Shown here piece by piece: positions 1 through 64,000 of a DNA stretch of 64,000 bases (position 1 is the stretch's first letter; the number at the start of each line of letters is the position of its first letter). The position numbers were made by a program, and so were the translations under genes. The notes under the pieces are model-generated. The model was given only the letters and a program-made list of their open reading frames with translations, made no database searches and was not told the origin of the DNA. Source of the DNA: a plasmid. Location of the stretch: the sequence record CP109674.1; one strand, given 5' to 3'.

Positions 1-47
1 GAAGCGACAGCCATCATAGCAATAAAGGATACAAGGATCTTTTTCAT
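1..47 (-). CDS. pcoE: PcoE copper-binding periplasmic protein, N-terminal 15 codons only (gene continues beyond window start)
   Basis: Reverse complement of 1..47 reads ATG AAA AAG ATC CTT GTA TCC TTT ATT GCT ATG ATG GCT GTC GC (MKKILVSFIAMMAVA). This is a signal peptide typical of PcoE/SilE-family proteins. It lies downstream of pcoS on the same strand, as in pcoABCDRSE. Confidence 0.55.
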   Translation of the reverse strand, partial: MKKILVSFIAMMAVA

Positions 48-218
48 GGTTGGGTCTCCGGTGTTTTCATACCCGAACAATCAATGCTTATAACAGAGAA
101 AGCATTTGATCTCAGGGCTGGTTGATCATCACGCCAGGAACCGGGCGATTGAATTATCACGCTGTCCTGATTTATGGCTGATTATAAAAAACCGCCTCTG
201 TTTATCGCGTGACTGAAC

Positions 219-236
219 GATGACATTTTTGTCACC
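219..236. promoter_or_regulatory. Copper-box-like palindrome (ATGACAttttTGTCAC) upstream of pcoE
   Basis: An inverted repeat TGACA-N5-TGTCA lies about 170 bp upstream of the pcoE start. The same half-sites occur in the silC/silR and silE promoter regions of this window. Confidence 0.4.
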
Positions 237-262
237 TTCCGGGTTTCTCCTGAATAACGGTA

Positions 263-1663
263 TTAATCCATTAACAGACGCACACTGAACACAATTTCCC
301 GCCCCTGCTGTTCTGCTGACAGCTCGCCGCCGTGAGCATGAATGATCGACCTTGTAATTGATAATCCCAGCCCCGCGCCTTCCGTATTGTAGAACCTTGA
401 TGAGTCTGCGCGATAGAACCGGTCAAACAAACGTTCCAGATTAGCGGGAACCTGGCCGGACATCGTATTCGTAATCATCACGTTCACACAGTCACTGTCA
501 CGCTCAAGGTGTATCGCTGTACAGGTGTTATCGGGAGAATACTTGATTGCATTGGAAAGCAGGTTACTGAAAGCACGTCGGAGCATATCGCTGTCTCCGG
601 CAACAACGCCCTCTCCTTCAACCGTGATTGTCTTTCCTGTTTCGTCTGCCAGGGGCTCGAACAACTCACGTAATTCATTCAGTTCGGCTGCCAGATCCAC
701 ATCATGTTTATCCAGCCGCAGCAGACCATGCTCTGAACGTGCCAGAAAAAGCATGTCACTGGTCATTCGTGACAACCTTTTCAGTTCTTCCAGGTTAGCG
801 AATAAAATTTCGCGGTAATGCGAAACATCCCTTTCCTTAGCCAGTGCAAACTGCGTCTGCATCATCAGATTACTGACTGGTGTGCGCAGCTCATGCGCGA
901 TGTCAGACGAGAAATCTGACAGTTTCCGGAATGCCCCCTCCAGGCGATCAAACATATTATTGAACTCCTGCATGGTCTCAGAGATTTCCGGCGGAGCCAG
1001 ATCGGGATTTAGACGCTGATCCAGGCTGTGTACAGTCATGGAGGAAGCCAGACTGGTCATTTCCCGTAACGGTTTCAGACCAATACGTGTGGTCAGCCAG
1101 CCCAGAAAAACAGAAATAAAGACCAGACCGATATTGAACCAGAACAGCCAGGTACTGAGTTTGTCCATAAACAGGGTGTGATACCCAGTATCCGTGGCAA
1201 CCGTAATGATGACATGTTTGCTTTTACCCTGTTCCGGCGTCATGGCAACCCGCCGCGAGATACTGCGGTACACGGTGTTATTTTCTTCCGTCTGGATCAT
1301 ATAGTCGAGAATATCACCCGACTTATTAAGCAGGACCGCTGGAACAACAGAATTTTTGGCATAGAGTTCAACAATTTTTTCATTTTCCATGTTTTTTATA
1401 GAAATGAATAAACCATTGTGCCCTACCATCGCATCGTTTATTTTTTCTGATAATGACTTAATATCCGTTTTGTTCCGGAACGTCTCTGTTTTAAGAAACT
1501 CTTCGGTGAGCTGAAGTTTACCTGTCAGAAAATCGCGGTCCTGATTATCGAAATAGCCATTAAGGGTGCTAATCAGGATAAAACTTGATAACCACCATAC
1601 CGTAAGCATCACCGCAGAAAAAATCAGGCTCAGGCGTGTGGTCAGGGAAATTTTGAACCTCAC
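263..1663 (-). CDS. pcoS: Two-component sensor histidine kinase for copper resistance
   Basis: 466-aa ORF with HAMP, HisKA (H-box ELRTP) and HATPase motifs. It overlaps the stop of the upstream response regulator and sits downstream of pcoABCD. Confidence 0.9.
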
Positions 1664-2346
1664 TCTTCTCTGATCTCCAGGACATATCCGGCACCGCGAA
1701 CGGTATGGATCAGTTTTGGCTCAAAGTCATCATCAATTTTACTTCTCAGACGTCTCACGGCGACATCAATCACATTCGTATCACTGTCAAAATTCATGTT
1801 CCAGACCAGGGACGAGATAAGACTCCTGGGTAACACTTCTCCGGTGCGTTGCAGCAGCAACTCAAGCAGAACGTATTCTTTACCGGTGAGATGGATCTTC
1901 TTCCCCGAACGGATCACGGTCCGGCGCACCATATCAACGGTCATATCGGCGATGGTGCAGACTGTTGCGGCCTGCGAGCGTGCCCGGCGCAGTAGGGTTC
2001 TTACACGTGCAACCAGCTCCGTAAAATCAAAGGGCTTAATCAGGTAGTCATCTGCGCCAAGCTCCAGTCCTTTCACTTTGTCCCGCACGTTGTCCTTTGC
2101 GGTTAAAAACAGGACCGGTTCTTCGTGCCCGGACTCCCTCAGTGCGCTGATGATTTGCCACCCGTCGAGGAAAGGCAGCATCACGTCCAGTATTATCAAA
2201 TCATACTGTCCCTTCGACGCGGCCCCGAGACCATCGCGGCCATTATTAAAGAGATCGGCCTGATAGCCTTCCTCAACCAGTCCCTGCTGCAGGTAACGAC
2301 CTGTTTTTTGTTCGTCTTCAACGATTAAAATACGCTGCATGGTCAA
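1660..2346 (-). CDS. pcoR: OmpR-family response regulator for copper resistance
   Basis: 228-aa ORF with a receiver domain (LILDVMLP) and winged-helix C-terminus. It is translationally coupled to pcoS. Confidence 0.9.
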
Positions 2347-2394
2347 CTCGCTGATATGAAAGTAAAAATCTCACGCATGAGCTTTGGCTGTCCC

Positions 2395-3324
2395 CTAGCT
2401 GACCTGAGACGGAGCAAGCATTCCGAGCCACGCTACGGCGCCCAGAATGATAATCGCAACAACGAATTCTGTCAGGATGCTGTTTCGCATCAGGGCAACG
2501 CTGCGATCATAATTCCCTTCCCTGACCATAACTTCAAGCCGGGGACCCAGGTGAAACCGGTTTGCTGCAGCCAGAAGAAGCATCAGAACAAACAGAGCCG
2601 TCTTGGCAAGCAATATCCTCCCCCAGGAACTGTTGAATAAGGGAGTTAAGTTACCCTCAGCAATATACAGATAGTTGACCAGCGCACTCAGGATCAGGGC
2701 TACAACAATCACCGTTCCTGCCGTGGCAAATTTTGCCAGGGAGTCAGATATCACAATGACGCTCTGTGCATTATGCTCGTTTCTGCGCATCAGCAGGATA
2801 GCAAATGCAACCAGAGCACCTGTCCAGGCACCTGCAGCGCCGAGATGGGTCAGATCGCTCAGTAAATGGAGATAGTAATGCAGACCGTCATGCATAACGG
2901 CGTGTCCTCCCCAGGCAAGTGTAGCCAGCGCCACGCCCCCACTCATCGTCATCAGCAGGCAGGACAATACTCTCTTATTAGTGTAAAGGAACAAAGCACC
3001 GAGTGTGGTAAACAGGGCACAGAGCCTGACAATCCAGCTAATACCCACATCAGTTTCTTCTATCACCATCTCGATAACATGGATGGATAATTCTCTGAGG
3101 TCAGTTACTCCACTCATGGCATTAGATACCAGGAGCATATTAATGCCAGTAAGAATGATGCCTGTAACAACAGCAAAGGTTATAAACGACCTGAAATTAG
3201 TCAGGTTATAGGTTTCATGTCTGACACCGCTTATTCCATATATCTGAAAAAATGGCAATCCAAATATTACCATCAAATCCAGATAAAGAAGAAAACGAAT
3301 AACAATCATAATCAGGTCGTTCAT
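2395..3324 (-). CDS. pcoD: Copper resistance inner-membrane protein PcoD/CopD
   Basis: 309-aa polytopic membrane protein immediately downstream of pcoC. Confidence 0.85.
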
Positions 3325-3328
3325 AATA

Positions 3329-3709
3329 TTACTTCACTGTAAAGGTGTAATTACCGGTAATAGGGTGCGTATCTGAAGAAACCGCGCGCCAGTCAACACG
3401 ATAAGTGCCAGCGGGTAAAGGCTCTCGCGGAATAATGACCATCGATTTAGGGTCAGCGCCTGGCGCCACTTTTGCCGCGACCGGCATCGGAGAATGTGAT
3501 GACATGCCTTTCATACCCGTCATCGTTAATTTTGCACCTGAGAATTTCACGGTCAGATTTTCCGAGAAATTAAGCTGAATCTTTTCCGGGGCCGCTACGG
3601 CTGAATCAGCCTGTGGCACAGAGCTTTTTAATTCCGGATGGGCCATAGCAGAGAAAGCAACGCCCATAACGAGGCCACCTGTAAGAATGGCTTTATTTAA
3701 AATCGACAT
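3329..3709 (-). CDS. pcoC: Periplasmic copper chaperone PcoC/CopC
   Basis: 126-aa ORF with a signal peptide, a Met-rich loop ([13 protein letters not shown]) and a CopC fold. Confidence 0.85.
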
Positions 3710-3748
3710 TTTATTTACCTGTTTAGTTGAGTGTTTTATATCAGTGCG

Positions 3749-4648
3749 TTAAAACCAGATTCTGGCTCCCGCCAGGAATACTACCTGATGGTCTTTCTCA
3801 CCTTCTCTTTTCGCCATATCGGATGTTTTCCCGTAAAGTTGATTCCAGGAAACGCCTATATAGGGTGCAAACTCACGGCGTATTTCATAGCGCAGCCGGA
3901 GCCCCAGCTCTGTGTCAGTCAGTCCCCTGCCGCGACCCCGCGATTCATCATCCTGACTGTAGAAATTCACCTCATAGGATGGCTGGAGTATGAGCCGGTT
4001 AGTCAGTAAAACGTCGTATTCTCCTCCCAGACGAAGGGCTGCTTTTCCGCCATTACTGACAAAACCCGTAATTTCAGACTCAAAATTATAGAGTGCCAGC
4101 CCCTGAAAACCGACAGCAGCCCAGGTCCGGGCAGAAGCAGGTCTGAAATCCTGCCTGACACCCGCAACCAAATCCCACCATGGGCCAACCGCATGTCCCC
4201 AGAGTAACTGCGCTTCAGCCGCCTCCGTTTCCCCATTGCTTCGTTCACCTTCACTCTTTAGCCAAATCCGATCTGTGTCGCCTCCAATCCAGCTGTTAAC
4301 ACTCCAGCTGAAATTGTTGGTGTTATCCGACCGTTGCCATTCCAGTTGATCCAGCAGAACCAGATAATTAATCGCACTGTCGTGAATCGCATGCCCCTGT
4401 AAATTGCCGAATGCAGCCTTCCGGTCGGCATCGGTAACAGGCGGAATTGGCGTTCTGCTCTCAGTTACAATGGGCTCCATTGACGTCATCTCAGTGAAAT
4501 TCTCATCTGCTGGCATCTGCATGGCAGACATGTCGTGCCCGGCGTGGGGATCTGCAGAGACGGAGCCCGCCGCAATAGAAAACTGTGAGGTAAACAAACC
4601 GGCGACCAGAACAGGTATGGCCTTCAAATTTCTCTTCATTCGCATCAT
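3749..4648 (-). CDS. pcoB: Outer-membrane copper resistance protein PcoB/CopB
   Basis: 299-aa ORF with a signal peptide, a His/Met-rich N-terminus and a beta-barrel C-terminus ending in F. Its start overlaps the pcoA stop. Confidence 0.85.
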
Positions 4649-6468
4649 TCCTCCACCCGGACTTCACGAAACATTCCCATTTCCATGTGATAGAGCAAAT
4701 GGCAGTGATACGCCCAGCGGCCAAGCGCATCTGCTGTCACTCTGTAACTGCGTTTTGTACCAGGGGGAACATCTATTGTGTGTTTACGAACCATGAAATT
4801 ACCGTTTTCATCTTCCAGATCGCTCCACATACCATGCAGGTGAATGGGGTGAGTCATCATGGTATCGTTGATCAGCGTGATCCTGAGCCGCTCACCGTAT
4901 TTCAGCAGCACCGGTGCGGCATCTGAAAACTTGATTCCGTTAAATGACCAGGCAAACTTTTCCATGTGGCCGGTTAAATGCAGTTCTATGGTACGGCCAG
5001 GTTCACGTCCGTCAGGATCCTCAAAGCGGCTTTTCAAATCCGCGTACGTGAGAACCTTTCTTCCGTTATTTCGAAGACCAATACCCGGATCATTTAATTT
5101 CGGAGAGACGCTCATCGCCTGCATATCAACCAGTGGGTTATCCGTTTCTGACGCAGGATGACTTTGCATACCCGGCATTCCGGCCATCCGGGAATGATCC
5201 ATACCGGCCATGCTGCTGTGATCCATGGGCGCGGAGGATGTCCCGCTATCCGGAAGGTCAGCACCGTCCATAGACATCATCTCTCCGCTGTTATCCATGC
5301 CTCCCATCTGGCTGTGGTCCATTCCTGCCATATCATGTCCCATTCCCCCCATACCCATATCTTCCATGGTCAACAGAGGACGGGGATCGAGGGGGGGAAC
5401 GGCAGCACTTAACCCCTCTCTCGTGGCCAGTGTCCCTCGAGCGTAACCGGTCCTGTCCATGGATTGTGCGAAGATGGTATAGGCCTCACCCTGAGGCTCC
5501 ACAATGACATCATAGGTTTCGGCAACGGCAATCCTGAATTCGTCAACGGTAACCGGGTTTACATACTGGCCATCTGCAGCCACGACCGTCATTTTCAGCC
5601 CGGGGATACGGATATCGAAATAGGTCATTGCCGAGCCGTTGATAAACCGTAAGCGTATCTTTTCACCGGGACGGAACAGTCCGGTCCAGTTTTTCAGCGG
5701 GGCCTGCCCGTTCATGAGATAGGTGTAGGTGTAGCCACTGACATCCGCGAGGTCAGTCGGATTCATTTTCATTTCAGCCCACATTTTCCGATCGGCAATG
5801 GTGGCTGACAGCCCCCTGGTATTCACGTCGCGGAAAAAAGAGCCAACGGTTGGTTTATTGAAATTGTAGTAATCCGACTGTTTTTTTAATTTTTTCAGCA
5901 GGCTGTGAGGATTTTCATCGGTCCAGTCAGACAACATGACCACATGCTCACGATCGTAAGCAAACGGTTCTGGCTCCCTGGCATCGATGATAATGGCACC
6001 GTATACCCCCTCCTGTTCCTGCAGACCGGAATGGCTGTGGTACCAGTAAGTCCCGTTCTGCTTAACCTTAAAGGTGTAAACGTAGGTATCATCAGGCTCT
6101 ATGCCCATAAAACTCAGCCCCGGAACACCATCCATATTGGCCGGAAGAATAATGCCGTGCCAGTGAATGGACGTCTGTTCATTAAGACGGTTTTTGACCT
6201 TCAGGGTAATGGTGTCACCTTCTTTCCAGCGAAGAACGGGCCCCGGCAGGCCTCCATTGATTGTTTTGGCCTGACGCTCACTGCCCGTGATATTGACGGC
6301 CGTTTCACCAATGGTCAGGTCAAACTGAGTACCCTGCAGGGATGCGGCAACTGGCAGGCTCAGACTGGAACGCGCATTGAAACTCCATACGCCAAGACTT
6401 CCGGCTACGCCAGAGAGGGTTAACCCCTTCAGGAAAGTTCGTCGAGACGTTTTCAACAGCATGCGCAT
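4645..6468 (-). CDS. pcoA: Multicopper oxidase PcoA/CopA with Tat signal
   Basis: 607-aa ORF with a twin-arginine signal (SRRTFLKG), cupredoxin copper-ligand motifs ([16 protein letters not shown]) and a Met/His/Gly-rich insert. Confidence 0.9.
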
Positions 6469-6579
6469 TCCCTTATTTAAAGTATGGTTACTGACAGAAT
6501 TCGAGAACCGATTTAAATTAAATTACTGGTTCATCCACTTACAATGAAATGAATCTAGCACACCTTAAGAAACAAATTC

Positions 6580-6613
6580 ATTACAATCGTGTAATGTACA
6601 TAGCTGTATTACA
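6580..6613. promoter_or_regulatory. Palindromic motifs (ATTACAatcgTGTAAT and TGTAcatagcTGTAttACA) in the pcoA/pcoE-like divergent intergenic region
   Basis: A perfect inverted repeat lies 110 bp upstream of pcoA and 100 bp upstream of the divergent pcoE-like gene. It is a candidate PcoR/CusR-type operator. Confidence 0.3.
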
Positions 6614-6696
6614 TTTACGTCATCTTCCCCACAGGTTGATTATTTTTATATATGATCATAAGGACATCTTTTATGTACCTCAGAAGGTAATTACAC

Positions 6697-7146
6697 ATGA
6701 ATATATTAATCACGACCACTGCGTTTACAGCTTTATTTTGTGGGGCAGCTTTTGCTCAGTCCAGTGATATTGCCCATGAAGCACATCGATTTGTTAATAA
6801 TGCCTCAGCCGTCAGTCATGTGAATTCCTCGACGCATGAAAACTTACCGGACAGGGTTAATAAAAACAACACGCCCTCATTCTCTGAAATGAATGAACAT
6901 GAAAGGGCCATTGTTGCTCATTCATTTATGAACAACAGCGCGTCCTATGCGCATCAGAAAATGATTGAGGAACATAAAAAAATGCTGTCCGGCAGTGATG
7001 CAAATTCAAAGACCTCGTCTTCTTCTTTTAACGAACTGAATGCCGGAGAAAAAGCCGCTCTCGTGCATGAGCTGGTCAATAATGCCGGTGCGGAAGCACA
7101 TCAGACGCAGGCAAGAAAGCTTCGCGGGCTGTATTCGACCAGGTAA
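6697..7146 (+). CDS. PcoE/SilE-family periplasmic metal-binding protein (second pcoE paralogue, pcoE1-like)
   Basis: 149-aa ORF with a signal peptide and repeated HEAHR, MNEHERA and HQxM motifs as in SilE/PcoE. It is divergent from pcoA. Confidence 0.7.
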   Translation: MNILITTTAFTALFCGAAFAQSSDIAHEAHRFVNNASAVSHVNSSTHENLPDRVNKNNTPSFSEMNEHERAIVAHSFMNNSASYAHQKMIEEHKKMLSGSDANSKTSSSSFNELNAGEKAALVHELVNNAGAEAHQTQARKLRGLYSTR

Positions 7147-7434
7147 CTGCAGGCGGGTTAGTGCTTAGCGTCAGGTGCGCAGCAGGGCTTTACTGACGGG
7201 TTACGTAGCAGGACATGAGCCCCATATTGCTCTGCCGTAACCTGTTTCAGTCCCGTTAATCATCACCGTCGGGCTGGTCATACAGTTCCCAGAGCTTCCG
7301 GAGCAAACGGGAAACAAGATATGTTACAAAAATGACGACCATCAACGGTGCTCCCGATTAACTGACAGATGACACGCCTCCTGAAAACCCCTAGCATACG
7401 CCGCAGTGTTCATGCTAACGGCGAATTCCAGTAA

Positions 7435-8172
7435 ATGTATTCTACCGATGTCGTAAAAGAAAATGCCTACCTTTCAGCCACCCGCTCGGGGCTGGAATCG
7501 AACGAGATCGCTACTCTTCAGCGCTCCTTGCCTTCCCGGTTTAATCTGCGGCATTTGAAAAAAAATGAATCATTAAAACTCGTACTGCAAAAGAAAGCGG
7601 GAAAATCACGTGTCGTGGCCTATAAATTTACGTCCGGTTCATTTAATTACACGGCGTATCGTATATCAGATAAAAAGTTCTATAACCTTTCCGATACTTC
7701 CGGGAAAGGCAGTCTCGATTATCCGTTACCGGCCACAGCAAGACTCAGTTCGCCTTTCAATCCTGCAAGACTTAACCCGGTATCGGGAAAAGTGAGTCCC
7801 CATAATGGCATTGATTATTCCATGCCCATGAACACGAAAATAGTCAGCGTCATCGACGGAAAAATCACCCGGGCCGAATACAACAGTACCATGGGATATT
7901 TTGTTGAAGTAACGGGAAAAGCCGGTGTTAAAACTCGCTATCTCCACCTCAATAAAATGCTCGTTACTAAAGGGGCCAGGGTTACCCGGGGAGACGCTAT
8001 TGCGTTATCCGGTAACAGCGGACGTTCATCCGGTCCTCATCTGCATTACGAGCTGGTCATCAATAACAATCCTGTTAACTCACTGGCGTTCCGGACGGCG
8101 GCACCCGCTGATAACAAACTCGAACAGCATGCCTTTGCGCATGCCAGAGACTACGAACGATACCTGGACTGA
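7435..8172 (+). CDS. M23-family metallopeptidase (LytM-type), as found between the pco and sil modules of copper/silver islands
   Basis: 245-aa ORF with the M23 motifs NGIDY...HLHYEL. It has no obvious signal peptide, so it may be N-terminally shortened. Confidence 0.75.
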   Translation: MYSTDVVKENAYLSATRSGLESNEIATLQRSLPSRFNLRHLKKNESLKLVLQKKAGKSRVVAYKFTSGSFNYTAYRISDKKFYNLSDTSGKGSLDYPLPATARLSSPFNPARLNPVSGKVSPHNGIDYSMPMNTKIVSVIDGKITRAEYNSTMGYFVEVTGKAGVKTRYLHLNKMLVTKGARVTRGDAIALSGNSGRSSGPHLHYELVINNNPVNSLAFRTAAPADNKLEQHAFAHARDYERYLD

Positions 8173-8205
8173 TAACGGGACCGCGACGCGGTCCCGTCTG
8201 CCGGA

Positions 8206-8403
8206 TTAATTTTTTTTATCGTTTTCACTTCCGTGATGTTGATGATCTCCATGCCCCCCGTGACCGTGGAAAAGATGCATGAGCGGACAAAGCAGCAGTA
8301 ACAGATATGGCCAGTAGCCTGCCACATGTGACCAGTGTTCGCGCAGGAGAGCAAATGCCGCAATCGCGGCGACAGCAATAAGCGCATAGGTTGTACTTTT
8401 CAT
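8206..8403 (-). CDS. Small His-rich membrane protein (DUF2933-like) adjacent to silP
   Basis: 65-aa ORF with one transmembrane helix and the tail HGHGGHGDHQHHGSE. It lies immediately downstream of silP. Confidence 0.5.
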   Translation of the reverse strand: MKSTTYALIAVAAIAAFALLREHWSHVAGYWPYLLLLLCPLMHLFHGHGGHGDHQHHGSENDKKN

Positions 8404-8443
8404 ACCGGACTCCTTCTGTTCGTAACAGCCCCTTCACTCAGTG

Positions 8444-10891
8444 TTATTTCCCGAGCCTGACACTTTTCAGACGCAACGCATTTGCAATGACGCTAACGGA
8501 GGAAAGGGCCATGGCCGCCGCCGCAATAACTGGCGACAGCAGTATTCCATACACAGGATAAAGCAGACCTGCAGCTACAGGCACCCCAAGAGCATTGTAG
8601 ATAAACGCAAAAAACAGATTCTGCCGGATATTTTTCATGGTGATCTCTGACAGATGACGGGCCCTGTTGAGTATCATCAAATCGCCTTTGAGAAGGGTAA
8701 CGCCAGCACTTTCTATTGCCACATCTGTACCCGTTCCCATGGCTATACCCACGTCAGCCGCTGCCAGCGCCGGGGCATCATTCACACCGTCTCCGGCCAT
8801 CGCAACCACATGGCCAGACTCTTTCAGTCGGGTTATCACTGCTTTTTTGCCATCCGGCAGAATCCCGGCTTCAACCTCATCTATTCCCAGTTTCCGTGCG
8901 ACTGCTTCAGCAGTAAGCTGGTTATCCCCGGTGAGCATAACAATGCGGATCCCCGCCTGACGCAAAGCTTTAAGCGCATCCGGCGTGGTTGCTTTCACGG
9001 GATCCGAGATAGCTATCAGGCCTGCAAGGTTCCCGTCTGTGGCCACATAGATAACGGTAGCGCCTTCCATCCGCAACGTATCCGCAACGGCCTTTTGATT
9101 ATCAATAACGATACTGTTTTCCTGCATAGCCAGTTCATTACCAATAACAACCCGTTGACCTTCGACATCGCCTGAGACACCTTTCCCCGACGGGGCATTG
9201 AAATTACTGACGGCAGGTATCACGATCCCCTTTTCATGCGCGGCTCTGACAACAGCCATACCCAACGGATGCTGCGAACCTTTTTCCACTGCAGCTGTTA
9301 CACGTAAAAGAGATATTTCCCCACCCGGACTGAGACTGATAATCCCTGTCACCGTAGGCGAACCTTCCGTGAGCGTGCCTGTTTTGTCGACAACCAGCGT
9401 GTCCACTTTTTCAAGACGCTCAAGGGCTTCGGCATTCTTGATTAACACCCCGGCCTGGGCGCCTTTGCCCACCCCCACCATTATCGACATCGGCGTGGCC
9501 AGTCCCAGCGCGCAGGGACAGGCAATAATCAGGACCGACACAGCCGCAATGAGACCGTGCGCCATCCTGGGCTCGGGCCCCCAGACAGACCAGATCAAGA
9601 AAGCAACAACCGCGATAAGTATCACCAGAGGAACAAACCAGCCTGAAACGCTGTCTGCCATTCTCTGGATGGGGGCACGCGAACGCTGTGCATCAGCGAC
9701 CATCTGAACAATTCGTGAGAGCATCGTTTCATCACCGACTTTCTCTGCACGGATGATAAGACTACCTGTCTGATTAATCGTCCCCCCAATGACAGGGTCA
9801 CCCTTCGTTTTGGTAACCGGCATAGACTCCCCGGTCACCATCGATTCATCCACAGTTGTTTTGCCTTCGATCACGATACCGTCGACCGGAATACTCTCTC
9901 CAGGTCTGATGCGGAGCTTATCGCCAGGCAGGACATCTTCCGCATTAATATCCGTTTCATGACCGTCATGATCCAGCCGTCTGGCGGTTTTGGGGGCAAG
10001 GTTCAGAAGCGCAGTAATGGCGCCTGAGGTTTGTTCCCGTGCCCGCAGCTCAAGAACCTGTCCCAGCAGAACAAGCACCGTAATAACTGCTGCGGCTTCA
10101 AAATAAACGGCCACCAGGCCATCCATGTTTCTGAACGATGCAGGAAACCAGGAGGGGAAGACGGTTGCAATGACGCTGTAAACCCAGGCTACGCCGGTCC
10201 CCATTGCAACAAGGGTAAACATATTCAGGGAGCGGTTACGTAACGACATTCCGGCCCGGGCGAAGAATGGCCAGCCACACCACAACACGACAGGGGAGGC
10301 CAGAAGCAACTGCAGCCATGTGTTGTACTGTGGCGGTACTGTATTCCTCAAGTCGGGAAACAGATGAGATCCCATTTCGAGTACCAGAACCGGAAACGCC
10401 AGCAACAACCCCAGCCAGAAGCGTCTTGTCATGTCGTGAAGTTCATCACTCGGCCCCGTGGATGCCGTGGCTACGAGCGGCTCCAGTGCCATTCCACAGA
10501 CAGGACAGCTTCCGGGACCACTGCGGCGTATCTCCGGGTGCATCGGACATGTCCACACACCTTCAGAATTCTCTTTTTCCGCCTGGTTGTGAGGCTGTTT
10601 TATCTGATCAGGGCTGACTTCGTGATGATCGTGGTGATGGTGATGGGAATGTTCACTGGCATCTTCGGTAAAATAATGATCGGGATGGGCTTTAAATTTG
10701 CTCTCACAGCTGGCGGAGCAGAAATAAAGCTGATGGTCCTGGTATCGAATGCTGCTGTGCGCCTTGTCAGGCAGGATGACCATCCCGCACACGGGATCTC
10801 TCACCTTATGCAATACGTGGCCCTCGTCCGGGGATAATGTCTGCTCAGAAGCAGTCTGGTTGTTGTGTTGCACTGCATTGTCATTTTTCAC
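8444..10891 (-). CDS. silP: P1B-type Ag+/Cu+ exporting ATPase
   Basis: 815-aa ORF with an N-terminal His-rich region, CxxC metal-binding motifs, a CPC transmembrane motif, the DKTGTLT phosphorylation site and GDGVNDAP. Confidence 0.9.
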
Positions 10892-11017
10892 AGTAACTCT
10901 CCTTATGCATACCGAAGCATCTTCTGTCTTCAGGGTATGTCATGGATGCGATTACCACGAATATCGCCGGCACAGGAGTGCCTGCTACCGGCGTCCCGTT
11001 ATCAGCCGTTCCGCTGA

Positions 11018-11464
11018 CTATTCGATTCGCTGGAAGACTTTTTTACTTCCATCCGGTGAGAATGCGATAACATCGTAAGCCTCTTTTCGGGCTCCCATCT
11101 CCATTCCAGGACTTCCTGCTGGCATACCGGGGGTGGCGAGACCGTATATACCCGAACCAGACTGCATTGCCTTATGTATCGTTGTCGCAGGCACATGGCC
11201 TTCAATGATCAAATTACCGGCAACCGCGGTATGACAACTTCGTAGTCCTGCAGGAACAGCATGCTTTTCTTTCAGGGCTGACAGCGCCTGATCATTCATG
11301 ACGTGAGTTCGTACTTCGAACCCGTCTTTTTCCATCGCTTTGCCCCACAGGGAACAACAGCCACAGTTTTCAGATTTGTACATATCAATCACTTTTTCAC
11401 TCGCCATCGCGGGTAGTGAAAGGCCGAGAGCCAGCGCCATTAGAACCACTTTTTTCATACTCAC
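11018..11464 (-). CDS. DUF411 periplasmic metal-binding protein (silG / ORF105-type)
   Basis: 148-aa ORF with a signal peptide and a CxCC motif (NCGCCS), lying between silA and silP as in sil operons. Confidence 0.7.
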   Translation of the reverse strand: MSMKKVVLMALALGLSLPAMASEKVIDMYKSENCGCCSLWGKAMEKDGFEVRTHVMNDQALSALKEKHAVPAGLRSCHTAVAGNLIIEGHVPATTIHKAMQSGSGIYGLATPGMPAGSPGMEMGARKEAYDVIAFSPDGSKKVFQRIE

Positions 11465-11544
11465 CTCTGTATATTATCGATATAAACCCTGACGTCAGGG
11501 TGAATCAGTAAAGAAGGACACCCACAGGGGGTGCCCTTTCAGGT

Positions 11545-14500
11545 TCAGGACACGCTTTTTTTATGTCTGCGCAGCCAGATTAATTTGTAGGCGGCAGGAA
11601 TAATGAACAGGGACAGCAGCGGAGCCGTGATCATCCCACCAATCATGGGTGCCGCAATACGGCTCATGACTTCTGAACCTGCGCCGGTTCCCCAGAGTAT
11701 TGGCAGCAGACCCGCAATGATCACCGCCACGGTCATGGCTTTCGGCCGGACACGCAGTACGGCACCATGATAGAGGGCTTCATCAAGACCTTCCGGTGTG
11801 AACGTCTCTTTACGGGACAATTCCGGGTGCGCTTCAATGGCATGACGCAGATACATCAGCATGACCACGCCAAACTCTGCTGCCACCCCGGCCAGGGCGA
11901 TAAACCCGGTTCCGGTCGCCACTGACATATGGAAGCCCTGCCAGTACAGGAACCATATTCCGCCAACCAGGGCGAACGGCAGGCTCATCAGGATCAGCAG
12001 GGCTTCGTCAACCCGGCGGAATGCCAGATACAACAGGATGAAAATGATCATCACCGTCATCGGCACCATCAGCTTCAGTTTCTTGTTGGCATGCTCAAGC
12101 AGTTCAAACTGTCCGGAGAATGCCACACTGGTTCCCGGTCTCAGTTTCACTTTCTCGCTGATGGCCGTCTTAATGTCGTTAACCACCGACACCATGTCCC
12201 TGCCGCGGGCATCAACATAAATCCAGCTGGCTGGCCGGGCATTTTCGGTTTTCAGCATGGTTGGTCCAGAAACGACGTTAATATCCGCGACATCGCCCAG
12301 CGTGATCTGCTGCTTCATCGGGGTCAGGATCGGCATCTGTTTCAGCGCCTGCGGACTGTTCCGGTAATCCTGCGGGTAGCGAATGTTAATAGGGTACCGG
12401 GCCACCCCTTCAACCGTCTCACCCACCATAGCACCTCCGATTGCTGAAGAGACGAACAGCTGGACATCACCTACCGTCATCCCGTAGCGGGAGGCTTTCT
12501 CCCGGTTGATATCGATATCGATGTAGCGCCCGCCCTCAAGTCGCTCAGCCAGGACAGACACCACGCCAGGCACGGTTTTGGCTACCGCCTCGATACTCTG
12601 CGCCGTCGCGTCGATATCGGACAGAACAGTCCCGGACACTTTGATACCTATCGGGCTTTTGATCCCGGTTGAGAGCATATCAATACGGTTACGGATAGGC
12701 GGCACCCAGAGGTTTGCCAGACCCGGTAAACGGACTGTCCTGTCGAGTTCATCAATAATCTTGTCAATTGTCATGCCGGGACGCCACTGATCCTCAGGTT
12801 TGAGCTGGATCGTGGTTTCCACCATTTCGAGCGGCGCGGAATCCGTTGCGGTCTCTGCTTTACCGGTCTTGCCAAATACAGAAGCCACTTCAGGAACGCT
12901 TTTGATTAACTTGTCTGTTGTCTGCAGGAGCGCTGCAGCTTCTGCCGGAGAGACGCCAGGCAAGGTCGACGGCATATACAGCAGATCGCCCTCGTTAATC
13001 TTCGGCAGAAATTCACCGCCCACCTGACTCAGTGGCCAGATAACCGTGAAAATGGACAAGGCCGCAACCAGCAGGGTTGTTTTTGGCCAGTGGAGGACCC
13101 GCAGCAGCAAAGGATGATACGCTTTGATCAGCACCCGGTTCAGGGGGTTACTTGTCTCGGCAGGAATTTTCCCCCGGATCCAGAATCCCATCAGAATAGG
13201 AATGACGATGATGGCCAGTGCGGCCGCTCCCGCCATGGAGTACGTTTTCGTGAATGCCAGCGGGCCAAACAGACGACCTTCCTGCCCTTCCAGGGTAAAG
13301 ATAGGAATAAAGGACAGGGTGATGATCAGCAGGCTAATGAACAACGCGGGTCCCACTTCCACGGAGGCGTCGGTAATCACCTTCCAGCGGGTGGCGTTGT
13401 CAATCTGCTCACCCGGATGCTGATGATCCCACTCCTCAAGCCGTTTGTGCGCATTTTCAATCATCACAATGGCGGCATCCACCATCGCACCGACGGCAAT
13501 CGCTATCCCTCCCAGCGACATGATATTGGCGTTCAGTCCCTGGAAGTGCATGACGATAAAGGCGATACACAGGCCAAGCGGCAGAGAGATAATCGCCACC
13601 AGGGCAGAACGTACGTGCCACAGGAACAGAGCACAGACGATGGCCACCACGATAAACTCTTCCAGAAGTTTGGAACTGAGGTTATCAATCGCCCGGTCGA
13701 TTAACTGGCTGCGATCGTAGGTGGTCACGATTTCAACGCCTTCCGGCAGGCTGGCCTTCAGCGTCTCCAGTTTATCCCTCACTGCCGTGATAACGTCGCG
13801 CGCATTTTTACCCGACCGCAGGATCACCACGCCGCCAGCGACTTCTCCCTGGCCGTTCAGCTCGGCAATACCACGCCTCATTTCGGGCCCGGTCTGCACG
13901 CGGGCAACATCCCGCAGATAAACCGGCACGCCGTTCTCACCTGTTTTCAGGACGATGTTATTAAAATCATCAATGCTCTGAAGATAACCGCTGGCACGGA
14001 CCATATACTCCGCTTCGGCCATTTCAACGGATGAGCCACCGGCCTCCTGGTTAGACGATTCAAGTGCCTGTTTCACTTCGGGCAGGCTGATACCGTACTG
14101 GGACAGTTTTACCGGATTGACCTGAATCTGGTACTGTTTCACCACGCCGCCAACCGAAGCGACCTCAGCCACGTTCGGGATGGTTTTCAGCTCAAATTTC
14201 AGGAACCAGTCCTGCAGAGAGCGCAGTTCTGAAAGGTCGTGTTTTCCGTTGCGATCGACAAGGGCATATTCAAATATCCAGCCCACTCCCGTGGCGTCCG
14301 GGCCGATTTCAGAGCTCACACCCGCAGGCAGTTTGCCCTGAACCTGATTCAGGTATTCCAGCACGCGCGAACGGGCCCAGTACAGATCGGTGCCGTCTTC
14401 AAAAATGACATACACATACGAATCACCGAACTGTGAAAAGCCACGCACGGTTTTTGCGCCAGGTACGGACAGCATGGTGGTGGTAAGCGGATAGGTGACC

Positions 14501-14691
14501 TGGTTTTCTACAATCTGCGGGGCCTGTCCGGGATAGCTGGTTTTAATAATGACCTGCACATCTGACAGGTCAGGCAGCGCATCGACCGGCGTGTTAATTA
14601 TCGTCCATGTGCCCCAGATGCTGAGAAACAGTGCGCCCATCATGACCAGGAAACGGTTGGCGACAGAGCGCCGGATAATCCATTCAATCAT
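11545..14691 (-). CDS. silA: RND heavy-metal efflux pump (CusA/SilA)
   Basis: 1048-aa, 12-TM RND transporter of the HME family, downstream of silB. Confidence 0.9.
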
Positions 14692-14701
14692 CGTCGTCTC
14701 C

Positions 14702-15994
14702 TCAGTGCCCTGAATGCATATTTACAGGCTGCTCAGACATTGCTGGCATACTGTTTTCTGTTTTTTCAGGGTGGCGCATACGTTCCAGCGCGCCCGTAAT
14801 ATTGGCTTCGGAGTCAATGAGGAACAGGCCACTGACCACCACGGTATCGCCTTCATTCAGGCCGGAGCCAATGCCGGACTGTTGCTGTGATTCATGCAGA
14901 ACGTGGATCTGTTTCGGCACAAACTTGCCTTCATCATCAACAGTAATCACGCGCTGTTCTTTGCCGGTATCGATAACGGCCTGGCTTGGTATCAGCAGCA
15001 TCTCCTGGCTCTTGGTATTCAGTTTCAGATAGGCATTCATGCCCGGCTTGAGAAACTCATCCTTATTAGAAACCTGGAGACGGACCTGAAGCGTACGGGT
15101 TGTCTGATCCACGCTGGGAAGAATGTTCCATTTTTCGACATGGAATGTTTTATCCGGATAAGCCGGTACCGAAATTTCAAACTGCGACGTATCTTTCAGC
15201 AGATAGGCGATAGATTCTGGCACTGCAGCGCTGATCCAGACCGGGTCCATCCCCTGAATCTGAGCCACTACTTTATCTTTCGAAATATTCATTCCGGTGC
15301 GCAGGTCAAACGCAGTAATGACACCATCAATAGGTGCTTTAATGGTAAAACGGGTCTGGATTGTGCGGGTTGAACGCAGCCTTTGAATATCCTCTTCCGG
15401 CATACCAGCCAGACGAAGTCGCTCCAGAACCCCTTTTATCTGGGTTGACGTACCGCCTGTACCGGATAACAGCAGGAACTCACTTTGTGCCTCAACCCAT
15501 TCAGGAATGGTGATATCGATAAGCGGAGTGCCTTTCTTCACATGATCGCCAATCGTCAGGGGATACACTTTTTCGACGAAACCGTCAGAACGCGCCTGCA
15601 CAATGACAAACTGATACTCGTTGTAACTGACATTAGCCGGGATTGTCTGGGAATAATTCAGCATTCCTCGCGTAACTTTTTGCGTTTTTAATCCCAGATT
15701 CTGAACCTGGGTTGGATCGATACGGATCCCGCCACTGCTTTTATCGCCACTTTCATCAGCATATTTCGGCACCAGGTCCATATCCATAAAGGGAGATTTT
15801 CCGGGTTTATCAAATTTGGTATCCGGTTTCATCGGGTCATACCAGAAAAGTACCTTTCGCTCCGGTGCCTTTTGTTCGGTTTGTACTGTTTTTTGTGATG
15901 AGTTTACATACTGCCAGGCAGTAACCGATATCAGCCCCCCTGCTATGAGGCTGCTGATAATTATTGCAGCATATTTTATCTTTAAAGAAGCCAT
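14702..15994 (-). CDS. silB: Membrane fusion protein of Ag/Cu efflux (CusB/SilB)
   Basis: 430-aa periplasmic adaptor with a Met-rich C-terminal tail. Confidence 0.9.
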
Positions 15995-16107
15995 ACAATT
16001 TCTCGCTGAAAAATCAAAACACCTGGCATATGCGCCCGATCATTCATTCACAGTAATCCCTTAATGAATGTTCAGGCGCACTGGATGTATTCGCTCCGGA
16101 CTGATAA

Positions 16108-16461
16108 TCAGGATTGCGTAACGTTAATGCTTTTGAGTAAGGAGATATTGCCCTGCTGAATAAACGAGAAATCGACATGGTTGCCGGTTTTCAGGGCATT
16201 GATAGCGTCGTCTGCATTAACAAAAGTGAAGCGCATGGTCATTGCAGGCCAGCCCACAGCAGGGATTGCTTCGTGCGAAATGGTAATCTTTTTACTATTC
16301 ATATCAATGTCTTTAACGACACCGGTGCCCTTGATAACCTGCTGTACCGAAGCATCACTGGCAGCATTCATATCGCCATGCTGATGTGTTTCAGCATGAA
16401 GACCGGCAGAAAACATGACAGAGAAGGCACCAAATAAAACGGCTTTAAGTGAATTACGCAT
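16108..16461 (-). CDS. silF: Periplasmic Ag/Cu chaperone (CusF/SilF)
   Basis: 117-aa ORF with a signal peptide and the CusF-like metal-binding core (HGDMNAASDASVQQVIKGTGVVKDIDMNSKKITISH...MTMRF). Confidence 0.85.
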   Translation of the reverse strand: MRNSLKAVLFGAFSVMFSAGLHAETHQHGDMNAASDASVQQVIKGTGVVKDIDMNSKKITISHEAIPAVGWPAMTMRFTFVNADDAINALKTGNHVDFSFIQQGNISLLKSINVTQS

Positions 16462-16489
16462 TTTTAATTTCCTGATTAATTAAATAAAT

Positions 16490-17875
16490 TTACTCTACCC
16501 AACCGCCACCCAGCGCGGTAAACAGATTAATTTCGTTAACCTGTCGGGAATAGGTAAGATCGAGAATGGTTTGCTGCGTAGCGAAGAGGGAACGTTCTGC
16601 ATCCAGCACTTCGATGTAACTGACAGCACCACTTGCATATAATCCTCTGGCACGCTGGAGAGTTATCTGAAGTGAATCAAGATAACGCTGCTGTGACTCA
16701 AGTTGCTGGCTAAAGCTGTCGCGCAGCGCAAGCGTGTCGGAAACATCCTTAAAGGCTGACTGAATTTTTTGTTCGTAATTAACCACCGACTGTTGCTGGC
16801 GAATTTCAGCCAGCTTCAGATTGGCTTTATTCCTGCCAGCATTAAAAATAGGAATTTCAATTTTAGGGATAAAATTCCACATTCCACTTCCTGACGTAAA
16901 CAGGCTTGACAGCTCCGTACTGCTTGCGGAAAGACCACTGGTCAGGGTAATGGAGGGGAAAAAGGCCGCTCGCGCTGCGCCAATATTGGCATCAGCCGCT
17001 TTCAGCTGATATTCCGCTTCCATAATATCCGGTCGCTGCAGCAAAATTTGTGAAGATAGATTTGGTGGCAATTTTACTGGTGCGATCTCCCCGCCTTTCA
17101 TCCCTTTTTCTGACGGAAGTGCGCGGTACGTTCCCAGCACCAGTTGCAGGGCATTGTTTGCCTGAGCCAGATCGCCTTCTCGTTTGGCTATTTCGGCGCG
17201 GGTACTTTCGATTTGTCCTCTCGCCTGTTCAAGTGCCAGAACGTTCGTACTCCCGGTCACGAGCTGTTGCTCAACGAAAGCATAGGACTGTTCATAATTT
17301 TTCAGCGTTTCCCGCGCAATACGGAGTTGTTCGTACGCCAGTTGCTGGCTGAAATAGCTCTGTGAAACGTTGGAGACCAGCAGGATGTGTACGGCACGAC
17401 GGGCTTCTTCGCTGGCAAAGTAGTTCTGGCGATCAGCCTCACTCATGTTCTTAAGTTTGCCAAAAAAATCGAGCTCATAGCTGAGCTCCAGACCCGCGTC
17501 GTACTCCTGTGTGGTCGGCTTGTCACCTTTCAGATCACCGTTGTATGTGATCCCGGATGAGGCATTCAGTTGGGGATAACGATCTGCATCCGTGACGTTG
17601 AACTGGGCCCGGGCCTCTTCAACCTTCAGGGCAGCCATTCTCAAATCACGGTTATTATTCAGGGCTTCACCGATCAGCCTGCTGACCTGGGGATCGACAA
17701 AAAAGTTTCGCCAGCCCGTATCCTGATAGCTGTTTACCGCAGGCGTCAGACTGTTTTTAGACAATGAAAACTGCTGGGGAACCGGAGCTGGCGGACGCTG
17801 ATATTCAGGTGCCAGAGAAACACAACCAGCCAGGATGAATATGGTACTGATGCTGAGTAATTTTAATTTGAACAT
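16490..17875 (-). CDS. silC: Outer-membrane efflux channel (CusC/SilC), lipoprotein
   Basis: The ORF track gives 513 aa from 18031. The likely true start is the internal Met of MFKLKLLSISTIFILAGC (lipobox) at 17875, giving 461 aa of the OMF family. Confidence 0.85.
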   Translation of the reverse strand: MFKLKLLSISTIFILAGCVSLAPEYQRPPAPVPQQFSLSKNSLTPAVNSYQDTGWRNFFVDPQVSRLIGEALNNNRDLRMAALKVEEARAQFNVTDADRYPQLNASSGITYNGDLKGDKPTTQEYDAGLELSYELDFFGKLKNMSEADRQNYFASEEARRAVHILLVSNVSQSYFSQQLAYEQLRIARETLKNYEQSYAFVEQQLVTGSTNVLALEQARGQIESTRAEIAKREGDLAQANNALQLVLGTYRALPSEKGMKGGEIAPVKLPPNLSSQILLQRPDIMEAEYQLKAADANIGAARAAFFPSITLTSGLSASSTELSSLFTSGSGMWNFIPKIEIPIFNAGRNKANLKLAEIRQQQSVVNYEQKIQSAFKDVSDTLALRDSFSQQLESQQRYLDSLQITLQRARGLYASGAVSYIEVLDAERSLFATQQTILDLTYSRQVNEINLFTALGGGWVE

Positions 17876-17977
17876 AACGCTTCTCGTACAGGCAGACCTG
17901 GTAAATGGTTCAAACGAAGTCCAGAGTATTGATAGGGATACTTTACCGAACGCTCTCTGTTTGCCGGGTGACAGGAT

Positions 17978-17995
17978 AATGACAATGTTGTCATT
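17978..17995. promoter_or_regulatory. CusR/SilR-type box (AATGACAatgTTGTCATT) in the silC/silR divergent promoter region
   Basis: A perfect palindrome matching the known CusR box architecture (AAAATGACAAnnTTGTCATTTT) lies between silC and silR. Confidence 0.55.
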
Positions 17996-18061
17996 TTTGC
18001 TGTAATCCGTTGATAACGATCGTGGGCGCAATAAAATGACATTAGCAGCCAGCCGGGGAGC

Positions 18062-18745
18062 ATGATGAAAATATTAATCGTTGAAGACGAAATTAAAACA
18101 GGTGAATATCTCAGCAAGGGGCTGACAGAGGCGGGGTTCGTCGTGGATCACGCTGATAATGGTCTGACCGGATATCATCTTGCCATGACAGCCGAGTATG
18201 ATTTAGTCATCCTGGATATCATGCTGCCTGATGTAAACGGCTGGGATATCATCCGTATGCTGCGCAGTGCCGGAAAGGGGATGCCGGTATTACTGCTGAC
18301 GGCCCTTGGCACGATTGAACACAGGGTCAAAGGACTTGAGCTGGGTGCGGACGATTATCTGGTGAAGCCCTTTGCGTTTGCTGAACTGCTCGCCCGGGTA
18401 AGAACCCTCCTCAGGCGGGGAAACACGATGATCACGGAAAGCCAGCTTAAAGTGGCTGACCTCTCGGTTGATCTCGTATCCAGAAAAGTCAGCCGCGCCG
18501 GGAACCGCATTGTGCTCACCAGTAAAGAGTTCAGCTTGCTGGAATTCTTCATTCGCCATCAGGGAGAAGTTCTTCCCCGCTCCCTGATTGCCTCTCAGGT
18601 CTGGGACATGAATTTTGACAGCGACACTAACGCGATTGATGTCGCAGTAAAGCGACTCCGCGCTAAAATAGACAACGATTACGGGACAAAACTGATCCAG
18701 ACAGTGCGGGGCGTGGGCTACATGCTGGAGATCCCGGATGCATAG
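18062..18745 (+). CDS. silR: OmpR-family response regulator (CusR/SilR)
   Basis: 227-aa ORF, a paralogue of PcoR within this window, divergent from silC. Confidence 0.9.
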
Positions 18746-20213
18746 CAAACCGTCCAGACGACCTTTCTCACTCGCTCTGCGGCTGACCTTTTTTATCAGC
18801 CTGTCCACAATACTGGCGTTTATCGCCTTCACCTGGTTTATGCTGCATTCTGTTGAAAAGCATTTTGCCGAGCAGGATGTCAGCGATCTGCAACAAATCA
18901 GCACCACACTGAGCCGTATACTCCAGTCCCCGGCAGATCCGGATGAAAAAAAAGTAAGCAAAATAAAGGAATCAATTGCCAGCTACCGCAACGTTGCCCT
19001 TTTGCTCCTCAATCCCAGGGGTGAAGTGCTCTTGAGCTCAGCTCAGGGGGCGGCACTACGCCCGGCAGTGAATTCAGCAGATTTTAGCGAGCACAGCCGC
19101 GCACGGGATGTCTTTCTCTGGACGGTGGAGGATCCTGCGGGACCGATGGATACCGGGTCCGGAATGAAGATGGAAACATACCGGATTATCGCCTCCTCTG
19201 GCCAGGCGATATTTCAGGGCAAACAGCAGAACTATGTCATGCTGACTGGCCTCTCCATTAATTTCCATCTCCATTACCTTGATGCGCTGAAAAAAAATCT
19301 GATTGCAATCGCTGTTGTGATAAGCCTGCTGATTGTTCTGATCATTCGCATCGCTGTCCGTCAGGGGCATCTGCCCCTTCGTAATGTCAGCAATGCCATT
19401 AAAAGCATCACCTCCGAGAATCTTGATGCGCGGCTGGAACCGACACGGGTTCCCATTGAGCTGGAGCAACTGGTTATCTCGTTCAATCATATGATTGGAA
19501 AGATTGAGGATGTCTTTACCCGCCAGGCCAATTTCTCTGCCGATATCGCGCACGAGATCAGAACGCCCATCACCAATCTGGTGACACAGACTGAAATCGC
19601 ACTGAGTCAGGATCGAACCCAGAAGGAACTTGAGGATGTCCTCTACTCCAGCCTGGAAGAGTATAACCGGATGACCAAAATGGTCAGCGACATGCTGTTC
19701 CTGGCGCAGGCAGACAATAATCAGCTGATACCTGACAGGGTCATGTTTGACCTCAGAGCGGAAGTCATGAAAGTCTTCGAGTTTTTCGAAGCCTGGGCCG
19801 AAGAACGCAATATCACGCTCAAATTTGACGGGATGCCCTGCCTGGTTGAGGGAGATCCACAAATGTTCAGAAGGGCGATCAATAATCTGTTATCCAATGC
19901 CCTGCGTTATACCCCGGAGGGACAGGCAATCACCGTCTCAATAAGAGAGCAGGAGAGCTTTTTTGACCTTGTGATTGAAAATCCGGGGAAACCGATCCCT
20001 GAAGAACATTTATCAAGGCTGTTTGACCGTTTTTATCGGGTGGATCCATCCAGACAACGAAAAGGAGAAGGCAGCGGCATCGGCCTTGCGATTGTGAAGT
20101 CAATCGTGGAAGCACATCACGGAAGAGTGCAGGTGGAATCAGACGTACGCTCCACGCGTTTTATCTTATCCGTGCCCAGACTGGAGAAAATGATCCCGGA
20201 AACCCAATGCTGA
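18738..20213 (+). CDS. silS: Sensor histidine kinase (CusS/SilS)
   Basis: 491-aa ORF with two transmembrane segments, HAMP, HisKA and HATPase domains. It overlaps the silR stop. Confidence 0.9.
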
Positions 20214-20225
20214 AAATAAAGATGT

Positions 20226-20244
20226 AAATGACAAAGATGTCATT
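20226..20244. promoter_or_regulatory. CusR/SilR-type box (AAATGACAaagaTGTCATT) upstream of silE
   Basis: A palindrome with the same half-sites as the silC/silR box lies about 220 bp upstream of the silE start. Confidence 0.4.
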
Positions 20245-20463
20245 AGCCTGTCATGCAGCAAACAGAAGCCATTCGATATAATTAGTGCAACTTATCAGGA
20301 AGGCTGGATTGCTTCATCAATACCCGGCGTCAGAGTACGCCAGGAAATGAATATCCAGCCCTCTTCCGGAGAAATAAACGCTGCCGAACTTGTTTCAGTT
20401 ATGGAACTGAAAACACCGGTTGTACTTCCCCGGACATCACTAATTCAGAAATGGAGAGTTATC

Positions 20464-20895
20464 ATGAAAAATATCGTATTAGCATCCTTGCTGGGCTTTG
20501 GTTTAATTTCATCGGCCTGGGCCACTGAAACCGTGAATATCCATGATCGCGTCAACAATGCACAGGCTCCTGCTCACCAGATGCAGTCTGCTGCGGCTCC
20601 TGTCGGGATCCAGGGGACTGCTCCTCGTATGACCGGTATGGACCAGCATGAACAGGCCATTATTGCTCATGAAACCATGACGAACGGCTCGGCGGATGCG
20701 CACCAGAAAATGGTGGAAAGTCATCAGAAGATGATGGGAAATAACACGGTATCCACGACCGTCCCGTCAACGTCTTACGCGGCGATGAATGAGCATGAAA
20801 GAGCAGCGGTTGCCCATGAATTCATGAATAACGGGCAATCCGGCCCACATCAGGCCATGGCCGAAGCGCACCGCCGCATGATCAATGCAGGCTGA
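20464..20895 (+). CDS. silE: Periplasmic silver-binding protein SilE
   Basis: The ORF track gives 182 aa from 20347. The likely start is MKNIVLASLL at 20464, giving 143 aa with repeated HxxM motifs. Confidence 0.85.
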   Translation: MKNIVLASLLGFGLISSAWATETVNIHDRVNNAQAPAHQMQSAAAPVGIQGTAPRMTGMDQHEQAIIAHETMTNGSADAHQKMVESHQKMMGNNTVSTTVPSTSYAAMNEHERAAVAHEFMNNGQSGPHQAMAEAHRRMINAG

Positions 20896-20966
20896 ATGCG
20901 ACGGTAGTATCCGTGCTGTTACCTTTTCCCTGATAGATTTTCCTGAAACAACGTTGCTACATTTTT

Positions 20967-20990
20967 GCCCCCCGTCAGGGGGCTTTTTTG
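20967..20990 (+). terminator. Rho-independent terminator after silE
   Basis: GCCCCCCgtcaGGGGGC stem followed by TTTTTTG. Confidence 0.6.
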
Positions 20991-21038
20991 TCTGACTCAG
21001 CTACACTTAACCGGTACCTGTCTGAAAGGAATTATTAT

Positions 21039-21389
21039 ATGAAAATCAAAAACACCCTTTTTGTAATATTAATGTTATCCCTGCCAGCCATTTCTGCTGA
21101 ACATTCGGAAATGAAAATGTCAGATATGCACTCATCGGCATCATCACAGGAATATATGGCTGGCATGAAAAATATGCATGAAAAAATGATGGCCGCCGTT
21201 AATGAATCCAATCCCGATAAGGCCTTTGCAAAAGGTATGATCGCACACCATGAAGGGGCAATCGCAATGGCTGAGACCGAGCTCAAATACGGAAAAGATC
21301 CGGAAATGAGAAAGCTCGCGCAGGACATCATTAAAGCTCAAAAAGGTGAAATTGAGCAGATGAATAAATGGCTTGACAGTCATAAATAA
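21039..21389 (+). CDS. DUF305-family protein (periplasmic, metal-homeostasis associated)
   Basis: The likely start is MKIKNTLFVIL inside ORF 20988..21389. It has a signal peptide, a Met-rich region and a DUF305-like HHEGAI motif. Confidence 0.6.
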   Translation: MKIKNTLFVILMLSLPAISAEHSEMKMSDMHSSASSQEYMAGMKNMHEKMMAAVNESNPDKAFAKGMIAHHEGAIAMAETELKYGKDPEMRKLAQDIIKAQKGEIEQMNKWLDSHK

Positions 21390-21464
21390 TGAACACTGGA
21401 GTGTTGTCTTGCGCACCCTCTTAGGGTACCCTCGGACACGAAAACATATAGTACTTAACTAATT

Positions 21465-21490
21465 AAAAACCCGAATAATTTCGGGTTTTT
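21465..21490. terminator. Bidirectional stem-loop terminator (AAAAACCCGAAataaTTCGGGTTTTT)
   Basis: A perfect 7-bp GC-containing stem is flanked by an A-run on one side and a T-run on the other. It lies between the DUF305 gene and the convergent HNH gene. Confidence 0.6.
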
Positions 21491-21774
21491 AATGTAACTT
21501 TCTTTTCTGAACGGAAATAATAGTCATACAATTTAATTTTTTTGTAATTATTCCTACTTTTGATCAGGTACTGGACGATGGATAACGACTCCCGCCTGAG
21601 AGGGAAAATCCGTCTGGTTACCTGGCGCTATACTTAACCGATTGATCGACATGCCATGCTGGTAAAATATTAAAATCCTCCCCCATAAATCTGAACCACA
21701 TGACAGGATTGATAGTCAGGCAGTATTTCACATTCATTGCTAAAAATAAAAATAAGCATGCATCTTCTCGAAGA

Positions 21775-22731
21775 TTAATTACCTTCCATCTTGTAAAAAA
21801 GAATCAAATCCTCTAATAATATCTCGATTCCCGCTTTTTTTAATACATCTTTCCGCTCGGCATATATTCTCCTCAACATATCTTCAAACCCCTTGCCAAG
21901 ATGAATTTGTTTATGGCAGTTGCAACATAGTGATATGATATTCTCTTCCACATCCAGTGAATTCTCAAAATAGTCTTGCTTTGACATCGGGACAATGTGA
22001 TGAGGTTCTGTGTAATTTAGGGGAGAGTTTCGCCTTCTGAACGTTGGATGGTCGCAATTAATTTCACATTTATAATCAGCTTTGTTAAGCGCATTTTTTG
22101 AAACAGATTTACTTCTTGGGTATGAGAGTCCATTTTTGACTTCTATTGCAGCTTTCTTAGGTTTCGCTTTTTCGCTATACTCAAATGTCTGAGTAACGTC
22201 AAAGTGATTACTTTCTTCTAGAGCAGTGATCAAATCATTATCTGAGTAAAAATCAATGCTTGAGCTTTCGTTCGTACTAAAAAAATCTAGTTCTTTTATT
22301 GCCTGAACAAGTTCTTCACGGATAGTCCATAAATTTCGCTTTGGGTTTCCTTTAATTTCTCTACTTTTCATGACTGTAATGAATTTTGTCCCGGAAGCAA
22401 TCTTTCCGACTCCTTTAACCTCGAATCGGCCAAGCTGCTTCTGAACTCTTCCACCCAACCCATTGATTACACCATTAGCACTCATACTGTGCAGGTCGTA
22501 CTTCTTGCCGATATCGAAACATGTACAGGAATGGTCTGGCTCAATGAACCATTTTTTTAACGCTGCAATACTTTTGTCATCAAAAACTTTTTTATCCCTT
22601 AATAAAATCTTCCATTCTTCAACGCTAATATCTATATCACAGACGTATTCACCATCAATTACTTCACATATTTTTTCAATCATGTCCATAACTCTCTTGT
22701 AACACAGGCTTTGTAATAATGTAAAATCCAT
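21775..22731 (-). CDS. HNH endonuclease with N-terminal uncharacterised domain (McrA-like, putative modification-dependent type IV restriction enzyme)
   Basis: 318-aa ORF. Its C-terminus (CEINCDH...PHHIVPMS...SLCCNCHKQIH...) is an HNH/His-Me finger followed by a helical tail. The arrangement resembles E. coli McrA. The gene sits in an AT-rich islet, in contrast to GC-rich flanks. Confidence 0.5.
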   Translation of the reverse strand: MDFTLLQSLCYKRVMDMIEKICEVIDGEYVCDIDISVEEWKILLRDKKVFDDKSIAALKKWFIEPDHSCTCFDIGKKYDLHSMSANGVINGLGGRVQKQLGRFEVKGVGKIASGTKFITVMKSREIKGNPKRNLWTIREELVQAIKELDFFSTNESSSIDFYSDNDLITALEESNHFDVTQTFEYSEKAKPKKAAIEVKNGLSYPRSKSVSKNALNKADYKCEINCDHPTFRRRNSPLNYTEPHHIVPMSKQDYFENSLDVEENIISLCCNCHKQIHLGKGFEDMLRRIYAERKDVLKKAGIEILLEDLILFYKMEGN

Positions 22732-23319
22732 TACACGGCGTTGTATGTAATGTCATTGTCTCTTGGACTCCTACAGTCCAAAACAACTTTGTGTTTTGTT
22801 GTCCAAAAACTTTTTGTTGCCGTGAGTTCTCACTGAGATAAATCCCGCCTTGAGCGTATCACATCAGCAGACTTCCTCTCAACCTTATGGACTTAACCCG
22901 GTCATTCTTCACGACAAAGAAAGTACGGCATTTTACATGACGAAGAGACGGTCTCAGCTTCACATGACCGGATAACATTTTTAATGTACTTCGTTATTAC
23001 GGCACGGGTGTTCAACGAGTATTTTTAAATATTAATCATTTTGTTTAACGGGTGGATACCTACAAATTTTAACATTTACTAATCAAGATAGCAGTTATAC
23101 GTACTTTCCCGGCAAAAATCCTGAGGTTTACAGATTCCCTCACCGTAACAGACCCGGTCATTCCCCTGGTCCTCCGGAGAGTCTAGTACGAGTGATAAAC
23201 GTGAATTCCTGTACCTGAAGTTCAGCCGCTGGCAGATAAGTCGTGAACTATAATTACACTCAGTCAGATCCAAACACCTTTTCATCTGCATATATACTTT
23301 GTACATACCAGGAGATTAC

Positions 23320-24294
23320 ATGCAGGCACCCGGTATACCGGAGAATGAAGAACAGAGGCTGAAGTCCCTGTATATTACCGGCCTTCTTGATACCCGTGAC
23401 GATGAGCGTTTTGAACGCCTGACGCGGCTGGCCCGCAAAGCCTTTCAGGTCCCGGTGGCCCTGATAAGCCTGCTGGATCGCGAGCGCCAGTGGCTCTTCG
23501 CCTGCCAGGGCGTCGGCGTGCGCGAAACTCCACGTGATATTTCGTTCTGCGGACACGCCATTCTGCAGGAAGGGCCTTTTATCATTCACGATGCGGCTGC
23601 CGATGCGCGATTTCACGATAATCCCCTGGTTACCGGTGAGCCACACATCCGGTTCTACGCCGGCCAGCCGGTGAGCCTGCCGGACGGCACGGTGGCCGGC
23701 ACGCTGTGCCTGATCCACACCGTTCCCCGCGCCTTCACGGATGAGGACATTGCGTCCCTCCGGGACCTGGCCTGTATCGTGGAGGACGAATTCGAGGCCA
23801 TCAACATGGCTATGACGGACAGCCTGACGGGCATTCCCAACCGGCGCGGGTTTTACCGCGCCGGCGACAAACTCTTCCGCGCAATGAACCGGCAGGATGC
23901 GTCGTTCAGCCTCATCTATTTCGATCTGGACAGGTTCAAACCGGTTAACGATCTCTGGGGACACGCTGAGGGTGACGAGGTGCTGAAGATCTTTGCCGGC
24001 TTTTTACATCAGCACCTCGAACCGGGCGAAATAGCAGGCCGCCTCGGCGGGGATGAGTTTGCCGCCCTGATCCGGCGAAACGGGAATACCGGCTCTTATC
24101 TTCATGCGCTGAGTGCCAGTCTCGATCATTACAATGACACCTCGGGCAAGCCCTACAACATCAATTATTCCTTTGGCGAACTGATCAATAACGCAGACCA
24201 GTACACGACGCTGGCGGAGATGATCGGCAAATGTGACGAAGTGATGTACCTGAAGAAAAAACGAAAGACCCTCTCCCGGAAAACAGAACCGTGA
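23320..24294 (+). CDS. GAF-GGDEF diguanylate cyclase
   Basis: The likely start is MQAPGIP. An N-terminal GAF-like domain precedes a C-terminal GGDEF domain with an intact RxGGDEF motif (AGRLGGDEFAAL). Confidence 0.8.
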   Translation: MQAPGIPENEEQRLKSLYITGLLDTRDDERFERLTRLARKAFQVPVALISLLDRERQWLFACQGVGVRETPRDISFCGHAILQEGPFIIHDAAADARFHDNPLVTGEPHIRFYAGQPVSLPDGTVAGTLCLIHTVPRAFTDEDIASLRDLACIVEDEFEAINMAMTDSLTGIPNRRGFYRAGDKLFRAMNRQDASFSLIYFDLDRFKPVNDLWGHAEGDEVLKIFAGFLHQHLEPGEIAGRLGGDEFAALIRRNGNTGSYLHALSASLDHYNDTSGKPYNINYSFGELINNADQYTTLAEMIGKCDEVMYLKKKRKTLSRKTEP

Positions 24295-24794
24295 CGTTCT
24301 CCTTCCCGGCTGATCCCCTGACCCGGGGTTCAGCCGGACGGCATGAACAATATATTTAACCGCAGGACGCTTAAAGTCATTTATATTTGCTCATGGTGCA
24401 ATAGTCCACTCATCGCAACAATTACTCGTTTTTTGTGTCCATGCTGCAATAATTCCTCTTCTCCACTTCTGAGATCCGAAAAAAGCAAGTTCCGGATCAC
24501 GGCGATTTTCTGCGCTGATTTGTGAAACGAAAATTAAAAATGTGCTACACTTTAAGTAGTTAGATAACTTTCACCCTCTCCGCATCAGACCGACCTGACG
24601 AGTAAATCCTGTTAATCTGTTCATCATCGCTTCCGAAAACTTTGCTATTATGAATTTTTCGGAAGTCTAAAAGAGTGAGATCCGGTAATTGCGGGCGGTG
24701 ACTGTTATTCTGCTAATCACTGCGGGCGGGCAACGGAATGTTCTGCTGGCGATGATAAATAAATAGAACTAATAGATATTAAATAATAAGGAAG

Positions 24795-25091
24795 TTGATT
24801 ATGAATATGAAAATTACACTGAGTGTTTTATTTGAGGCTCTCATAATCCTTGGGCATGACAGAGTCTGGATGGAAGAATCGGAGTTTGAGCACATATACG
24901 GATACGGCTGCTACCGTGAGATACACACTTGGGACGATCGCACAGTTGCCTGGTGGGATGATGCTGATGACACATGGTATCTGTCCACAGAAGTCGATGT
25001 GATAACTCCTTTCCTTGGCCCTCTCCCAAAGAAAGAAGGAGAGCTCTCCGAGGAAAAATGCTTCCAGTTAATGACTCTTGGTCGCTACTGA
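24795..25091 (+). CDS. Hypothetical protein (98 aa, Trp/Asp-rich)
   Basis: ORF only, with the acidic motif WDDRTVAWWDDADDTWY. No recognised family. Confidence 0.3.
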   Translation: MIMNMKITLSVLFEALIILGHDRVWMEESEFEHIYGYGCYREIHTWDDRTVAWWDDADDTWYLSTEVDVITPFLGPLPKKEGELSEEKCFQLMTLGRY

Positions 25092-25221
25092 TAGCCGACA
25101 GCAGCATTTAATGAGTGGTCGGCTGGACACCCTCTGGCGGCCACATGTCACTCGATAGTGTAGTCCGGCGGGATTTCTCCTTGAAGATGATCCAGACATT
25201 AACGTAAAGGATACAGGAACG

Positions 25222-25752
25222 ATGTGTAAACTGACCGGTTTTATAATGGGGCTGACGATCCTGCTGGGTGTGACTGCACGGGATGCAGGGGCGGCAACGC
25301 TCAGTGAAATGCGGATGGTTAATGCCAGTCAGAAACCCGGGATGGTGATTATCTGCAGCCGGACCTCGGAGATTCCGCAGAAAGGTGAATCCCCCGTTCG
25401 TATAGAAAGTCTCCTCAGGGGCGTGGTACTGCAGAACGACGGTGATCGCATGATGTTTGACGTGACCTATACACAGCGAAACGCTGAAGAGAGTATTCCT
25501 TTTCGTACGGAAAAATACCGGCTGACCACTGAGCTGGAAGCCACCCGCCAGAAAATGGCCATCGATCCTGAGACGATAGAACTATCGCTTCCGCGTGCCC
25601 GCGGTCTTGAAGAAACTTTTCTCGCGGGGATGAAAGCAAGCCCGGTTTCGTTTGAAGATTACACCAATTACCGTGTCAAATCTGCTACCGAGTATCTGAT
25701 CCTGCCGGGTCCGGCATCCCCGGATGCACCGGTGATGCACTGCACACTCTAA
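25222..25752 (+). CDS. Hypothetical secreted protein (176 aa)
   Basis: ORF with an N-terminal hydrophobic signal-like segment. It lies directly upstream of the recombinase gene. Confidence 0.35.
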   Translation: MCKLTGFIMGLTILLGVTARDAGAATLSEMRMVNASQKPGMVIICSRTSEIPQKGESPVRIESLLRGVVLQNDGDRMMFDVTYTQRNAEESIPFRTEKYRLTTELEATRQKMAIDPETIELSLPRARGLEETFLAGMKASPVSFEDYTNYRVKSATEYLILPGPASPDAPVMHCTL

Positions 25753-25770
25753 TGACAATGGTGACATAAC

Positions 25771-26547
25771 ATGATGCCAGCACTGCCAGGCCATAGCGGG
25801 GCTTTTTCCTCTGCTCAGCTGCCGGTGGCCATCGATTACCCGGCCGCGCTGGCACTGCGCCAGATGGCGCTCGTTCAGGACGAACTGCCGAAATACCTGC
25901 TGGCGCCGGAAGTGAGCGCCCTGCTCCACTACGTGCCCGATCTTCACCGTAAGATGCTGCTGACCACCCTGTGGAACACCGGCGCCCGTATTAACGAAGC
26001 ACTGGCCCTGACCCGGAGTGATTTTTCCCTGGCCCCGCCCTACCCGTTCGTGCAACTGGCAACCCTCAAACAGCGGGTGGAGAAAGCGGCCCGAACGGCC
26101 GGCCGTGCTCCGGCCGGCAGCCAGCCTCATCGTAACGTTCCGCTTTCCGATCCGCAGTATGCCCGCCAGCTGGAAATGATGGTGGCCACCCTGAAAATAC
26201 CGCTGGAACGCCGGAATAAGCGCACCGGCAGAACGGAAAAGGTGCGCATCTGGGAGATCACCGACCGTACCGTTCGCACCTGGCTGGGCGAAGCTGTTGA
26301 AGCGGCAGCCGCCGACGGGGTGACGTTCTCCGTGCCGGTGACGCCACACACGTTCCGCCACTCCTACGCCATGCACATGCTGTATGCCGGAATTCCGCTG
26401 AAGGTGCTGCAGAGCCTGATGGGGCACAAGTCGATCAGCTCGACGGAAGTCTATACAAAGGTATTTGCGCTCGATGTTGCTGCAAGGCATCGTGTGCAAT
26501 TTTCAATGGCAGAGGCTGATGCTGTTGCCATGCTGAAAAAAAGATAA
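25771..26547 (+). CDS. Tyrosine site-specific recombinase (phage integrase family)
   Basis: 258-aa ORF with the C-terminal catalytic region HTFRHSYAMHML...GHKSISSTEVYTKV (R..HxxR..Y). Confidence 0.8.
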   Translation: MMPALPGHSGAFSSAQLPVAIDYPAALALRQMALVQDELPKYLLAPEVSALLHYVPDLHRKMLLTTLWNTGARINEALALTRSDFSLAPPYPFVQLATLKQRVEKAARTAGRAPAGSQPHRNVPLSDPQYARQLEMMVATLKIPLERRNKRTGRTEKVRIWEITDRTVRTWLGEAVEAAAADGVTFSVPVTPHTFRHSYAMHMLYAGIPLKVLQSLMGHKSISSTEVYTKVFALDVAARHRVQFSMAEADAVAMLKKR

Positions 26548-26799
26548 CTAAATTTGTCAAAATTTACAGACAGTTGTAATGACATCCACTTATTCGATAA
26601 TAAATTAATCTTGCGTTACGTGAAAACTGACAGGGGTCCAGGCTGTACCAGGCCGGAATTCACGTAACGCACTTTACGTCTTCTTCATTACTTACCTTTT
26701 CGTTCCGATCCTGTTCATCCCTGCATTGCCCCCTTTTCTTCATAACGCATTTCACTGTTGCCGAAAGCCCATGGGGTCGACTTTGCGACCGCGGCCGCA

Positions 26800-26960
26800 C
26801 TCAGAAGGATGGCCACTTTAACCGGCGCCACCCTGGCGTACCTACTCGTCCCCGAAGTGAGAGCCCTACTCTTCTATATGCCGGATCTTCACCATTAAAT
26901 GCTGTTCTCTACTTTCTGGAACACGGGAGTGCGGATCAGTGAATCCCGGACGCTGCCCCC
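26800..26960 (+). pseudogene. Decayed fragment of a related tyrosine-recombinase gene (N-terminal region) with in-frame stop
   Basis: The DNA (...CCCGAAGTGAGAGCCCTACTCTTCTATATGCCGGATCTTCACCATTAAATGCTG...GGAACACGGGAGTGCGGATCAGTGAATC...) aligns at about 70% identity with codons ~35-75 of the intact recombinase gene at 25880..26010. Confidence 0.45.
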
Positions 26961-27039
26961 GGAATCCTTTGATCTCGGTGGGTTAAGACCCTTTGTGAAA
27001 GTACTGGGCTAAGGGCATCCGCCCTGACGAACAATATTG

Positions 27040-27240
27040 ACTAAGTGATGAAAGTAAACATATCGCAGTGAAGATGTTGAGCAGACTGCCCGCTCTTCCA
27101 CACACCGCAGTCAATATCAATACTCCGGTAGGCCTATCCGCATATCGCAGTCAAGGCAAGCAAAACCTAAACGGAATGATGAATCAGTATAAATTGACTG
27201 TGGTATGCGCTCTGCATACCACAGTCAACAAACTCTAAAA
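27040..27240. repeat. RepFIB iteron cluster downstream of repA, including an inverted iteron pair
   Basis: Repeated ATATCGCAGTCAAG / CCACAGTCAAC motifs at about 27059, 27094, 27139 and 27222, plus the palindrome TTGACTGTGGTATGCgctcTGCATACCACAGTCAA at 27193..27229. Confidence 0.6.
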
Positions 27241-27249
27241 CGGCATTCC

Positions 27250-28260
27250 TCAGTCATTTCCCGGTTTCACGCTGGCGAGCGCTTTTGCTAGTTTCTGAGG
27301 ATCAATACCTGCAGCCTTCAGGGCTTTAATAACTTCGTCATAGTTCTGCTCAGGTACTTCCTCTTCCGGCTCACGGGGAACAACGACCTTGCTACTGATG
27401 AGTTTCGGATTACGGTAATGCACGCTGAAGTAGGTGGCCCGGCCGCGTTTGAATTCGGTGTAATCCAGATAGCCGATATCCTTCAGCTGCGCCATGGCTT
27501 TGCGCACCGTGTGGTTCTGCGTGTAGAGGTTAGACGTCAGGTTGAGTCTGTCTCGCATACGCTTCATGGAGATGGGGGCCGGATTCTGTGGCAGACTTTC
27601 AATGTAGGTATAGAGTGCCTGTGCGGACTCCTTGCGCTGCAGGGCATCAATGGCTTTCAGACGCAACAGGACCCGCCTGTCCATCTGATAAAGCTCAAAG
27701 AGCTTGGGCTCTGCCCTGATCTCCACGACATCGGCAGTGATGTCGTAATAGGCAGACTGAACCAGGTGCGTAGTCCACCCTTTCGTTTCACTCTGAAACT
27801 TGAGGGTTACGGATGCCAGCTTGAACAGGGAGTTGCTTATCCTGTCACGCATTTTCTTGTTAGAGCGCCGGGAGTCAAAGCCACACATTTTAACAAACTC
27901 AACAAAAGACAGCTTGAGCGTGTCATCCTTAACGCCAAAATCATACATTGAACGGATGATTCCAAGCCAGACTTTGAAGTCCGTATCCATATCGAGGCGC
28001 GATCCGGTGATCCTGACATCGGTATACCCTTCACTCCGGGCAATGGACAGCTGTACGAGCTCCTCAGTCGCATCCGTGACGTTTTTGCGGTTCGTCTTAC
28101 TCCTAGAGGTCGATTTGAGGGTAGGAACGAACAGACCAAGCCTCATGAGCGCAACAGGCTGAACAGTACTGGCGCTGTTGACATCCAGCTTAACAACTTC
28201 ACCCGTTGTCTTATTGACCTCCTGAAGATTCAGGGGTAACTCATTATTTTCCATAGCCAT
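27250..28260 (-). CDS. repA: RepFIB replication initiator RepA (Rep_3 family)
   Basis: 336-aa ORF with motifs shared with F RepFIB RepA (TVQPVALMRLGLFVPTLKS...LVQSAYYD...LFELYQ.DR.VLL.LKAI.ALQRKESAQALYT.IESLP). Confidence 0.85.
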   Translation of the reverse strand: MAMENNELPLNLQEVNKTTGEVVKLDVNSASTVQPVALMRLGLFVPTLKSTSRSKTNRKNVTDATEELVQLSIARSEGYTDVRITGSRLDMDTDFKVWLGIIRSMYDFGVKDDTLKLSFVEFVKMCGFDSRRSNKKMRDRISNSLFKLASVTLKFQSETKGWTTHLVQSAYYDITADVVEIRAEPKLFELYQMDRRVLLRLKAIDALQRKESAQALYTYIESLPQNPAPISMKRMRDRLNLTSNLYTQNHTVRKAMAQLKDIGYLDYTEFKRGRATYFSVHYRNPKLISSKVVVPREPEEEVPEQNYDEVIKALKAAGIDPQKLAKALASVKPGND

Positions 28261-28275
28261 TTTATTAACCCGCGG

Positions 28276-28284
28276 TTATCCACA
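28276..28284. promoter_or_regulatory. DnaA box (TTATCCACA) in the RepFIB origin region
   Basis: Perfect consensus 9-mer 16 bp upstream of the repA start, adjacent to iterons. Confidence 0.5.
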
Positions 28285-28289
28285 AACGA

Positions 28290-28700
28290 AAGTATATACG
28301 CATATCACAGTCAACGGAAATACATACCCCAGTTAATACAATTGCATACCGCAATAGTTGATCTCGCACACAACAGTCAACATACCACACACCACAGTTA
28401 ATGAAGATAGTCTCCAGGCTCAGGCGTAGCGGGGCGCTAAACGATCCGGGGATCTCTTTTTGATCTCAACATGATCTCCTTAAGGATCAATTACTGGATC
28501 GAAATATGGAATAACAGCCAGCATCCAATACATATGGACCACTGACATGACACAATGTGAATCTTGGTACAACAACCCAGTAATACAACACCAGGAAAGG
28601 CAATAGTCTTGACTGTGATATGCAGAAAAATGCATGTCATTACTCTTCCCTATTCCTATTCAGCTTCATACCGCAGTCAATAATCTGCATACTATAGTCA
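28290..28700. repeat. RepFIB iteron cluster upstream of repA (origin/incompatibility repeats)
   Basis: ATATCACAGTCAACGG, ACCGCAATAGTTG, CACAGTTAATG, TGACTGTGATATGC, ATACCGCAGTCAATAA and ATACTATAGTCAATT motifs are spaced through the region. Confidence 0.55.
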
Positions 28701-28889
28701 ATTCCTTACCATTCAGTTCCTTCCAGTGGAGCTTCGTTAGCTTCAGAGCGTCAGCCACACCTTGTTAGTACGGAGTAATTCCGCTTCCTCGACGCATGCG
28801 CCTACGCGCGCATACTTTCTGCGGCGAGCGGATGATATTGACTGAAGCATGCGGCAGCCTTTCAGGCGGATGCTGAACTGAACAAGACT

Positions 28890-28950
28890 ATATTTTGATC
28901 GGCTTTGCAATATTTAAGACGGTTTGCAACTTTAATGTTGCTTTGCGCCT
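28890..28950. promoter_or_regulatory. sopAB promoter/operator with CTTTGC(A) repeats
   Basis: GGCTTTGCAA, GGTTTGCAAC and GCTTTGCGCC motifs within 100 bp of the sopA start. F SopA autoregulates via CTTTGC repeats. Confidence 0.4.
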
Positions 28951-29000
28951 TTTACCAAGATTTAATAGATTAATGCAAAGATAATAATAAGGAACAAAGA

Positions 29001-30167
29001 ATGGGACTGATGGAAACGCTTGACCAGTGCATTACGGCCGGTCATGAAATGACGAAAGCTATCGCGATTGCACAGTTTAACGATGATAGCCCGGAAGCCA
29101 GGAAAATTACCCGTCGCTGGCGTGTGGGTGAGGCCGCCGATCTGATTGGCGTTTCTTCTCAGGCAATCCGTGATGCAGAAAAAGCAGGACGCCTTCCCCA
29201 TCCTGATATGGAAATGCGTGGACGTGTAGAGCAGCGGGTGGGCTACACCATTGAACAAATCAACCATATGCGGGATGTATTTGGCACCCGTCTGCGCCGT
29301 CCTGATGACAGCGTTCCGCCCGTCATCGCGGTGGCAGCACATAAAGGGGGTGTCTATAAGACATCTGTATCTGTACATTTGGCACAGGACCTGGCGCTGA
29401 AAGGGCTGCGAGTACTGCTTGTCGAAGGGAACGATCCTCAAGGCACAGCCTCCATGTACCACGGCTGGGTCCCTGATTTGCATATCCATGCCGAAGACAC
29501 ACTGCTGCCTTTTTATCTTGGTGAGCGCGATGATGCAGCCTATGCCGTCAAAGCCACCTGCTGGCCGGGTCTCGACATCATACCTTCATGCCTGGCTCTG
29601 CACCGCATTGAGACAGAACTAATGGGAAGGTTTGACAACGGGAAACTGCCGACAGAACCTCATATGATGCTTCGCCTGGCCATCGAAACAGTGGCCCATG
29701 ATTATGATGTCATTGTTATCGACAGTGCACCGAACCTCGGTATTGGTACCATCAATGTCGTCTGTGCTGCAGATGTACTCATCGTGCCAACGCCAGCAGA
29801 GTTATTTGATTACACCTCTGCCCTTCAGTTTTTTGACATGCTGCGCGACCTGTTAAAAAACGTGGACCTGCAGGGTTTTGAACCTGACGTTAGAATTCTT
29901 CTGACCAAGTACAGCAATAACAATGGCTCACAGTCACCCTGGATGGAAGAACAGATCCGCGATGCCTGGGGAAGCATGGTACTGAAAAACGTTGTTCGCG
30001 AGACCGACGAAGTCGGTAAAGGTCAGATCCGTATGAGAACGGTGTTTGAGCAGGCTATCGATCAGCGCTCATCTACAGGAGCCTGGCGAAATGCGCTGTC
30101 TATCTGGGAGCCTGTCTGTAATGAAATTTTTGATCGCCTGATTAAACCTCGCTGGGAGATCAGATAA
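29001..30167 (+). CDS. sopA: Type Ia partition ATPase SopA (ParA)
   Basis: 388-aa ORF with an N-terminal HTH extension and the deviant Walker A KGGVYKTS. It is near-collinear with F SopA. Confidence 0.9.
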
Positions 30168-31132
30168 TGAAACGTGCACCAGTCATTCCAAAACATACCG
30201 TAAAAGATATCCGCCCCGAAACTGAACCTTCAGCGGCACCCGCTGCACCGATGGTTGATTCATTAATTGCACGGGTTGGAGCCATGGCCCGCGGGAATAC
30301 CATTCTGCTTCCGGTTTGTGGCCGGGAAGTGAAATTTATTCTGGAAGCGATCCCGGGCGAGAGTGTTGAGACGGCATCAAGAGTCTGGTCAGGTAATGAA
30401 CGTGACCAGGAACTACTGACCGAAGACGCGCTTGATGATCTGATTCCATCTTTTATGCTGAGTGGTCAACAGACGCCTGCGTTCGGACGAAGGGTAGAAG
30501 GTGTCATTGAAATTGCTGATGGTAGTCGCCGTCGTAAAGCCGCCATACTGACATCATCAGATTATCGTGTTCTCGTCGGGGATCTCGATGACGAACAGAT
30601 GATGGCTTTATCACGGCTGGGTAATGATTATCGTCCTGTCAGCGCTTATGAACGGGGCAACCGTTATGCACAGCGGTTGGAAAATGATTTTAACGGCAAT
30701 ATCTCTGCTCTGGCTGAAGCTGAGAATATTTCCCGTAAAATCATCACGCGTTGCATCAACACGGCCCATTTGCCAAAATCAGTGGTTGCCCTGTTTACTC
30801 ATCCTGGTGAACTTTCCGCCCGCTCTGGGGAGACGCTGTACAAAGCATTTTCGGGAAAAGAAGCTTTATTGTTGCAACGGACACAACAGCTTCATGAGCA
30901 AAAGAAAGCGGGAGTTATCTTTGAATCCGAGGAAGTTATTGGTTTACTGACGGATGTTCTGAAAGAGCCATCAGGTAAAAAAGTAAACCTTAATACCCGT
31001 CATCAATTTGTACCTGGTGCGACAGCCCTATACAAAGGCGATAAGGTGATTTTTAATCTCGATAAATCTCGTTTGCCTGCCGAGTGTATCGAGAAGATAG
31101 AAAGCATACTGCGCGACTTACAAAAAGTTTAG
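30167..31132 (+). CDS. sopB: Centromere-binding partition protein SopB (ParB)
   Basis: 321-aa ORF with ParB box motifs ([27 protein letters not shown]). It overlaps the sopA stop. Confidence 0.9.
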
Positions 31133-31354
31133 CCTGTTTAATGATACACGCGAGAGTCTTCATTAATTTCCAATATCCTTAATGCGTTACATGCTGCTTC
31201 GGAATATATACATCCGAAGCAGTTATTTTCTGCACTATAGCCCAGTGTTGTTAAAAAGATCTGTTTACTTCTCCCAACCTGATTGTTACCACAATCTAAA
31301 GATCCAGTTTTTTCTAGTTTTCCTTAACTAGTTCCGCAGTTCACCCCTCAACCT

Positions 31355-31607
31355 GCATATCAGAACTCAGACGGTAACCCATCCCGGAATACTGATTTCA
31401 TACACCAGATTAACTGGGACCACGGTCCCACTTCCTACTTGCGTGTCAGAACTCACCCGTCAAGCCCGCTTGGAATATCGATTCCACACGCCGGATTTAA
31501 CTGGGACCACGGTCCCACCTCCTACTTGCGTGTCAGAACTCATCCTTCAACCCCGCCTGGAATATCGATTCCACACGCCGGATTTAACTGGGACCATGGT
31601 CCCACTC
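31355..31607. repeat. sopC-like centromere: three direct repeats with 88-bp period, each carrying a TGGGACCACGGTCCCA SopB-box palindrome
   Basis: Palindromes at 31414..31429, 31502..31517 and 31590..31605 (the third is TGGGACCATGGTCCCA) are embedded in near-identical 88-bp units. Confidence 0.75.
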
Positions 31608-31703
31608 TATTCAGCTGTTTCTATCACAATACAGATTTTGAGATTGTTACTGTGATTCCTGTATTAGGTGCGTAAGAAGATTATGTTCGTTTTGTTCCCT
31701 GGT

Positions 31704-31762
31704 GCTTCCTCGCTCACTCGCGGGCTTCGCCCTGTCGTTCGGCTGCGGCGAGCACTACTGGC
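31704..31762. other. Candidate single-strand initiation / primosome assembly site resembling the ColE1 (pBR322) n'-pas sequence
   Basis: TTCCTCGCTCACTCGCGGGCTTCGCCCTGTCGTTCGGCTGCGGCGAGCAC matches the remembered pBR322 sequence TTCCTCGCTCACTGACTCGCTGCGCTCGGTCGTTCGGCTGCGGCGAGCGG in its conserved blocks. It contains nested inverted repeats (CTCGC...GCGAG; GGGCttcGCCC). Confidence 0.4.
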
Positions 31763-31781
31763 TCTCTCAGAAAAGCAGAAT

Positions 31782-33053
31782 TTATCTGATCCTCGCAACG
31801 GGAATATCTTTCCAGCGGGTGGTGTACGCAGGGGAGAGCATATCGCGTTTCATTTGCCATGATGGCGCTATCCCTCGCCCGGCAAACCAGATCTGTCCCA
31901 GACCGGAATGATTAATGCCATCGAGAACCTTCATCAGCTCAGAGCTGTGAGGACGTGGCGGACGTTCGTCGAACAGCTGCAGCTGCGAAACGCCGGAGCC
32001 GGTGAAGTCATTCAGCATCACACCGGCTTTGGCATACAGGTGCCCATCCTTCCAGATACGCTCCAGAGCCGTTGTGGCGGCCGCAATAATGTCCCGGGTG
32101 TCCTGAGTGGGTGTAAGCAGTTTCTCCGTGGCCACGTTGCCGTAGTAAGGCTCTTTAACGGCGAACGGAGACGTTTTGATGAAAACGGAAATATGCCGGC
32201 AGTACTGGCGCTCTTTCCGCAGCTTTTCAGAGGCCCGCTCTGCGTACTGACAGACAGCCTGGCGGAGCGAATCGTACTCCGTGATTTTCTCTCCAAAGCT
32301 GCGGCTGCAGACGATCTGCTGTTTCGTCGGTGGTGCTTCCTCAAGCGACATGCAGCTTTCCCCGTTCAGTTCGCGTACTGTTCGCTCGAGAACGACGGAG
32401 AAATTTTTGCGTATAAAGGCCGGGTTCGTCAGGGCCAGATCGAGCGCGGTCCTGATACCCAGTACATTAAGTTTGCGTGCAATACGGTTTCCCACGCCCC
32501 AGATCTCTTCGACCGGCTGCAGTGAAAGCAGTTTCCGCGTTCGCTGAGGATTTCCCCTGGTCAGGGCGAGCACACCACGAAACTGTTTCCACTCCTTTGA
32601 GGCCCACTGGGCTGATTTTGCCAGGGTTTTCGTCGGCCCGGCACCCACGCCGATGGTCAGACGGGTACAGTCATACACGTGCTGGCGCAGCTGCCGGCCG
32701 AAGTCCTCCAGGTCCATGCAGTGCTCAACGCCGGTCAGGTCGAGGAACATCTCGTCAATCGAATACTGTTCCACCCTTGGGGCCAGCTCCTCCAGGCAGC
32801 TCATCACGCGCGCTGACATCGAGGCATAAAGTTCATAGTTGCTTGAGAACGCGTATATTTTTTCCGGATACGTTTCGTTTTTCATCTGAAACCACGGCGT
32901 GCCCATTTTGATCCAGGGCTTTGCCTCGGCACTTCTTGCGATAACGCAGCCATCGTTATTACTGAGCACCACAACCGGCTTTCCTTTCAAATCCGGGCGG
33001 AAAACACGTTCGCAGCTGGCATAAAAGCTGTTCACATCGGCCAGGGCAAACAT
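31782..33053 (-). CDS. umuC: Y-family error-prone DNA polymerase V subunit (UmuC/MucB-like)
   Basis: 423-aa ORF starting [15 protein letters not shown] with the conserved IMS/Y-family polymerase N-terminus. Its start overlaps the umuD stop. Confidence 0.9.
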
Positions 33054-33484
33054 CAGTACATCTCCCTCGGGCGGTGGATGATGTGCGTGACGACGCCAAA
33101 GATATCCAGATCGTCCGGGTCGGGATAAATCGGCGGCCAGGCGGCGTTCATTGGCTGCAGCGTCAGTCGTGGCGTCAGCAGAAGCCGTTTAACCGTAAAC
33201 TCCCCCTGCACACTGGCCACAACAATATCGCCGTGCCGGGGCTTCTCTGCACTGTCCACAACCAGCAGATCGCCATTGTAAAGGCTGCCGTCGGACATAC
33301 TGTCACCGCTGGCACGGAGATAGTAAGTCGCGCTCGGGTGCCGTATGCAGTAATCATGGAGATCCAGGTCGGACTCGACATAGTCAGCGGCAGGGCTCGG
33401 AAAACCGCAGCTGGCCAGGTCTGCAAACAACGGATGGGCCTGTGGCGGGAGTGCTTTCCCGGTGCTGAAAAGCTGCAGTTTCAT
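33053..33484 (-). CDS. umuD: UmuD/MucA-like LexA-type self-cleaving peptidase
   Basis: 143-aa ORF with a Cys-Gly cleavage region (ASCGFPS) and an S24 Ser/Lys dyad (GDSM...K). Confidence 0.85.
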
Positions 33485-33506
33485 CTTTCCTCCTGACGTC
33501 TAAATA

Positions 33507-33526
33507 TACTGGATATGCATACAGTA
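33507..33526. promoter_or_regulatory. LexA (SOS) box TACTGgatatgcataCAGTA upstream of umuD
   Basis: CTG-N10-CAG with flanking TA...TA, 23 bp upstream of the umuD start codon on the minus strand. Confidence 0.7.
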
Positions 33527-33566
33527 TATTTAACAGCGTGAGGATAATCCAGATCACCTGCTTCAT

Positions 33567-33712
33567 GAACAGGGTGAGTAACCTAAGTTACTCAAAATGC
33601 TATTTAATATCATTATGGGACATTTAAATTACTCATAATGAGAAGCATGGCTTTTATTTTGCCATTTTGCTCTTATAATATGTATCAAATTGAGTTTAAT
33701 TGACGGAGCATA
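33567..33712. promoter_or_regulatory. AT-rich candidate parC centromere/promoter region upstream of parM
   Basis: Repeated TTACTCAaAATG / TTACTCAtAATG motifs and the inverted repeat GAGTAACctaaGTTACTC lie in the 145 bp preceding parM. Confidence 0.35.
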
Positions 33713-34687
33713 ATGATGAATATTTACTGCGATGATGGTTCAACTAATGTTAAGCTGGCATGGTTTGAAGGAAACGAGCTGCAGACCCGGGTTTCAGCTA
33801 ACTCCTTCCGGCATGGCTGGAAAGTGGCGGAATTCAGTGCCGCAACGTTCAACTATCAGGTGGGCACGCTGAAATACACCTGGGACAGCGTCAGCCGGGA
33901 TGCCATCCCGACAACAAACGTGGAATACCAGTACGGTGATCTCAACCTGCTGGCCGTGCATCATGCCCTGCTGAACAGCGGACTTGAGCCGCAGCCGGTG
34001 AGCCTGACCGTGACGCTGCCCCTGAGCGAGTATTATGACGGGGACTGCCAGCGGAACGAGGAGAACATCCGACGCAAACGAGAAAACCTGATGCGTGAGC
34101 TGGTTCTGAATAAGGGCAGGGCATTTACCGTAACGGACGTGAAGGTGATGCCTGAATCACTGCCGGCGGCGTTCTCCCGTCTCGCGGAGCTGAAGCCCGG
34201 ACCCGCTGAGACCACCCTGATTATCGATCTCGGCGGAACCACGCTCGATGCCGGCGTGATTGTCGGACAGTTTGATGATATCAGTGCGGTACACGGCAAT
34301 CCGTCTGTCGGCGTGTCACAGGTCACCCGCGCAGCTGCAGGCGCGCTGCGGGCTGCAGACAGCGAAACCAGCGCGCTTATTGCTGACACGGTCATCCGCA
34401 ACCGCAATGATCGTCAGTATCTGCAGCGAGTGATCAACGATGCCGGAAAAATTGACGATGTTCTGAACAAAATTACAGAGGCAATCACTTCCCTGGGCGC
34501 GCGTGTCACCAGTGAGCTGACGGTCTTCAGGAGCGTTAACCGGGTATTCCTGGTCGGGGGAGGGGCATCCCTCATTGAAGAGGCTATCCGTCAGGCCTGG
34601 CCTCTGGCTCCTGACCGTATCGAGGTTATCGGCGATCCGCAGCTGGCGCTGGCCAGAGAGATTGCCCTTTACAATAAAGAGGACTAA
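33713..34687 (+). CDS. parM: Actin-like plasmid segregation ATPase ParM/StbA
   Basis: 324-aa ORF with an N-terminus (IYCDDGSTNVKLAW) and phosphate/adenosine motifs (IIDLGGTTLD, FLVGGGA) typical of ParM/StbA. Confidence 0.85.
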   Translation: MMNIYCDDGSTNVKLAWFEGNELQTRVSANSFRHGWKVAEFSAATFNYQVGTLKYTWDSVSRDAIPTTNVEYQYGDLNLLAVHHALLNSGLEPQPVSLTVTLPLSEYYDGDCQRNEENIRRKRENLMRELVLNKGRAFTVTDVKVMPESLPAAFSRLAELKPGPAETTLIIDLGGTTLDAGVIVGQFDDISAVHGNPSVGVSQVTRAAAGALRAADSETSALIADTVIRNRNDRQYLQRVINDAGKIDDVLNKITEAITSLGARVTSELTVFRSVNRVFLVGGGASLIEEAIRQAWPLAPDRIEVIGDPQLALAREIALYNKED

Positions 34688-34689
34688 AC

Positions 34690-35352
34690 GTGCCGGACGG
34701 CCAGTATTCTTTCTATCTGCACAGCGACGATCGCACCGACATCACGGCGATGGCGACCATCAGCACCATCTCACAGCCCCTGCGCGGTGACTTCATCCGG
34801 ACCGCCGCCACCGCCGGGGCGGTGATGTACCAGACGGATGCCCGTTTACCGGCGCTGATCCCGGTGTTCTTTGACGGACATCTGAGTGCCATCCGGCTTT
34901 GTGCCGTGATGGCCCTGGTATCCGGCACCTGGTCTTCACTCTCAGGACTTCCTGATGAGCCTGATGGTGGCGTGGCTGCTCTGGCCATGTCACCGGAGAC
35001 GGAATACCAGCGCCGGCGTTACACCCTGACGCTTCAGGATGACCGGAGCAGTGAACGGGTTGAGCGTGTGCTGACGGGCGTGTCATCCCGCCTGCGCGGA
35101 GAGCTGCTGAGAAACCTGATTATCACCGGTCTGGCCCTGCATACGACTGCACCGGAGCTGCCGCGTCTGCTGGCCAGTATGCCGGTACCGCCCGGCACGG
35201 TCAGCGAGCTGCAGGTTCTGGTTCAGCAGATGGCTGGTACGGCTGACGTGAGTATGGCTGCAGTGCCGGAGAAACCAGCGGAGCCTGCCGCACCGGTATC
35301 CGCTGAAGCGACCAGCATAAAGAAAAATATGCGCCGGGCATTCGGAGACTAG
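34690..35352 (+). CDS. Putative ParR/StbB-like partner protein (220 aa)
   Basis: Starts 3 bp after the parM stop and has an Ala/Pro-rich C-terminal tail. It is longer than classical ParR, so the assignment is by position only. Confidence 0.4.
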   Translation: MPDGQYSFYLHSDDRTDITAMATISTISQPLRGDFIRTAATAGAVMYQTDARLPALIPVFFDGHLSAIRLCAVMALVSGTWSSLSGLPDEPDGGVAALAMSPETEYQRRRYTLTLQDDRSSERVERVLTGVSSRLRGELLRNLIITGLALHTTAPELPRLLASMPVPPGTVSELQVLVQQMAGTADVSMAAVPEKPAEPAAPVSAEATSIKKNMRRAFGD

Positions 35353-35355
35353 AGC

Positions 35356-35619
35356 ATGTCAGTGATTAAACAAAAAGCAGTGCAGTGCATTCATAACTTT
35401 CTGCGCGCCCGGAACGTGCCTGAATCTCAGTGGCCGGAACGGGTCAAAAAGACCGGCAGGGGAATGATACTGGCAGGCGTGGCCGTCGTGGTTCCTGGCG
35501 TTCTGGTTGATAACATCTCACTGCCGGTGACAATCGCGATGCAGGTCTGCTATGCCTCACTGATCGGCCTCGGGGTTCTCTTGGCGTTTGACAAGAAAAA
35601 ACCAGAGGGGCGGGGATGA
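35356..35619 (+). CDS. Hypothetical small membrane protein (87 aa)
   Basis: ORF with two predicted hydrophobic helices, tightly spaced after the preceding gene. Confidence 0.35.
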   Translation: MSVIKQKAVQCIHNFLRARNVPESQWPERVKKTGRGMILAGVAVVVPGVLVDNISLPVTIAMQVCYASLIGLGVLLAFDKKKPEGRG

Positions 35620-35647
35620 ATATGAACATTAACCTGAAGGAAACAGT

Positions 35648-35851
35648 ATGCTGCTTGAAGAACTGACAGGAGACGAACGTACGCTGGTCGTTGTGGCACT
35701 GCAGGCGTTGTTCCGCGAGAGATTATCCGCATCAAATGCCGTCTTTACGGTATGTAGCCTGTCCGGAAAAGAGCAGCCGCCGGAAGATATTTTTGGGCTG
35801 CGTGAAGTAGAGGATGCGCTGAGACGTATTGGTGCAGCTCCTGCGCGTTAA
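35648..35851 (+). CDS. Hypothetical protein (67 aa)
   Basis: ORF only. Confidence 0.3.
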   Translation: MLLEELTGDERTLVVVALQALFRERLSASNAVFTVCSLSGKEQPPEDIFGLREVEDALRRIGAAPAR

Positions 35852-36002
35852 ATCCGGTCCCGTACACTTCAGAAAAAAACGGCAGGGTGACATCTCATCC
35901 CTGCCGTCAAAACTAAACGCTTAATTTTTCGGCGATTATAATGTATTGTTTTGTGATGTAAATCACATTTTAATTTAATGTGAAATTTTTCCTCCGCTTT
36001 AC

Positions 36003-36207
36003 ATCTCCCGTAAAAAATTACCCGCCGTGCCTTCACGCTAACCCGGCCGCTGCGGTCGCAAGGGTTCACGTTGTCTCCGTCCTCACCCGTTCGCGCCCTG
36101 CACGGTGCATTCAGCCCGTGAAGGGCTTGCGCTGCGGCTTCGGCGTCGCCCTGGCGTCCTCCGCTTTACGCCGTGTTTTTGTGGCGGCACGGCGCAAGAG
36201 GGTGCCG
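36003..36207. repeat. GC-rich structured repeat, copy A (~190-205 bp), ending 19 bp before the ATG at 36226
   Basis: About 92% identical to copy B at 37008..37193. It contains several inverted repeats (CCGTGCC...GGCACGG; GCCTTCACG...CGTGAAGG; GCCGCTGCGG...CTGCGGC). Confidence 0.7.
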
Positions 36208-36225
36208 GATGCTGAGGACACAACC

Positions 36226-36693
36226 ATGTTCAGACTGACCTGTATTGAACTCGATAACGGCGAGTTTGCCGTCTATATCAATCACCATTACCTGGGGAGT
36301 GAAGATGCCAGCGGAGAGCGACTTTCTCTGGGGGAGGTTCTGGAGCAGCTCTCCCTGCTGCCGGGCGTGGAATTACAGACCCTGCTGGAACCCGTACCGG
36401 AGTGCGATGACTGGTGCTGGAACGACATCGCTGATCGCGTCCTGCCGTCGCGTCCTGCATGTCGTGATGATGTGACGGTGGCAGGGCTCATCGCCAGGCT
36501 GAAGCAGTACCCACCGGATGCACTGTGTATGGGGACGTTCTGGCTGGAAGATGATTTTCTGTCCCTCGATGGCAGTCTGTCGGAGGAGGAAATTGCAGAA
36601 GCCATGCGTATCTGCGACCACAGCCACGATGCAGGCATCGGTTTTAACTGGGACACGCTGCAGTTCGCTATCGACCACGTGAAGGGGCGCTAA
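36226..36693 (+). CDS. Hypothetical protein (155 aa), first gene behind repeat copy A
   Basis: The likely start is MFRLTCIELDNGEF, internal to ORF 35980..36693. No recognised family. Confidence 0.5.
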   Translation: MFRLTCIELDNGEFAVYINHHYLGSEDASGERLSLGEVLEQLSLLPGVELQTLLEPVPECDDWCWNDIADRVLPSRPACRDDVTVAGLIARLKQYPPDALCMGTFWLEDDFLSLDGSLSEEEIAEAMRICDHSHDAGIGFNWDTLQFAIDHVKGR

Positions 36694-36702
36694 AAAAAAG
36701 GA

Positions 36703-36735
36703 CACCTTCCGGGGAGGGGTGTCCTGAAATGTGTC
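36703..36735. terminator. Hairpin A8-GGACACCttccggggaggGGTGTCC (terminator-like on minus strand)
   Basis: A perfect 7-bp stem is preceded by eight A on the plus strand, which reads as hairpin plus eight U on the minus strand. A paralogous hairpin with compensatory stem changes lies at 36828..36862. Confidence 0.4.
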
Positions 36736-36827
36736 ATATTCGTTGTAAGTGAAAACCCATCAGATGTTTTCGGCACAGATAATTGCACAATCGCTGCCTT
36801 TTTTCACCTGCCATATATCCGACTCAA

Positions 36828-36862
36828 AAAAAAGACGTCTCCGGTTGGGGACGTCCTGAAAT
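36828..36862. terminator. Hairpin A8-GACGTCTCCggttGGGGACGTC (paralogue of the 36703 hairpin)
   Basis: It has the same architecture (A8, stem, loop, stem, CTGAAAT), but the stem sequence differs while staying complementary. This is covariation. Confidence 0.4.
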
Positions 36863-37007
36863 CAAAGGCACACATGTCAGATAACGGCGCGAATCCATTA
36901 TCAGTGTGCATTCTGCCATACACTCACGGACTCATCAGCTACCAGAACCGGTACCGAAGGATGTCGGTTCCCTCCGCCTTATTGCCGCCAGCCGGCGGCG
37001 TGTTCAA

Positions 37008-37193
37008 CGCCGTGCCTTCACGCTAACCCGGCCGCTGCGGTCGCAAGGGTTCACGTTGTCTCCGTCCTCACCCGTTCGCACCTTTCACGGTGCATTCAGC
37101 CCGTGAAAGGCTTGCGCTGCGGCTTGCGGCGTCGCCCCTGCGCCCTCCGCTTTTCGCCGGGTTTTTGTGGCGGCACGGCGCAAGAGGGTGCCG
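37008..37193. repeat. GC-rich structured repeat, copy B, ending 22 bp before the methyltransferase ATG at 37216
   Basis: See copy A. Identity extends from CGCCGTGCCTTCACGCTAACCCGGCCGCTGCGGTCGCAAGGGTTCACG through GTTTTTGTGGCGGCACGGCGCAAGAGGGTGCCG. Confidence 0.7.
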
Positions 37194-37215
37194 CATATCA
37201 GAGAGGAGTGTGTCT

Positions 37216-37908
37216 ATGTCCCGTTTTATTCTGGGTGACTGCGTGCAGGTGATGTCCCGTTTTCCGGCGCGTGCCGTCGATTTTATTCTTACCGACCCAC
37301 CGTACCTGGTTGGCTATAAGGACCGTACCGGCCGCACCCTGGCCGGGGACAACTCTTCCGAATGGCTCCAGCCCGCCTGTCATGAAATGTACCGCGTGCT
37401 GAAAAATGACAGCCTCATGGTGAGTTTCTATGCCTGGAACCGCGCGGATCTGTTTCTGAATGCGTGGAAAACGGCCGGTTTCAGGGTGGTTGGCCATATC
37501 GTCTTTGCCAAGAGCTACGCCTCAAAATCGACGTTCGTGGGTTACACCCATGAGAGTGCCTACCTGCTGGCAAAGGGAAGGCCGCAAACCCCGGACCGTC
37601 CCATCCCGGACGTGATCCCCTGGAAATACACGGGCAACCGACATCACCCGACGGAGAAGCCGGTGCAGAGCCTGCGGCCGCTGATTGAATCGCTCACGCG
37701 TCCGGGGGCTATTGTCCTTGACCCGTTCGCCGGCAGCGGCTCCACCTGCGTGGCCGCCGCCGAAGCCAGCCGCCGCTATATCGGGATCGAGATGCTTGAG
37801 CAGTACCACGCCGCCGGCGTTCGACGTCTGGCACAGGTTGAACGGGCAAGAAGGATGCCGGCGGCCAATGACGGCGCGTTTTACCCCGACTATCCGGAGG
37901 CGGCATGA
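37216..37908 (+). CDS. Orphan N6-adenine/N4-cytosine DNA methyltransferase (N6_N4_Mtase family)
   Basis: The likely start is MSRFILGDC, internal to ORF 37090..37908, with a GAGAGGAG ribosome-binding site. It has the motif IV DPPY (LTDPPYLVGY), an AdoMet-binding motif I (LDPFAGSGST) and a ParB-less Dam/M.EcoPI-like beta-class order. No restriction partner is adjacent. Confidence 0.85.
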   Translation: MSRFILGDCVQVMSRFPARAVDFILTDPPYLVGYKDRTGRTLAGDNSSEWLQPACHEMYRVLKNDSLMVSFYAWNRADLFLNAWKTAGFRVVGHIVFAKSYASKSTFVGYTHESAYLLAKGRPQTPDRPIPDVIPWKYTGNRHHPTEKPVQSLRPLIESLTRPGAIVLDPFAGSGSTCVAAAEASRRYIGIEMLEQYHAAGVRRLAQVERARRMPAANDGAFYPDYPEAA

Positions 37909-38126
37909 ACTACCCGGGCCTTGAAAACCTGCGCGCGGACGTGGCCGCGCTCAGCAATGCCATGTGTGACGTGCGGATGCTGCTGAACCGCCTCGAATCG
38001 CAGCACCGGCACGACGCGGCAACGCTTACCGAACGTATGGCTGCGCAGACTCTGCGCCGGATCAACACCCTGCTTCTTGAAGCCTACCGCGAAGCCCTGG
38101 TGCTGGACGAAACCTTTCAGGACTGA
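37905..38126 (+). CDS. Hypothetical protein (73 aa), translationally coupled to the methyltransferase (ATGA overlap)
   Basis: ORF only. Predicted helical. Confidence 0.4.
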   Translation: MNYPGLENLRADVAALSNAMCDVRMLLNRLESQHRHDAATLTERMAAQTLRRINTLLLEAYREALVLDETFQD

Positions 38127-38181
38127 CTGACCCTGCCGGGCTGATGCCCGGTCTGTAACCCCTTACAAGAGAGAACAAACG

Positions 38182-38559
38182 ATGTACGGAACCCGCGAAG
38201 AACTTTGTGTACAGCTTGAAAACATGTTCACGTTTGACGAACCCCTGGTCCTGCTGGTCTGGACGGAAGAGGGGATTAGCGTGGCCTGCCGTGAAGCCCA
38301 GCCAGAACCGGACGGGGCTGAAATCCGGAATCTGATGAAGGCGATCGGCGAAATGAAAATGACGCAATACCGCCAGGAGGGGGTAAATAATCTGACTGTC
38401 AGCGATCTCCTGGCCCGTCAGCGGGAAGCGGCAAACCGTCAGGTGAGTGTTCCGGCGGTACTCCTGCCCCGCGTCCTGCGTAACTATGAATGTGAGCTGG
38501 AAAACCGGATCGGTATGGCCTGGGAACCGGAATGGGGTTATCTACCATTGACTGATTAA
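38182..38559 (+). CDS. Hypothetical protein (125 aa)
   Basis: ORF only. Its 3' 160 bp overlaps the extended 3' end of the convergent SDR ORF. Confidence 0.45.
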   Translation: MYGTREELCVQLENMFTFDEPLVLLVWTEEGISVACREAQPEPDGAEIRNLMKAIGEMKMTQYRQEGVNNLTVSDLLARQREAANRQVSVPAVLLPRVLRNYECELENRIGMAWEPEWGYLPLTD

Positions 38560-39280
38560 ACGCGTTCACCATCTCGTGTTCGTTCACACCCGGATTCGCA
38601 CGTGCAGGGAGCACACTATCTACAATCACTTCAATGGAATCTGTCGCCAGTTTGTCAAAAGTTTGCTGGATAAAATCAGCTACCGGCATCGCACGGGAAT
38701 CACCGCTTTTGTAGATCAAATCGGTATCGACCCAAGGCGGTGAAATCTCGATCACATTCACACCGGCATCGCGCAGTAAAAAACGCTGCGACAGGGTATA
38801 AGAATGAATCGCTGCTTTGGTTGCTGAGTAGAGTGCATTCGTCACCAAGGGTAAAAAAGCCAGAATCGAACTGTTGTTGATCAATACCGCATCCGGTTGT
38901 TGTTTCAGGTGCTCAACAAAGGCTGAACTGACCCGAACAGTGCCCAACAGGTTCGTGTCCAGTAAGGTGGTGGCCATATCGTCATCCAGTTCGGCAGCTG
39001 GATTATCGAAGGGCATAATGCCAGCGTTATTGATCACCACATTCAGGGCCGGATAGCGGGAGAGCACCTCTTTCGCCGCCGATTTAATGCTGGATACATC
39101 GGTGACATCCAGTACCACGGAATCCATTCCCGGATTGGCGGACGTAACCGTGTCAAGAAGAGCTTTACGACGGCCTGAAATGATCACCTGATTACCCATT
39201 TGATGAAATTTTTCTGCCATCTCGCGGCCAATACCCGACGTGCCGCCAGTGATAAAAATAGTGTTGCTTGTCAGTTTCAT
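38399..39280 (-). CDS. SDR-family oxidoreductase; 3' end apparently fused to foreign sequence (abnormally long C-terminal tail)
   Basis: The start is MKLTSNTIFITGGTSGIGR (TGxxxGxG) with a YxxxK catalytic motif. After about residue 245 the reading frame continues for about 50 low-complexity codons antisense to the 125-aa ORF. Confidence 0.65.
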   Translation of the reverse strand: MKLTSNTIFITGGTSGIGREMAEKFHQMGNQVIISGRRKALLDTVTSANPGMDSVVLDVTDVSSIKSAAKEVLSRYPALNVVINNAGIMPFDNPAAELDDDMATTLLDTNLLGTVRVSSAFVEHLKQQPDAVLINNSSILAFLPLVTNALYSATKAAIHSYTLSQRFLLRDAGVNVIEISPPWVDTDLIYKSGDSRAMPVADFIQQTFDKLATDSIEVIVDSVLPARANPGVNEHEMVNAFNQSMVDNPIPVPRPYRSGFPAHIHSYAGRGAGVPPEHSPDGLPLPADGPGDR

Positions 39281-39309
39281 ACGGTTATTCCTGTTGGCTA
39301 AATACAAGG

Positions 39310-40125
39310 CTAGTGAGTAAGTCCGGCACGATAACGGCCGGCGGGTACATTGCTGGAGAGGTGCGGGATCATAGCCTGGCGACTACTTTCCATCGCCTGC
39401 CAGTAAGCTTCGTTATGCAGTGACGGGATGGTGACAAATTCCCCGTTAAGAAAACCCGTAAGCGCCGCGTCCACCAGATCGTAAGCGCTCATTACTATTG
39501 ACTTATCGAGTTGGTCAAGGGGTAAACCACCGTTATCCCAGAACGGCGTTGCTGTCGCGCCCGGCAGCACGGCCTGAAAATGGATGCCCTTTTCAGAGAG
39601 TTCATGATGCAGTGACTGAGTGAATGCCAGAACAAAGGCTTTTGTGCCGCCGTACACGCCGTTAAGCAGTTCCGGCGCAAGGCTGACAATCGATGAGATA
39701 TTGATGATGGCACCCACACCTCGCGCGACAAATCCGGGAACCACGCTGTAAGTCAGACGGGTCAGAGCAACGACATTGAGATTAATCATCGCCTGCATTT
39801 GATCGACATCGCTCGACAACAACGGCGTATGAGTTCCGACACCGGCATTGTTCACCAGGAGAGTAATGCTGGCATCGGCACGCAGTTTTTTCTCCAGAGC
39901 AGCAAGCTGTTGGGCATCACCCAGATCGGTTGCCAGCACTTCCACATTGCGGGCGGTGTCAGCAGTGATGTGACTCGCCATCTGATTTAGGCGGTTATGA
40001 TTACGGGCGATAATGGTAAGGTCGTATCCCATGCGCGCCAGTCGACTGGCGTAAACGGCACCGATGCCGGTGGATGCACCAGTGATTACGGCAGTGCCTT
40101 TACCCGGTTGTGTTGCGACACTCAT
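39310..40125 (-). CDS. SDR-family NAD(P)-dependent oxidoreductase
   Basis: 271-aa ORF with TGASTGIG, NNAG and YGGTK motifs. Confidence 0.85.
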   Translation of the reverse strand: MSVATQPGKGTAVITGASTGIGAVYASRLARMGYDLTIIARNHNRLNQMASHITADTARNVEVLATDLGDAQQLAALEKKLRADASITLLVNNAGVGTHTPLLSSDVDQMQAMINLNVVALTRLTYSVVPGFVARGVGAIINISSIVSLAPELLNGVYGGTKAFVLAFTQSLHHELSEKGIHFQAVLPGATATPFWDNGGLPLDQLDKSIVMSAYDLVDAALTGFLNGEFVTIPSLHNEAYWQAMESSRQAMIPHLSSNVPAGRYRAGLTH

Positions 40126-40488
40126 TGCAGACTCCTTTCGATCACCATTGATTCGATGAGAGAATCATAAGTGAGAAAGAAATGTCGTAAATGACAATTA
40201 TGGTAGTTATTTAGGACATTGCGTATTTCTGTTCAAGTAACGGGCAGGAGAGAAAGTAACTATCGGGCTGCGGTTTCATTTCAGACACATAAGACTACTT
40301 ACGGTGTGTAGTAATGTCCGCTCCTGGCACGGAGCGGACCAGCTAACTGAGCTGAAGGTCCGCTGTGAGCGAAAAGCGGACATCCAAGAATTGATGAAAA
40401 GTACAACATCTTCAGGTAATAAATAAATTTCGCCGAAATAATGTAATTACCGACCCGAAGGCCGGTAATTGTTAACACTGATAACCTT

Positions 40489-41475
40489 TTACCACGCGTA
40501 AGCTTCAGGTGCCTCTCCGCCTGGCCCCGGCCAGATGGTATCCAGCCTTTTGAGCGTATCGTCTGAAAGAGACAGCGTCAGGGCATTGAGATTCTGACGG
40601 AGCTGTTCAACTGTACGCGGACCACTGAGCACGGCGCTAACCACCGAGTTCTGCAGTAGCCAAGCCAGCGCGACGTCTGATGGTGTTTCCCCCAGCTCAT
40701 CACACAGTGTTTCCCAGGCCTCCAGTTGTGGCCGCAGGCGGTTGATTTGTGCCTGCAACTGCGGTGATGCCCGGCGGCCACCGGCAATTTTCTTCAGAAC
40801 ACCGCCCAGCATCCCCATCCCGACCGGGCTCCAGGGGATCAGGCCAATGCCGTAATGACGCAGCGCCGGAATGATTTCTAGCTCAATCGTGCGCTGGGTC
40901 AGATTGTACAGGCTCTGTTCCGATGCCAGCCCCAGCAGGTTGCGCGCGTCAGCCTTGCACTGTGCAGTGGCAATATCCCAGCCAGCAAAGTTACTGCTGC
41001 CAACGTAGCTGATTTTACCCTCTCGGATCAGCTGTTCCATGGCCTGCCAGATCTCCTCCCAGGGCGTGTTCCGGTCGATATGGTGCATCTGATAGAGATC
41101 GATATGGTCCGTTTTCAGCCTTTTCAGGCTGGCCTCACAGGCCCGGCGGATATGGTAGGCAGACAGGTATTTGTCGTTCGGCCCCGTGTCCATCGGCTGG
41201 TAAACTTTCGTGGCCAGCACTATCCGGTCACGCTGACCACTACGCGCCAGCCAATTACCGATGATTTCTTCGGATGTTCCGTAACCCTTTGCCATATCCG
41301 GTGACTGCGGCCCGCCATAGACGTCAGCGGTATCGAAAAAGTTGATACCTGCATCCACGGCTTCATCCATGATCCTGAAGCTGGCAGACTCATCCGTCAG
41401 CTCACCGAAATTCATGGTACCGAGACCGATGCGGCTCACCCGCAGACCGGTACGCCCCAGATGTTTGTAATTCAT
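40489..41475 (-). CDS. Aldo/keto reductase
   Basis: 328-aa ORF with an AKR fold and motifs (GLGTMNFG, D..Y..H). Confidence 0.85.
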   Translation of the reverse strand: MNYKHLGRTGLRVSRIGLGTMNFGELTDESASFRIMDEAVDAGINFFDTADVYGGPQSPDMAKGYGTSEEIIGNWLARSGQRDRIVLATKVYQPMDTGPNDKYLSAYHIRRACEASLKRLKTDHIDLYQMHHIDRNTPWEEIWQAMEQLIREGKISYVGSSNFAGWDIATAQCKADARNLLGLASEQSLYNLTQRTIELEIIPALRHYGIGLIPWSPVGMGMLGGVLKKIAGGRRASPQLQAQINRLRPQLEAWETLCDELGETPSDVALAWLLQNSVVSAVLSGPRTVEQLRQNLNALTLSLSDDTLKRLDTIWPGPGGEAPEAYAW

Positions 41476-41500
41476 GTCAAATGCTCCTTAACTGAACGTG

Positions 41501-42532
41501 TTATTGCAGATTTTTACGGAAAAAGTCTTTCAGCTTGTCAAAAGGGATGACGTCGGTACGGTCATACAGATCGACATGCCCTGCGCCCGGTACGACATAC
41601 AGTTCTTTAGGCTGACCGGCGCGTTTGAAAGCGTCCTCGCTGAACTCTTTTGAGTGAGCCTGATCGCCGGTAATAAACAGCATCGGGCGCGGCGAGATGG
41701 TTTCAATATCGTTGAACGGATAGAAGTTCATAAACTTGCCAATACTGCTCAGCATCGGTTTCGTCGTCAGTTCTTCTTTCTGACCCTGTGGGGTGTAGCC
41801 GCCGCGTTCGGTGCGGTAGAAATCAAAGAACTCGCGCTGAATATCAGGCGTTGAAGCGTCCAGTGTATTCACGGTACCGGGAATGTAGGCCGTCTCGCCT
41901 CCCTGAAACTCTGCTAAACGCTGCTCTGTGGCTGACCGGATAAAGGCCTTTCGTTGTTCCGGCGTCTGGGAATGGTTGAGGCCGTTGCGAAATGCAGCCC
42001 CCATGTCATACATGCTGACGGTGGCAATGGCTTTCATACGCGGGTCAATCTTGGCAGCACTGATAACAAAACTTCCGCTGCCGCAGATACCTAATACACC
42101 GATGCTATCCGGATCGACAAACGGCTGTGTGCTTAGATAATCAACCGCCGCGCTGAAATCATCTGTGTAGATTTCCGGTGAAATCAGGTGCCCCGGTTTG
42201 CCCTCGCTTTCTCCCCAGAAAGAGAGATCGATAGCCAGCGTGACAAACCCCTGCTCCGCCAGCTTCTGCGCATAGAGATTCGAACTCTGTTCCTTAACGG
42301 CTCCCATCGGGTGACCAACGACGATCGCCGGGTGTCGGGTATTCTGGTTCATCTTTTTCGGGATAAACAGGTTGCCGACCACGGCCATCTGATACTGGTT
42401 TTTAAAGGTGACTTTTTGCTGCGTCACCTTATCGCTTTTATAAAAATTATCGGCCCCACGGGACATATCCGCCGCAGAGGAAGCAAATGCACTGATCAAC
42501 AGCCCCAGCGCTAACGTAAATTTTTTCATGAT
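41501..42532 (-). CDS. Secreted alpha/beta-hydrolase (dienelactone hydrolase / X-Pro dipeptidyl-peptidase-like)
   Basis: The likely start is MKKFTLALGLLISAFASSAA (signal peptide), internal to the 403-aa ORF. It has a GxSxG nucleophile elbow (GICGSGS). Confidence 0.7.
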   Translation of the reverse strand: MMKKFTLALGLLISAFASSAADMSRGADNFYKSDKVTQQKVTFKNQYQMAVVGNLFIPKKMNQNTRHPAIVVGHPMGAVKEQSSNLYAQKLAEQGFVTLAIDLSFWGESEGKPGHLISPEIYTDDFSAAVDYLSTQPFVDPDSIGVLGICGSGSFVISAAKIDPRMKAIATVSMYDMGAAFRNGLNHSQTPEQRKAFIRSATEQRLAEFQGGETAYIPGTVNTLDASTPDIQREFFDFYRTERGGYTPQGQKEELTTKPMLSSIGKFMNFYPFNDIETISPRPMLFITGDQAHSKEFSEDAFKRAGQPKELYVVPGAGHVDLYDRTDVIPFDKLKDFFRKNLQ

Positions 42533-42545
42533 GGTCTCCTTATCA

Positions 42546-43592
42546 TTAAGCCAGGGTGGCGTTATCAATGACAAACCGGTAATGCACATCGCCCCTGAGC
42601 ATGCGCTCATAGGCATCGTTAATCTGGTCGGCGCGGATAAGCTCAATGTCGGCGACAATGCCGTGTTGGGCGCAGAAATCGAGCATCTCCTGCGTTTCAG
42701 GAATGCCGCCAATCATCGACCCGGCAATCGATCTGCGCTTCATGATGAGGCTGAACACTTCTGGCGAGCCATGCGGCGTGGCCGGCGCACCCACCAGGGT
42801 CATCGTGCCATCGCGTTTCAGCAGCGCAGTGAACACGTCGAGGTTATGCGGCGCAGCAACGGTGTTGAGGATAAAATCGAAGCTCTTTGCATGGGCTTCC
42901 ATTTCGCTGGCATGACGGGAGACCACCACCTCATCTGCACCAAGCGCTCTGGCGGCGTCACGTTTGGACTCAGACGTGGTAAAGGCTACGACATGCGCGC
43001 CCATGGCGTGCGCAAGCTTGATCCCCATATGCCCCAGTCCACCGATACCGACCACGCCGACCTTTTTGCCGGGGCCCGCCTGCCAGTGACGCAGCGGTGA
43101 GTACGTTGTGATCCCTGCGCACAGCAGCGGAGCCACGGCGGCTAGTTGCGCTTCTGGGTGAGTGACGCGCAGGACATAGCGCTCATGCACCACAATCTGC
43201 TGCGAATATCCGCCCAGCGTGTGGCCCGGCGCATCCGGCGTTGGGAAATTGTATGTCCCTGTCATATGGTCGCAGTAGTTCTCCAGTCCGTCGTCACAGT
43301 CACTGCAGTGCCGGCAGCTGTCGACAATGCAGCCGACCCCCACCAGGTCCCCTGCACAAAAACCGGAGACGTGATCGCCAACGGCCACGACACGACCGAC
43401 AATTTCATGTCCCGGTACGCAGGGATAGAGCGTTCCAGCCCATTCAGCGCGTACCTGGTGGATATCCGAATGGCAGACTCCGCAGTACGCGATATTAATC
43501 TGCACATCATGGGCACCGGGGGCGCGACGGGTGATATCCATCGGCTCCAGCGGCAGTGTGCCCGCATGGGCACCGTAAGCTTTAACTGTCAT
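42546..43592 (-). CDS. Zinc-dependent NAD(P)-alcohol dehydrogenase (YahK-like)
   Basis: 348-aa ORF with a GroES-like N-terminus carrying Zn ligands (CGVCHSD, C..C..C..C) and a GxGxxG Rossmann motif. Confidence 0.85.
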   Translation of the reverse strand: MTVKAYGAHAGTLPLEPMDITRRAPGAHDVQINIAYCGVCHSDIHQVRAEWAGTLYPCVPGHEIVGRVVAVGDHVSGFCAGDLVGVGCIVDSCRHCSDCDDGLENYCDHMTGTYNFPTPDAPGHTLGGYSQQIVVHERYVLRVTHPEAQLAAVAPLLCAGITTYSPLRHWQAGPGKKVGVVGIGGLGHMGIKLAHAMGAHVVAFTTSESKRDAARALGADEVVVSRHASEMEAHAKSFDFILNTVAAPHNLDVFTALLKRDGTMTLVGAPATPHGSPEVFSLIMKRRSIAGSMIGGIPETQEMLDFCAQHGIVADIELIRADQINDAYERMLRGDVHYRFVIDNATLA

Positions 43593-43608
43593 GGCATTAC
43601 TCCTGGGT

Positions 43609-44826
43609 TTATGAATGGTCTGCGGCAGAAGTGTCTGCCCGCGAGGTCAGGAAGATCAGTACGGTTGCGATAATCAGCATCGCGGCGCTGGCCAGGAAGG
43701 TGCTCTGGTAGCCGTGATGGTCGAAAAGCAGGCCGCCCAGCGTCGAACCGAGAGCAATGGACAGCTGCACCATCGCCACCATCAGTCCGCCGCCCGCTTC
43801 GGCATTCTGAGGGAAGGTACGCGGAACCCATGCCCACCATCCCACCGGTGCGGCTGTGGAAATCAGCCCCCACAGCCCAAGCAGCGCCGTCACGATGGCT
43901 ACCTGACTGCCGAAGGCAATCAGTGCCAGCGCGGTGATGGCCATCAGTACCGGGATGGCCATCAGGGTCGGGTAGAACCCGCGTTTTAACACCCGGCCAA
44001 TCAGCGTAGTGCCGATGAAACCCGCGACACCAATAACCAGCAGGACCAGTGTCACTGTTGCGTCATCCACCCGCGTCACCGTCTCAAGGAAAGGCCTGAT
44101 GTAGGTAAAGAGCGTGAATTGCCCCATAAAGAAGATCCCCACACCCAGCATGCCCAGCGTGACCACCCGGCGACGAAACAGCATGAAAACGTTGCGGGAA
44201 GCCGCCGCCTGACGGGTGACCGACATGGAAGGCAGACTGAGTAATTGCCAGACAAACGCGATGATGGCGACCGGCACCAGGCAGAAGAAGGCGCCCCGCC
44301 AGCCAACAACCGATCCGAGCCAGCTGCCCAGAGGGGCAGCCACGACGGTAGCCAGAGCATTGCCGCTGTTGAAAATAGCCAGCGCCAGCGGAACACGATG
44401 CACCGGGACCAGACGCATTGCCGTCGCGGCCGACATCGACCAGAACCCGCCGACCACAATGCCAATCAGGGCCCTGCCCGCCATATAGGTCAGGTAATTG
44501 GGTGCCATCGCAATAACAGCACCGGAAATTGCCATAATGCAGGTCAGGCCGAGCAGCAGCGTTTTCCGGTTAAGCGTGCCTGCCAGCACGGAAATAAACA
44601 GGCTGGTTACCACTGCAAATGCCCCGGAAATAGCGATGCCCTGTCCGGCCATGCCTTCGGTGACACGAAGGGTCTTCGCCATCGGTGTCAGCAGGCTGAC
44701 CGGCATGAATTCGGAGGCGATCAGGGCGAAGACGCACAGCGTCATGGCAAAGACACCACTCCAGTGCGCAGGCTGTTTCCCGCTTCCGGTGTTTTTTTTT
44801 CTGTTTTCGTCTGTCTTATTACTCAT
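43609..44826 (-). CDS. MFS transporter (12 TM)
   Basis: 405-aa hydrophobic ORF with MFS signature loops. Confidence 0.8.
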   Translation of the reverse strand: MSNKTDENRKKNTGSGKQPAHWSGVFAMTLCVFALIASEFMPVSLLTPMAKTLRVTEGMAGQGIAISGAFAVVTSLFISVLAGTLNRKTLLLGLTCIMAISGAVIAMAPNYLTYMAGRALIGIVVGGFWSMSAATAMRLVPVHRVPLALAIFNSGNALATVVAAPLGSWLGSVVGWRGAFFCLVPVAIIAFVWQLLSLPSMSVTRQAAASRNVFMLFRRRVVTLGMLGVGIFFMGQFTLFTYIRPFLETVTRVDDATVTLVLLVIGVAGFIGTTLIGRVLKRGFYPTLMAIPVLMAITALALIAFGSQVAIVTALLGLWGLISTAAPVGWWAWVPRTFPQNAEAGGGLMVAMVQLSIALGSTLGGLLFDHHGYQSTFLASAAMLIIATVLIFLTSRADTSAADHS

Positions 44827-44953
44827 TCAGGGATTTCTTTTCAGTAGATAACATGAAGTCTGTGCCCCGGAGCCTTCAGCGCTGCAGGAAGAGCTGAAAC
44901 GGCATACGGAGACGGGATAAGAGGGATAATCGCGGTACGGAAGGTGCTGCGGG

Positions 44954-45439
44954 TCAGTTGGCGACCCTGATCTGCACCGCAAGAGGTCCGTGGCGCTGCA
45001 GGACCGGCAGTCCGGAATCCACTTTCCCTAACGGGATCAGTGAACGGGCGTAAGCCCTGCCCCGGGCAAAAATCGCCAGGTTGCCCCAGGGCGCGTAGTA
45101 AGTGATATCTCCGGCTTCCGGCGTCATGCCGTCCGGTGCCTGCACCGTGGAAAGCCTGCGCGGCAGGTCGCTTATACGCTCAATATCGTCATAGTCTTCC
45201 AGCGTCAGGCTGAGGGGAAGCAAAGACGCAAAGTCCCGGCCTGTCGGCGTATCAAAGAGGGTGGCGGTGGCGGTTTCTCCCTCCACAATGATCTCAATTT
45301 TCATAAGCGTCTCCTGCGCCACTCCCCGGTCGTTGTCACCCGCCATAGCGGACTGCGTGACGAAAAGCAGGCCGGCAAGGAGCAGCAGTGATGTTCTGCG
45401 GTAAGCGTTTTGCATAAGGGTTAGCGTTGACTTTTTCAT
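44954..45439 (-). CDS. Secreted hypothetical protein (161 aa), divergently adjacent to lysR
   Basis: ORF with a signal peptide. No confident family. Confidence 0.45.
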   Translation of the reverse strand: MKKSTLTLMQNAYRRTSLLLLAGLLFVTQSAMAGDNDRGVAQETLMKIEIIVEGETATATLFDTPTGRDFASLLPLSLTLEDYDDIERISDLPRRLSTVQAPDGMTPEAGDITYYAPWGNLAIFARGRAYARSLIPLGKVDSGLPVLQRHGPLAVQIRVAN

Positions 45440-45531
45440 CGCATTATTGTTACCAATATGCAGCGGGTTAACTAGCTAATGAATACTTAATACCCTTATA
45501 AGTAAAATTTATAAATGGACCGGAAACGAGC

Positions 45532-46431
45532 ATGGCCAGACGCAATCTTAACGACTTACTCTCTTTCGTCACCGTGGCGCGTGAGGGCAGCTTTACGCGC
45601 GCTGCCGCCCAGCTCGGCGTGACCCAGCCCGCACTGAGCCAGGCGATTTCCGGGCTGGAAGAACGGATGCAAATCCGCCTGCTGACAAGGACCACGCGCA
45701 GTGTGTCAGTGACGGCTGCCGGGGAGCGCCTGCTGCAGTCTGTGGGACATCGTATTGATGAGATTGAAACCGAGCTGGACATGCTGACGGCACTGCGTGA
45801 TAAACCTGCCGGGACCGTCCGTATTACATGTGGACCTAATGTTCTGAAGACCACACTGCTGCCAAAGCTGACACCACTGTTACGCGAATATCCTGATATT
45901 CATATTGAGTTTGATGCCAACCACGGCTTCCGGGATATCGTTGCGGATCGTTTTGATGCCGGCGTGCGGCTCGGAGACACTATCGACAAAGATATGATAG
46001 CCGTACCCATTGGCCCGAAACTGCGCATGGCGGCTGTAGCTTCCCCTGAGTATTTCGCCCGGTGCGCCGCCCCTCAGACGCCACGCGATCTGATGCAACA
46101 CTGCTGTATTAATGAGCGCATGGTTCAATCGGGGAAAATTTACGCCTGGGAGTTTGAGCAGGAAAACGGTAAATTTCACGTTCGGGTTGAAGGGCAACTG
46201 ACGTTTAACACATCGGAACACGTCGTTGACGCAGCTCTTGCCGGACTGGGCATTGCCTTTTTACCTGAAGAGGAGTTCGGCACACATCTGCAGGAAGGAA
46301 AACTGATCCGCGTGCTTGAAGAATGGTGCCGTCCTTTTCCCGGCTACTATCTTTATTATCCCAGCCGTAAACAGCCTTCCCCAGCGTTTTCACTCGTTGT
46401 GGATGCGTTGCGTATTAACCGGAAAATTTAA
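45532..46431 (+). CDS. LysR-family transcriptional regulator
   Basis: 299-aa ORF with an N-terminal HTH (LNDLLSFVTVAREGSFTRAAAQLGVTQPALSQAI) and a LysR substrate-binding domain. Confidence 0.85.
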   Translation: MARRNLNDLLSFVTVAREGSFTRAAAQLGVTQPALSQAISGLEERMQIRLLTRTTRSVSVTAAGERLLQSVGHRIDEIETELDMLTALRDKPAGTVRITCGPNVLKTTLLPKLTPLLREYPDIHIEFDANHGFRDIVADRFDAGVRLGDTIDKDMIAVPIGPKLRMAAVASPEYFARCAAPQTPRDLMQHCCINERMVQSGKIYAWEFEQENGKFHVRVEGQLTFNTSEHVVDAALAGLGIAFLPEEEFGTHLQEGKLIRVLEEWCRPFPGYYLYYPSRKQPSPAFSLVVDALRINRKI

Positions 46432-46605
46432 CGCTGAATTATCGGGCCAATATTTCAAGAACGGACGTGAACGTCCGCTTTTGGCACTAAGCGGACTGTG
46501 ATCACACTTCTGACGTCTCGTTTTCTGACTTCCTTCGTGGCTTGCCCTAAGCATGTTGTAGTGCGATACTTGTAATGACATTTGTATTTACAAGAGGTGT
46601 GAGAC

Positions 46606-46845
46606 ATGGGTAGCATCAACCTGCGTATTGACGATGAACTTAAAGCGCGTTCTTACGCTGCGCTTGAAAAAATGGGTGTAACTCCCTCTGAGGCACTTCG
46701 CCTCATGCTTGAATATATTGCTGACAATGAACGTTTGCCGTTCAAACAGACACTCCTGAGTGATGAGGATGCTGAGCTCGTGGAGATCGTGAAAGAACGA
46801 CTTCGCAATCCTAAGCCAGTACGTGTGACGCTGGATGAGCTCTGA
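46606..46845 (+). CDS. relB: RelB/DinJ-family antitoxin
   Basis: 79-aa ORF with a RHH-type N-terminus. Its stop overlaps the toxin start (ATGA). Confidence 0.8.
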   Translation: MGSINLRIDDELKARSYAALEKMGVTPSEALRLMLEYIADNERLPFKQTLLSDEDAELVEIVKERLRNPKPVRVTLDEL

Positions 46846-47132
46846 TGGCATATTTTCTGGATTTTGACGAGCGTGCACTAAAGGAATGGCGAAAGCTGGG
46901 CTCGACGGTACGTGAACAGCTAAAAAATAAGTTGGCTGAAGTGCTTGAGTCACCCCGAATTGATGCGAACAAGCTTCGGGGTATGCATGACTGTTACAAA
47001 ATTAAGCTCCGGTCTTCAGGCTATCGTCTTGTATATCAGGTCATAGACGAGAAGGTTGTCGTCTTTGTGATTTCTGTCGGGAAAAGAGAGCGCTCGGAAG
47101 TTTATAGCGAGGCGGTCAAACGCATTCTCTGA
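46845..47132 (+). CDS. relE: RelE/ParE-family mRNA interferase toxin
   Basis: 95-aa ORF with RelE-type motifs (KLRSSGYRLVYQV.D....VISVGKRE). Confidence 0.8.
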   Translation: MAYFLDFDERALKEWRKLGSTVREQLKNKLAEVLESPRIDANKLRGMHDCYKIKLRSSGYRLVYQVIDEKVVVFVISVGKRERSEVYSEAVKRIL

Positions 47133-47203
47133 AATAAAGCAGGACATCTCTGTTTCGCAGTAAAGGTGCCATTTCTGCTTTGCGTTGACAGGAGAAGAAG
47201 GCC
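47090..47203 (-). ncRNA. sok: Expected position of Sok antisense RNA / mok leader of the hok locus (not resolved at base level)
   Basis: Inferred from the canonical hok/sok architecture, in which the antisense RNA lies opposite the mRNA leader just upstream of hok. Promoter elements were not individually identified. Confidence 0.25.
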
Positions 47204-47363
47204 ATGAAACTGCCGCGAAACACCCTGCTCTGGTGCGTATTAATAGTGTGTCTCACACTGCTGATATTCACTTACCTGACACGGAAATCGCTCTGCGAAA
47301 TCCGGTACAGGGACACGGACAGGGAGGTGGCAGCTTTTATGGCTTACGAATCCGCTAAGTAGC
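47204..47363 (+). CDS. hok: Hok/Gef-family type I toxin (52 aa; below the ORF-track threshold)
   Basis: ATG at 47204 to TAG at 47361..47363 encodes [52 protein letters not shown]. This is nearly identical in pattern to R1 Hok. A GC-rich 3' fold-back region follows. Confidence 0.8.
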
Positions 47364-48307
47364 TAACCCCGGCGGGGGGAAACCCCCGCCATTCAGGGGC
47401 TGAGACTGTGTGGACATGCCTGAAGCGCCTTTATGAAGGGGTTGCCGGTTCGCCGGTAGCCCCTTTTTCCTTCCCGATGCGACCGCACGCCTGAACTTCC
47501 GGGAAGGGCTGTTCCCCTGCGGGGAACGGGGGAAGGGGGACGCGCCTTCGGCACCGTCCCTCTGCTCCCTCCGCCTTGCCCTCTCTCCTGCCTGATTTTG
47601 CTTAAGTCAGAGCACCACGAGTTACCTGCCTGTATCTGGCTTCAGCCTGGTTTTCCCTGTGTTCTTCATCCCGGGCATCATATCCGTCGTCCTGCTGGTT
47701 AACTTCCTCAGCTGCAGCTCCGTGGCCATAACCCGAAAACAGGGCAGGGCGATGGCCCCCTTCGGCTCCCGGCCAGCGCTGCTGTCCGGTCGTCGAGCCC
47801 CACTCCGCCGGGGCGGCTGCTGACGCACCCGCCGGGCTCCGCCGAACCCGCAAGCGGTTTCGGGCTGACGCTAGGGTCTGATGGCGAAGGTCAAAAGCTG
47901 CGGCTTCTCCGGCCGTGCCGTCCGGAACGCCTTCACCGCGCCGGCTGATGCCGTCGCTTTAATGGCGCCACGCCGTTCCGACGTGTCGGGTGTGTGCATC
48001 CTGTTCCCCCGGTGAAGCCATCCCCCGTGTGTCCTCACGCGGAGGGCTGCTTGTAGCACCGTCGGGTCGTCATCCAAGGGGTGAAATGCACTCCGCCAAA
48101 ACTTTTTGCGTGCCGCAAAAACTTTCGTCTCCGCCCCTTTCCTTCCTCCCTTCGCCGTTGCTCCTTTGCCCTTTGCCGCGAGAGAACTCACCAGGGAGAT
48201 GGACAACCATCACCACAGGAGAAAACCAGGATGTCGTTACGGAGGCCGCATCAGAACACAAACTGATCCGTGACCAGGAGGAAACCACACGACAGACGGA
48301 AAAAGAC

Positions 48308-48694
48308 ATGCTTAACAAAGCCGTTAAAGCGGAAAAAGAAAAGAGTGAGACTCAGGAGCGTATTGTTGTGCCGGTGGAGGACGCGGTGCGTATTACGCCC
48401 GGGATGCTTGAGGTTGACGACCGGAATGAGCCAACGATTCCTGCCGGAAAAGTGCTCATTCAGGTTGCCAGCTCGGACAGCGTTAGCCACGATGAGATTG
48501 GCCGTCATATCAGGGCAGAAAAGGAACCATTGGCCAGCAAAGTTGCTTCGGAACGTGCGGGAGTCAGCCGCATTGTGAATGAGCTGGCCAATACCGAGCG
48601 GGATATTATCCGGCAACCCGAAAATAGCGAGCGCGGCCGCATGCCGGAGCGAGAAGAACAGACCCTCACCCGTACCATTCAGAAAGAACGTTAA
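48308..48694 (+). CDS. Hypothetical highly charged protein (about 128 aa from the internal Met; ORF extends to 47990)
   Basis: ORF with Glu/Lys/Arg-rich, probably helical sequence. The upstream part of the ORF runs through an unusual GC- and Pro-rich segment and is probably not coding. Confidence 0.3.
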   Translation: MLNKAVKAEKEKSETQERIVVPVEDAVRITPGMLEVDDRNEPTIPAGKVLIQVASSDSVSHDEIGRHIRAEKEPLASKVASERAGVSRIVNELANTERDIIRQPENSERGRMPEREEQTLTRTIQKER

Positions 48695-48722
48695 TCTCCC
48701 TTTTAACCATGAGACTCAGACG

Positions 48723-49511
48723 ATGAAAGTACACAAATTAGCTGCATTAATAGTTACAACATACATAGGCTTTATTGCAACGGCACACGCTTCGGCCCCG
48801 CAGCTAGTCTTCAGCCCGGAGCAGGAGGCCCGTATCGGGGAAATCGCAGCAGACTACCTGGTGTCCCACCCGGAGATACTGGTAACGGTCAGTCATAAGC
48901 TGCAGGAACAGCAGGAGGCACGTAAGCAGAAGATGTTTGCACTCAGCGTGATGGAGAATCAGGCGAACCTTCTGCATGATCCGGACACACCGGTTTACGG
49001 TCCTGATAATGCAAAGGTCGCGGTGATTGAATTCTTTGATTACCAGTGCGTGTTCTGCAGCCGCTTCGCGCCGGAGCTGGAGAAGGTCATGAAAGCGCAG
49101 CCGGACGTCCGCTACCTCTTTAAGGAGTGGCCAATTTTTGGTGGTCGCTGGGAAGCCTCACTTCAGGCAGCGCAGCAGGGGCTGACGGTCTGGCAAAAGA
49201 AAGGGCCGCAGGCCTATGTCACCTATCACAATGCCATCTACGCCACCGGCCATAATGAAGGCAAGCTGACGGCGGAGGATATTCACGGGGCAGCGTCAAA
49301 GGCGGGGCTGACCACTCCAGCTCCTGGCGACCATACCGCGTCCCTTGAGAAAAATAGTAACCTGGCAGAGGCGCTGGGACTCACCGGAACGCCGGGGATC
49401 ATCGTCATGCCCGTTAGCGGAGCCACTCCTGACACCATCACGGTCTTCCCGGAAGCCGTTACCGCTGAAAAACTCCAGGCTGCAATCCGGAAAGCCACCA
49501 GGGTGAAATGA
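48723..49511 (+). CDS. DsbA-family periplasmic thiol:disulfide oxidoreductase (plasmid-borne)
   Basis: The likely start is MKVHKLAALIV (signal peptide), internal to ORF 48579..49511. It has a thioredoxin-fold CxxC active site (YQCVFCSRF). Confidence 0.75.
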   Translation: MKVHKLAALIVTTYIGFIATAHASAPQLVFSPEQEARIGEIAADYLVSHPEILVTVSHKLQEQQEARKQKMFALSVMENQANLLHDPDTPVYGPDNAKVAVIEFFDYQCVFCSRFAPELEKVMKAQPDVRYLFKEWPIFGGRWEASLQAAQQGLTVWQKKGPQAYVTYHNAIYATGHNEGKLTAEDIHGAASKAGLTTPAPGDHTASLEKNSNLAEALGLTGTPGIIVMPVSGATPDTITVFPEAVTAEKLQAAIRKATRVK

Positions 49512-49956
49512 TCCTCAGTCCGAAGAACGTCTCCCGCCAGAGACTGTTTTTCATGTTCCGCGCGTAAATGCCATCTTCCTGTTCCGTTCTCCTGCGCTTC
49601 CTCGATCAGACCTGCCGGCCTGATACTGCGGCGAGCGCTGCCGGTTAAACGTCCCTTCAGGACAATTAGCACGCAAACAATGAACGCTAATCTGGCCTGA
49701 CATCTGGAAATATTGCCAGCGAGAAGGTAGTATTCGGATCGTCAGCGATCGTCTTGTGGTGGGACAGATTGTTGATTCAGATTACTTTTGTGACCTAACT
49801 CAAACTGACGGTTTGACTGCTTTGTGGTGAGGCAGGCGGGTGGCAGAAGATGGTTTTACGGAAGAAATGCGGACTTCCGGAAACAGACAGGGACAGGACG
49901 TGTCCAGTAAAACGTTCAGGAGCAGGTGACGGGATTTCCCGGAGCCTGAATGCACA

Positions 49957-50007
49957 AACCCCCCGATATCTGCTACGAACTTGGCGGAACGTCAGATATC
50001 AGGGGGT
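49957..50007. promoter_or_regulatory. Stable stem-loop (ACCCCCCGATATCTG...CAGATATCAGGGGGT) in the repA leader: candidate CopA/CopT antisense-control hairpin of an IncFII-type replicon
   Basis: A 14-bp near-perfect inverted repeat lies 85 bp upstream of the IncFII-like repA start. Confidence 0.4.
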
Positions 50008-50091
50008 CCAAAAGCAGGCGCGTTGCCTGTGAAGGATTATAACGCATGCACCATAGAAAACAACACCCGGCCGCCATAAGAACAGGCCGCC

Positions 50092-50711
50092 GTGAATGAC
50101 AAGCAGATTTCTGTTCACTGGTCTGAGCTTCCGGCCGAAGAGTTAATCCGTTTCTGGCAGGACGTCGATGCCGGCACACAGGATAATTTTCTTACTGAGC
50201 CGGTCAAAAAGCGGACCCGCCGTAAGCGCGGTGAACACTCCACAAAAGCCAAATGTGAAAACCCGTCCTGGTTCCGTCCTGAGCATTATAAAAAGCTCTC
50301 CGGACAGCTCGGTCATGCCTACAATCGCCTGGTGAAAAAAGACAAAGAAACGGGGCAGGTCAGCCTGCGCATGCATGTTTCCCGTCACCCTCTCTATGTT
50401 GCCGGCCGCCGTAAAGCGGGACGTAAATATGGCTTCCGTCCGGAACGTCAGCGCCTGCTCGATGCGCTCTGGCCAGTGCTCATCAGCTTCTGTGATGCCG
50501 GCAAGCATACCGTTGGCATGTGTATCACCCGTCTTGCAAAAGAACTCAGTGCAAAGGACGCAAAAGGCAATGTCATTCCTGAAACGGAGGTGACGGTGTC
50601 ACGCCTTTCACGGCTTATTGAGGAACAGGTACGGTTTGGCGTTCTGGGCCTTGCGGAAGAACGCACCTGGGATCGTGAATCCCGCTCCTGGCTGCCAACG
50701 TATGTTTATAT
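50092..50711 (+). pseudogene. repA: IncFII-family replication initiator repA, 3'-truncated by transposon insertion
   Basis: It has the IncFII RepA-like architecture (RPERQRLLDALWPVLISFCD...ITRLAKELS...VTVSRLSRLIEE, compared with R100 RRRAIDALLQGLCFHYD...ITTLAIECG...LSITRATRALTFL). The ORF runs directly into a Tn21-type inverted repeat at 50712 after about 207 codons. No copB is found upstream. Confidence 0.6.
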
Positions 50712-50735
50712 GGGGTCCGCTTGGAAAACGGAATC
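50712..50735 (+). repeat. Outer 24 bp of a Tn21-subfamily 38-bp terminal inverted repeat (IR-L): GGGGTCCGCTTGGAAAACGGAATC
   Basis: Matches Tn21 IR blocks GGGG..C.......AAAACGGAA. The remaining 14 bp (TATCCTACGCTAAG, compare Tn21 ...GCACGCTAAG) lie on the other side of the IS at 52062..52076. Confidence 0.6.
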
Positions 50736-52061
50736 TATGGTCACTCCCGTTTTTGCAACACCGATTTTGACGACAAGTTGGCTTGCTTGAATCTATCCGG
50801 CGTCTGAATGGGATTTTATTCCCGCGCCTTGATGAGTTCCGCGCCTGATGAACCTCCAGAAAATATACGGCTTCAATGAGCCTTTCCGTTTTACAGGTTC
50901 CTCAACAGGCCGGTGGGCCGTTAGTATCATCAATATCAGTATTCGCAAAACCAGATCAGTAATTCTTTAAACCGGTGTATTTCTGCCGTTATGCTACATA
51001 AGTTTGCTGTCGTGCCGTTAGGGCCCAGGCTATTCTGGCCAGCTTGTTTGCCAGAGCACAAGTGACGACAAAGTTGCTTTTCCGGCACAGTAAATCCCTG
51101 ACCCAATCGGCCAATTTGCCAGACTGGTGTTCCAGTTTTTGTATGAATACCCTGGCACATTGAACCAACAAAGTTCGGATCTTTTTATTACCTCGCTTAC
51201 TAATTCCCAGCAATGTCGTCCTACCTCCCGTGCTGTACTGCCGAGGTACAAGCCCTGTTGCCGCCGCAAAGTCACGGCTGCTGGCGTACTGCTTCCCGTC
51301 GCCAATCTCAGTTGAAATAGTACTCGCTGTCAGTGTTCCGACGCAGGGAATGCTCAGCAAGCGCTGTCCAACCTCATCTTCGTCCAACTTTCGTTTCAAC
51401 TGGGATTCCAAATCTTTAATCTGCTCAACAAGATAGTGATAATGCTGTTGTAATTTCAGCAATAACTGGCTGAGGTAAAGAGGCAAACTATTGTCCTCAA
51501 GAATGGTACTCAGTCGGCTAATAACGGCAGCTCCTCGGGGAACGCTAATGCCAAATTCCAGCAGAAAAGCATGCATTTGATTGGTTGTTTTTACCTTATC
51601 CTGAACCAGGGATTCACGGACACGATGCAGAGCCCGCATTGCCTGCTGAGATTCCGTTCTGGGCTGCACAAAACGCATAGACGGACGCGATGCAGCTTCA
51701 CAAATAGCTTCGGCGTCGACAAAGTCGTTTTTATTGCTTTTAACGAACGGGCGGACAAATTGTGGTGATATCAGCTTTGGGGAATGCCCCAACTCTTCCA
51801 ACTTGCGTGCCATAAAGTGAGAACCGCCACAGGCTTCCATTGCGATGGTTGTAGCGGGGCATGTCGCCAAAAATTCGATCAACTTTGGCCGGGTAAATTT
51901 TTTACGGTAAACAGCCTTCCCGCGACGATCCTGGCAATGAATATGGAAAGAGTTTTTACCCAGATCGATACCAATGAGCGCAATGTTTTCCATGATAGTT
52001 CTCCGAATGAAAGCCTGTCCTCAGCATAGTACCGGGAAGGAGGGAGTGACCATCTCATTAA
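50736..52061 (-). mobile_element. IS110-family insertion sequence (IS5075/IS4321-like, 1326 bp) inserted inside the transposon IR; copy 1
   Basis: Identical to the inverted copy at 60727..62052. Ends are TATGGTCACTCCC... and ...GGGAGTGACCATCTCATTAA. It splits the 38-bp IR 24/14, the known target behaviour of IS4321/IS5075. Confidence 0.8.
50989..51993 (-). CDS. IS110-family transposase (DEDD)
   Basis: 334-aa ORF starting MENIALIGIDLGKNSFHIHCQD. The protein encoded at 60795..61799 is identical. Confidence 0.9.
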   Translation of the reverse strand: MENIALIGIDLGKNSFHIHCQDRRGKAVYRKKFTRPKLIEFLATCPATTIAMEACGGSHFMARKLEELGHSPKLISPQFVRPFVKSNKNDFVDAEAICEAASRPSMRFVQPRTESQQAMRALHRVRESLVQDKVKTTNQMHAFLLEFGISVPRGAAVISRLSTILEDNSLPLYLSQLLLKLQQHYHYLVEQIKDLESQLKRKLDEDEVGQRLLSIPCVGTLTASTISTEIGDGKQYASSRDFAAATGLVPRQYSTGGRTTLLGISKRGNKKIRTLLVQCARVFIQKLEHQSGKLADWVRDLLCRKSNFVVTCALANKLARIAWALTARQQTYVA

Positions 52062-52169
52062 TTATCCTACGCTAAGCCTGTTTTTTGTACATATTACTAT
52101 TCACTGAGCGTAATGCGCGGTATTTACCCTGTCCCAGTTTGAGGTTCGTTCTCCAGACGTAATCCCCGC

Positions 52170-52473
52170 TCAGGTTGATATGTTCCCATCCCAGTGGTGA
52201 CAGATGGTAATCAGTTGCTCATTAATCGGGATCCCTTTTCGTCTCAAAGAATCTATCGCTCTTTCTATATATACCGTATTCCACAGTGAGATCGCCGCAG
52301 TCAGCAACGTCAGACCGCTGGCTCGATAGCTCTGATTCTCCAGCCCCCGATCTCTGATTTCACCCAGCCGATGCATAAAGACCGCTCGCGCAAGGGCATT
52401 GCGAGCCTCACCTTTATTCAGCCCCGCCTGTATTTTAACGAGGAATATACATGCGACGTAATGCACAAAAATG
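52170..52473 (-). pseudogene. tnpA: Tn3-family transposase TnpA, C-terminal about 100 codons only (5' part removed at the IS1 boundary)
   Basis: The ORF 52170..52487 product (...[39 protein letters not shown]...) matches the conserved C-terminus of Tn3/Tn21 TnpA. It ends next to the inner part of IR-L and begins abruptly at the IS1 end (52474). Confidence 0.7.
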
Positions 52474-52528
52474 GGTGATGCTGCCAACTTACTGATTTAG
52501 TGTATGATGGTGTTTTTGAGGTGCTCCA

Positions 52529-52804
52529 GTGGCTTCTGTTTCTATCAGCTGTCCCTCCTGTTCAGCTACTGACGGGGTGGTGCGTAACGGCAAAAGCACT
52601 GCCGGACATCAGCGCTATCTCTGCTCTCACTGCCGTAAAACATGGCAACTGCAGTTCACTTACACCGCTTCTCAACCCGGTACGCACCAGAAAATCATTG
52701 ATATGGCCATGAATGGTGTTGGATGCCGGGCAACCGCCCGCATTATGGGCGTTGGCCTCAACACGATTTTACGTCACTTAAAAAACTCAGGCCGCAGTCG
52801 GTAA
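52529..52804 (+). CDS. insA: IS1 InsA
   Basis: 91 aa starting [30 protein letters not shown]. This is canonical InsA. Confidence 0.85.
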
Positions 52805-53155
52805 CCTCGCGCATACAGCCGGGCAGTGACGTCATCGTCTGCGCGGAAATGGACGAACAGTGGGGCTATGTCGGGGCTAAATCGCGCCAGCGCTGGCTGT
52901 TTTACGCGTATGACAGGCTCCGGAAGACGGTTTGCGCACGTATTCGGTGAACGCACTATGGCGACGCTGGGGCGTCTTATGAGCCTGCTGTCACCCTTTG
53001 ACGTGGTGATATGGATGACGGATGGCTGGCCGCTGTATGAATCCCGCCTGAAGGGAAAGCTGCACGTAATCAGCAAGCGATATACGCAGCGAATTGAGCG
53101 GCATAACCTGAATCTGAGGCAGCACCTGGCACGGCTGGGACGGAAGTCGCTGTAG
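52723..53155 (+). pseudogene. insB: IS1 insB disrupted (2-bp deletion near 52935 and a TCG>TAG change creating a stop at about 53153)
   Basis: The InsB sequence is split between two frames (…[16 protein letters not shown] then [20 protein letters not shown]…RKSL*) and compared with the remembered IS1 sequence (GGTTGTTGCGCAC, TCGCTGTCGTTCTC). Confidence 0.6.
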
Positions 53156-53241
53156 CTCTCAAAATCGGTGGAGCTGCATGACAAAGTCATCGGGCATTAT
53201 CTGAACATAAAACACTATCAATAAGTTGGAGTCATTACCCT

Positions 53242-53379
53242 TTTTTCAACTTCTGATGGATGCGAGTGATTGAACTCATACATTAATGTTTTCCCACGAA
53301 GTCTTTTTTCAGGTAAGCCTTCGCACATATCGGTAAATAGCTTGCCTGCTTTTATTTTTTCTGTCATCGACATGTTCAT
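53242..53379 (-). pseudogene. lacA: lacA (galactoside O-acetyltransferase), first about 46 codons only, truncated by IS1
   Basis: The reverse complement reads ATGAACATGTCGATGACAGAAAAAATAAAAGCAGGCAAGCTATTTACCGATATGTGCGAAGGCTTACC..., which is the LacA N-terminus (MNM.MTE.I.AGKLFTDMCEGLPEKRLRGKTLMYEFNHSHPSEVEKR). Confidence 0.7.
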
Positions 53380-53444
53380 TTTTAACATTCCGTCCTGATA
53401 AGTTGGTCGGATAAGGCGCTCGCGCCGTATCCGACATTAATTTC

Positions 53445-54743
<1,299 letters not shown>

Positions 54744-54749
54744 TTATTA

Positions 54750-57861
<3,112 letters not shown>

Positions 57862-57945
57862 TCGCATAACATACGAGCCGGACACATAGAGTGTAAAGCC
57901 TGGGGTGCCTAATGAGTGAGCTGACTCACATTAATTGCGTTGCGC

Positions 57946-59028
57946 TCACTGCCCGCTTTCAAGTCGGGAAACTTGTCGTGCCAGCTGCATTAAGGAATCT
58001 GCCAACGTGCGGGGAGAGGTGGTTTGCGTATTGGGCGGTAGGGTGGTTTTTCTTTTCACCAGTGAGACGGGCAACAGCTGATTGCTCTTCACCGCCTGGC
58101 CCTGAGAGAGTTTCAGCAAGCGGTCCACGCTAGTTTTCCCCAGCAGGCGAAAATCCTGTTTGATGGTGGTTAACGGCGGGATATAACACGAGCTGTCTTC
58201 GGTATCGTCGTATCCCACTACCGAGATATCCGCACCAACGCGCAGCCCGGACTCGGTAATAGCGCGCATTGCGCCCAGCGCCATCTGATCGTTGGCAACC
58301 AGCATCGCAGTGGGAACGATGCCCTCATTCAGCATTTGCATAGTTTGTTGAAAACCGGACATGGCACTCCAGTCGCCTTCCCGTTCCGCTATCGGATGAA
58401 TTTGATTGCGTGTGAGATATTTATGCCAGTCCGCCAGACGCAGACGCGCCGAGACAGAACTTAATGGACCGGCTAACAACGCGATTTGCTGGTGACCCAA
58501 TGCGATCAGATGCTCCACGCCCAGTCGCGTACCGTCTTCATGGGAAAAAATAATACTGTTGATGGGAGTCTGGTCAGAGACATCAAGAAATAGGGCCGGA
58601 ACATTAGCGCAGGCAGCTTCCACAGCAATGGCATCCTCGTCATCCAGCGGATAGTTAATGATCAGACCACTGACGCGTTGCGCGAGAAGGTTATGTACCG
58701 CCGCTTTACAGGCTTCGACGCTGCTTCGTTCTACCATCGACACCACCACGCTGGCACCCAGTTGATCGGCGCGAGATTTAATCGCCGCGACAATTTGCGA
58801 CGGCGCGTGCAGGGCCAGACTGGAGGTAGCAACGCCAATCAGCAACGACTGTTTGCCCGCCAGTTGTTGTGCCACGCGGTTGGGAATGTAGTTCAGCTGC
58901 GCCATCGCCGCTTCCACCTTTTCCCGCGTTTTCGCAGAGACGTGGCTGGCCTTGTTCACCACGCGGGAAACGGTCTGATAAGAGACACCGGCATACTCTG
59001 CGACATCGTATAGCGTTACTGGTTTCAC
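57946..59028 (-). CDS. lacI: Lactose operon repressor LacI (GTG start)
   Basis: The ORF track extends to 59124, but the canonical start VKPVTLYDVAEYAGVSYQTVSRV is the GTG at 59028, giving 360 aa. The lacI promoter lies at about 59030..59110. Confidence 0.9.
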   Translation of the reverse strand: MKPVTLYDVAEYAGVSYQTVSRVVNKASHVSAKTREKVEAAMAQLNYIPNRVAQQLAGKQSLLIGVATSSLALHAPSQIVAAIKSRADQLGASVVVSMVERSSVEACKAAVHNLLAQRVSGLIINYPLDDEDAIAVEAACANVPALFLDVSDQTPINSIIFSHEDGTRLGVEHLIALGHQQIALLAGPLSSVSARLRLADWHKYLTRNQIHPIAEREGDWSAMSGFQQTMQMLNEGIVPTAMLVANDQMALGAMRAITESGLRVGADISVVGYDDTEDSSCYIPPLTTIKQDFRLLGKTSVDRLLKLSQGQAVKSNQLLPVSLVKRKTTLPPNTQTTSPRTLADSLMQLARQVSRLESGQ

Positions 59029-59380
59029 ATTTACCACCCTGAATTGACTCTCTTCGGGTGCTATCATGCCATACCACGAAATGTTTTGCGCCATTCGGAG
59101 GGGGCACGCCGAAGTGAGATTCAAAATGCCGACGTCAGTTCACAGGTGGGTAATGATACCAACGTGTTGATTTCGTATTTTCACTGACACCAGGATCATC
59201 CTGATGTTACAAGGATTGAATGACTACAGATTAAAATAGTCATCAACAGGTTGACAGCATTACCCAGCGCCCGCTTTCCGCGTATTTTTCGATTTGCACT
59301 GCCGGGGGCACTGGCGGGTATCGCGTTCCGCACACTTTTACATTTATTTATCTGGTGACTGACCTTTTTAAGGAGACAGA

Positions 59381-60391
59381 ATGAAAGCCGTTGGTTTCTG
59401 GCAACCCGGGGAAAGTACATCCGTTATTGAAGATTTGTCGCTTCCCCACCCATCCATGCCCAAGGGGCGTGATCTTTTGATCAGAGTCAGGGCGGTCGCG
59501 GTTAACCCACGGGACCTGAAAAGCCGGCGAAACATCAGTCCCTCTGCAGGCAATCCGGTAGTTATGGGATACGACGCTTCCGGTGTTGTTGAAGCAACCG
59601 GACCAGATGTGACGCTGTTCAGGCCAGGTGACCACGTTTTCTATGCCGGTGTGCTCGATCGCCAGGGAGCCAACGCAGAGTTTCAGCTGGTTGACGAACG
59701 CATTACGGGGATAAAGCCGGCAGCACTAAGTTTTGAAGCTGCAGCGTCGGTTCCTCTGACCGGTCTGACAGCCTGGTAAATGTTATTTGATCGTCTGCAG
59801 TTGTCAGTGAACGGAGATGCTGATCAGACCCTGTTGATGCTTGGCGGTGCGGGCGGAGTCCCTTGTATGGCTATACAGCTTGCCCGCACTCTGAGTCGGG
59901 TGAACATCATCGGGACTGCCTCCCGGCAGGAGAGTGTCAGAGCGGTTCGCGGGTTTGGTGCGCATTATGTCCTGGATCATTCATGTGCGCTTGCGCCACA
60001 GGTTGCCAGCCTTGCTGGACTCCCTCCCATTACCCGGATTTTCTCAACGTACACCACGCCATCTGCCTGGGAAAATATGGCCGAAATTATTGCCCCACAA
60101 GGCCGTATCGGACTCATCGACGACCCTGAACCACTGGATCTGCGTTTGATCAAATTTAAGAGCGTTTCTGTTCACTGGGAGGCAATGTTTACCCGCCCCA
60201 TGCATGCTACTGCGGACATGTCTAAACAGCATGATATTCTTAACAAACTCTCATGCATGCTGGATTCCGGTAAGCTCAAACCTCCGTTGCTGGCAGAGTA
60301 TGGCAGGCTGAATGCTAAAGCACTTCGCCGGGCTCATGAGGACATGGAAAATAAAAATGTGAACGGGAAAATTGTTTTTTCAGGGTTCTGA
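59381..60391 (+). pseudogene. Zinc-binding dehydrogenase / quinone oxidoreductase (MDR family) inactivated by a single in-frame nonsense codon (TAA at 59777..59779)
   Basis: ORFs 59381..59779 and 59780..60391 are in the same frame and contiguous (...PLTGLTAW * MLFDRLQLS...). MDR-family proteins conserve LTAWEALFD here, so a GAA>TAA change is implied. Confidence 0.7.
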
Positions 60392-60591
60392 TGAACAGGC
60401 CTGTCAGAGTAAAAAAAGATTCGGGTTCAGCACAATGCTGAATTCTGTCTGGCTATAGAGTAAGAATCGTACCGGAATTGAGCATTTACCCTCAGTACCT
60501 GCGGATGAAAAAGCAGTCTGCCCTGACATACTGAACAATCCCTTCTCATAAGATGCCTCTCTTTTGCTGTTTAAAGAGCTGAGCAGTCCGG

Positions 60592-60629
60592 GCGGAGACT
60601 GACCTCGTTCCGCTTTCCAAGCGACCCCC
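60592..60629 (-). repeat. Additional Tn3-family-type 38-bp inverted repeat (reverse complement GGGGGTCGCTTGGAAAGCGGAACGAGGTCAGTCTCCGC), same orientation as IR-R
   Basis: Shares the GGGG.TC.GCTTGGAAA.CGGAA blocks with IR-L and IR-R. It lies 98 bp inside the IS-interrupted IR-R. Confidence 0.5.
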
Positions 60630-60726
60630 TTGTTGAAAGTGCGACAAAAGAGATAGGGCGAATGACTATACTTCGCTCATAGCTGCCCGTCATGCCAGCT
60701 CAAAAAACAGGCTTAACGTAGGATAT

Positions 60727-62052
60727 TTAATGAGATGGTCACTCCCTCCTTCCCGGTACTATGCTGAGGACAGGCTTTCATTCGGAGAACTATCATGGAA
60801 AACATTGCGCTCATTGGTATCGATCTGGGTAAAAACTCTTTCCATATTCATTGCCAGGATCGTCGCGGGAAGGCTGTTTACCGTAAAAAATTTACCCGGC
60901 CAAAGTTGATCGAATTTTTGGCGACATGCCCCGCTACAACCATCGCAATGGAAGCCTGTGGCGGTTCTCACTTTATGGCACGCAAGTTGGAAGAGTTGGG
61001 GCATTCCCCAAAGCTGATATCACCACAATTTGTCCGCCCGTTCGTTAAAAGCAATAAAAACGACTTTGTCGACGCCGAAGCTATTTGTGAAGCTGCATCG
61101 CGTCCGTCTATGCGTTTTGTGCAGCCCAGAACGGAATCTCAGCAGGCAATGCGGGCTCTGCATCGTGTCCGTGAATCCCTGGTTCAGGATAAGGTAAAAA
61201 CAACCAATCAAATGCATGCTTTTCTGCTGGAATTTGGCATTAGCGTTCCCCGAGGAGCTGCCGTTATTAGCCGACTGAGTACCATTCTTGAGGACAATAG
61301 TTTGCCTCTTTACCTCAGCCAGTTATTGCTGAAATTACAACAGCATTATCACTATCTTGTTGAGCAGATTAAAGATTTGGAATCCCAGTTGAAACGAAAG
61401 TTGGACGAAGATGAGGTTGGACAGCGCTTGCTGAGCATTCCCTGCGTCGGAACACTGACAGCGAGTACTATTTCAACTGAGATTGGCGACGGGAAGCAGT
61501 ACGCCAGCAGCCGTGACTTTGCGGCGGCAACAGGGCTTGTACCTCGGCAGTACAGCACGGGAGGTAGGACGACATTGCTGGGAATTAGTAAGCGAGGTAA
61601 TAAAAAGATCCGAACTTTGTTGGTTCAATGTGCCAGGGTATTCATACAAAAACTGGAACACCAGTCTGGCAAATTGGCCGATTGGGTCAGGGATTTACTG
61701 TGCCGGAAAAGCAACTTTGTCGTCACTTGTGCTCTGGCAAACAAGCTGGCCAGAATAGCCTGGGCCCTAACGGCACGACAGCAAACTTATGTAGCATAAC
61801 GGCAGAAATACACCGGTTTAAAGAATTACTGATCTGGTTTTGCGAATACTGATATTGATGATACTAACGGCCCACCGGCCTGTTGAGGAACCTGTAAAAC
61901 GGAAAGGCTCATTGAAGCCGTATATTTTCTGGAGGTTCATCAGGCGCGGAACTCATCAAGGCGCGGGAATAAAATCCCATTCAGACGCCGGATAGATTCA
62001 AGCAAGCCAACTTGTCGTCAAAATCGGTGTTGCAAAAACGGGAGTGACCATA
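60727..62052 (+). mobile_element. IS110-family IS (IS5075/IS4321-like), copy 2, inverted relative to copy 1, inserted in the right-hand Tn21-type IR
   Basis: Identical transposase (60795..61799). It is flanked on the inside by the inner IR part ...CTTAACGTAGGATA (60713..60726) and on the outside by the outer IR part GATCCGTTTTCCAAGCGGCCCCC (62053..62075, reverse complement GGGGGCCGCTTGGAAAACGGATC). Confidence 0.8.
60795..61799 (+). CDS. IS110-family transposase (identical to 50989..51993)
   Basis: 334-aa ORF. Confidence 0.9.
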   Translation: MENIALIGIDLGKNSFHIHCQDRRGKAVYRKKFTRPKLIEFLATCPATTIAMEACGGSHFMARKLEELGHSPKLISPQFVRPFVKSNKNDFVDAEAICEAASRPSMRFVQPRTESQQAMRALHRVRESLVQDKVKTTNQMHAFLLEFGISVPRGAAVISRLSTILEDNSLPLYLSQLLLKLQQHYHYLVEQIKDLESQLKRKLDEDEVGQRLLSIPCVGTLTASTISTEIGDGKQYASSRDFAAATGLVPRQYSTGGRTTLLGISKRGNKKIRTLLVQCARVFIQKLEHQSGKLADWVRDLLCRKSNFVVTCALANKLARIAWALTARQQTYVA

Positions 62053-62075
62053 GATCCGTTTTCCAAGCGGCCCCC
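62053..62075 (-). repeat. Outer part of right-hand Tn21-subfamily IR (IR-R)
   Basis: See the IS copy 2 entry. GGGG is at 62072..62075, reading leftward. Confidence 0.6.
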
Positions 62076-62338
62076 ATATTGAATGGCTGACGGTACTGGA
62101 TTTCGATGAGATAAAAATAGACCGTATTTTTATTGCCAATATTGATGACCCGGTGAAGCGAGCGCTACTTGTTTCTGTGGTGAAAGGGTTACGTGGTACT
62201 GGCAAACCACTGATGTTTGAAGGGGTGGAAACGCCAGGACAGTTTGAATTCGTCCGTTCTCTTGGCCCCGGTTACCTAGTTCAGGGCTGGTATACCGGAA
62301 AACCCGAAACAATATCTGCGATGAATATTCAGGGTTAA
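62076..62338 (+). pseudogene. 3' fragment of an EAL-domain (c-di-GMP phosphodiesterase) gene
   Basis: The fragment encodes ...KPLMFEGVETPGQFEFVRSLGPGYLVQGWYTGKPE, the conserved C-terminal EAL motifs (EGVET, QG[YW]). No upstream part is present. It begins at the transposon IR. Confidence 0.5.
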
Positions 62339-63050
62339 AACGATACGGGGCCCGGCCCGTATCGGCAACCCGACCCGTCAGCGTATCGCTTTCTGTCTGA
62401 AGCCGGTTCAGGTCGGCTTCTATCTGCGCGATGCGGCGGGAGATTTATTCAGAACGACTGCCGAAGTTCATCCGGCGAAGCTTATCCAGCTGCGCCTGCA
62501 GATGGTCTATTTCGCGCTCCCGGTCGGCCTGCTTTTCCAGCAGGGCGCGGTTCAGCGCTTCCTGTTCGGACAGGCGCTGTTTCAGCAGAAGGATGTCGTC
62601 AGGGGGAGGTGTTGTTCATAAGCCCGCATTTTACCAGGCTTATTCAACGACAACCAGGATAAAGAGGCCTACAACATGGTCAGGGACGTAAGCAGTCTTT
62701 TAGGCTGCCGCCAGTCGATGCCTTCCAGAAGCATTGCCAGCTGCGCTGGGGTCAGGAACACTTTGCCATCGCGGGCAGAGGGCCAGGCGAAGCGGCCGCG
62801 TTCCAGCCGTTTGGTCAGCAGGCACAGCCCGTCGCCGGTGGACCACAGCAGTTTGACCTTACTGCCGCTGCGGCCCCGGAAGATGAAGACATGGCCGGAC
62901 ATCGGGTCATCTTTCAGCATCGTCTGCACCTTTGCGGCGAGACCATTGAAGCCGTTGCGCATGTCGGTGATACCGGCAACCAGCCAGATTTTGGTGCCTG
63001 TTGGCAGGTGGTTATCACTTCCTTTATCTGTCCTGTGATGATCCTTATGA
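62339..63050 (-). mobile_element. IS66-family remnant: tnpB (ORF2) about 62669..63020 with no evident start, tnpC reduced to about 95 codons with a frameshift and a nonsense codon (62339..62625), tnpA and most of tnpC absent
   Basis: The reverse complement of 62445..62625 encodes MNNTSP(frameshift)DDILLLKQRLSEQEALNRALLEKQADREREIDHLQAQLDKLRRMNFGSRSE(stop)ISRRIAQIEADLNRLQTESDTLTGRV. ORF 62669..63217 contains ...LPTGTKIWLVAGITDMRNGFNGLAAKVQ...RLERGRFAWP...LTPAQLAMLLEGIDWRQP, which is IS66 TnpB. Confidence 0.6.
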
Positions 63051-63060
63051 CTTCGCCAGA

Positions 63061-63828
63061 CTACTTCACCACACACATGGGTCTGCCAGATACCGGTTCG
63101 GGATGGATTTCCGCTTCTACGCTGAACACCGTCTTTAGAAGCTCTGGTTTCATCACTGCTTCCGGAGCACCTTGCGCCATCACGCGACCGCTTGCCAGTA
63201 CCACCAGATGATCGCAATAGCGGCTGGCCTGATTCAGATCGTGGAGTACCGTCACTACGGTTTTCCCCTGCCTTTTGAGTTCAACCATCAGGCGCATCAG
63301 TTCAACCTGATGATTGATATCGAGGTAGGTCGTAGGCTCATCAAGAAGAATGAGTGGGGTATCCTGTGCCAGCACCATCGCCAGAAACGCACGCTGGCGC
63401 TGGCCGCCGGAAAGCTGGGTTAACCTGCGGTCAGCCAGATTGCGCGTCCGGGTCTGACTCATTGCCACGTTGACCCGCTCGTTGTCTTCCGCGGAGAGTC
63501 GCCCCCACAACGACAGCCACGGGCTGCGGCCGTAGGAAACCAGTTCCCGTACAGTGATCCCCTCGGGGGATAAATGGTGTTGCGGCAGTAAAGCCAGGCG
63601 GCGAGCCAGCTGGCGGGCGGAAAAACCGGCTATGGGTTTTTCATCAAGCAATATCTCGCCAGAGTCTGGTGTTAACAGGCGAGAAAAACAGTTCAACAGC
63701 GTCGATTTCCCGCAACCGTTAGGGCCGAGCAGGGCCGTGATTTTTCCGGCAGGCAGGGCGAGAGAAAGTCCATCCAGCACGGTTTGTGCGCCATAGCTGA
63801 CGGTCAGATTTTCAGTACGTAATCTCAT
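63061..63828 (-). CDS. fecE: Ferric dicitrate ABC transporter ATP-binding protein
   Basis: 255-aa ORF with Walker A GPNGCGKST, signature LSGGQRQR and Walker B LILLDEPT. The C-terminus ...VFSVEAEIHPEPVSGRPMC matches FecE. Confidence 0.85.
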   Translation of the reverse strand: MRLRTENLTVSYGAQTVLDGLSLALPAGKITALLGPNGCGKSTLLNCFSRLLTPDSGEILLDEKPIAGFSARQLARRLALLPQHHLSPEGITVRELVSYGRSPWLSLWGRLSAEDNERVNVAMSQTRTRNLADRRLTQLSGGQRQRAFLAMVLAQDTPLILLDEPTTYLDINHQVELMRLMVELKRQGKTVVTVLHDLNQASRYCDHLVVLASGRVMAQGAPEAVMKPELLKTVFSVEAEIHPEPVSGRPMCVVK

Positions 63829-64000
63829 TTATCGCATTCTCACAAGCAGCCAGACAAACCACGGTGCGCCGATAATGGCGGTCAGCACGCCTGCCGGAAG
63901 CTCCAGCGGCGGATGAATGATTCGTGCCAGCAGATCGGCAATGACCAGCAACAACGCGCCCGTCAGGGCCGAAACGGGCATCAGCCAGCGGTGACGCCCG
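63828..64000 (-). CDS. fecD: Ferric dicitrate ABC permease FecD, C-terminal part (gene continues beyond window end)
   Basis: Hydrophobic reading frame on the minus strand ending with a stop overlapping the fecE start. Assigned by position within the fec operon. Confidence 0.5.

Follow-up and report, generated by a model that had tools for sequence, protein, structure and literature searches.

Two GC-rich repeats of a plasmid leading region as probable short forms of the class 2 (ssp2) single-stranded-DNA promoter

Why should a plasmid carry two nearly identical GC-rich repeats, each standing just in front of a different gene? The question is raised by a stretch of 64,000 nucleotides from sequence record CP109674.1 (the window, in what follows), for which a sequence-only reading had proposed that the repeats are single-stranded-DNA promoters of the Frpo type, in the leading region of an IncF-like plasmid. 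The general idea finds support in homology, in a hairpin with covariation, in promoter-like hexamers fixed on one strand and in synteny, and we think it likely that each repeat is such a promoter. The class has to be changed: by their sequence, the repeats belong to the class 2 (ssp2) family, of which they represent a short form. This type of element is already published, and the concept, which comes from papers of 2024-2026, is unaltered by this locus.

The repeat itself is clear. BLASTN of copy A against the window aligns 36023-36210 (copy A) with 37008-37196 (copy B) at 94.2% identity over 189 columns (E 2.5e-80), so that the two repeats of about 190 bp and about 92% identity that had been announced are real; the repeat search, interrupted by a 1-nt indel, reports two blocks of 118 nt (97%) and 70 nt (91%), and neither BLAST nor the family HMM finds a third copy within the window. 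Copy A had been made to start at 36003, which is 20 nt too early (positions 36003-36022 have no partner in copy B). The distance to the start codons, given as 19-22 bp, was close: the ATGs lie at 36226 and 37216 and the repeat ends 15 nt (A) and 19 nt (B) upstream of them, or 18 and 22 nt if one counts from the ends used in that reading. With a GC content of 68% and 67%, the copies stand out from the window as a whole (52%) and from their flanks (35-50%), and each carries a terminal inverted repeat of 25 nt with 76-80% complementarity, besides the short inverted repeats already quoted, all of which are present. Their position just past parMR and umuDC is borne out as well, the order being sopAB, umuDC on the minus strand, parM/stbB, two small ORFs and copy A. 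One could also read the repeats as N-terminal coding extensions, since open reading frames run from 35980 to 36693 and from 37090 to 37908; we reject this because of the 1-nt indel between the copies, because a Shine-Dalgarno sequence and an ATG follow the element, and because the genes downstream are unrelated to each other.

To which family do the repeats belong? An HMM built from three Enterobacter copies only finds, over their whole length, the pESBL sites 5' of klcA and ardA and the site 5' of the ArdB gene in F (E about 1e-5), with matches at 7105-7328 of L008 (E 1.3e-5), at 6489-6712 of L002 (E 1.5e-5) and, in two pieces, at 14052-14275 of L008 (E 2e-3 and 3e-3). A second HMM, from nine seeds outside E. 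coli, recovers the klcA site end to end (E 1e-13), the ardA site at about 1e-7 for each piece, and the F ssp2 in two pieces (8e-8 and 1e-5). These are the very sites where class 2 has been studied: in pESBL, class 2 promoters were mapped by 5'-RACE 5' of klcA and ardA (Wen 2025, NAR; PMC12672017), and the F ssp2, 5' of yfgB/ArdB, was studied by Fraikin 2026 (bioRxiv 10.64898/2026.01.09.698686), so that transcription start sites by 5'-RACE and deletion phenotypes are on record for the klcA, ardA and ArdB sites. The likeness extends to both arms, which are homologous over about 80 nt and about 70 nt at 72-80% identity; to the three long-range helices, the TTG...-N15-TA...T signal and an identical bubble at -11 to -9; to the invariant motifs AAGCCGCA and G(A/C)CGGGTGAGGA; and to the placement and orientation ahead of leading-region anti-restriction genes. 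The window copies differ in three respects. In the alignment they have no counterpart of the apical 60-70 nt and measure about 170-175 nt, against about 230 nt for class 2, whose experimentally validated members are long forms with this extra apical domain; they are less stable (-46 and -55 kcal/mol against -69 and -74); and they precede a 155-aa gene and a methyltransferase operon, not klcA or ardA. Short copies are found in the reference plasmids too: the Enterobacter-only HMM places one 5' of the DUF1281 gene in both pESBL and F (E 1e-6). For these short copies the predicted transcription starts are NC_018659.1:53433 and NC_002483.1:52817, and the class 2 predictions for the two plasmids are 57322 and 56706.

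The hairpin is conserved. An alignment of 24 distinct copies, drawn from seven genera, keeps 36 base pairs, 20 of them with compensatory changes; 95.4% of the cells are paired, against 31-39% when the partners are slid, and the covariation score of 0.337 (against 0.067 at most) was reached by none of 500 shuffles. The 14 short forms taken alone keep 34 conserved pairs, 17 with compensatory changes. Thermodynamics gives a less uniform picture. Within loose boundaries the DNA folds have z-scores of -1.58 and -0.35; with the exact boundaries of the element, copy B folds at -55 kcal/mol (z -4.69, 0 of 200 shuffles) and copy A at -46 kcal/mol, with a marginal z of -1.71. A single base change in copy A breaks a pair and opens a competing local hairpin. 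The helix probabilities are 0.88 (H1), 0.52 (H2) and 0.22 (H4) in A and 0.94, 0.95 and 0.31 in B, the helix that holds the -35 hexamer thus being of low probability in both copies. The paper that described such promoters called them where a window of 300 nt folds with an energy lower than -75 kcal/mol. A scan at this threshold recovers exactly the six published regions of pESBL and, in F, the four published ones plus a borderline one inside a parB-like gene; the energy is -77.5 kcal/mol for copy B but no lower than about -62 for copy A, and the short copies at DUF1281 (-69 kcal/mol in pESBL, -70 in F) do not reach the threshold and are absent from the reported six and four promoters. The paper that reports these promoters adds that induction was not seen for every leading gene.

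Which strand would be the active one? Thermodynamics cannot separate the two, since the plus strand (z -5.24) folds no less well than the minus strand, and we assign the strand from synteny and from the orientation of the hexamers. The fold of each strand, which had been suggested as a check, does yield a hairpin, with the hexamers on the minus strand, but copy A is weak. The signal TTGNNN-N15-TANNNT stands at one fixed place in 22 of 26 copies on the strand presumed to be transferred (the T strand) and in none of the 26 on the opposite strand, with a chance frequency of 0.7% per element. TTG is invariant in the 24 aligned copies, and the TA...T positions are kept in 21-23 of them. The hexamers of our copies are weak (4/6 and 3/6, with a spacer of 15 nt), and the coding strand upstream of either gene carries no sigma-70-like promoter for double-stranded DNA. 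As to synteny, all 36 family HMM matches, at 12 loci, have the orientation of the leading-region genes and lie immediately upstream of one, and these genes point to oriT in F, pKpQIL and pESBL.

We propose the following mechanism. In conjugation the recipient would receive only the template strand, which is the minus strand of the window. There the element of 170 nt (36023-36194 on the minus strand for copy A, family HMM E 4.9e-42; 37007-37180 on the minus strand for copy B, E 1.9e-45, the repeated span itself reaching 37196) would fold back, and its three long-range helices would rebuild a duplex whose 3' arm, the non-template one, carries TTGCGA, a 15-nt spacer and TAGCGT, all on the minus strand: the -35-like hexamer at 36056-36061 (within helix 4) and 37041-37046, the -10-like one at 36035-36040 and 37020-37025. 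The T at -12 is predicted to be paired and positions -11 to -9 (AGC in copy A) to be open in a 3-nt mismatch bubble, which would resemble a pre-melted promoter. Host RNA polymerase with sigma-70 could then start at an invariant A, 7 nt past the -10 hexamer, at 36189 in A and 37175 in B on the plus strand, which would leave leaders of 37 nt and 41 nt to the ATGs, and transcribe first the 5' arm and then the gene. In this way the acidic 155-aa protein and the products of the M.EcoGIX-like methyltransferase operon would be made before the complementary strand exists, and second-strand synthesis, by removing the hairpin, would switch the promoter off.

The first of the two genes (36226-36693, plus strand) encodes a protein of 155 aa with a pI of 4.24, which matches neither Pfam nor, at E <= 0.001, any PDB fold; its AF2 model is of low confidence (pLDDT 66) and its family is narrow (63 clusters). 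The second (37216-37908, plus strand) is the orphan DNA methyltransferase that had been noticed after one of the repeats, namely copy B; it is a Pfam N6_N4_Mtase (E 1.7e-37) and is 69% identical to M.EcoGIX of pESBL (BLASTP, E 6e-125), an enzyme with specificity for single-stranded DNA (PMC7736820). The rest of its operon (37905-38559, plus strand) consists of a 73-aa ORF, whose homologue in L014 matches YubE, and a DUF1380 gene. The elements are better conserved than the genes that they precede (81% against 68.5% for A, 90% against 83.5% for B), the upstream flanks being conserved at 56-60%.

Are there other known elements with a better claim? Class 1, i.e. Frpo/ssiD of F and ssi1-3 of ColIb-P9 (Masai & Arai 1997; Bates 1999; Couturier 2023), works on the same principle in the same niche, with a T-strand hairpin that rebuilds a sigma-70 promoter. 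The Frpo-type assignment nevertheless has to be given up, as neither copy has a BLASTN match at E < 1e-3 to ssiD/ssiE of F or to ssi1-3 of ColIb-P9; class 1 elements are moreover about 330 nt long, with an apical stem rich in A/T and a much more stable fold. The sole class-1-like match in the window is elsewhere, at 47856-48230 (the element 47850-48240 has a z of -4.1 and -90 kcal/mol). Class 3 (ssp3) was also considered, given that copy B precedes a methyltransferase gene and that the HMM matched upstream of the M.EcoGIX operon. It is rejected because a sliding fold scan puts the class 3 hairpin (about 340 nt, -96 kcal/mol) immediately before the M.EcoGIX gene of pESBL, F and pKpQIL, where it drives the orthologous gene, and because its sequence is unrelated to our repeats: by BLAST the class 3 hairpins (pESBL 4400-4783, F 3790-4167) find only one another and pKpQIL, and have no match in the window. 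Here the methyltransferase gene has a class-2-type short element in its place, an exchange that is also seen in Y. pestis pMT1 and in Pantoea. Two close relatives, from an island in an insect-gut metagenome, have been published as candidates of low certainty (Samuel et al., Nature 2024, Supplementary Table 2). 'Frpo* 1' is the same short form, similar over the whole element of about 180 nt at 75-77% identity (E 1e-26 to 1e-30), and 'Frpo* 3' matches by BLAST over 128-148 nt at 73-75% (E about 1e-12) and at full length in the MAFFT alignment of the family. Copies A and B match them on the minus strand. Samuel 2024 described 'Frpo*' as only distantly similar to Frpo, with divergent -35 and -10 elements, and drew no link to class 2.

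If the family is one of single-stranded-DNA promoters, do the two copies still act as such in this plasmid? They could be functionless remnants in a plasmid that is no longer transferred, in which case the hairpins would never form; we regard this as a reading to be taken seriously, although we would not favour it. The surroundings speak for it. The IncF-like leading region that had been proposed is recognizable by its synteny with F, pKpQIL and pESBL, but it is cut at about 38530, where it gives way to some 9 kb of metabolic cargo, and neither oriT nor tra genes are present in the window. Identity with pZHH-2 stops at the same place, inside the DUF1380 ORF, whose 3' end differs from that of pZHH-2, and the third copy and the antirestriction gene of pZHH-2 are missing here. 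Both pWW19C-IncFIB (identical across 36000-50000) and pZHH-2 (identical across the repeats) are typed non-mobilizable. From the cut, the lack of oriT and tra in the window and the typing of these identical plasmids, we conclude that the module is, in this replicon, probably a relic of a conjugative ancestor, and the destabilising change in copy A fits the remnant reading too. Against a complete loss of function, copy B is intact and folds well, mobilisation in trans through an oriT beyond the window is possible, and 136 of the 255 plasmids that match 35900-37300 (megablast, at least 80% identity) are typed conjugative.

It could also be that the element acts mainly in DNA synthesis and not in transcription, which we find unlikely. 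In F, ssp2, whose two arms recur in our copies, holds up the synthesis of the complementary strand where its stem ends, until UvrD resolves it (bioRxiv 10.64898/2026.01.09.698686), and the motifs AAGCCGCA and GAACGGGTGAGGA, invariant in short and long forms alike, are explained neither by pairing nor by the hexamers. However, this roadblock activity is known from the long form only, and folding cannot predict it, since the very stable ssp3 hairpin is without it. A role in DNA synthesis would leave the fixed TTG/TA...T and the placement before start codons unexplained; it is in any case compatible with promoter function and does not exclude it.

A structured 5' leader RNA, transcribed on the plus strand from a conventional promoter upstream, is in our view very improbable. 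The equal folding of the plus strand would suit it, and Watson-Crick covariation is blind to strand. Yet Rfam 15 gives no covariance-model match over the repeats at E up to 1 (30000-50000 scanned), the upstream sequence offers no promoter of the sigma-70 kind on the plus strand, and the promoter-like hexamers are on the minus strand only. The minus strand has 32 G.T against 9 A.C cells, so that a plus-strand RNA would carry 32 A.C mismatches, a weak test given that 18 of the 32 G.T cells come from one column. The mapped starts of homologues are, furthermore, reported to fit the prediction of a hairpin promoter (PMC12672017). Finally, a MITE-like element or a tandem segmental duplication of an ordinary promoter, which the terminal inverted repeat, the several copies per plasmid and the 94% identity of A and B might evoke, is hardly credible: there is no visible flanking direct duplication, the co-orientation of all 36 copies immediately 5' of a leading-region gene speaks against it, A and B have neither related flanks nor related genes downstream (which limits any duplication to the element itself), and the element is retained in front of orthologues whose proteins have drifted apart to 57-62% identity. 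The repeats are thus no local tandem duplication, which the sequence-only reading had named as the alternative should its idea fail, but a cis-element dispersed in thousands of plasmids.

We therefore return to the class 2 promoter in its short form, and to what it may tell us. One could go further and suppose that the short form is a distinct, active and so far unrecognised subclass of single-stranded-DNA promoter, class 2 being then a core with an added apical module; this is conceivable but rather doubtful. If it were so, some protein would recognise the element by the invariant unpaired AAGCCGCA and GAACGGGTGAGGA, and this protein might be the cause of the UvrD-resolved stall of replication at ssp2. 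Should the short form fire 5' of the DUF1281 gene, F and pESBL would have one more early operon than reported. Promoter types also appear to be exchanged between orthologues, the methyltransferase gene being under class 3 in F and pESBL and apparently under a class-2-type short form here, and the acidic 155-aa protein becomes a candidate for a factor that acts early in establishment.

Single-stranded-DNA promoters decide which genes of a conjugative plasmid are expressed during its first minutes in a new host, and these early genes, mostly with anti-restriction and anti-SOS functions, help resistance plasmids to cross the barriers between strains. The present locus shows how far the class 2 family reaches, into thousands of plasmids (4158 records, in plasmids of Klebsiella, Enterobacter, Serratia, Yersinia and Pantoea), and that it has a compact form of 175 nt.

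The two repeats recognised by the sequence-only reading are real: with copy A as BLASTN query against the whole window a single further copy is returned, and 36023-36210 (copy A) and 37008-37196 (copy B) are 94.2% identical over 189 columns (E 2.5e-80). A repeat search also recovers the pair, as two blocks parted by a 1-nt indel, and finds a 25-nt terminal inverted repeat in each copy. The pair had been correctly placed, except that copy A was made to start 20 nt too early. Both elements have a GC content of 67-68% (52% for the window) and end shortly before a start codon (15 nt before 36226 for copy A, 19 nt before 37216 for copy B). That reading took them for single-stranded DNA (ssDNA) promoters of the Frpo type, and this was right in kind: they are new, compact members of a promoter family described in 2024-2026, the activity of the short form being putative.

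On the minus strand of the window (the presumed transferred, or T, strand), copies A and B match 'Frpo* 1' (75-77% identity over ~180 nt, E 1e-26 to 1e-30) and 'Frpo* 3' (73-75% over 128-148 nt, E ~1e-12). These two were listed as low-certainty candidates on an island in an insect metagenome (Samuel et al. 2024, Supplementary Table 2). Relatives occur in 4158 records of the plasmid collection searched by blastn, mostly from Klebsiella, Enterobacter, Citrobacter, Serratia, Yersinia, Escherichia, Salmonella and Pantoea. A family HMM gave 36 matches at 12 loci, corresponding to about 30 copies (long copies are broken into two matches each), with one to five per leading region. All these matches are on the coding strand of the leading genes and, wherever the downstream gene is annotated, directly 5' of it; the genes encode a methyltransferase, ArdA, KlcA/ArdB, DUF1281, ParB-like or unknown proteins.

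Six ssDNA promoters have been defined in pESBL by donor elimination, RNA-seq and 5'-RACE, namely class 1 (ssi1-3 and Frpo), class 2 (5' of klcA and ardA) and class 3 (5' of M.EcoGIX) (Wen et al., NAR 2025, PMC12672017). Their F counterparts are named ssp1a/b, ssp2 and ssp3; ssp2 is the promoter of the ArdB gene and, in addition, a block to complementary-strand synthesis that lasts until UvrD resolves it (Fraikin et al., bioRxiv 2026). By sequence comparison, the window repeats are relatives of class 2 and of neither other class. An HMM built from the three Enterobacter copies alone matches, end to end, the segments immediately preceding klcA and ardA (pESBL) and the ArdB gene (F); neither copy has a BLASTN match to the class 1 elements of F and ColIb-P9 at E < 1e-3, and the class 3 hairpin is unrelated to them. 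The latter, located by folding directly 5' of the pESBL methyltransferase gene (L008 4400-4799), has no copy in the window and no BLAST similarity to copies A and B, so that a class 3 identity was rejected. Both arms are common to class 2 and the window repeats, whereas the latter lack the apical 60-70 nt (~175 versus ~230 nt).

When the published screen was repeated (300-nt windows, DNA energy parameters, T strand, threshold -75 kcal/mol), it returned six regions in pESBL, neither more nor fewer. In F, it found four where they were expected and a fifth, borderline one (-75.5 kcal/mol) within the parB-like gene. The three-copy HMM also picks out a short copy upstream of a DUF1281 gene in both plasmids: L008 3279-3438 in pESBL (NC_018659.1 ~53278-53437, predicted start 53433) and L002 2664-2822 in F (NC_002483.1 ~52663-52821, predicted start 52817), where the DUF1281 gene is frameshifted. 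These copies reach only -69 and -70 kcal/mol respectively in 300-nt windows and would therefore escape calling by the 2025 criterion; apparently, they are outside the six and four promoters reported.

The fold is supported by covariation. Aligned on the minus strand, 14 short forms share 34 consensus pairs, 17 of them with compensatory double changes. In a wider alignment of the two joined arms (24 distinct copies, short and long, from seven genera and metagenomes), there are 36 pairs in 7 helices, with compensatory changes in 20; 95.4% of the cells are paired, a share that drops to 31-39% on sliding the partners by 1-3 columns, and the covariation score is 0.337 against at most 0.067, none of 500 shuffles matching the observed values. 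Individually, copy B (-55 kcal/mol, z -4.69) and copy A (-46 kcal/mol, z -1.71), folded at exact boundaries, are less stable than F ssp2 (-73.8 kcal/mol, z -8.47). In copy B the outer two helices have pair probabilities of 0.94 and 0.95, in copy A of 0.88 and 0.52, and the -35 helix has only 0.2-0.3 in both; a C-to-A change in copy A removes one pair and makes a rival local hairpin possible.

The motif TTGNNN-N15-TANNNT is present at one fixed position in the 3' arm of the minus strand in 22 of 26 copies (chance frequency 0.7% per element), and in none of the 26 on the plus strand. The TTG is invariant and within helix 4; in the second hexamer the first T is paired, a 3-nt mismatch invariably lies opposite positions -11 to -9, and the last helix starts next. 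An invariant A follows 7 nt past this hexamer, and its partner on the 5' (template) arm predicts starts at 36189 (A) and 37175 (B), hence leaders of 37 and 41 nt, with Shine-Dalgarno sequences inside. Both window hexamers, TTGCGA and TAGCGT, are weak and are separated by a short spacer of 15 nt; on the template arm, the spacer contains additional bulged bases that may adjust the geometry. All family members also carry invariant, mostly unpaired minus-strand motifs, AAGCCGCA, G(A/C)CGGGTGAGGA and GAAAAGCGGAG, accounted for neither by base pairing nor by the hexamers (alignment A2 columns 32-41, 63-70 and 75-88; in copy A ~36154-36164 (GAAAAGCGGAG), 36128-36135 (AAGCCGCA) and 36076-36089 (GAACGGGTGAGGA), with the corresponding positions in copy B). 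They may serve as contacts for a protein.

The region is 100% identical in Enterobacter IncFIB/IncFII plasmids such as pZHH-2 and pWW19C-IncFIB. It reads sopAB, umuDC (other strand), parM/stbB, two small ORFs, copy A, the 155-aa protein gene (36226-36693), copy B, the DNA methyltransferase, a 73-aa ORF and DUF1380, a gene order shared with the leading regions of F, pKpQIL and pESBL, in which the genes face oriT. The methyltransferase is 69% identical to M.EcoGIX, which is single-strand-specific and shields pESBL on entry (PMC7736820). With 30 D+E versus 10 K+R and a pI of 4.24, the 155-aa product is strongly acidic; it has no Pfam domain and belongs to a narrow family (63 clusters in Enterobacter, Citrobacter, Leclercia and Scandinavium). 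For its AlphaFold model, which is of low confidence, no PDB structure was a significant fold match. By its charge, the product could be a DNA mimic acting in anti-restriction or establishment, a candidacy that is only a lead.

Several further features surround the module. A near-consensus sigma-70 promoter-like site (35935-35962, minus strand, TTTACA-16-TATAAT, 11/12) lies in an A/T-rich stretch directly 5' of copy A and faces away from the leading genes. Two similar hairpins following A-runs (36693-36730 and 36828-36862), located between the 155-aa gene and copy B, are terminator-like on the minus strand, the second with a weak, sub-threshold Rfam match to an sRNA model (E 0.82). The leading region breaks off within DUF1380 at ~38530 and resumes at 47753, the ~9.2-kb insert carrying metabolic cargo (two short-chain dehydrogenases, an aldo/keto reductase, a hydrolase, a Zn-alcohol dehydrogenase, an MFS transporter, a cyclophilin-like protein and a LysR regulator); at this site pZHH-2 instead has a third element copy before an antirestriction gene (L001 22851-23490). 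Beyond it, fold and similarity mark the window's third ssDNA-promoter-like element, of class 1 (Frpo/ssi) type, on the minus strand (47850-48240), a long hairpin (-90.3 kcal/mol, z -4.13) 79% identical to 'Frpo* 5' (Samuel 2024), with a 34-nt core match to F ssiD, located 3' of relBE/hok and 5' of an unannotated ORF (~48233-48694).

Like ssp2 and Frpo, the elements might also stall or prime DNA synthesis, which would be compatible with the promoter reading. The elements may also be idle in this replicon because it looks non-mobilizable: the window contains neither oriT nor tra genes, and plasmids identical over the region are typed non-mobilizable. The module is probably vestigial here. A leader RNA made from the plus strand is unlikely, since the repeats have no Rfam match, no plus-strand sigma-70-like promoter was found upstream of either gene, the hexamers are confined to the opposite strand, and minus-strand cells hold 32 G.T against 9 A.C, a count that leans on one column. 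A MITE is excluded, and so is a local (tandem) duplication, the latter raised from sequence alone: the elements keep strictly to one orientation and position, and the flanks and downstream genes of A and B are unrelated, with no duplication beyond the element.

When the window is compared with one diverged Leclercia-type contig, the elements prove more conserved than their genes and upstream flanks. Identity is 81% for copy A (its gene 68.5%, the upstream flank ~60%) and 90% for copy B (methyltransferase gene 83.5%, flank 56%), and the element is found 5' of 155-aa homologues of only 57-62% identity. Copies A and B are 94% alike in the window and 83% in the contig, which suggests, on these identities, recent homogenisation. 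Finally, methyltransferase orthologues have a class-2-type element 5' in Y. pestis pMT1 (L004 4002-4234), Pantoea (L003 5999-6171) and Enterobacter, and a class 3 element in F, pESBL and pKpQIL (L006 3153-3371); different promoter classes before orthologous genes point to modular promoter swapping.
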